A stretch of DNA of 37,461 nucleotides. It comes from Chlorobiota bacterium. Its GTDB lineage: Bacteria; Bacteroidota; Bacteroidia; Flavobacteriales; Flavobacteriaceae. The notes under the pieces are model-generated. The model was not told the origin of the DNA. It saw only the letters and a program-made list of their open reading frames with translations, and made no database searches. Location: NCBI GenBank assembly GCA_013153655.1, contig JAADEB010000050.1, positions 1 through 37,461 of the forward strand, read 5' to 3'. The position numbers were made by a program, and so were the translations under genes. Shown here piece by piece: positions 1 to 37,461 of the stretch. Numbering within the stretch: position 1 is the first letter of the stretch; every line of letters starts with the position of its first letter.

Positions 1-724
1 TACCGAAACCGCTATATAAATAAAGGTAAACCAAAACGCGTTCGAAAATATGACAGGTGGGCAAAAAACTGATTACCCGGGTGGGACGGGGCAATGCCGG
101 CACCCGCTTAACGGCAGAAAGCACCGTGCTGACTATGTTGCGGTGACTGAGCATCACGCCCTTGGGACGGCCCGTGGTACCCGAAGTGTAGATAATGGTG
201 GCCAAATCGTCTTCGGAAATGCTTGCTTTGATTTTTTCCAATTCATCCTGATTGGATTTATCCGCGCCCAAATCCAGCACTTCCTGCCAATTTTTGGCAC
301 CTTCCACGCGATCGAAGGTGTAAACTTCCTTCAAGGTGGGCACCTTATCTTTGATTTGCATCACTTTTTGATAGAGTTCTTCATCGCCCACAAAGGCATA
401 TTGAATCTCGGCATGATTGAAAATATATTCGTAATCTTCGGCCGAAATGGTGGGATAAATGGGAATATCCTGAGCCCCTACTTGCAAAATACCCAAATCC
501 ATGGCCGACCATTCGGTGCGGTTTTGATGGGCTATAAGAGCGATTTTATCATCTTTTTTAACCCCCAAGCGTAGAAGGCCACGCGAAATTTGCTGAACCA
601 AATCATAAAGTTCTTTGGTGGATGTGGGTTTCCATTCGCCCCCGTACTTGGTAACCATGGCATCGGGAATAGGCTTTTTCTCCAATTGATAAGGAACAAA
701 GTCAAACAGTCTTTTTATTTCCAT
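1..724 (-). CDS. long-chain-fatty-acid--CoA ligase / AMP-dependent synthetase (N-terminal part, runs off left edge)
   Basis: Hand translation of the minus strand from the ATG (complement of 722-724) gives MEIKRLFDFVPYQLEKKPIPDAMVTKYGGEWKP...IALIAHQNRTEWSAMDLGILQVGAQDIPIYPTISAEDYEYIF. It contains the AMP-binding signature IIYTSGTTGRPKGVMLSH (about 170-225). It is missing from the ORF track only because no stop lies in the window. The plus-strand ORF 50-574 is its antisense shadow. Confidence 0.85.
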   Translation of the reverse strand, partial: MEIKRLFDFVPYQLEKKPIPDAMVTKYGGEWKPTSTKELYDLVQQISRGLLRLGVKKDDKIALIAHQNRTEWSAMDLGILQVGAQDIPIYPTISAEDYEYIFNHAEIQYAFVGDEELYQKVMQIKDKVPTLKEVYTFDRVEGAKNWQEVLDLGADKSNQDELEKIKASISEDDLATIIYTSGTTGRPKGVMLSHRNIVSTVLSAVKRVPALPRPTRVISFLPTCHIFERVLVYLYLYSGFG

Positions 725-1132
725 ATTACATTCTTTTAAAAATCGAGCTTAAAAATAATCATTTTTTCCGTAACCGCAGGCGACCCGGTGCGTTTTAAGA
801 TAAAATCAGGCTCAACTATTATTAAATTTTCAATAAAGTTCTTTATTGAATAAATATTTATCAAAATTCTACTTCTATTTACCCGGTAAAATACATATAT
901 CAAAATCACCAAACCCGGTTGCCATTCCTTAATAATGATGCCTAACCCATTATAAACAACCATGGAAAGGCCAAATGAATCATAATGCCGCCATGGACTT
1001 CTCATAAACAAAAATGGCATTCAGCATAGCTTCGCTTCCGTTTTTAATGTCTTTTGCAAAGGCGCCATATGGAAATAAAAATATTTGGTACGATTTTTTC
1101 TCTTATCTTTATATCGCAAAAAACAACATGTT

Positions 1133-1570
1133 ATGAAAAAACTACTCTTCCTCCTTATCGCTTTTGCAACGGCTTCGTTCACCTTGCATGCGCAAGATCA
1201 AATCGTAGGCCGTTGGAAAACCATCGATGACGAAACCGGCAAAGCCAAATCCATCATCGAGATTTACAAAAAAGACGGCAAATACTACGGCCGTATCGTT
1301 CAATTGCTTACCGAAGAAAACAAGGACGGTGTTTGCCGAACCTGCGAAGGAAAGTACAAAAACAAAAATATCATCGGCCTGGTAATCCTCAAAGACCTGG
1401 AATACGATGCCGATGATGAAGAATGGACCGGCGGCACCATCATGGACCCCAAAAACGCCAAAGAATACAGTGTGTACCTGGCCCTGGTGGAACCCAACAA
1501 ACTGAAAGTGCGCGGCTATATCGGCTTTTCGCTTATCGGCCGTACGCAATATTGGTATCGCGTGGAATAG
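1133..1570 (+). CDS. secreted DUF2147-family protein
   Basis: The ATG at 1133 gives the signal peptide MKKLLFLLIAFATASFTLHAQ, followed by QIVGRWKTIDDETGKAKSIIEIYKKDGKYYGRIV and GGTIMDPKNAKEY...KLKVRGY, a pattern typical of DUF2147. The track start at 1085 is a TTG extension. A near-consensus -7 box, TATCTTTA, lies at 1104-1111. Confidence 0.8.
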   Translation: MKKLLFLLIAFATASFTLHAQDQIVGRWKTIDDETGKAKSIIEIYKKDGKYYGRIVQLLTEENKDGVCRTCEGKYKNKNIIGLVILKDLEYDADDEEWTGGTIMDPKNAKEYSVYLALVEPNKLKVRGYIGFSLIGRTQYWYRVE

Positions 1571-1576
1571 CAGGAT

Positions 1577-1622
1577 GTTGGGAGTTGGGATTTAGGATTT
1601 GGGTATTGGGATTTGGGATTTT
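1577..1622 (+). repeat. degenerate heptamer tandem array (T/G)TTGGGA x about 6, with five GGG tracts
   Basis: The sequence reads GTTGGGA GTTGGGA TTTAGGA TTTGGGTA TTGGGA TTTGGGA TTTT and begins 7 nt after the DUF2147 stop. GGG tracts lie at 1580-82, 1587-89, 1601-03, 1608-10 and 1615-17. Confidence 0.7.
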
Positions 1623-1795
1623 CCACAATGGATTCTCTTAAATAGTTGTTTTACCTGTTGGAGGATTTCCAAGCAGTAATTCAACACGTAAATTCTCTCT
1701 CCTTCCCGAATGAATAGCCGGATTCGCCTAGATCATCTTTATCCGGATTCCGGATAGCTTCGCCCGGACAACATAAAAAAAATATACCGATTATT

Positions 1796-1825
1796 AACCG
1801 TCCTTTACGGGACGGTTTTTTATTT
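1796..1825 (+). terminator. Rho-independent terminator
   Basis: The stem AACCGTCC (1796-1803) pairs with GGACGGTT (1810-1817) around a 6-nt loop and is followed by TTTTTTATTTT. It lies 226 nt downstream of the DUF2147 stop and upstream of the mraZ promoter. Confidence 0.8.
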
Positions 1826-1883
1826 TACAACAATTTACTGATTATCAACATCATAAAGTCACTTAAAAAAGTTTTCAACAATG

Positions 1884-1913
1884 AATGGTAAAAAATGGTA
1901 AAAAATGGGATTT
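1884..1913 (+). promoter_or_regulatory. candidate MraZ operator: three direct repeats with 10-bp period
   Basis: AATGGTAAAA / AATGGTAAAA / AATGGGATTT are exact 10-nt phased repeats (pentamer plus 5-nt spacer). They end 6 nt before the -7 box and 35 nt before the mraZ ATG. Confidence 0.55.
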
Positions 1914-1918
1914 TTACT

Positions 1919-1926
1919 TAACTTTG
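1919..1926 (+). promoter_or_regulatory. Bacteroidota-type -7 promoter box (TAnnTTTG) for mraZ/dcw operon
   Basis: TAACTTTG matches TAnnTTTG exactly and lies 22 nt upstream of the mraZ ATG at 1948. Confidence 0.5.
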
Positions 1927-1947
1927 AAGTCGGAATAGCATTCCCGG

Positions 1948-2403
1948 ATGAAAATACTCATAGGCACATATCAAGCCAAGCTCGACGGACACGGTCGTGT
2001 GATGATCCCCAAGGGGTTGCGCGACCAGTTGAAGGATATCGAAGACGAGGGATTCGTGCTTCGGCGTGCCACTTTTTTTGACAACTTGGAACTGCATCCG
2101 CGCAAGGAATGGGAAAGATGGATGGAAGAGCTTTTGAAGAAACCCAAAACCTCGCGCGACAAAGTTAAACTCATTTCCCTTATCAACGCCGGCGCCAGGC
2201 TGGTGAAACTGGACGGAAACGGTCGCCTCCAATTACCCAAAGACCTGATCAAGCAGATGGGTATGAGCAAAGAGGTGGTAATCGCATCCGAAGGCAATAT
2301 CCTCCAAATTTGGGACAAGGATGCCTACGAACGTTTCTGGGAAGAAAACAAGGAGGAATTCCCCGATTTGATGGAACGTTTATTGGACGACAGTGACGAA
2401 TAA
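1948..2403 (+). CDS. mraZ: transcriptional regulator MraZ
   Basis: The 151-aa product carries the duplicated MraZ/SpoVT-AbrB motif (LDGHGRVMIPKGLR and LDGNGRLQLPKDL). It is the first gene of the dcw cluster. Confidence 0.95.
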   Translation: MKILIGTYQAKLDGHGRVMIPKGLRDQLKDIEDEGFVLRRATFFDNLELHPRKEWERWMEELLKKPKTSRDKVKLISLINAGARLVKLDGNGRLQLPKDLIKQMGMSKEVVIASEGNILQIWDKDAYERFWEENKEEFPDLMERLLDDSDE

Positions 2404-3322
2404 AAATACCACATATCACACGCCGGTATTGCTTAGCGAAAGCATCGAAGCCTTAAACATCCGGCCGGACGGCGTTTATGTGGACGCCACCTTCGGCGGG
2501 GGTGGACATAGCCGTGCCATTCTGGAACGTTTGGGTCCGGAGGGCCGTCTGCTGGCTTTCGACCGCGACGAAGATGCCGCCACCAACAACATCGACGACC
2601 CGCGTTTCACCCTCATTCAGGCCGATTACGGCTATCTGAAAAATTACCTGCGTGCCCACGGCATTCGCCAAATCGACGGCTTGCTGGCCGACCTGGGTGT
2701 TTCGTCACATCAATTCGACACGGCCGAACGCGGATTCAGCACCCGCTTCGAAGGTCCGCTGGATATGCGCATGGACCGCACGCAAGAACTTACGGCCGAA
2801 CGCGTGGTGAATGAATACGGAGAAGAAGAATTGGCCCGCTTGTTTCGCCAATACGGCGAGCTGAAAAACGCCCGTTCGCTGGCCGCCGCCATTGTGCGCC
2901 ACCGTACCGAACGTCCCATTCGCACCACTGCGGCCCTGGCCGAAGCCGTTAAAGCGCATATGCCCGCCAAAAAACGAAATAAAATGATGGCGCAACTTTT
3001 CCAAGCCCTGCGCATCGAAGTAAACGGTGAATTGGAAAGCCTGAAACGATTGTTGGAACAAGCGGCACAAGTAATCCGTCCGGGAGGCAGACTGGCGGTC
3101 ATTACCTATCATTCCCTGGAAGACCGCTTGATGAAATATTTTATCCGAAGCGGCAATTTCGAGGACAAAATCGAAAAGGATTTCTACGGGAACTACCAAA
3201 CACCCTTCCGCAAAACAGGCAAACCCATAGTGCCCACGCCGGAAGAAATCGAAACGAATCCACGTGCAAGGAGTGCCAAATTGCGAATAGCCGAACGAAC
3301 CGAACATCCTTACAAACCGTAA
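2393..3322 (+). CDS. rsmH: 16S rRNA (cytosine1402-N4)-methyltransferase RsmH
   Basis: The product reads YHTPVLLSESIEAL...DATFGGGGHS...DLGVSSHQFD...SLEDR. The GTG start at 2393 overlaps the mraZ stop by 11 nt, and there is no in-frame ATG before the conserved HxPVL. Confidence 0.95.
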   Translation: MTNKNTTYHTPVLLSESIEALNIRPDGVYVDATFGGGGHSRAILERLGPEGRLLAFDRDEDAATNNIDDPRFTLIQADYGYLKNYLRAHGIRQIDGLLADLGVSSHQFDTAERGFSTRFEGPLDMRMDRTQELTAERVVNEYGEEELARLFRQYGELKNARSLAAAIVRHRTERPIRTTAALAEAVKAHMPAKKRNKMMAQLFQALRIEVNGELESLKRLLEQAAQVIRPGGRLAVITYHSLEDRLMKYFIRSGNFEDKIEKDFYGNYQTPFRKTGKPIVPTPEEIETNPRARSAKLRIAERTEHPYKP

Positions 3323-3324
3323 AA

Positions 3325-3636
3325 ATGAGATGGATCGTAGGCATATTGAGCATGGAGTGGTTCAGCGGCAAAAACGCCAAGCGAAATTGGAGCATTGCCC
3401 TGGCCGTGTTGCTTTACAGCATGTTCAGCATTTGGCTGGCACACCTGGGCGAACAAAAAGCCCGTGAATTGGCTCGCCTGAAAAAAGAAAACCGCAGGCT
3501 GAAAGCCGAATATGTGGAAACCAAAAAACTGCTAATGCAAGACCAATTGAGGTCTAATATTTACGAAAAACTGCGCGACAGGCAATTTGTGATCCCCAAG
3601 CGTCCGCCCCATATGATCGAAGTGAAAGAAAAATGA
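3325..3636 (+). CDS. ftsL: FtsL-like cell division protein (small bitopic membrane/coiled-coil protein)
   Basis: The 103-aa product has one hydrophobic helix (WSIALAVLLYSMFSIWLAHL) followed by a charged coiled-coil segment. It occupies the conserved slot between rsmH and ftsI, and its stop overlaps the ftsI ATG (ATGA). Confidence 0.7.
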   Translation: MRWIVGILSMEWFSGKNAKRNWSIALAVLLYSMFSIWLAHLGEQKARELARLKKENRRLKAEYVETKKLLMQDQLRSNIYEKLRDRQFVIPKRPPHMIEVKEK

Positions 3637-5384
3637 AAAAGAACGCGGCACGACATATCGACCAATGGAACTTGCTGTTGCATGCCCTGCTGGTTTTGTG
3701 GGGTGCGGCCATTGTGGTCAAACTGATTTACGTGCAATTTATCGACGGCAATCATTATCGCCAATTGGCACAGCGCTACATTCGGACGGTAAAAATCAAG
3801 GCCGGACGCGGGAATATTTTTACCCATGACGACAAGCTTTTGGCCGTTTCGGTAACCAAATACGACATCTATTTCGATGCCGTGGCACCGGTTGATAAAG
3901 TTTTTTACGGCGAAATCGATGCTTTGGCACGTAGCTTGGCCCGTTACACGTCAAAGCCTGCTTCGGAATGGAAAAGAAAACTGACCGAAGCGCGTAAAAA
4001 GGGACGCCGCTACGTGGCCATTGCCAAAGGATTGACCTTGCAGGATTACGAGAAGTTCAAAAAATTCCCCGTGTTCAAACACGGCCAGTTCAAAGGCGGG
4101 TTTATCACCGAGATCCGCACCATGCGCGAATATCCTTTCGGCGGCATGCTTCGCCGGACCATCGGCGTGGCATCCAACGGCCGAAAATACGGACTGGAAG
4201 GCGCCTACGACAAAATCCTTACCGGCACCGACGGCGAACGCCTGATGCAAAAAATCGGCGGTGGTACCTGGAAACCCGTGAATAATTTTAACGAAAAGGA
4301 ACCTGTACCCGGTAAGGACTTGGTCAGCACCATCGACATGCGGTTCCAGGATATTGCCTATCATGCATTGCTTACGCAACTGATGAACTACCGCGCCGAC
4401 CACGGAACGGTGGTAATCATGGAAACCGCCACGGGCAAAATCCGCGCCATGGTCAACCTGGGACGCACTTCCGGCGGTCATTATTTCGAAAAAATCAATT
4501 ATGCCGTGGCCGAACGCTACGAACCGGGATCCATCTTCAAGGCCTTTACCTTCCTCACCCTGCTGGAAGACGGCTATATCAAACCCGGCGATAAAATCCA
4601 CCTGGAAAGCAGTCGCTGGAAATACCTGGACCGCATCATCTCCGACGCGCATACTTTTCATAATATCGATTATACCATGGAAGAGGCCTTTGCCCACAGT
4701 TCCAACATCGCCACCGTGCAACTGACGGACAAATACTACGCCCGCCATCCGAAAAAATACGTGCAAGGCTTGGAACAACTGGGTATCGACAAAAAAACGG
4801 GAATCCGTCTGACCGGAGAAGCGGAACCCGTCTTTCCTCATCCGGGAGACAAAACCTGGAAGGGTTACAAACTGGGTATGATGTCGTTCGGTTACGGAGT
4901 GGAACTCACACCGCTACAAATCCTTACGGCCTACAACAGCATCGCCAACGGTGGCAAACGCCTGCGTCCCCTACTGGCCGAAAGCGTCAAGGAAGGACTG
5001 AAAACCGTAGAAACCTTTAAGCCGGAAGTGACCGATGCTTCGGTAGCCGATCCGGAAAACCTGGCAATCATTCGCCGCTTCATGCGCAAAGTGGTTACCG
5101 GCGGAACGGCCCGAAACGTGAATTCGCCTTATGTGGAGATTGCCGGAAAAACCGGTACCACCCAAACGGAATACTGGACGGGCAACACGCAATATATCGC
5201 TTCCTTTGCGGGCTTTTTTCCCTATGAAAAACCCTTGTACAGCATGATTGTGGTGATTCACAAACCCGACAAAAGCATCGGTTACTACGGCAACACCGTG
5301 GCGGGAACCGTCTTCCGCGAAATTGCCGAACAAATTATGGGTTTCACGCCCGACACCATCCAAATGGCTTTGAACGAAAAATGA
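3633..5384 (+). CDS. ftsI: penicillin-binding protein 3 / peptidoglycan D,D-transpeptidase FtsI
   Basis: The 583-aa product has an N-terminal TM helix and the class B PBP motifs SIFK (SxxK), SSN (SxN) and KTGTT (KTG). Confidence 0.93.
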   Translation: MKKNAARHIDQWNLLLHALLVLWGAAIVVKLIYVQFIDGNHYRQLAQRYIRTVKIKAGRGNIFTHDDKLLAVSVTKYDIYFDAVAPVDKVFYGEIDALARSLARYTSKPASEWKRKLTEARKKGRRYVAIAKGLTLQDYEKFKKFPVFKHGQFKGGFITEIRTMREYPFGGMLRRTIGVASNGRKYGLEGAYDKILTGTDGERLMQKIGGGTWKPVNNFNEKEPVPGKDLVSTIDMRFQDIAYHALLTQLMNYRADHGTVVIMETATGKIRAMVNLGRTSGGHYFEKINYAVAERYEPGSIFKAFTFLTLLEDGYIKPGDKIHLESSRWKYLDRIISDAHTFHNIDYTMEEAFAHSSNIATVQLTDKYYARHPKKYVQGLEQLGIDKKTGIRLTGEAEPVFPHPGDKTWKGYKLGMMSFGYGVELTPLQILTAYNSIANGGKRLRPLLAESVKEGLKTVETFKPEVTDASVADPENLAIIRRFMRKVVTGGTARNVNSPYVEIAGKTGTTQTEYWTGNTQYIASFAGFFPYEKPLYSMIVVIHKPDKSIGYYGNTVAGTVFREIAEQIMGFTPDTIQMALNEK

Positions 5385-6850
5385 AAACATACAGCGTAGC
5401 ACATATTATTCCGCTCTTGCAACCTTTGTCGGTTAAAGGCGACAAAGATCAAGCGTTTACGGGAATTCGCGACAATTCCCGCCAAACGGAAGCCGGCGAT
5501 TTGTTTGTGGCCGTGAAGGGCGCTCTCAGCGACGGACACCGCTACATCGGAGATGCCGTAAAACGCGGCGCTTCGGTGGTGGTGGCCGAACAAGAGGTCC
5601 CGGATTATCCGGGTATTACGGTCATCCGGGTAAAGGATTCGCAACTGGCGCGACGCCAATTGGCTCAATGGTTTTACGGCCGTCCCGACCGGGAACTCCA
5701 TATCACCGGCATAACGGGCACCAACGGCAAAACCACCGTTGCCACGCTACTTTTCGACCTGTTTGAATCCTTGGGATATCCTTCGGGATTAATTTCCACG
5801 GTGGAAATCCGCATGCATGACACCTATTTGCCCGCTTCCAACACCACGCCTGGCATTTTGGAGCTTTACCGCCTATTGCGCCAAATGGCCGACAGTGGCA
5901 TAGAACACGTATTTATGGAAATCAGTTCCCACGGCATCGATCAAGGACGCATCGAAGGCATCCGCTTCGGCGGCGGTATCTTCACCAATCTCAGCCGCGA
6001 TCATTTGGATTACCATAAGGATATGACCGAATATCGCGACACCAAGAAGAAATTTTTCGATATGTTGCCCGAAGAGGCCTTTGCCCTTACCAATGCCGAC
6101 GACCGCAACGGCTTGTTTATGCTTCAAAACACACGGGCGCGCAAAAAAACTTATGCCATTTTAAGACCGGCGGATTACAAGGCTTCCATACTGGAACAAA
6201 GCATCAACGGCATGCTCATGAGCATCAACGGCCGCCAATTCTACACCCCCATGACCGGCACTTACAATGCCTATAACCTTACGGCCGCCTACGGTGCCGC
6301 CCGCGAATGGGGATTGGAACCCGAGGAAATCCTTACGGCACTGAGCCGCCTCCGCGGCGCACCGGGACGCATGGAACGCATAACGGCTCACGATGGGAAA
6401 ACCGCCATAGTGGATTATGCCCATACCCCCGATGCCTTGGAAAACGTGCTCAAAACCCTGCGAAAAATATTGCCTCCGGGCAAACGCATCGTTACGGTGG
6501 TGGGAGCCGGCGGCAACCGCGATAAGGGGAAACGTCCCGTCATGGGCAAAACCGCCGCACTCCTAAGCGATTGGGTGATTCTCACTTCCGACAATCCGCG
6601 CGATGAAGATCCGCTGCAAATTCTTCGCGACATGACCGAAGGCATTCCGGAGGACCAGCAATTCAAAGTCATCACCATCCCCGATCGCGAACAGGCCATC
6701 AAAACCGGTATCATGTACATCGAGCCCGGTGATATCCTGTTGGTGGCAGGAAAAGGACACGAAGATTATCAAATCATCGGAAACGAAAAACGCCATTTTA
6801 GTGACAAGGAAACGATTATGAAATATTTTAACTCAACCCCTAACCGATAA
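5381..6850 (+). CDS. murE: UDP-N-acetylmuramoyl-L-alanyl-D-glutamate--2,6-diaminopimelate ligase
   Basis: The 489-aa product has the Mur ligase P-loop GTNGKT (nt 5717-5734) and the DNPR motif (TSDNPRDEDP) typical of meso-DAP-adding MurE. Its position in the dcw cluster fits. Confidence 0.93.
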   Translation: MKTYSVAHIIPLLQPLSVKGDKDQAFTGIRDNSRQTEAGDLFVAVKGALSDGHRYIGDAVKRGASVVVAEQEVPDYPGITVIRVKDSQLARRQLAQWFYGRPDRELHITGITGTNGKTTVATLLFDLFESLGYPSGLISTVEIRMHDTYLPASNTTPGILELYRLLRQMADSGIEHVFMEISSHGIDQGRIEGIRFGGGIFTNLSRDHLDYHKDMTEYRDTKKKFFDMLPEEAFALTNADDRNGLFMLQNTRARKKTYAILRPADYKASILEQSINGMLMSINGRQFYTPMTGTYNAYNLTAAYGAAREWGLEPEEILTALSRLRGAPGRMERITAHDGKTAIVDYAHTPDALENVLKTLRKILPPGKRIVTVVGAGGNRDKGKRPVMGKTAALLSDWVILTSDNPRDEDPLQILRDMTEGIPEDQQFKVITIPDREQAIKTGIMYIEPGDILLVAGKGHEDYQIIGNEKRHFSDKETIMKYFNSTPNR

Positions 6851-6853
6851 ACC

Positions 6854-8074
6854 ATGTTATACCATCTGTTTCAATATCTCAGCGCACATTTCGATTTTCC
6901 GGGCGAATCGCTATTCCGGTTTATCACATTCCGTTCGGCCATGGCTTTCATTACGGCTTTTCTGTTGGGTATTTTATACGGAAAACGCATCATCGGATGG
7001 CTACGCCGCCGTCAATTGGGCGAAACCGTGCGCGATCTGGGACTGGAAGGCCAAAAAAGCAAAGAAGGCACCCCCACCATGGGCGGTATCATCATCATCG
7101 GCGCCACATTGATTTCCATCTTATTGTATAACGACTTAACCAACATTTATATCCAAATTCTGATCCTGAGCCTGATATGGATGGGCCTTATCGGTTTTAT
7201 CGACGATTATATCAAAACGATTAAAAAAGATAAAACGGGCTTGCGCGGCAAATTTAAAGTAATGGGGCAAGTGGGTCTGGGTTTGATCATCGCCACCCTG
7301 ATATTTTTTCATCCCGACATAACCATTCGCACGAAAAAACACGGCGTAAAAGTTCAATCCACCGAGTTTCGCGAAGCCTTCAATCCCCCCAGGAAAAGCC
7401 TGCAAACCACCCTTCCCTTCTTTAAGAACAACGAATTCAATTACAAATGGCTCTTGCCCGCTTCGTTGCGTGATAATCAATGGGCACAATGGTTGCTGTT
7501 TACCGTAGTGGTTATATTCATCATCACGGCCGTGTCCAACGGCACCAACCTGGCCGACGGCATCGACGGATTGGCGGCCGGCACATCGGCCATCAGCATA
7601 GGCGCACTGGCGGTGTTGGCCTGGCTTTCGGGCAACATGTTTTTTGCCAATTACCTGAATATCATGTACATCCCGCACGTAGGAGAAATATCGGTTTTTC
7701 TGAGTGCTTTTCTGGGGGCCATTTTGGCTTTTCTGTGGTTCAATGCTTATCCCGCTTCCGTTTTTATGGGCGACACGGGAAGCCTGACCATAGGGGCCAT
7801 TATTGCGGTGATTTCATTTTTCATACGCAAAGAATTATTGCTCCCGGTGCTGGGTGGTATTTTCCTGATCGAAGCCGCATCGGTGATTATTCAAACCCGT
7901 TATTTCAAATACACCAAAAAGAAATACGGCGAAGGACGTCGCGTATTCCTGATGGCGCCCATCCATCATCATTTCCAAAAATTGGGTTTACATGAAAATA
8001 AAATCGTCATACGTTTTTGGATTGTGGCCATGCTTTTGGCCGTGACCAGTATTGCTTTACTCAAAATCAAATAG
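6854..8074 (+). CDS. mraY: phospho-N-acetylmuramoyl-pentapeptide transferase
   Basis: The 406-aa polytopic membrane protein carries GTPTMGG, IGFIDDYIK, NGTNLADGIDGLA, VFMGDTGSL and APIHHHF motifs. Confidence 0.95.
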   Translation: MLYHLFQYLSAHFDFPGESLFRFITFRSAMAFITAFLLGILYGKRIIGWLRRRQLGETVRDLGLEGQKSKEGTPTMGGIIIIGATLISILLYNDLTNIYIQILILSLIWMGLIGFIDDYIKTIKKDKTGLRGKFKVMGQVGLGLIIATLIFFHPDITIRTKKHGVKVQSTEFREAFNPPRKSLQTTLPFFKNNEFNYKWLLPASLRDNQWAQWLLFTVVVIFIITAVSNGTNLADGIDGLAAGTSAISIGALAVLAWLSGNMFFANYLNIMYIPHVGEISVFLSAFLGAILAFLWFNAYPASVFMGDTGSLTIGAIIAVISFFIRKELLLPVLGGIFLIEAASVIIQTRYFKYTKKKYGEGRRVFLMAPIHHHFQKLGLHENKIVIRFWIVAMLLAVTSIALLKIK

Positions 8075-8076
8075 AC

Positions 8077-8613
8077 ATGATAACGAAAAACACATATAAC
8101 AAAACACCCGGCGAATTGGCGGAAAAAATCCAACAAAAAGTAAGCCGTTACGGCTTGTTTAATCCCCGTTTGGAAATTTTCAAAAATCCGGTGCTTTCGC
8201 GCCGCATGGAAATCATAGCCGAAATCAACGGAGTGAAATTCATCAACGATTCGGCCGCAAGCAGCGTCAACGCCACCTATTACAGCCTCAACCGCCTCAA
8301 CGGAGAAGTGATTTGGATTGTGTGCAACGACCGTCCGGAAACCGCCTTCGAGGAATTGGCCACGGCCTTGGCCTTCAAAACCCGTCATATCATCGCCTGC
8401 GGAAAGGCCGCCGAGCGCTTGGAAAAACTCTTCGGCGCACGCATCCCCGTAACGCCCGCCCGCAACGCGGAACATGCCGTGAAATGGGCTTCGCGTATAG
8501 CCGTGGAAGGCGGTTATGTTTTGTTCTCACCGGCCTCACCCAACGACCGGTATGCCACGGAAAAACTTTCTTCCCGGTTTAAAAATGCCGTCAAAAAACT
8601 AAAAAATTCATGA
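8077..8613 (+). CDS. MurD C-terminal-domain-only protein (truncated/degenerate homolog of UDP-N-acetylmuramoylalanine--D-glutamate ligase; possible gene relic)
   Basis: The ATG at 8077 lies 3 nt after the mraY stop, and the TGA overlaps the ftsW ATG. The 178-aa product aligns by eye only to the last third of MurD ([18 protein letters not shown] vs [29 protein letters not shown] vs VLLSPACASLDQF). It has no N-terminal domain and no central P-loop domain. The track start at 8017 lies inside mraY. Confidence 0.75.
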   Translation: [178 protein letters not shown]

Positions 8614-9773
8614 TATCCTTTCCCGGACATATCACTCGCATGCAAAAATACGGTGACAAACCCCTGTTGGTTACCATTGCCATACTTACGGTCATTTCCT
8701 TTGCGGCCGCATTCAGTACCAGCAGCAACCTGGTCAATACCTACCGGCTGCACGACCCTTATTATTATTTGTTCAAACATTTTCTGTTGGTGGTAATCGC
8801 TTTGATTATATTTTTGGTTACCACGGCCGTTCCCTACCGGCTCTATCGCCGTTATGCTTATTTTATCATGGGGGGAACTTTGCTTTTATTGCTTTATACC
8901 GACCTCTTCGGTCAAGCCGCCGGCGGCGACGGGGCCCGCCGATGGATTCGTCTCGGCATTTTGAGCATCCAGCCGTCCATCATTGCCCTTACGGTCAGCC
9001 TGATTTTTACGGCCTCCTATTTGAGCCGCCAACAAAAACAGGAAACCCCTTTTAGCGAGGACCTGAAAAAATACTGGATATGGCTCTTCGCGCTCACGGG
9101 ATTGGTGGTCATCTACAACAACTCCACGGCCATCCTCATTTTCGGCCTTAATATGATTCTCCTTTTTCTGGGCGACTACGGATTCAAGAAAATTTTCTAT
9201 GCCATGGCCATGAGTCTGGTTTTGCTCATTGTTTATTTCCTGGCGGCCAAAGCTTTTCCGCAATATATCCCCAACCGTATCGATACGGCCGTCAAACGGG
9301 TAATGCGGTTCATGGACAAGGACGACAAGGACGAATTGGAGATACAGCCTCTTCGTGCCAAGATGGCCATCGCGTCGGGAAGGTTGTTTCGTTTCGCTCC
9401 CGGCAAGAGCGTTCAGAAAAACCTGCTTTCGCAATCTTCATCGGATTTTATCTATGCCATTTTGATTGAGGAATACGGCTTGGTGTTTGGCGGATTGGCG
9501 GTTTTGGCCTTGTACTTTATATTGGCGTTTCGCATCCTGGGAATTTCGCGAATGACGGAAAATTATTTCCGAAAAATTTTGGTCATTGCCGTGGGACTCC
9601 CCATTATTTTTCAAGCCTTGATCAACATGTCGGTGGCTTCGGGATTGATTCCCGTCACGGGTCAACCTTTACCCATCCTGAGTGCCGGCGGTACCACCCT
9701 TTTTATGACCGCCTTTGCCTTGGGTATTATCACTCATATCAGCATGCAAATACGAAAAGAACAACATGAATAA
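8610..9773 (+). CDS. ftsW: FtsW/RodA/SpoVE-family peptidoglycan glycosyltransferase (FtsW by position)
   Basis: The 387-aa multi-TM protein carries SEDS-family motifs (IQPSIIA, SDFIYAILIEEYGL, PVTGQPLPILSAGGT). It lies between the murD slot and murG. Confidence 0.9.
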   Translation: MISFPGHITRMQKYGDKPLLVTIAILTVISFAAAFSTSSNLVNTYRLHDPYYYLFKHFLLVVIALIIFLVTTAVPYRLYRRYAYFIMGGTLLLLLYTDLFGQAAGGDGARRWIRLGILSIQPSIIALTVSLIFTASYLSRQQKQETPFSEDLKKYWIWLFALTGLVVIYNNSTAILIFGLNMILLFLGDYGFKKIFYAMAMSLVLLIVYFLAAKAFPQYIPNRIDTAVKRVMRFMDKDDKDELEIQPLRAKMAIASGRLFRFAPGKSVQKNLLSQSSSDFIYAILIEEYGLVFGGLAVLALYFILAFRILGISRMTENYFRKILVIAVGLPIIFQALINMSVASGLIPVTGQPLPILSAGGTTLFMTAFALGIITHISMQIRKEQHE

Positions 9774-10869
9774 GAAGGTCGGCACATACAGCTTTTTGAT
9801 CAGCGGCGGCGGAACGGGCGGCCATATCTTTCCCGCCCTCAGCATTGCCCGCGAACTGGAAAAACAAACCGGTGGCGCACGTATTCATTTCGTTGGCGCT
9901 CGCGGCCGTATGGAGATGGAAAAAGTTCCCCAAGCCGGATACGAAATAACCGGCCTGCCCATTGCCGGCCTGCAACGCAAGAAATGGTGGAAAAACCTGG
10001 CCTTGCCTTTCAAGGTTATGGGAAGCCTGTGGGGTTCATACCGCTTGCTGAAACGTTTCTGTCCGGATGCGGTCATCGGCACGGGGGGATATGCTTCGCT
10101 TCCTTTGCTGTGGACTGCACAGCGCATGGGTATTCCCACTTATATTCAGGAACAAAATTCCTATCCCGGCATCAGCAACAAAATCCTGGGACGTAAGGCA
10201 CGCAAAATTTTTACCGCTTACGACGAAGCGGCGGCCTTTTTCGACAAAAACAAAATCGTCAAAACGGGCAATCCCGTGCGGGAAGATATCCGTGCGGAAC
10301 GTCAAGCTTCCCAAGAAGATTACAGCGGATTCGGTTTGCAGGCGGACAAACCCGTTATATTTATCACGGGCGGAAGCCTCGGGTCGGCGGCCATCAACCG
10401 GCGTATAGCAAAGTGGGTGGAGGAAGGCCTGCCGGAAAACCTGCAATTGCTTTGGCAAACCGGTAAACTTTACTACGATCGCTACCGTTCCCTGGAATCG
10501 GACAAAGTGCGCATCATGCCCTTTATTAAGGATATGAACAAGGCCTACACGGTGGCCGACATCATCGTGTCGCGTGCCGGAGCCGGAACCTTGTCGGAAT
10601 TGGCCTTGGTGGGCAAACCCGTCATACTGATTCCTTCGCCCAATGTGGCCGAGGATCATCAAACCAAGAACGCCCGTGCCTTCGAACGGCAACAGGCGGC
10701 CATTCTCTTGCCCGAAAAAGACTTGGAAGCGCTTCCCAAACGTATAGCGGAACTCATTGCCGACAAGGAGCTCCGTCAACGCTTGTCGGAGAATCTGGCC
10801 AAAGCGGCCAGGCCCGGCGCCACGGCCCGCATTGTGGAAACCATACTAAACGACCTGAAACAAGCATGA
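9766..10869 (+). CDS. murG: undecaprenyldiphospho-muramoylpentapeptide beta-N-acetylglucosaminyltransferase
   Basis: The ATG at 9766 gives MNKKVGTYSFLISGGGTGGHIFPALS (MurG G-loop) and overlaps the ftsW stop by 8 nt. The C-terminal motifs SRAGAGTLSELA and HQTKNA are present. The track start at 9715 is an upstream extension inside ftsW. Confidence 0.93.
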   Translation: MNKKVGTYSFLISGGGTGGHIFPALSIARELEKQTGGARIHFVGARGRMEMEKVPQAGYEITGLPIAGLQRKKWWKNLALPFKVMGSLWGSYRLLKRFCPDAVIGTGGYASLPLLWTAQRMGIPTYIQEQNSYPGISNKILGRKARKIFTAYDEAAAFFDKNKIVKTGNPVREDIRAERQASQEDYSGFGLQADKPVIFITGGSLGSAAINRRIAKWVEEGLPENLQLLWQTGKLYYDRYRSLESDKVRIMPFIKDMNKAYTVADIIVSRAGAGTLSELALVGKPVILIPSPNVAEDHQTKNARAFERQQAAILLPEKDLEALPKRIAELIADKELRQRLSENLAKAARPGATARIVETILNDLKQA

Positions 10870-11594
10870 AACAACGCCTGCAACATATCATGATTTTCAC
10901 GGCCGCCGCCATGCTGGTGTCGCTCATGGGTTGGAGTGCGCATACGGCCTGGAAGAAAGCCGTAAAAAAGGTGGGGCCGGAAGCGGAAATCGGTATTTTG
11001 CCTAAGGACAAACATTATATCCTGAAAAGAGATATTATGAATATTGTCCGGCAAACTTCCACTGCCGAAAAAGACAAAGACATACATGCTTACCTGAAAC
11101 ACCTGGAAAACAGGCTTGAAAATCATCCCCTCATCACCCGTGCGGATGTGTGGTTTACACCGGACGGAAAAATCCATATTCGCGCCTATCAAATCGAACC
11201 CATTGCGCTGGCCGAAACCTCCGGCGGATGGAAATACTTGACCCGCGAAGGAGAAATGGCACCCGTGTCGCCCTACCAAAAAACCGTTTTGCCTAAAATC
11301 AAGGGCGTGGGCGAAGCGGAAGAAATAAAAAAACTTTACCCGCTCATGGAATATATCTACACCCGTCCTTCCTTGCGAAATGCCGTCAAAAGCCTTCGTT
11401 ACGACGGCCGGAAATGGTGGCTTTATGCCTACACGCTGCCGGTGCCCGCCATCTTGGGCGACACCACCGGTTTCCGGGAAAAACTCTATAAATACCGTGT
11501 GATTTCATCCTATTTACACGCCCAAAAATCCTATCCCTATACGGGAATCGACCTTAGATACAAAAATCAAATCGTTTGTAGCAAAAACCTCTAA
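10866..11594 (+). CDS. ftsQ: cell division protein FtsQ (POTRA-domain, bitopic)
   Basis: The 242-aa product has a single N-terminal TM helix (IMIFTAAAMLVSLMGW). It lies immediately upstream of ftsA-ftsZ, and its ATG overlaps the murG TGA. Confidence 0.75.
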   Translation: MKQRLQHIMIFTAAAMLVSLMGWSAHTAWKKAVKKVGPEAEIGILPKDKHYILKRDIMNIVRQTSTAEKDKDIHAYLKHLENRLENHPLITRADVWFTPDGKIHIRAYQIEPIALAETSGGWKYLTREGEMAPVSPYQKTVLPKIKGVGEAEEIKKLYPLMEYIYTRPSLRNAVKSLRYDGRKWWLYAYTLPVPAILGDTTGFREKLYKYRVISSYLHAQKSYPYTGIDLRYKNQIVCSKNL

Positions 11595-11604
11595 ACCCAT
11601 CGCC

Positions 11605-13005
11605 ATGACAGAACAACAAGCGCCCATGCAGGAAAAGAAAAAACTCACCGTAGCCCTCGATGTGGGAACCACCAAAGTGGTGGCCGTGGCCGGCTACCTG
11701 GACGAGCACGGCAAAATCAAAGTGGCAGATTATGCCATTTTGCAAAATACGGGTATGGTCCAAGGGGAAATTTTCAATCTGATGGAAACTTCCCAAGCCA
11801 TCAAACACGTGATTAACGAACTCTCGGAAAAAATCCATCAGGATATCACCCATGTGACGGTGGGAATTTCCGGCGATCATATCCAAACCATTTATACCCG
11901 GGATTATATCATTCGCGACAATCCCGAAGAATTGATCATGGAAACGGATATCGAAAAACTCACCCAACGCGCCAGCCAATCCATCACCTTGGAAGACCAA
12001 GCCGAAATTCTGGAAATCATTCCGCAAGGTTATTTTATCGACAACAAATTGGTCAACGGGTCGCCCGTGGGTACCATCGGCAAGAGGTTCGAGGGATCAT
12101 TCCTCGTTATTCTGGGCAAAACCAAGAAAATCAGCAAATTGGCGCGAAGTATCAAAATGGCGGGACTGGAAATCGAAGATATTTTCCTGCAACCCATTGC
12201 CTCGGCACGGGCGGTATTGAAAAAACCGCAATGCAATTTGGGCGTGGTCTTGATTGACATCGGCGGCGGTACCACCGACATCCTGATTTGCAACAAGGGC
12301 GCCATTCGCTTTACGGGCATCATCCCTTCGGGCGGCGATTATCTTACCGAGGAAATCTACAAACATTTTCATATCGAACCCAAAACGGCCGAAAGCATCA
12401 AGCTTAAATACGGCTCCACCATGCTCAACTCCGAAGACCGCAAAAAAGTGTATCGCATCAATTTGGAATGGTCCATTCATCCTTTTGAATTCAAACTGGA
12501 AACCCTATCGAACCTGATACGGGTGAAACTGGACCTGATTGCTTCGCAAATTGAAAAATTCATTCAGGAATACCAAAGCTTTTTCCCCGGCGAAATCATT
12601 TCCCAAGGCATCGTGATTACGGGAGGCGGATCCCAATTGAAAAATATGGTGCAATACATGCAATACAAATTGGGAACGGATGTGTATTTGGGCAAACCGG
12701 GCATGCTGCTGGCTCCTTCCAAAACTTCGGAAAAATTGTCAAAACCCCAATTTTCCACCGTCATCGGATTGCTCCAAATGGCCTTGGAGAAAAACGATGC
12801 GGAAACCGCCCTTTTCGACCGGGAAAAACAGGAAAAACCTCAACGCAACAACTTTGTTCCCAAATCCGAAGTCCATGCGGAAACCTCCGGACCGGAAGAC
12901 AAGACGGAAGAAACCTCCTATGAAGAGGAAAGCAAAAAGAAAAGCATTTTCAGCATACTGAACAAAATTTTCGGCAAAACCATCGACGAAGCCAACAAAA
13001 ACTAA
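11605..13005 (+). CDS. ftsA: cell division protein FtsA
   Basis: The 466-aa product has the actin-fold motifs ALDVGTTKVVAV, IDIGGGTTDI and VITGGGSQL. A C-terminal amphipathic helix (KKKSIFSILNKIFGKTI) follows a disordered linker. Confidence 0.93.
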   Translation: MTEQQAPMQEKKKLTVALDVGTTKVVAVAGYLDEHGKIKVADYAILQNTGMVQGEIFNLMETSQAIKHVINELSEKIHQDITHVTVGISGDHIQTIYTRDYIIRDNPEELIMETDIEKLTQRASQSITLEDQAEILEIIPQGYFIDNKLVNGSPVGTIGKRFEGSFLVILGKTKKISKLARSIKMAGLEIEDIFLQPIASARAVLKKPQCNLGVVLIDIGGGTTDILICNKGAIRFTGIIPSGGDYLTEEIYKHFHIEPKTAESIKLKYGSTMLNSEDRKKVYRINLEWSIHPFEFKLETLSNLIRVKLDLIASQIEKFIQEYQSFFPGEIISQGIVITGGGSQLKNMVQYMQYKLGTDVYLGKPGMLLAPSKTSEKLSKPQFSTVIGLLQMALEKNDAETALFDREKQEKPQRNNFVPKSEVHAETSGPEDKTEETSYEEESKKKSIFSILNKIFGKTIDEANKN

Positions 13006-13010
13006 AAGCC

Positions 13011-14951
13011 ATGATCTCAGGAACCGACATCGTAACCTTCAAGGATTTGAAGACCCAAATTTCCAAGCTCATAAAAGTGATCGGCGTAGGCGGCGCCGGC
13101 ACCAATGCCGTGAACTACATGTTTTCCAAAGACCCTTTGGATCAAGTGGAATATATCGTCTGCAACACGGACGCACAGGCACTCAAAGCCAGCCCCGTTC
13201 CCCGTAAAATCCAAATCGGTAAGAGCCTGACCAAAGGCTTGGGGGCCGGCAGCAATCCCAGTATCGGCCAACAAGCGGCGGAAGAAGACATGAACGAAAT
13301 CCGCGACATGCTGTCGAAAAATACGAAGATGGTGTTTATCACAGCCGGGCTGGGCGGCGGAACCGGAACGGGTGCGGCTCCCGAAATCGCCAAGTTGGCC
13401 AACGAATTGGGATTGCTCACCGTGGCCGTGGTGACCAAACCTTTCGAATACGAAGGCGAACGCCGCAGAAAACAAGCGGAAAAAGGCTTGGAAAAGATCA
13501 AGAAATATGTGGATTCGCTCATTGTGATTAACAATGAAAAAATCATCGAAGTGTATGGCGATTTGGGCTGGAAAGAAGCCTTTTCCAAATCCGATGAAGT
13601 GCTGAGCAATGCCGTCAGGAGTGTTACCAAGGTGATTACCGACAATTACGAAATCAACGTGGACTTTAATGATGTGGAAGCCGTTCTGAAAAAAAGCGGT
13701 ACCGCCCTGATTGCTTCGGCCGAAGCCCAGGGAGCCAACCGTGCCACCGAGGTGGTCCGCAAAGTGCTGGATTCGCCGCTTTTGGAAGAAAACCACATCC
13801 AGGGCGCCAAAGACCTGCTCCTGCTTATCCTTTCCGGAGAAGACCAAATCACGGTAAACGAAATTTCCCGCATCAACAAAGACCTTAAAAAAGCCGCACA
13901 AAATCCCCAACTCAATATTATTCAAGGACTGGGCGAAGTGCCGTCGCTGGGAAATAAAATTTCCGTTACCATCATTGCCACCGGTTTCGAACAATCGGGT
14001 GAAAACAAGGAACAAACCCTCGAAGAAGACGGGAAAATTATCGTAGTTACCTCGCCGGATCAACCCGTGATCATCGATATGCCGGAACAGGATTTCGATG
14101 AAGCGGACGAAGATTTGGCGACGGAACAACCTGCCGGAGAACGGGAACAACCGGAGACCGGCAAAGAACAAGAAGAAACCGTCACCGCCACTTCCGAGGA
14201 CGCTCCGGACGACGTAGAAAAAGAATGGACCTTGTTCTATAACGAACAAAAGAATGCCTCACCCGTTATGACGAATGAGGAAGCCGGCTCCTCACAACCC
14301 GGCGAAAAAAGCAACACGGCGGCCGAAGAAAAAGAGGAATCCCCCGCGGCATCTCCCGCAAGCGTAGCCCATGACCCGGCGGATACCGAAAACGATGCCA
14401 CACTCCCTACCCAACCCGAATGGGACCATATCGAAGACCAAGCCGATCCCGTGGATAATATGGAAAAAACCTCCGTGGTACAACCCGGCCTCTTCGACAA
14501 CCTGGAAGCCGCGGCAGAACACGGGAATGAAAACACCGGCCCGAAAGAAACCGCCTCTGAAAACGCTACGGCCGAAAACCAAAACGACCCGCTTCCCGGG
14601 AACGACCGGGAAGAAAAAATCCTGATCGAAGAAGAACTCACAGAATCCGCCGAAGACGATATGATGCACGACCTGATGCTCAAACGCATGCAATCCGATG
14701 CCACCGCCTCCGAACCCGTTTCGTCCGGAACGGCAAGCAAACCGGCCGAACCCCCCACCATGGAAAAAAGGCTTCACCGCACAGAAAACATCCTGGAAAA
14801 ACAACGTTTGAAAAAATTCATGTACAAATTCCAAAAAAACTTCGCCGGACCCGTCATTCCGGGACATAATAAACCCACGCAAATCAATCTTAATTCCCCT
14901 CGCCGTCCTTGGGACGAAGACGAAAGCTATTTGAACCAAAAATTCGATTAA
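13011..14951 (+). CDS. ftsZ: cell division GTPase FtsZ with about 260-aa acidic disordered linker
   Basis: The tubulin signature GGGTGTGAAP, the motifs VIGVGGAGTNAVN and NTDAQAL are present. The globular core ends near aa 325 and is followed by an E/D/P/T-rich low-complexity region and a conserved basic C-terminal segment. Confidence 0.95.
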   Translation: MISGTDIVTFKDLKTQISKLIKVIGVGGAGTNAVNYMFSKDPLDQVEYIVCNTDAQALKASPVPRKIQIGKSLTKGLGAGSNPSIGQQAAEEDMNEIRDMLSKNTKMVFITAGLGGGTGTGAAPEIAKLANELGLLTVAVVTKPFEYEGERRRKQAEKGLEKIKKYVDSLIVINNEKIIEVYGDLGWKEAFSKSDEVLSNAVRSVTKVITDNYEINVDFNDVEAVLKKSGTALIASAEAQGANRATEVVRKVLDSPLLEENHIQGAKDLLLLILSGEDQITVNEISRINKDLKKAAQNPQLNIIQGLGEVPSLGNKISVTIIATGFEQSGENKEQTLEEDGKIIVVTSPDQPVIIDMPEQDFDEADEDLATEQPAGEREQPETGKEQEETVTATSEDAPDDVEKEWTLFYNEQKNASPVMTNEEAGSSQPGEKSNTAAEEKEESPAASPASVAHDPADTENDATLPTQPEWDHIEDQADPVDNMEKTSVVQPGLFDNLEAAAEHGNENTGPKETASENATAENQNDPLPGNDREEKILIEEELTESAEDDMMHDLMLKRMQSDATASEPVSSGTASKPAEPPTMEKRLHRTENILEKQRLKKFMYKFQKNFAGPVIPGHNKPTQINLNSPRRPWDEDESYLNQKFD

Positions 14952-14972
14952 CTTGCAAAAAAAAGATGCCCT

Positions 14973-15422
14973 ATGACACTGGAACAAAAAGTAATGCAAG
15001 CCCTCAAAGAGGCCATGAAAGAAAAAAATAAGGACAAACTGGACGCTTTGCGCGCCATCAAATCGGCTATTTTGCTGGAAAAAACCAAAGGAAGCTCCAA
15101 AGAACTCAGCGAAGCCGACGAACTGAAATTGCTTCAAAAACTGGTGAAACAACGCAAGGAAAGTGCCGATATATACCTCCAACAAAACCGCAAGGATTTG
15201 GCCGAAACCGAATTAAACCAAATCAAAGTCATCGAACAATTCCTGCCCGAACAAATGAGCGAAGAAGAAATCGAAGCCGAAGTACGAAAAATCATCGAGC
15301 AAACCGGTGCCTCGTCCATGCGCGACATGGGTAAAGTGATGGGTATTGCTTCCAAAGCCATGGCCGGCCGCGCCGACGGAAAAACCATTTCGGGAATTGT
15401 CAAAAAGCTATTGACATCATAA
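14973..15422 (+). CDS. GatB/YqeY domain-containing protein
   Basis: The 149-aa product reads MTLEQKVMQALKEAMKEKNKDKLDALRAIKSAIL...DMGKVMGIASKAMAGRADGKTISGIVKKLL, the typical YqeY pattern. Confidence 0.85.
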   Translation: MTLEQKVMQALKEAMKEKNKDKLDALRAIKSAILLEKTKGSSKELSEADELKLLQKLVKQRKESADIYLQQNRKDLAETELNQIKVIEQFLPEQMSEEEIEAEVRKIIEQTGASSMRDMGKVMGIASKAMAGRADGKTISGIVKKLLTS

Positions 15423-15492
15423 TTGATAAATCTCTCGGATACATTTTAATGCTTTTTGAATTCCTAAATGCAAGTTTATGGAATAAAATTTG

Positions 15493-15500
15493 TATATTTG
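15493..15500 (+). promoter_or_regulatory. Bacteroidota-type -7 box (TAnnTTTG)
   Basis: TATATTTG lies 18 nt upstream of the ATG at 15518. Confidence 0.4.
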
Positions 15501-15517
15501 TAATAAATTCATTTGAG

Positions 15518-15754
15518 ATGAAGTTTAACTTCTATAAATTCATTTCATTTCTTACTTCTTTATTAGACATGTTTTCTGGTAAATATGAAACCCGAAATCC
15601 AGCCATACAATCACTAAAAAAAGACATTCTTTTTCCTCAAACACCCGGTAACTTTTATCTTGATAAACAAAACTTATCTATGGATATATTTAATATCCTC
15701 GGCGATTTAAAAAAAAGTTTTGAAGATTATAAAAATAAAAACATAAAAAGTTGA
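15518..15754 (+). CDS. hypothetical small protein (78 aa) in AT-rich islet
   Basis: The product is MKFNFYKFISFLTSLLDMFSGKYETRNPAIQSLKKDILFPQTPGNFYLDKQNL..., with no motif I recognise. An alternative ATG at 15449 (track start) would place the -7 box inside the gene. The stop overlaps the TTG start of the next ORF (TTGA). Confidence 0.35.
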   Translation: MKFNFYKFISFLTSLLDMFSGKYETRNPAIQSLKKDILFPQTPGNFYLDKQNLSMDIFNILGDLKKSFEDYKNKNIKS

Positions 15755-16173
15755 CAAAAAGGAAACGTCAGACAAAGGCTGTTCAAGAAGGCAAAAGAGT
15801 AGGTTTACAAATTCATGAAGAATACGATGATAGTTTGTTGCCTGCTCCCGAAGAATTAAAAAAATATAAAGAACTTGACCCCAACATAATTGAGTGGATA
15901 AAAACACGTGCTCAAAAAGAACAGGAATTTCGTCATCATTTTCAAAATGAACGTTTGCGATTGACAGAAAAGCAAATAGAGAATGAGGCATATATCAACA
16001 AATGGGGACTTATTTTTGCCTTTCTTATTATGCTGATTTCCATACCCACCTCGGCATACCTAATCCTTTCCGGAATGACCATTGCCGGGAGTATTTTGGG
16101 AGGTGTTGTATTAAGCGGAGTGGTTATTGCTTTTCTACAAAAAGTAAATGGATCCAATAAGTCGGGGTTGTAG
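15751..16173 (+). CDS. DUF2335-like predicted membrane protein
   Basis: The 140-aa product has a basic N-terminus. LPAPEELKKYKELDPNIIEWIKTRAQKEQEFRHHFQNERL resembles the DUF2335 signature (PPPEELxxYexxxPgxxxxIxxmaexEqxhRh). Two C-terminal TM helices follow (WGLIFAFLIMLISIPTSAYLIL, IAGSILGGVVLSGVVIAFL). Only a TTG start is available. Confidence 0.55.
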   Translation: MTKRKRQTKAVQEGKRVGLQIHEEYDDSLLPAPEELKKYKELDPNIIEWIKTRAQKEQEFRHHFQNERLRLTEKQIENEAYINKWGLIFAFLIMLISIPTSAYLILSGMTIAGSILGGVVLSGVVIAFLQKVNGSNKSGL

Positions 16174-16190
16174 GCTTTATAAAGTATTTA

Positions 16191-16198
16191 TATCTTTG
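16191..16198 (+). promoter_or_regulatory. candidate -7 box for tRNA-Arg
   Basis: TATCTTTG matches TAnnTTTG, and a TTG lies at 16168-16170 (20-nt spacer). It is about 60 nt upstream of the tRNA 5' end. Confidence 0.35.
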
Positions 16199-16257
16199 CA
16201 GATGTAAAAATACATAGGCTTCGTGAAGAAACATTGATTGTATCATTATTTACATTT

Positions 16258-16331
16258 GCCCGCGTAGCTCAACTGGATAGAGCATCTGACTTCGGATCAG
16301 AGGGTTGAGGGTTCGAGTCCTTCCGCGGGTA
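16258..16331 (+). tRNA. tRNA-Arg (anticodon UCG)
   Basis: Folded by hand. The acceptor stem is GCCCGCG/CGCGGGT (G1-U72 wobble), the D arm GCTC-AACTGGATA-GAGC, the anticodon arm TCTGA-CTTCGGA-TCAGA (anticodon TCG, G37), the variable loop GGGTT, and the T arm GAGGG-TTCGAGT-CCTTC. The discriminator is A. CCA is not encoded (the sequence continues CCT). Confidence 0.9.
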
Positions 16332-16334
16332 CCT

Positions 16335-16372
16335 AAAAGGCCGTCTCGAAAAATGGGAGACGGCCTTTTTTT
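16335..16372. terminator. bidirectional Rho-independent terminator (tRNA-Arg and convergent LRR gene)
   Basis: AAAA-GGCCGTCTC (16339-16347) pairs with GAGACGGCC (16357-16365) around a 9-nt loop and is followed by TTTTTTT. The A-run and T-run flanks allow it to work in both orientations. Confidence 0.85.
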
Positions 16373-16388
16373 CGTTCCATTCCAAAGG

Positions 16389-18533
16389 TTATTCTATCAA
16401 CACCTTCCGGGTAGCGGTATTGCCTTGCCGGTCTTGAAGCTTCAAGAAATAGATGCCGGGAACGAATCCTTCCGTGGACAAAACGCGCGATCCTTCGATG
16501 ATACCTTGTTCCAACACCTTGCCGTCGGGATTATACCATTGGTAGGTTCCTTCATCCAAACCTTCCACATATATCGAATTTTTCGCCGGATTGGGATAAA
16601 TCTTTATCCCGTCCATGAATGCGCCGGCCACAAACACCGCATCACACTGGTTTTGATCGGCCACAAAATGAGAAGTGGAATCTATGGCTTGGGAATAATG
16701 CTGCTCCCACCATGCCGGTTCGTCCACAAAAATACAGGTCAAATCCGGACAATTCCGGCCGTTAAATTCCATTAATGCACTCCCGTCCACATGATACATG
16801 AATACATTGGATAGTGAATCGTTATGGGAAAAATCAATCCTTCTCAGCATGGTATTGTGACTCAAATCCAGTGATTGCAATTGTGTACGGCTTGCATAAA
16901 TCCATTGCAAGGAAGGATTGGTGGACAAATCGATTTGTCTTATGGGATTGCCGCTTATCGTCACTTCAAACAAACCCGTTTGGTGGGTTAAATCCAAAGA
17001 AGTCAAGCGGTTGTTTCGAACCCCGATCCGGTATAAACGGGTCAACCGGCTTATATCCAGCGTGTCGATCCTATTATTTCCCACAAACAAATAAACAAGC
17101 CTATTATTATTTTGTAAATTCAATGAATCAATCAGGTTATTATAGCAAGATAGATAAAATAATGCGGGATTTTGGGATATATCAAGGGAAGTAATTTGAT
17201 TTTGCCATATCACCAGCCTTTGCAAGTTGGGATTCCTGCGCGTATCCAAGGCGCTCAGTTGATTATTGTAAGCACGTAAATCTTGAAGAAAATATTGATG
17301 AGAAACATCGATGGAATCCAATTGGTTGGAAGCCACATTCAATTGGCTAAGTGCATAAAAATCCTCGATTCCCGTCAAGTCCGAAATACCTCTTCCGGAA
17401 ACATCCAGTGCGGTTACCGTGTCGATGGCCAATGTGGGTACCCTGTGATCCTGCGGAATATCGTCATAGGGGGACAAGGCCGCTTCGAACAAAGAATCCG
17501 GTATGGCCGTGTAGGTGGTATCCGTGGTATATAAAACCACATTGTCCAACCACAGCAAGCCGGGTTGGGTATCATAGGGCGTTCCGGAAATCCGCCAAAT
17601 TAGGCGGTGCGAAGTTCGCGGATCGAATTGCCATTCAAAATGGCGCCAACAGGTGGAGGTATCTTCGTCAAAAACGGCCACCCCCACGCTATCCACCAAG
17701 AACCGCATATATTTATGGGTTTCGGAAGTGTATTTTATGTCAAAGGCCACCTTAACGGCATTTTGTACGTCCCAAACGATGCTTGCTTCCTCATGTACGG
17801 GCGCTTCGGCATGAAGCGACATAAAAGATTGCGTTGCATCATCGGATGTTACTTCCCACAGGGACGGGTTTCCGATGATCTGCCAGTCCGGCGGCATTTG
17901 TCCGTCTTCGAATCCATGTCGAACAATGCCGTGAATTTCCGCTTCACGGTCAACGGGTTGTGCATTTTCCAGCATCACCTCACGCAGGACAAAAAAAGAG
18001 CGGTTGCCTCCGTAATTATCGTTAAAACCGATGATAATATCGGTGGAAGCCAACAAATCCCAACGCCGGCTAACGGAATAATCCCTTTGATAGATAACTT
18101 GTCCGCCGTTGTAAGCATAATTATGCTTGGCAATCCGGAAATGTGCCGTAGAATCGGATGAATGGAAAGACAGGCTGATATACAAAGTATCCCCGTGCCT
18201 AAAGCCTTGCATCTGACGGATATTGGCAGCCCCGGCCACTACACTGCTGCCGGCATAAAAATTGGCATAATCCCAGGGCAAGAAAATCAAACTAATGGAA
18301 AGGCGCGCATCATGCGTTAGATCAAAAAACGATTTGGAATGAATATTGGCGCCAATACGATTACCGGAACCGTAAACATACAAGCCGTTGGATTCCTGCC
18401 GGACTTGGCCGCATTGCATATTATCCCATTCACCCGTAGTAGGAGGAATGAAAATGGTGTCGGATTGAGCATATAGAATACCGCTAAAAATCCAAAGAAA
18501 CACCATGAACGGATAAAGATGAGTGGTTTTCAT
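16389..18533 (-). CDS. secreted leucine-rich-repeat protein with T9SS C-terminal sorting domain
   Basis: The ATG at 18533 gives the signal peptide MKTTHLYPFMVFLWIFSGILYAQS. The upstream GTG at 18551 would lie inside the -7 box. An uncharacterised N-terminal region of about 345 aa is followed by about ten 21-22-aa LRR units of the xLxxLDxSxNxxLxxL type (nt about 16797-17420). The C-terminal IKIYPNPAKNSIYVEG...GIYFLKLQDRQGNTATRKVLIE (nt about 16392-16616) is a typical Por secretion tail. Confidence 0.85.
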   Translation of the reverse strand: MKTTHLYPFMVFLWIFSGILYAQSDTIFIPPTTGEWDNMQCGQVRQESNGLYVYGSGNRIGANIHSKSFFDLTHDARLSISLIFLPWDYANFYAGSSVVAGAANIRQMQGFRHGDTLYISLSFHSSDSTAHFRIAKHNYAYNGGQVIYQRDYSVSRRWDLLASTDIIIGFNDNYGGNRSFFVLREVMLENAQPVDREAEIHGIVRHGFEDGQMPPDWQIIGNPSLWEVTSDDATQSFMSLHAEAPVHEEASIVWDVQNAVKVAFDIKYTSETHKYMRFLVDSVGVAVFDEDTSTCWRHFEWQFDPRTSHRLIWRISGTPYDTQPGLLWLDNVVLYTTDTTYTAIPDSLFEAALSPYDDIPQDHRVPTLAIDTVTALDVSGRGISDLTGIEDFYALSQLNVASNQLDSIDVSHQYFLQDLRAYNNQLSALDTRRNPNLQRLVIWQNQITSLDISQNPALFYLSCYNNLIDSLNLQNNNRLVYLFVGNNRIDTLDISRLTRLYRIGVRNNRLTSLDLTHQTGLFEVTISGNPIRQIDLSTNPSLQWIYASRTQLQSLDLSHNTMLRRIDFSHNDSLSNVFMYHVDGSALMEFNGRNCPDLTCIFVDEPAWWEQHYSQAIDSTSHFVADQNQCDAVFVAGAFMDGIKIYPNPAKNSIYVEGLDEGTYQWYNPDGKVLEQGIIEGSRVLSTEGFVPGIYFLKLQDRQGNTATRKVLIE

Positions 18534-18550
18534 AAGGCTAAGGTTTTTCA

Positions 18551-18558
18551 CAAAATTA
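18551..18558 (-). promoter_or_regulatory. Bacteroidota-type -7 box for LRR gene
   Basis: The plus-strand CAAAATTA reads TAATTTTG on the minus strand, 18 nt upstream of the ATG at 18533. Confidence 0.45.
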
Positions 18559-18691
18559 AACCCCTACACCATTATCCGCAAGTATATTATTAATTAAAAA
18601 GATGACAAAAATCAAATGTAAATGAAATTTTTGAAATTCATTGAATTTTTTATAACCATCCATCCCGCTACCAAAACCCGCAAAAGACTAT

Positions 18692-18729
18692 AAAAAAACC
18701 CAACGGACTTCCGGGGAAATTCCGTTGGG
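18692..18729 (-). terminator. Rho-independent terminator of DUF937 gene
   Basis: On the minus strand, the stem CCCAACGGA ... TCCGTTGGG (18699-18707 / 18721-18729) is followed by U7 (A-run 18692-18698). It lies 38 nt after the stop. Confidence 0.8.
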
Positions 18730-18766
18730 AAATTTCATAAAGGTCAAAAATGGAAAAATTCTTTTC

Positions 18767-19363
18767 CTATTTGCCGAAAAACTTACGTCCCATATTGAAC
18801 AGGTCGTCGATGATGCTGCCGTCGCCGTCTTGATCCAAGAGGCGTTCCATGAGGCTGGCGTGCTGGGCGGCTTCCTGATGGCTACCCAAAACATTACCGA
18901 TGATGTTGGACAAATCGGTGGGTTGCTGCACTTGGGTGCTGCGGGCTTGTTTGCCCAAATAACCCATTACCACCGGCGCGGCCATTTTGAGGATATCCAT
19001 AGCCGATCCCAGGTCCAATCCGGTTTGTTTGGCCAATGCCGTGGCGGCCACTTCTTTTTTCTCTCCGAAAACGTGACCCAAAATTTTGTCACCGTCTTCC
19101 ACCACTTCTTCATTTACAGATCCGCCTCCGAAAATATCCATAACGTTATCCAACAAACTTCCGTCGTGCTTGTTCATCAATGCTTCGAACAATCCCGTTG
19201 CTTTGTCGGGGTCCGAAGCGTTTTTCTTTAATGCGCCCATCAACATGGGAATCGCGGCTTGTAACGCGGATTGCGACAAAGATTTGTCTTTGCCCAATTG
19301 CGAACTAACTCCTTCGGCCACCATTTGGCCTACGGGTCCTTGAAGTAAATCCATTAAATCCAT
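18767..19363 (-). CDS. DUF937 domain-containing protein
   Basis: The 198-aa product reads MDLMDLLQGPVGQMVAEGVSSQLG...AIPMLMGALKKNA...LLDQDGDGSIIDDLFNMGRKFFGK, an organisation typical of DUF937 proteins. Confidence 0.75.
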   Translation of the reverse strand: MDLMDLLQGPVGQMVAEGVSSQLGKDKSLSQSALQAAIPMLMGALKKNASDPDKATGLFEALMNKHDGSLLDNVMDIFGGGSVNEEVVEDGDKILGHVFGEKKEVAATALAKQTGLDLGSAMDILKMAAPVVMGYLGKQARSTQVQQPTDLSNIIGNVLGSHQEAAQHASLMERLLDQDGDGSIIDDLFNMGRKFFGK

Positions 19364-19388
19364 AGTAAAATATTTATTTGGTTTTGTT

Positions 19389-19396
19389 CAAATATA
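19389..19396 (-). promoter_or_regulatory. Bacteroidota-type -7 box for DUF937 gene
   Basis: The plus-strand CAAATATA reads TATATTTG on the minus strand, 26 nt upstream of the ATG at 19363. Confidence 0.45.
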
Positions 19397-19453
19397 ATGA
19401 AAATCTTTAAAATTAATTTTCATTCGTATGTAATCAAAACACGTGCCACAGAC

Positions 19454-19488
19454 AAAAAAAGAAAACCGCCTCAAATCCGGGCGGTTTT
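19454..19488 (-). terminator. Rho-independent terminator of eno
   Basis: On the minus strand the sequence reads AAAACCGCC-CGGATTTGA-GGCGGTTTT followed by CTTTTTTTG. It lies 24 nt after the enolase stop. Confidence 0.8.
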
Positions 19489-19511
19489 CCAAATTTATGA
19501 TTCAAAGAATT

Positions 19512-20804
19512 TTACATCTTATGCTTAAAGGCTTTAAGACCTGGATACACACCCATGGGATCCAAATATTCCTCGATTCGAAGCAATTGATTGTATTTGG
19601 CCATCCGGTCGGTACGCGAAAGGGAACCTGTTTTGATTTGGCCGGTATTCAAGGCAACGGCCAAATCCGAAATGGTGGTATCTTCGGTCTCACCCGAACG
19701 GTGGGAAATAATGGCGGCATAGCCGGCCTTGTGGGCCATATTGATGGCTTCGATGGTTTCGGTAAGGGTACCTATTTGGTTCAATTTGATCAAAATGGCG
19801 TTGGCAATACCTTCGCGAATACCTTTTTCCAGGATTTTGGTATTGGTCACGAAAACGTCGTCGCCCACCAACTGAACTTGTTTACCCAAACGTTCGGTGA
19901 GCATTTTCCAGCCTTCCCAATCGTCTTCGGCCATGCCGTCTTCAATGGAAATAATGGGATATTTGGATACCAACTGGGCCAGATAAGCCACTTGATCGCC
20001 GGGGGAAAGTTTCATGCCTTTGTCACCTTCGAAAATGGTGTAGTCGTAAACGCCGTTTTTATAAAATTCCGAAGCGGCCACGTCCAAAGCCAGGAAAAAG
20101 TCTTCACCGGGCTTGTAACCTTGTGCTTTGATGGCTTCCAGAATGGTTTCGATGGCATCCTCGGTACCGTCGAAAGCCGGCGCAAATCCTCCTTCATCGC
20201 CCACGGAGGTGGTCAGGCCGCGTCGTTTCAAAATCTTTTTGAGCGTATGGAAGACCTCGGTGGCCATTTGCATGGCATGCGAAAAACTCTCGGCACCGGC
20301 CGGCACAATCATAAATTCCTGAAATGCGATGGGCGCATCGGAATGGGAACCGCCGTTAACGATGTTCATCATAGGCACGGGCAATGTGCGTGCACCCACG
20401 CCTCCCATGTATTGGTAAAGATGCAATCCCAACTCGTCGGCCGCCGCTTTGGCCACGGCCAGGGAAACACCCAGAATGGCATTGGCACCCAATTTGGATT
20501 TATTTTCCGTGCCGTCCAGATCCAACATCACTTGGTCGATGAGTACTTGATCATATACATGAGCTCCGGTAAGGGCCGGTGCAATGAATTTCTGTACGTT
20601 TTCCACGGCTTTGAGCACCGATTTTCCATGAAATTCCTCGAATCCGTCGCGCAATTCCAAGGCTTCCTTGCTACCGGTGGATGCACCCGAAGGCACGGCG
20701 GCACGTCCGAAACCGCCCAAGTCGGTCCATACTTCCACTTCCACGGTGGGATTTCCCCGCGAATCGAAAATCTGACGGGCATGAATTTTTTCTATTTTTC
20801 CCAT
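19512..20804 (-). CDS. eno: enolase (phosphopyruvate hydratase)
   Basis: The 430-aa product reads [25 protein letters not shown]...[18 protein letters not shown]..., a canonical enolase sequence. Confidence 0.97.
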
Positions 20805-20905
20805 TGTTCAAAATTTTTTGGGGACAATATATCATATAAAAGAAAAAAACCACCTGTTGAAAGGCAGTTTTTTTCATGAATTTTCGAGGGACGACCGAAG
20901 AAGGA

Positions 20906-21430
20906 TTATTCCTTTGTTTCTTCGGCGTTACCCTTATCGCCGGATTCTTCACCGGCTTGATCCTGCACGTCTTGATTTTGTTGGGGTGCTTCCTGTACGC
21001 CTTGATCCTGTGCTTTGGATTTGCGGCGTCGGCGGCGTGTTTTCTTGGCCGGCTTACCGGAAGTGTAGGTGGTGTTGTAATCCACAAACTCGATGAGGGC
21101 CATTTCGGCATTGTCACCGAGGCGGTTACCGAGTTTGATGATACGCAAATAACCTCCCGGACGATCGGCCACTTTTTCGGAAATATTGCGGAACAATTCC
21201 GTGACCGAATGTTTATTGTTCAAGGCGCGGAACACCATACGTCGGTTGTGCATGGTGTCTTCCTTGGAGCGCGTTACCAACGGTTCCAGGAACATACGCA
21301 ATGCTTTGGCCTTGGCCAGCGTGGTATGAATCCGTTTATGCTCGATCAACGAATTGGCCATATTGCGCAACATCGCCTTACGATGTCCGGCCTTCCGTCC
21401 CAAATGATTAAATTTCTTTCTGTGTCTCAT
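20906..21430 (-). CDS. rplQ: 50S ribosomal protein L17 (with charged C-terminal extension)
   Basis: The product begins [45 protein letters not shown]. It is the last gene of the alpha operon. A C-terminal tail of about 50 aa is rich in K/R, then Q/E/D. Confidence 0.95.
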
Positions 21431-21451
21431 AATTTTCGTTTCTTAAATTCC

Positions 21452-22447
21452 TTAATCCAATTTGTATTTAGACAAATCCATTCCGAAAGTCAAACCCATT
21501 TCTTCCACTACCTTTTCCAAATCCTTCATGGATTTTTGTCCGAAGTTGCGCAATTTCAGCAAATCGCTTTTGTTGTATTGTACCAAATCGCCCAAAGTAT
21601 GGATATCCGCACCGGTCAGGCAATTGCGCGTACGGATATTGAGTTTCAGGTCGTCGATTTTGGTTTTCAAGAGCTTGCGCATGGAGAGGGATTCCTCGTT
21701 GCCTTCATCTTCCAACTCTTGGTCGTCGTCTTCGGACAAAAGGATTTTCTCGTCGGAGAAGAGGATGAAATGCTGAATCAGAATTTTGGCCGATTCGGTC
21801 AAGGCTTCGCGGGGCGTAATGGATCCGTCGGTTTCCACATCCAAAATCAGTCGTTCGTAGTCGGTCTTTTGTCCCACACGGAAATTCTCAACCGAATATT
21901 TCACATGTTTGACCGGTGTGTGAATCGAGTCCATAAAAATGGTTCCCAGGGGCACGTCTTTCTTTTTATTTTCTTCCACCGTCACATATCCCCTACCCTT
22001 TTCGATGGTAATGGTCATGTCCAGTTTCACGTTGCCGTCGGTGGTCATCAAATGCAAATCCGGGTTGAGGATTTCAAAATGGGAGATGAATTTTTGCAAA
22101 TCTCCGGCTTTGATTTCCTTTTGGTTTTCCAATTTGATGCGTACTTTTTCCGAATCCACTCCTTCGGCTTTGCTTTTGAAGCGGATTTGTTTCAGGTTGA
22201 GCACGATGCGCGTTACGTCTTCAATCACGCCGGGAATGGTGCTGAATTCGTGTTCCACTCCCATGATGCGCAAAGACGTGATGGCATAACCTTCCAGCGA
22301 TGACAGCAATACACGCCGCAGGGCGTTGCCTATGGTCAAACCAAAGCCGGGCTCCAAGGGTTTGAATTCGAAAGTGCCTTTGTTGCCTTGGGCATCGAGT
22401 TGGGTAACTTTATCCGGTCTTTGAAAATCTTTAATTAATTCAGCCAT
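21452..22447 (-). CDS. rpoA: DNA-directed RNA polymerase subunit alpha
   Basis: The 331-aa product reads [27 protein letters not shown], with a C-terminal domain [21 protein letters not shown]. Confidence 0.97.
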
Positions 22448-22469
22448 TGTCGAATGTTTAATTTAATGA

Positions 22470-23075
22470 TTACTTGGAGTACAATTCCACGATCAGGTGT
22501 TCCTCGATGTTTTCGGGAATCTGAACGCGTTCGGGGCGGGAGACGAAAACGCCTTCCATTTTTTCGGGATTCCAGGAAAGCCATTCGTAGTTGTTGGCAT
22601 TGTTTTTCAAGCTTTCCTGAATGGCCTGTAAGGATTTGGATTTTTCGCGCACACCTACGGTATCGCCGGGGCGAAGGGTGTAGGACGGAATGTTGACCAC
22701 CTTACCGTTTACCGTAATGTGGCGGTGCGAAACCAATTGGCGTGCCGCACGGCGCGTAGGCGCAATACCCAGGCGGTAAACCACGTTGTCCAGGCGCGAT
22801 TCCAAAAGTTGAAGCAACACCTCACCGGTATTTCCACCGGCACGGGCGGCTTCGTTGAACAGGTTCTTAAATTGTTTTTCGAGAATGCCGTAAATAAATT
22901 TGGCCTTCATTTTTTCATCCAATTGGATGGCATATTGCGAACGCTTGCGGCGCTTACGCATCAAACCGTGTTGTCCGGGCGGATATTTACGCCGCTCGAA
23001 ATATTTGTCGGGGCCGAAAAGCGGCTCGCCGAAACGTCGCGAAATTTTGGTTTTAGGTCCTCTATATCTTGCCAT
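22470..23075 (-). CDS. rpsD: 30S ribosomal protein S4
   Basis: The product begins [20 protein letters not shown] and is 201 aa. Its operon position fits. Confidence 0.97.
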
Positions 23076-23099
23076 ATTTCCTCTGCTTAATGGTTATGA

Positions 23100-23483
23100 T
23101 TATACTCTTCGTCGTTTGGGCGGACGGCATCCGTTGTGCGGAATGGGTGTTACGTCCACGATTTCAATTACTTCGATACCATTGTTGTGAATGGTACGTA
23201 TGGCCGACTCGCGGCCGTTTCCGGGGCCTTTCACAAACACGCGTACCCGGCGCAAACCGGCTTCATATGCCGTCTTGGCTGCATCTTCGGCCGCCACTTG
23301 GGCCGCATAAGGCGTGTTCTTCTTCGAACCCTTGAATCCCATCTTCCCGGCCGACGACCAGGATATCACTTCCCCTTTGTTATTGGTCAACGATATGATA
23401 ACGTTATTAAAAGTGGCCTGGATATGGGCTTGACCCACCGGTTCCACTTTTACTTTACGTTTCTTTGCACTCGATTTTGCCAT
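23100..23483 (-). CDS. rpsK: 30S ribosomal protein S11
   Basis: The 127-aa product reads [28 protein letters not shown]...[16 protein letters not shown]. Confidence 0.97.
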
Positions 23484-23508
23484 AATTCTCCTATAATTTA
23501 TCTAATGA

Positions 23509-23883
23509 TTACTTGGTTGCTTTTTTCTTGTTGGCAACGGTCTTACGCTTACCTTTGCGCGTACGCGAATTGTTTTTGGTCTTTTGACCCCTCAGGGGCA
23601 ATCCCAAACGGTGGCGAATACCGCGATAACTGCCGATATCCATCAACCGCTTGATGTTCATTTGTACTTCGGAACGCAAGGCACCTTCGATTTTGTAATC
23701 GGCGATGGCCTTACGGATGGCTGCGATGTCGTGATCATCCCAGTCTTTAACTTTCTTATCTTCGTCAACGCCGGCTTTATCCAAAATTTCTTTGGCCCGG
23801 CTGCGACCTACACCGTAAATGTAGGTAAGGGCTATCACACCCCTTTTGTTTTTAGGTAAATCGACTCCTGCTATACGTGCCAT
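23509..23883 (-). CDS. rpsM: 30S ribosomal protein S13
   Basis: The product begins [26 protein letters not shown] and is 124 aa. Confidence 0.97.
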
Positions 23884-23885
23884 AA

Positions 23886-24002
23886 TTATCCTTGTCTTTG
23901 TTTGTGTTTAGGATTCTTTTTATTGATTACATAGATACGACCTTTGCGTCGTACGATTTTGTCTTCCGGACTGCGTTTTTTTACGGATGCTCTTACTTTC
24001 AT
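23886..24002 (-). CDS. rpmJ: 50S ribosomal protein L36 (cysteine-free form)
   Basis: Hand translation of the minus strand gives [38 protein letters not shown] (38 aa). It is below the ORF-track length cutoff and lies between infA and rpsM as expected. Confidence 0.93.
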
Positions 24003-24020
24003 TTTTTCTTGGTTTACGAA

Positions 24021-24236
24021 TTAATATCGATAAGTGATTCTTCCTTTGGTCAAATCATAAGGACTCAATTCCACCGCCACCCGGTCGCCGGGCAACAAAC
24101 GGATGTAATGCATCCGCATCTTTCCCGAAATGTGCGCCGTGACGATGTGTCCGTTCTCCAATTGCACACGAAACATGGCATTGGATAAGGCTTCGATGAT
24201 TTTGCCGTCAACTTTTATTGCTTTTTGTTTGGCCAT
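24021..24236 (-). CDS. infA: translation initiation factor IF-1
   Basis: The product reads [53 protein letters not shown] and is 71 aa. Confidence 0.97.
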
Positions 24237-24254
24237 AATGCTTCGTGTCTTGGA

Positions 24255-25589
24255 TTAAAATCTTCTTCTTCTACCCGATTTCATCAATTGGTCATATTGC
24301 CTGTTAAGCAAGTAGGCTTCTACCTGCTGAATGGTGTCGATGGCCACCCCTACCATAATCAGCAAGGACGTACCACCGTAGAACATGGCCCAACTTACCT
24401 GCATACGGAAAATATAATATACAAAGATGGGCAAAATGGCAATCAATGCCAAAAAGATGGAACCCGGCAAGGTGATCTTGGACAAAATATCATCCAAATA
24501 CTCGGCGGTTTGCGTACCCGGTTTGATGCCGGGAATAAAACCTCCGTTACGTTTCAGGTCCTCGGCAATTTGGTTGGTCTGAACCGTAATGGCCGTATAA
24601 AAATACGTAAACAGAATAACCATGATGCCGAAAATCACGTTGTACCAAGGGCTGAACATATTACCCAAGGTGGCTTGAATGGCTTTGGCCCATTCCGAAT
24701 CCGAGAAAGAAACAATCATACCCGGAATAAACATAATGGCTTGGGCGAAGATGATAGGCATCACGCCGGCCGCATTCAATTTCAAAGGAATGTATTGGCG
24801 CGAACCGAAAATGTTTTTCTCGAATCCGCCGCCGGTGGTCCTACGGGCATATTGCACCGGAACCGGACGGTAGGCTTTCACCAGGTAAACGGTCAAAGCG
24901 ATAACGCCGAGCCAAACAATCACTTCGAATAACATCAGCATCAATCCGCCGGTTTGTTGTTCCACACGGTTGGTCAATTCCTGCAAAAAGGCCTGCGGCA
25001 TACGGGCCAAAATACCGATCATAATCAAAAGCGAAATACCGTTGCCGATACCTTTATCCGTGATTTTCTCACCCAGCCACATGGCAAAAATGGTACCCGT
25101 GGACAGAATGATGATCGATGCGGGAATAAACAAACTATCGGGCAACAGGAAAGCCGAACGCGGCAAAATGTTATGCAAATTGTACAAATATCCCGGTCCC
25201 TGAATCAAAGTGATGGCGATGGTCAGGTAGCGGGTGATTTGCGTGATTTTCTTACGTCCGCTTTCGCCTTGCTTCTGTAATTTCTGAATATAAGGAACGG
25301 CAATACCCATAAGTTGCACCACGATGGATGCCGAAATGTAGGGCATTACCCCCAAAGCCATAACCGATGCTTGCGAAAAGGCACCACCCGTAAATTGATT
25401 CAGCAAATCCAACAGCGGATTTCCCGTGGCTTGTTTGGTCAGGTTTTCCAATTGCGTGGGATCGATACCGGGCAAGGTAACTTGTGCACCGAAACGGTAA
25501 ACGATTATCAATCCCAAAGTGAAGATGATTTTCTGACGCAATTCCTTGATTTGCCAAATCGATTTTAAGGTTTCCCAGAGCTTGTTCAT
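24255..25589 (-). CDS. secY: preprotein translocase subunit SecY
   Basis: The 444-aa polytopic membrane protein lies between rplO and infA. Confidence 0.96.
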   Translation of the reverse strand: MNKLWETLKSIWQIKELRQKIIFTLGLIIVYRFGAQVTLPGIDPTQLENLTKQATGNPLLDLLNQFTGGAFSQASVMALGVMPYISASIVVQLMGIAVPYIQKLQKQGESGRKKITQITRYLTIAITLIQGPGYLYNLHNILPRSAFLLPDSLFIPASIIILSTGTIFAMWLGEKITDKGIGNGISLLIMIGILARMPQAFLQELTNRVEQQTGGLMLMLFEVIVWLGVIALTVYLVKAYRPVPVQYARRTTGGGFEKNIFGSRQYIPLKLNAAGVMPIIFAQAIMFIPGMIVSFSDSEWAKAIQATLGNMFSPWYNVIFGIMVILFTYFYTAITVQTNQIAEDLKRNGGFIPGIKPGTQTAEYLDDILSKITLPGSIFLALIAILPIFVYYIFRMQVSWAMFYGGTSLLIMVGVAIDTIQQVEAYLLNRQYDQLMKSGRRRRF

Positions 25590-25599
25590 CGGTTAGGTT

Positions 25600-26055
25600 T
25601 TAAATTAATTCCACTTTTCCTCCTGCCTTTTCCACGGCTTCCACGGCCTTTTTGGACGCTTTGTTGACGCGAATGGTTACGGGGGCTTTCAGTTCGCCTT
25701 TACCCAAGAGTTTTACCATTTCGGTTTTCTTGATAAATTTCATTTCATATAACATGTCCCAATCCAAGGTGTCCTTCACGATACCTTTGTCCACCCATTC
25801 CTGAACGGTGGCGAGGTTCAAGGGTACGTATTCCTTGCGGTTGACATTGGTAAAACCGAATTTGGGCACACGGCGATACAGGGGCATTTGGCCTCCTTCG
25901 AAGCCGGTGGTACGCGAATAACCCGAGCGCGATTTGGCGCCTTTGTGTCCGCGTCCGGAAGTGCCTCCTTTTTTCGAGCCTTCGCCGCGTCCGATACGTT
26001 TTTCTTTATGTACGGAACCTTCGGCCGGTTTAAGATTCGATAATAATTTGCTCAT
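25600..26055 (-). CDS. rplO: 50S ribosomal protein L15
   Basis: The 151-aa product reads LKPAEGSVHKEKRIGRGEGSKKGGTSGRGHKGAKSRSG. Confidence 0.96.
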   Translation of the reverse strand: MSKLLSNLKPAEGSVHKEKRIGRGEGSKKGGTSGRGHKGAKSRSGYSRTTGFEGGQMPLYRRVPKFGFTNVNRKEYVPLNLATVQEWVDKGIVKDTLDWDMLYEMKFIKKTEMVKLLGKGELKAPVTIRVNKASKKAVEAVEKAGGKVELI

Positions 26056-26061
26056 ATCCTC

Positions 26062-26241
26062 TTATTTTTCTTCTACTTTAACCAAATGTTTCACTTTATT
26101 GATCATGCCTTGAATCTGCGGCGTCAGTTCGAATTCTCGCGATTGACCGATCTTGCGCAATCCCAAGGCTTCCATGGTGCGTTTTTGGGATTGAGGGCGC
26201 TTGATGGTGCTGCGGATTTTGGTAATTACAACTTTCTTCAT
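26062..26241 (-). CDS. rpmD: 50S ribosomal protein L30
   Basis: Hand translation gives MKKVVITKIRSTIKRPQSQKRTMEALGLRKIGQSREFELTPQIQGMINKVKHLVKVEEK* (59 aa). It is just under the ORF-track cutoff and lies between rpsE and rplO. Confidence 0.93.
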   Translation of the reverse strand: MKKVVITKIRSTIKRPQSQKRTMEALGLRKIGQSREFELTPQIQGMINKVKHLVKVEEK

Positions 26242-26254
26242 CTGCTTGAATTTT

Positions 26255-26779
26255 TTATCCGTTAAATACCTTGCTTACTTTGATGCCGCGCTGACGGGCC
26301 ACCGTAAGCGGATCACGCATTTTCAATAAGGCATCCATGGTGGCTTTGACCACGTTGTGCGGGTTCGACGAACCCAAGGATTTGGTCAATACGTTGTGGA
26401 TACCCGCCGATTCCAGTACGGCACGAATGGCGCCGCCGGCGATAACCCCGGTACCTTCCGAGGCCGGCTTGATCAGTACGCGCGCACCTCCGTACTTACC
26501 GTATTGTTCGTGAGGAACGGTGCCTTTGAGTACGGGTACTTTTACCAAATTTTTCTTGGCGTTTTCCAATGCCTTTTGGATGGCGTCGGGCACTTCTTTG
26601 GATTTTCCCACGCCGAAGCCGACGATACCGTTACCGTCGCCTACCACTACAATGGCGGAAAAACTGAACGTACGACCCCCTTTGGTTACCTTCGTAACAC
26701 GATTCACCGCCACCAAGCGGTCTTTCAGGTCAAGGGATGCCGGATTTACTCTTCTTACTCCTTTATATTTGTCTAACAT
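26255..26779 (-). CDS. rpsE: 30S ribosomal protein S5
   Basis: The 174-aa product reads [42 protein letters not shown]. Confidence 0.97.
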
Positions 26780-26782
26780 AGC

Positions 26783-27139
26783 CTAAAATTTTAAACCTCC
26801 TTTACGTGCTCCTTCGGCCAAAGCCTTGATGCGTCCGTGATAAATATGCGTTCCGCGGTCGAATACGACCTTGTCGATGCCTTTTTCCAAAGCGATTTTG
26901 GCGATTTTCTCACCCACCATGGCGGCTTTTTCGCTTTTGGTTCCGCTTTGGGCGGCAATATCCTTGTCGCGCGAAGAGGCGGCGGCCAAGGTATGTCCTT
27001 CGTCGTCGTTGACGATCTGAACGTAAATGTCCTTGTTGCTGCGGAATACCACCATACGAGGACGCTCGGCCGTACCGCTTATTTTCTTCCGTATTCTTCT
27101 ACGGACCCGTTTTGCTTTTTCGATCTTAGTTAATCCCAT
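26783..27139 (-). CDS. rplR: 50S ribosomal protein L18
   Basis: The 118-aa product reads [30 protein letters not shown]...[28 protein letters not shown]. Confidence 0.97.
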
Positions 27140-27149
27140 ACCTTAAATT

Positions 27150-27692
27150 TTATGCTGTTTTACCCGCTTTACGTCTGATTTCTTCGCCTACATAGCGTAC
27201 GCCTTTGCCTTTGTAAGGTTCGGGCTTGCGCATCGAACGGATTTTGGCGGCCACTTGACCCACCAACTGCTTGTCAAACGATTTGAGCTTGATGATCGGG
27301 TTTTTACCTTTTTCCGAAATGGTTTCCACTTGGATTTCCTTGGGCAATTCAAAGAGAATGTTGTGGCTGAATCCCAACGAAAGGTCCAAAATATTGCCTT
27401 GGTTGCTGGCGCGGTAACCCACACCCACCAATTCCAATTCCTTGGTCCAACCTTCCGAAACGCCTTTCACCATATTGTAGATGAGGGAACGGTAGAGACC
27501 GTGCATGGATTTATGGTGTTTGGATTCCGACAGGCGTTTTACTTTCAACGTATTCCCTTCGATTTCCAAGTCCACGTCCACAATCTTTTGTTTCAATTCA
27601 CCCAAAGGGCCTTTGACGATAAGCATATCGCCGTCGCGTTTGATTTCCACGTTGGCCGGAATCTCGATGGGTTTAAATCCTATTCGTGACAT
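27150..27692 (-). CDS. rplF: 50S ribosomal protein L6
   Basis: The product begins MSRIGFKPIEIPANVEIK and contains VGVGYRA. It is 180 aa. Confidence 0.97.
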   Translation of the reverse strand: MSRIGFKPIEIPANVEIKRDGDMLIVKGPLGELKQKIVDVDLEIEGNTLKVKRLSESKHHKSMHGLYRSLIYNMVKGVSEGWTKELELVGVGYRASNQGNILDLSLGFSHNILFELPKEIQVETISEKGKNPIIKLKSFDKQLVGQVAAKIRSMRKPEPYKGKGVRYVGEEIRRKAGKTA

Positions 27693-27707
27693 AGTTTCTT
27701 CCTTTTA

Positions 27708-28106
27708 TTAATAAACGTAAGCTATTACTTCGCCGCCTACGTTTTCGCGGCGTGCTTTCTTGTCCGTCATAATCCCCTTGGAGGTGGAAATAATGGCAAT
27801 ACCCAAACCGTTCATCACTTTGGGCAATTTGTCCACCGGGGCGTATTTGCGCAAACCGGGCGTACTCACCCGCTTCAATCCTTTGATGACCGGCTCACCG
27901 TTTTCATCGTATTTCAAAGCGATTTTAATCACTTTGTGACCTTTTTCGTCTTCCTCCACTTTGTATTTCAGGATATAACCCTGATCATACAAAATGTCGG
28001 TAATGGCCTCTTTGATTTTGGACGAAGGGATGCGAACCACCCGGTGTCCGGCCATTTGTGCATTCCGTATTCTGGTTAAATAATCTGCAATAGGATCTGT
28101 GTGCAT
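27708..28106 (-). CDS. rpsH: 30S ribosomal protein S8
   Basis: The product begins [21 protein letters not shown] and is 132 aa. Confidence 0.97.
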
Positions 28107-28118
28107 AATCTTAATTTT

Positions 28119-28388
28119 TTACCAACTTGCTTTCTTTACTCCCGGAATCAGGCCTTGGTTGGCCATTTCGCGGAAGGTTACCCTGGATATACCGAACAGG
28201 CGGATGTATCCGCGCGGTCGTCCCGTGATGCTGCAACGGTTGTGGTACCGTATGGGCGATGAATTTTTGGGAAGCTTTTGCAGGCCTTCCCAATCGCCGG
28301 CTTCTTTCAAGGCACGACGCTTTTCGGCATATTTTGCTATCAGTTTCGCACGCTTGCGTTCACGTGCTTTCATGGATTCTTTGGCCAT
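28119..28388 (-). CDS. rpsN: 30S ribosomal protein S14 (long, non-zinc form)
   Basis: The 89-aa product reads [24 protein letters not shown]...[24 protein letters not shown] and has no CxxC pairs. Confidence 0.96.
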
Positions 28389-28394
28389 ATTCTC

Positions 28395-28946
28395 TTATTT
28401 CTTTTTAAATGGTAAACCTAATTTTTCCAACAAAGCTAATGCTTCCTTATCCGTATCGGCCGAAGTAACGAAGGTGATGTCCATACCGGCGATACTGTGG
28501 ATTTTATCGAAATCGATTTCCGGGAAAATGATTTGTTCGTTGATTCCCAAGTTGTAATTTCCGCGTCCGTCGAATCCGTCGCGTTTGATACCTTGGAAGT
28601 CGCGCACACGGGGCAGGGCCACGGTGATGAGGCGATCCAGGAATTCGTACATACGGTCGCGGCGCAAGGTTACCTTGGCACCGATGGGCATCCCGCGGCG
28701 AAGTTTGAAGGCGGCCACGTCGCGCTTGGCGATGGTGGGCACGGCTTTCTGACCGGCGATGGCCGTCAGTTCTTCTACGGCATGATCCACCAATTTCTTG
28801 TCTTGGGTGGCTTTACCCACTCCGCGGCTGATGACTATTTTTTTCAACCGGGGCACTTGCATCTTGTTCTTATAGCCGAACTCGTTCATCAACTCGTCGA
28901 TGATGCGTTCCCGGTATTCTTTTTTCAATCTCGGTTCGTAATTCAT
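28395..28946 (-). CDS. rplE: 50S ribosomal protein L5
   Basis: The 183-aa product reads [40 protein letters not shown]. Confidence 0.97.
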
Positions 28947-28949
28947 GGC

Positions 28950-29273
28950 TTAAAATTCTTCTCCTGTTTTTTTGGAATATCGCTTCTTGTTTCCGTTCTC
29001 GTCGAACCGGTAACCCACGCGCGTAGGTTCTCCGGACTTGGGATCCACCAACATCACGTTGGAAATATGTACCGGAGCTTCTTTTTCCACCAAACCGCCT
29101 TCGGGATTTTCGGCCGTCGGCTTCACACGCTTGGTGATGATGTTCACTCCTTCCACGATCACGCGGTCCTTGCTGCGGATAATCTTCAACACTTTACCTT
29201 TCTTTCCCCGGTCTTTACCCGACATCACTTGGACCGTATCACCCGTTTTTATTTTGAATTTTTTCATCGTCAT
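28950..29273 (-). CDS. rplX: 50S ribosomal protein L24
   Basis: The 107-aa product reads KIKTGDTVQVMSGKDRGKKGKVLKI (KOW motif). Confidence 0.96.
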   Translation of the reverse strand: MTMKKFKIKTGDTVQVMSGKDRGKKGKVLKIIRSKDRVIVEGVNIITKRVKPTAENPEGGLVEKEAPVHISNVMLVDPKSGEPTRVGYRFDENGNKKRYSKKTGEEF

Positions 29274-29281
29274 TTGTTTTT

Positions 29282-29650
29282 TTACAATACTTCGGGAGCC
29301 AAGGAAATGATTTTGGTAAACTGTTTTTCACGCAACTCGCGGGCAACGGGACCGAATACACGGGTTCCGCGCATTTCGCCTTGCGCGTTCAACAACACCA
29401 CGGCGTTGTCGTCGAAACGGATGTAGGATCCGTCTTTGCGACGCACTTCTTTTTTGGTACGTACCACCACGCCGGTGGAGATTTGACCTTTTTTGATTTG
29501 GCCGTTGGGCGTGGCTTGTTTCACCGTCACCACCACTTTGTCGCCGATGGAAGCGTAGCGCTTGCGCGTACCTCCCAACACACGAATCACCAAAGCTTCC
29601 TTGGCACCGGTGTTGTCGGCTACTTTTACTCGTGTCTCTTGTTGTATCAT
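29282..29650 (-). CDS. rplN: 50S ribosomal protein L14
   Basis: The product begins [27 protein letters not shown] and is 122 aa. Confidence 0.97.
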
Positions 29651-29651
29651 C

Positions 29652-29915
29652 TTACTTAGCTCTTTCGATTATTTCTACAATTCTCCAACGTTTCTTTTTG
29701 CTCAAAGGCCGCGTCTCCATGATGCGCACTTTGTCGCCGACTTTGGCCTCGTTTTTCTCGTCGTGTGCCATGTATTTCTTCGTACGAAGCACGAATTTAT
29801 GGTATTTGGGATGCTTTACCCGTTTGGTTTCGGTAACCACTACGGATTTGTCCATTTTGTCGGACGTTACGATCCCCACACGTTCTTTTCTCAGATTTCG
29901 TTTTACTTGTTCCAT
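29652..29915 (-). CDS. rpsQ: 30S ribosomal protein S17
   Basis: The 87-aa product reads [34 protein letters not shown]. Confidence 0.96.
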
Positions 29916-29923
29916 GCTTTTCG

Positions 29924-30115
29924 CTATTTAAGACCTCTTGCGTTTTTTTCCGTGAGCAACCGGGCAATAGTGCGGCGCAATTCCCTCAGTTCCAAAGGAT
30001 TTTCCAAGGGTTGTACCTTGTGCAATATTTTCAATTGCTCGTATTTCTTTTTCAAGTTCCGGATTTGTTCCAGCAAATCGGCGTCGTCCAATTGTCGTAT
30101 TTCTTGCATTTTCAT
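29924..30115 (-). CDS. rpmC: 50S ribosomal protein L29
   Basis: The 63-aa product lies between rplP and rpsQ and reads [14 protein letters not shown]. Confidence 0.93.
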
Positions 30116-30121
30116 CGTCTC

Positions 30122-30544
30122 TTATTTTTTAGCAATTTCAGGCGCCATGATAAATTTGGTACGTACCGGTAATTTTTGAGCCGCCAAGCGAAGTGCTTCG
30201 CGGGCGATGTCTTCCGGCACACCGTCGATTTCGAACAATACCCGGCCGGGTTTTACCACGGCGGCCCAGTATTCCACGTTACCTTTACCCTTACCCATAC
30301 GTACTTCCAAAGGTTTTTTGGTGATGGGTTTGTCCGGGAAAATTTTGATCCACAATTGGCCTTCACGTTTCATATAACGCGTGGCCGCCACACGGGCCGC
30401 TTCTATCTGGCGCGACGTGATCCAAGCGCTGTCCAAGGACTTGATGCCGTACATCCCGAAGGCCAAACGGTGGCCGCGTTGGGAATTTCCTTTCATCCGT
30501 CCTTTTTGCTGCTTGCGGTATTTATATTTTTTCGGCTGTAACAT
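30122..30544 (-). CDS. rplP: 50S ribosomal protein L16
   Basis: The product begins [19 protein letters not shown] and contains [12 protein letters not shown]. It is 140 aa. Confidence 0.97.
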
Positions 30545-30556
30545 AATTCCTGGTTT

Positions 30557-31267
30557 TTAGCGTCTGCGTGATCTTCTCGAACGTTTTTTCTCCGACTTGG
30601 TGAAGCCGATAAGCGGATTCAAATCGCGCTTGCCGTACACTTCGCCTTTCATGATCCACACCTTCACGCCGATACGGCCGTAGGTGGTATGCGCTTCTTC
30701 CAATGCATAATCGATGTCGGCACGGAAGGTGGAAAGCGGCACGCGGCCGTCCATGTAGGTTTCCGTACGGGCCATTTCGGCGCCGTTCAAACGGCCGGCG
30801 ATTTGCACCTTGATACCTTCGGCCTTCATGCGCATGGTGGAAGCAATGGCTTGCTTGATGGCGCGGCGGTACGAAATACGGTTTTCGATCTGGCGGGCAA
30901 TGTTTTGGGCCACCAAAGTGGCATCCAATTCCGGACGTCGAATTTCGTAAATGTTGATTTGCACGTCCTTACCCGTCAGTTTTTGCAATTTCTTTTTCAA
31001 TTCGTCCACTTCCTGACCGCCTTTGCCGATGATAATACCGGGACGGGCCGTGGTAATGGTCACCGTAATCACTTTCAGGGTACGGTCGATATAGATATGC
31101 GAAATGATGTTGCTCTTGGCTATTTTCCGGATTTCGTTTTTGATGAATTCGCGGATTTTATAGTCTTCGGCAATTTTGTCGGCATAATCTTTACCTCCGA
31201 ACCACATGGAATCCCAACCTTTGATGATTCCCAAACGGTTTCCTATCGGATTAGTCTTTTGTCCCAT
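30557..31267 (-). CDS. rpsC: 30S ribosomal protein S3
   Basis: The product begins [23 protein letters not shown] and is 236 aa. Confidence 0.97.
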
Positions 31268-31271
31268 ACAA

Positions 31272-31673
31272 CTAATTATTAATTTTTTCTCCCAATTCCA
31301 ATGTAATATGGCTCATACGCTTACGGATACGGTGTGCACGGCCTTGCGGCGCGGGTTGGATCCTTTTGAGCATTCCGGCTTCACCCACTTGGATGGATTT
31401 GATGTAGAGGGTTACATCGTCCAGGGCTTTGTCCGGATTCTTTTGTTCCCAATTGTTGATGGCGCTCACCAACAATTTTTCGATATAAGCCGCACTGGCG
31501 TTGGGCGTAAATTTCAAGATGGCCAATGCTTTGTTCACTTCTTTGCCGCGAACAAGGTCGGCTACCAAACGGGTCTTACGGGCCGATATACGGTGGTTGC
31601 GCAACGATGCCGTCACCTTCGACCGTTTTTCTTCTTTGAGGCGTTGAGCCATTTCTCGTTTTCGTCGTCCCAT
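31272..31673 (-). CDS. rplV: 50S ribosomal protein L22
   Basis: The 133-aa product reads [28 protein letters not shown]. Confidence 0.96.
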
Positions 31674-31675
31674 AA

Positions 31676-31957
31676 TTATCGTTTTTTACCTTTGTTTTTG
31701 GCACCTGCATGTCCGCGGAAAGTACGCGTGGGCGCAAATTCTCCCAATTTATGTTCCACCATGTTCTCCGTGATATAGACGGGAATGAATTGCCGTCCGT
31801 TGTACACGGCGATGGTTTGTCCGATAAAATCCGGCGTAATCATCGATGCGCGCGACCAGGTCTTGATAACGTCCTTACGTCCCGATTCGATGTTTTTGCG
31901 GATTTTGCGTTCCAATTTATAATGAACGTACGGTCCTTTTTTTAATGATCTCGCCAT
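31676..31957 (-). CDS. rpsS: 30S ribosomal protein S19
   Basis: The product begins [15 protein letters not shown] and contains [15 protein letters not shown]. It is 93 aa. Confidence 0.97.
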
Positions 31958-31960
31958 AGC

Positions 31961-32785
31961 TTATTTCTTTCTACGTTCCAGAATGTATTTGTTGCTGTAT
32001 TTCTTCTTATCCCGCGTTTTGTAACCTTTGGCGGGGATACCTTTACGCGAACGGGGATGACCGCCGGACGCACGTCCTTCACCACCACCCATGGGGTGAT
32101 CCACCGGGTTCATGGCCACACCGCGCGTACGGGGACGACGTCCCAACCAACGCGAACGGCCGGCTTTACCGGATTGTTCCAATTGGTGGTCGCTGTTGGA
32201 TACCACGCCGATGGTGGCCATACCCGAGGCCAACACCAGGCGGGTTTCACCCGAAGGCAATTTAATCACCACATACTTGCCTTCCTTGGCCATTAATTGG
32301 GCAAAGGTTCCGGCACTGCGGGCGATGGCGCCTCCTTTTCCGGGTTTCATTTCGATGTTGTGGATAATGGTACCCAAAGGAATGTTTTTCATGGGCATGG
32401 CATTACCCACTTCGGCGGGCACCTTCTCACCGCTGATAATGGTGTCGCCTACTTTGATTTCGGAAGGGGCGATAATATAACGTTTCTCACCGTCGGCATA
32501 AACCACCAGGGCGATGAAAGCCGAACGGTTGGGATCGTATTCGATGGTTTTGACCGTAGCCGGAATGTCGAATTTATTGCGTTTGAAATCGATAATACGG
32601 TACCGGCGTTTATGTCCACCGCCACGGTAGCGCATGGTCATACGGCCTTTGTTGTTGCGGCCGCCGCTGCTTTTCTTGGGCGCCAACAGGGATTTTTCGG
32701 GCTTATCGGTGGTTAAAGCCGAAAAATCGTTGACGATGCGGAACCGCTGACCGGGCGTGGTAGGTTTTAATTTTCTAACTCCCAT
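31961..32785 (-). CDS. rplB: 50S ribosomal protein L2
   Basis: The product begins [15 protein letters not shown] and contains [18 protein letters not shown]. It is 274 aa. Confidence 0.97.
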
Positions 32786-32790
32786 TTTAC

Positions 32791-33078
32791 TTATGCATTA
32801 TAAAAATCGATACTTTGTCCTTCTTCCAATTGTACGATAGCTTTTTTGTAAGCTCCTTGTTTACTCTCCTGCAAACCGCGTTTGGTGTATTTCACCTTGG
32901 TTTTGGCAGGATATATCATGGTCCGAACCGAAACGACTTTAACGCCGTACAAATCCTCCACGGCTTTTTTGATTTGCAATTTGTTGGCATGCAAATCCAC
33001 GATAAAACCGTAGCGGTTGTATTTATCGGTCTGATTGACCATTTTTTCCGTTAATACAGGACTTTTGATGATTCCCAT
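32791..33078 (-). CDS. rplW: 50S ribosomal protein L23
   Basis: The 95-aa product lies between rplD and rplB and reads [22 protein letters not shown]. Confidence 0.95.
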
Positions 33079-33085
33079 TTCCTAA

Positions 33086-33715
33086 TTATTTTTTAAGAAT
33101 CGCTTCGATTTGCGCAACGGCGGGTTCGGAAAGGATGATGTTTTCCGTATTCAGGATAACATAAGTATTTAAATCCGAGCCTCTTACAATCTTAACCGTC
33201 GGCAAATTGCGCGATGACAAATATACGTTATTTTTTAATTCATCCAACACAATCAGGGACTTAGCATCGGCGGCCTCCAAATTTTTCAGAATTTTGATAA
33301 ATTCTTTGGTTTTGGGGGCTTCCATATCAAAGTCTTCCACGACCTTGATTTTTCCCTCTTTCATCATGGCGCTCAACGCCGACTTACGAGCCAGGCGTTT
33401 GAGTTTCTTATTCAGTTTGAACCCGTAGTTGCGCGGGCGCGGTCCGAACACACGTCCACCGCCGCGGAACAAAGGGTTTTTGATGGAGCCGGCACGGGCC
33501 GTACCCGTTCCTTTTTGGCGCTTGATCTTCTTGGTGCTACCGGCCACTTCGCCACGTTCCTTGGCTTTGTGGGTACCTTGACGTTGGTTGGCCAAGTATT
33601 GTTTCACGTCCAAGTAGATGGCATGCTCGTTGGGCTCGATACCGAAAATGTCGTCGGACAATTCGATGGTACGTCCCGTATCTTCTCCTGTAATGCTATA
33701 TACTTTCAGTTTCAT
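33086..33715 (-). CDS. rplD: 50S ribosomal protein L4
   Basis: The 209-aa product reads [32 protein letters not shown]. Confidence 0.97.
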
Positions 33716-34335
33716 TACTTCTTGATTATTAAGTACGATTTCTTGTGTCCGGGAACACTTCCTTTTACGATCAGCAAATTCTTTTCGGGAATCACCTTCA
33801 TCACTTTCAGGTTCTGAACGGTTACGCGTTCGTTACCCATGCGACCGGCCATACGCATTCCCTTAAACACACGCGAAGGGTCGGCCGAAGCGCCGATGGA
33901 ACCGGGCGCACGCAAACGGTTGTGCTGGCCGTGGGTGGCTTGACCCACACCGCCGAAACCGTGGCGTTTTACCACGCCTTGGAATCCCTTTCCTTTGGAA
34001 ATTCCCGATACGTCCACAAATTCTCCTTCGGTAAATACGTCTTCAACGCGGATTTCGTCACCCGGTTGATACTCTTTTTCAAAACCTTGGAATTCGACTA
34101 ACTTCTTCTTGGGCGTAACACCGGCCTTATCGAAATGTCCTTTCAAAGGCTTGGTGGTACGCTTTTGTTTTTTGTCATCGAAACCAAGTTGCACGGCTTC
34201 ATACCCATCCTTGTCCTTGGTTCTGACTTGGGTAACATAGTTGGGACCGACCTCGATGACGGTCACGGGAATGTTCTTCCCGTTTTCGTCAAAGATGCTG
34301 GTCATCCCGATTTTTCTCCCAATTAATCCTGGCAT
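33715..34335 (-). CDS. rplC: 50S ribosomal protein L3
   Basis: The product begins [15 protein letters not shown] and contains [13 protein letters not shown]. It is 206 aa, and its stop shares 1 nt with the rplD start. Confidence 0.97.
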
Positions 34336-34346
34336 AACTTTATTGA

Positions 34347-34652
34347 TTAGATTTTAATTTCAACATCCACTCCGCTGGGCAATTCCAATTTCATCAACGC
34401 ATCCACCGTTTTGGGTGTGGAACTGTAAATGTCCAACAAACGTTTGTGCGTATTGAGTTCGAATTGCTCACGCGATTTTTTGTTTACGTGCGGCGAACGC
34501 AAAACCGTAAAAATCCGTTTTTTCGTAGGCAACGGAATGGGTCCGTTCACTACGGCTCCGGAATCTTTTACGATTTTCACAATTTTTTGGGCGGATTTGT
34601 CCACCAAATTGTGATCGTACGATTTCAGTTTGATACGAATCTTTTGCGCCAT
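34347..34652 (-). CDS. rpsJ: 30S ribosomal protein S10
   Basis: The product begins [25 protein letters not shown] and contains [28 protein letters not shown]. It is 101 aa. Confidence 0.97.
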
Positions 34653-34662
34653 GTCTTAAATT

Positions 34663-36753
34663 TTATTCGTTTTCTTTCTTAATTACTTCTTCGGCCACAT
34701 TGTCCGGTGCCGGTGCATAGTGCGAGAATTCCATCGACGACGTAGCACGTCCCGAGGACAAAGTACGCAACACCGTCACGTATCCGAACATTTCCGACAA
34801 AGGCACGTGGGCCTTGATCACTTTGGCTCCCGAACGGTCGTCCATGCTCAGCACTTGGCCGCGACGACGGTTCAGGTCACCGATAATATCACCCATGTTT
34901 TCTTCGGGTGTCACCACTTCCAGCTTCATAATGGGTTCGAGCAATATGGGATTGGCCTTGCGGGCGGCTTCCTTGAAACCGAGCTTGGCGGCCAATTCGA
35001 AGGAAAGCGAATCCGAATCCACAGGGTGGAACGAACCGTCCTTCAAGGTTACCTTCATGCTTTCCACCTCGAAACCGGCCAAAGGACCGGATTTCATGGC
35101 TTCCTCGAATCCCTTCTGAACCGAAGGTATGTATTCGCGAGGAATGTTTCCTCCCTTGATTTCGTTGACGAATTCCAATCCGCTTTTACCTTCCTCCGCG
35201 GGTTCCAGAGTGAAGATAATGTCGGCAAACTTACCACGACCACCCGTTTGTTTCTTGTACACCTCGCGGTGATCCACGGGCGTGGTCAAAGCTTCCTTAT
35301 ATTCCACACGCGGTTGGCCTACGTTCACGTCAACCTTGAATTCCCGTTTCAAACGATCAACAATGATTTCCAAGTGCAATTCACCCATACCGGAAATAAT
35401 GGTCTGTCCGGTGCTTTCGTCGGTTTTTACTTGGAAGGTAGGGTCTTCTTCGGCCAATTTGGACAGGGCCATACCCAATTTGTCCATATCGGCTTTGGTC
35501 TTGGGCTCCACGGCAATACCGATCACCGGATCCGGGAAGTCCATGGATTCCAAAATAATGGGATGCTTTTCGTCGCAAAGCGTATCACCGGTTTTGATAT
35601 CCTTGAATCCCACGCCGGCACCGATATCTCCGGCACCGATTTTGTCGATGGGATTTTGCTTGTTGGCGTGCATTTGGTAGATACGCGAAATACGCTCTTT
35701 CTTACCCGAGCGCGTGTTGAGCACCGTGGAACCGGCGTTCAATATACCGGAATATACGCGGAAATAAGCCAAACGTCCCACATAAGGATCCGTGGCAATT
35801 TTGAAAGCCAGGGCCGTAAAGGGATCGTCGTAGCTGGGCTTGCGGTACACCGTTTCACCCGTACGCGGGTCGGTACCTTCGATGGCTTCGATATCCACGG
35901 GCGAAGGCAGAAAACGCACAACGGCGTCCAACAATGCCTGAACTCCCTTATTCTTGAAGGCCGAACCGGCCAACATGGGAATAATCGACATGTCGATGGT
36001 GGCCGCACGCAAGGCGGCGATGATTTCGTCTTCGGTGATGGAATCTTCGTCTTCGAAGAATTTTTCCATCAGGTTTTCGTCATATTCCGCCACGGCTTCG
36101 ATGAGCTTGGCGCGGTATTCTTCCACCGTGTCCACCAAATCTTCGGGAATGGGCACCACTTCGTAGGTCATCCCTTTGTCTTCCTCGTTCCAGATGATGG
36201 CTTCTTTGGTAATCAGGTCCACCACGCCTTTGAAATCGGCTTCGTCGCCGATGGGCACTTGCAGCGGAACCGCATTACCGCCGAGCATTTCCTTTACTTG
36301 GCGAACCACATTAAAAAAATCGGCGCCTTGACGGTCCATCTTGTTGACGAATCCTATTCGAGGCACCTTATACTTGTCGGCTTGTCGCCATACGGTTTCG
36401 GATTGGGGCTCCACACCGTCCACGGCGCTAAACAAAGCCACCATACCGTCCAACACCCTGAGCGACCGCTCCACTTCCACGGTAAAGTCCACGTGACCGG
36501 GCGTGTCGATGATGTTGATTTGGTATTTCTCACCGCGGTAGGGCCATTCGCAACGCGTGGCGGCGGAGGTGATGGTAATACCGCGTTCTTTCTCCTGTTC
36601 CATCCAGTCCATGGTGGCGGCTCCTTCGTGTACTTCGCCGATTTTGTGCGAAATACCCGTGTAGTAGAGAATCCGCTCCGTGGTGGTGGTTTTTCCCGCA
36701 TCGATGTGTGCGGCAATACCGATATTTCTTACTTTCGTTAAGTCCTTTACCAT
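34663..36753 (-). CDS. fusA: elongation factor G
   Basis: The 696-aa product has the GTPase motifs [20 protein letters not shown] and NKMD. It lies between rpsG and rpsJ. Confidence 0.97.
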
Positions 36754-36767
36754 TTATCCTGTTGTTT

Positions 36768-37244
36768 TTAGAAACGGAAATGTGAAAATGCTTTGTTGGC
36801 CTCGGCCATTCGGTGCGTATCCATTTTTTTCTTCACGGCAGCGCCTTCTTCCTTGTAAGCGGCCAGAATTTCGCCGGCCAGCTTTTGCGGGAAAGTTTTT
36901 TCGTTACGGGCGCGCGCATATTTGATCAGCCATTTCATGGCCAACGATATCTTGCGGTCCGGACGAATGGGCATGGGAATTTGGAAGGTGGCACCACCGA
37001 TACGGCGGCTGCGTACTTCCACGTGGGGCATCACGTTTTCCAATGCCGTTTTCCACACTTCCAAAGCGCTTTTTTCTTCGTCCTGTTTTTTCTGCTCCAC
37101 TATATCCAAGGCATCGTAGAACAACCGGAATGCCAGGGATTTCTTACCCTCCCACATCAGGTTGTTCACGAAACGCGTTACCAGCGGATCGTTGAACTTG
37201 GGATCGGGTGCGAGAATTCTTTTCTTGGGTTTTCCTTTTCTCAT
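36768..37244 (-). CDS. rpsG: 30S ribosomal protein S7
   Basis: The product begins [27 protein letters not shown] and contains [16 protein letters not shown]. It is 158 aa. Confidence 0.97.
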
Positions 37245-37264
37245 CGTGTCAATGTTTTAATCAA

Positions 37265-37461
37265 TTACTTCTTAGGGCGTTTGGTTCCGTACTTGGAACG
37301 TCGTTGTTTGCGTCCTTCCACGCCGGCGGTATCCAACGCACCACGGATGATGTGGTAACGTACGCCGGGAAGGTCTTTTACCCTTCCGCCTCTCACCAAT
37401 ACTATCGAGTGCTCCTGCAAGTTGTGTCCTTCGCCGGGAATGTATGCGTTCACTTCGTTGC
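37265..37461 (-). CDS. rpsL: 30S ribosomal protein S12 (C-terminal part; runs off right edge)
   Basis: The product reads ...[61 protein letters not shown]. The M in the ORF track is an internal GTG, and the frame stays open to the window edge. Confidence 0.95.

Follow-up and report, generated by a model that had tools for sequence, protein, structure and literature searches.

A stand-alone MurD C-terminal domain encoded just before ftsW in the dcw cluster of uncultured Bacteroidota

We analyzed a stretch of 37,461 nucleotides (from here on, the window), positions 1 to 37,461 of contig JAADEB010000050.1 in assembly GCA_013153655.1. It carries a dcw cluster of the Bacteroidota type, from mraZ through ftsZ, in which an ORF that we refer to as mini-MurD lies between mraY and ftsW. 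Few bacterial gene clusters are as thoroughly studied or as highly conserved as the dcw cluster. The features are as follows.

1948-2403: mraZ
2393-3322: rsmH
3325-3636: ftsL
3633-5384: ftsI
5381-6850, forward strand: murE (NF001126, 573 bits, cut-off 373), intact, with all three Pfam domains (N, M and C)
6854-8074, forward strand: mraY (TIGR00445, 306.7 bits), the upstream neighbour of mini-MurD
8077-8613, forward strand: mini-MurD ORF, 178 amino acids plus stop (PF02875, and TIGR01087 at positions 303-427 only)
8077-8199, forward strand: N-terminal leader of mini-MurD, residues 1-41, which align with the final strand and helix of the central domain of full-length MurD
8200-8535, forward strand: fold of Mur_ligase_C (MurD domain 3), residues 42-153 (Pfam, AF2 and Foldseek)
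8610-8613, forward strand: ATGA overlap of the mini-MurD stop and the ftsW start, read from the sequence
8610-9773, forward strand: ftsW, SEDS family (PF01098, E 1.5e-59; TIGR02614, 239 bits), the downstream neighbour
9766-10869, forward strand: murG (TIGR01133, 297.8 bits), ATG at 9766
10866-11594: ftsQ
11605-13005: ftsA
13011-14951: ftsZ

Pfam and NCBIfam identify the surrounding mraY, ftsW, murG, murE, ftsI, ftsQ, ftsA and ftsZ as genuine. The mraY stop (TAG) occupies 8072-8074 and the ATG of mini-MurD follows 2 nt further on, at 8077, while its TGA (8611-8613) overlaps the ftsW ATG at 8610; the interval between mraY and ftsW measures 535 nt. The original prediction had placed in the murD slot only a 178-residue ORF of the MurD C-terminal domain, and coordinates, Pfam and NCBIfam all agree. 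It had also held that the coupling to ftsW was preserved. Actually, the ATGA junction is kept in all five clade members that were checked (the window, L001, L005, L006 and L094), and an A-rich tract lies 15-20 nt 5' of the ftsW ATG in members of the clade.

The cluster lacks a second ligase gene. The murG stop overlaps the ftsQ ATG (ATGA, 10866-10869) with no murC between them, its usual location in Bacteroidota, and tblastn with a MurC query found nothing anywhere in the 37-kb window. A full-length murD was found neither in the cluster nor anywhere else in these 37 kb. The original prediction had thus described the murD slot correctly and overlooked the missing murC. The murG/ftsQ junction without murC is found also in L001-L006, L094, L101-L103, L011 and L008, and murC is absent from distant relatives too, wherever the contig reaches murG and ftsQ. 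At L008 murC is absent, yet the full-length murD is still there, indicating that the departure of murC from the cluster does not require a mini-MurD. The intact and constrained murE, mraY, ftsW, ftsI and murG point to a pathway in use, for which the cell has to have MurD activity, and we infer that the genome carries genes for catalytic MurD and MurC at another place.

The sole Pfam match of mini-MurD is Mur_ligase_C (PF02875), over residues 42-153 (35.7 bits against a cut-off of 28.4), and its sole NCBIfam match is the murD model TIGR01087, covered at positions 303-427 of 441 (E 9.2e-25). On this model it scores 87.6 bits, below the cut-off of 211.95 for a MurD ligase. Pfam found in it neither the UDP-binding Rossmann-like domain MurD_N (PF21377/PF21799), which is present in the full-length MurD next to the mini-MurD of L088 and L092, nor the central ATP-binding domain PF08245. 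The P-loop G..GK[ST] was not found in the ORF either; murE, by contrast, has GTNGKT at 5717-5734. A profile of mini-MurD and its orthologues matched only MurD chains in the PDB, at residues ~298-437. The AF2 model has a mean pLDDT of 79.7, with a core at 80-96 and parts above 90, and its best 33 Foldseek matches are all MurD (4buc, E 4e-10; 7u35_C, rmsd 2.4 over 140 columns). All this upholds what the original prediction had read from the letters: homology to MurD domain 3 only (TIGR01087 303-427, PF02875 and Foldseek all point to MurD) and no Rossmann-like N domain, ATP-binding domain or P-loop (Pfam and motif search). The domain search and the structural comparison that it had proposed gave Mur_ligase_C only, hence no unrelated family of ~180 residues, and a model that superposes on MurD domain 3. 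In the leader, aligned to full-length MurD, the adenine-binding HN..N motif is no longer recognisable. AF2 models this part at pLDDT 36-53 with a single predicted helix at residues 13-25, and L14, A15, F28, P30, L32, I34 and F35 are invariant in five close orthologues.

The motifs of domain 3 are altered as well. Against PDB MurD chains and 59 full-length Bacteroidota MurD, mini-MurD has DSAASS for DSKATN and CNDRP for GGxDK, the degradation already pointed out in the original prediction. Using E. coli numbering and D-Glu contacts from the literature (T321, K348, S415, L416 and F422), R302 and D317 are kept (R43 and D58), while K319 is A60, T321 is S62, K348 is P87, S415 is N156, L416 is D157 and L409 is F150; position 422 holds a non-aromatic residue. 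The D-Glu-contact positions vary even among close orthologues of the window ORF. We extended the comparison to the C-terminal regions of the 59 full-length proteins and of 46 mini-MurDs. K319, T321, N322, G344, G345, D346, L409, S415, F416, D417, R425 and G426 are invariant in 59/59 full-length proteins and mostly replaced or variable in the mini-MurDs, although those found in tandem with a complete murD retain T321, S415, R425 and G426. K348, a lysine in 58/59 full-length proteins, is lost in 43/46 mini-MurDs, and the leucine at 409 has become F or Y in 41/46. On the other side D317 (D in 59/59) is kept in 46/46 and R302 (R in 59/59) in 39/46; we take these two to be superfamily-invariant domain-3 residues facing ATP. 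To judge from these residues, the D-Glu pocket is gone from mini-MurD and the equivalents of R302 and D317 remain. Because the UDP-binding domain, the ATP-binding domain and the D-Glu-contact residues are all missing, mini-MurD would be unable to ligate; the original prediction had likewise denied that the ORF alone could be a Mur ligase, and the missing N and M domains, P-loop and D-Glu residues agree with it. A Cys/His site (C83, H104 and C108) was considered because the three residues are invariant in the close clade, and rejected because more distant proteins of the subfamily have W, V or I instead.

A homologue search returned five more clusters of 177-198 residues with 55-97% identity to mini-MurD, and every contig carrying a member has the order mraY-mini-MurD-ftsW-murG-ftsQ. 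The carriers are NCBI MAGs (GCA_054036075.1 and GCA_054035435.1), JGI 3300005095 and 3300026531, ENA ERZ27262658 and Logan SRR33939667. The layout is unchanged in more distant carriers, namely P0007 in GCA_027023475.1 (MraY 79% identical to that of the window), P0011 (MraY 83% over the partial gene on the contig) and six JGI contigs reaching down to 74% for MraY, 50% for FtsW and 53% for FtsI. A deeper lineage, P0090 (MraY 57%), has a mini-MurD in the same layout. Overall, an intact frame of 177-184 codons is found in at least 12 independent assemblies with MraY identities of 74-100%, and FtsW identity falls to 50-60% in the most distant of these relatives.

Among the five closest loci we found one single-codon indel, in frame, and 65 of the 178 positions are invariant; conservation along the ORF is highest in the folded core. 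The dN/dS values (NG86) of mini-MurD in these five loci were 0.09-0.25 with dS above 1, compared with 0.09-0.23 for murE, similar values for rsmH and lower ones for mraY (0.03-0.07). For the distant pair formed by the window and L094 the value was 0.45, with dS saturated. Within the window clade mini-MurD diverges much faster than its neighbours (53-61% identity vs 87-94% for MraY). As estimated from these codon comparisons, the purifying selection on mini-MurD is real but moderate. We rejected the idea that the ORF conceals an element acting at the level of DNA or RNA: in the clade comparison there was no excess identity at synonymous sites along the ORF, and this lack of extra constraint indicates that selection acts on the protein. 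The comparison of relatives suggested in the original prediction hence shows the slot content intact and dN/dS well below 1. As a separate observation, in the closest pair (the window and L003:10061-10597) mini-MurD has 6 amino acid differences in 178 with a dS of 0.165, compared to 0 of 406 in MraY (dS 0.029) and 3 of 489 in MurE (dS 0.024); this local excess of divergence is possibly due to recombination.

The architecture is not restricted to this clade. A MraY-seeded scan of GTDB gave 80 Bacteroidota loci, most of them with a murD of 425-470 residues in the slot. In three of them the slot holds only an ORF of 176-182 residues: L011, a Flavobacteriaceae MAG in which murC is absent too, and L065 and L085, Bacteroidales MAGs in which murC is present. 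In another three (L050, L074 and L079) a full-length murD is followed by a mini-MurD and then by ftsW, and the same tandem, with the order mraY-murD-mini-MurD-ftsW-murG-murC, appeared on looking up the context in GCA_009612815.1 and GCA_041391825.1 (L088 and L092). P0197, an abundant lineage of Bacteroidales with entries in 223 collection blocks, is slot-only as well. Altogether, slot-only loci are L011, L065, L085, L090, L094 and L096-L103, and tandem loci are L050, L074, L079, L088 and L092. A scan of the GTDB representatives with the mini-MurD profile found no relative, and the most similar MraY among the species representatives of GTDB r232 is 61% identical to that of the window. As NCBI nevertheless has several MAGs of the window clade, the lineage appears to be missing from the GTDB representative set.

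An exhaustive HMMER search gave 6479 matches, the top 150 strongly enriched in proteins of ~155-200 residues. With a profile of 30 mini-MurDs we obtained 266 clusters at E<=1e-10; the best 120 of them are all 132-242 residues long, 116 falling within 160-190. Within single clusters the same length is found again on as many as 50 contigs, which measure up to 147 kb. The named examples among the listed clusters are all MAGs of Flavobacteriales or Bacteroidales, and all carriers of a mini-MurD are uncultured MAGs. The dN/dS was 0.068 in the Bacteroidales form, in which mini-MurD is 84% identical vs 51% for FtsW, and 0.25 in the tandem form. We therefore define, provisionally, a mini-MurD family of proteins of 160-190 residues consisting of a MurD C-domain plus a short leader and encoded directly upstream of ftsW. 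In every locus looked at, members adjoin ftsW, either alone in the murD slot or after murD. The ORF of the window has the length (178 residues), the architecture and the position before ftsW, together with the family signature: K348 lost (P87), GGxDK degraded (CNDRP), F150 at L409 and D58 kept. No Pfam or NCBIfam model separates the family from MurD, and a full-text literature search found no description of stand-alone MurD C-domain genes. The fold and the ancestry are known; what is new, to our knowledge, is a stand-alone, catalytically dead protein of this kind that recurs and keeps to one place before ftsW.

Two minor findings concern the same part of the cluster in other loci. In Flavobacterium-type loci a gene of 123-127 residues lies between murD and ftsW (L042:8582-8953, L051:8589-8963 and L046:5330-5713), and in L042 and L046 it matches the '23S rRNA-intervening sequence protein' (PF05635). 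At L092:5938-7402 (GCA_041391825.1) murE appears as two overlapping ORFs, of 343 (N and M domains) and 155 residues (C domain). The cause could be a frameshift, a sequencing error or a genuine division of a Mur ligase at the same domain boundary.

The first residue of the mini-MurDs of L011, L065, L085 and the P0197 type coincides with an internal Met of full-length MurD, present in 51 of 56 of these proteins, and a decayed LALxGKHNxxNxMAA motif still follows it. The mini-MurDs of the window clade start within ~4 residues of this Met, and those of tandem Flavobacteriales ~20 residues later. In full-length genes, the 18 nt upstream of the internal Met have A 0.50 and GC 0.27 (0.35 and 0.38 gene-wide), like true starts, but a control Met 17 codons downstream is similar. 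The conserved Met may be a natural start, giving a free MurD C-domain protein also in ordinary Bacteroidota. In neighbor-joining trees (Kimura distances) all mini-MurDs form long branches outside a tight cluster of full-length MurD, a pattern that an old paralogue or long-branch attraction could each produce. The mini-MurD of L011 is nearest to full-length MurD of Flavobacteriaceae, which makes at least this one a separate and younger truncation.

We consider it most probable (roughly 60%) that mini-MurD is a real gene under purifying selection, coding for a stand-alone and catalytically dead MurD domain 3 with a degenerate central-domain tail of ~40 residues, which acts by binding while the catalytic MurD is encoded elsewhere. 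The coexistence of mini-MurDs with a complete murD in L050, L074, L079, L088 and L092 indicates a role distinct from MurD catalysis. The original prediction had offered, as an alternative, a retained and repurposed stand-alone C domain; that part fits the evidence, and what it did not foresee was that members of the family coexist with full-length murD. Mini-MurD would be expressed, its synthesis translationally coupled to that of FtsW, and would work through binding, without catalysis. It could be an accessory or scaffolding subunit keeping the contact of the MurD C-terminus with FtsW, MraY, MurG or other Mur ligases. Or else it could be a mimic of domain 3 docking on the central domain of a Mur ligase, with R302 and D317, on the ATP side, retained. 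The choice of partner is a guess. The invariable adjacency to ftsW, the conserved ATGA and the published MurD-FtsW chimeras suggest that it acts where lipid II and FtsW meet.

Known systems give partial parallels. With MurD (EC 6.3.2.9, UDP-MurNAc-L-Ala:D-Glu ligase; TIGR01087) mini-MurD shares the domain-3 homology, the fold (rmsd 2.4-2.5 over 140 columns), the place between mraY and ftsW and R302/D317; unlike MurD, it has no domains 1 and 2 and no P-loop, its D-Glu residues are replaced, L409 is F, and its score is 87.6 vs 211.95 bits. A precedent is PAP11, the plant MurE-like subunit of the plastid-encoded RNA polymerase (8ras_Q and 8w9z_N), a Mur-ligase homologue repurposed as a non-catalytic structural subunit. 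These structures are among the Foldseek matches of the mini-MurD model (E ~2-4e-4), although PAP11 is a eukaryotic protein derived from MurE that still has its multi-domain body and is part of an unrelated complex. MurT of the MurT/GatD lipid II amidotransferase (6h5e and 6gs2) also has a Mur-ligase fold, works only with a partner and is a weak Foldseek match (E 3e-5). It differs in keeping the ATP-binding central domain, in being catalytic and in having DUF1727 as its C-terminal domain instead of MurD domain 3. Finally, natural MurD-FtsW chimeras have been reported (Shirakawa et al., 2023, PMC10214165), in which the C-terminal end of MurD is joined to FtsW, much as mini-MurD is a MurD C-domain directly before ftsW and coupled to it; the chimeras, however, are covalent fusions of a complete and presumably active MurD, and mini-MurD is a separate polypeptide without catalytic domains.

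Among the other explanations, a split MurD would have its N-terminal and central domains on a separate polypeptide encoded elsewhere, mini-MurD supplying domain 3 in trans to form an active ligase for D-Glu or another substrate. In MurD, domain 3 is a rigid body that closes onto domains 1 and 2. Such a split would also agree with the ATP-contacting D317 and R302 being kept in 46/46 and 39/46 mini-MurDs and with the absence of a full-length murD from the cluster and the 37-kb window. Still, we find it unlikely. The D-Glu contacts (T321, K348, S415, L/F416 and F422) are all replaced and vary among close orthologues, and five lineages pair a mini-MurD with a complete murD that needs no domain in trans; both facts argue against a split enzyme. 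Besides, no partner with only the N and M domains appeared in the window or within 10 kb on either side of any related locus. It is quite improbable, too, that the slot-only lineages have no canonical three-domain MurD at all and make UDP-MurNAc-L-Ala-D-Glu by a non-canonical route in which mini-MurD would be a required trans-acting module or adaptor.

Very improbable, in our opinion, is that the frame is kept open only for ribosomes to reach the ftsW start, by coupling or avoidance of polarity, its protein having no function. Bacteroidota generally lack Shine-Dalgarno-led initiation, which would go well with such a spacer, as would the ATGA overlap in 5/5 clade members and the A-rich stretch before the ftsW ATG. 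But coupling requires an open frame and no particular amino acid sequence, and yet 65 of 178 positions are invariant with dS saturated. Conservation is highest in the folded core, the dN/dS is 0.07-0.25, and there is no excess of synonymous constraint. Moreover, the domain is kept in the tandem lineages, where murD itself could provide the coupling.

A decaying relic of a recent 0.8-kb deletion in murD, the first reading of the original prediction, has to be given up almost entirely. In its favour, the ORF is shorter than any functional MurD, its catalytic motifs have decayed and it diverges more quickly than the genes around it. Against this, it is intact and of nearly constant length in at least 12 assemblies with MraY at 74-100%, including relatives at 74-79%, its dN/dS (0.09-0.25) is well below 1, and AF2 predicts its fold with confidence (core above 90). 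No frame disruption was seen in any mini-MurD orthologue, so the gene does not look like a pseudogene. As to a collapsed or chimeric contig that has lost the 5' 0.8 kb of murD, the source is indeed a metagenomic contig, but the identical architecture in independent NCBI, ENA, JGI and Logan assemblies from different samples makes the chance of an artefact negligible.

If mini-MurD is indeed a recurrent, selected and catalytically dead Mur-ligase domain beside ftsW, it would be a new component of the dcw cluster. It would suggest a second, non-enzymatic job of the MurD C-domain, for example contact with the SEDS polymerase FtsW or with an assembly of Mur proteins, MraY and MurG, and one worth keeping even with the enzyme encoded elsewhere. 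It would also open a concrete way to test an old idea, namely that in peptidoglycan synthesis the steps in the cytoplasm are physically linked to those at the membrane. On the practical side, mini-MurDs are named 'hypothetical protein' or 'cyanophycin synthetase' by NCBI and 'UDP-N-acetylmuramoylalanine--D-glutamate ligase' by IMG, and because of such names metabolic reconstructions of the MAGs that carry them may wrongly score MurD as present.

Some other features of the window were observed along the way. FtsZ (13011-14951) has 646 residues, a length conserved in the clade (622-646 residues); beyond its GTPase and C-terminal Pfam domains, which reach to about residue 327, it has a tail of ~320 residues. 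Two forward-strand ORFs, 19443-20879 (478 residues) and 20876-22303 (475 residues), gave no match in Pfam and are antisense to the genes for enolase (19512-20804, reverse strand) and rpoA (21452-22447, reverse strand); they are probably spurious shadow ORFs. On the reverse strand, 16389-18551 codes for a leucine-rich-repeat protein of 720 residues with a C-terminal T9SS sorting domain (Por_Secre_tail), consistent with an origin in Bacteroidota.
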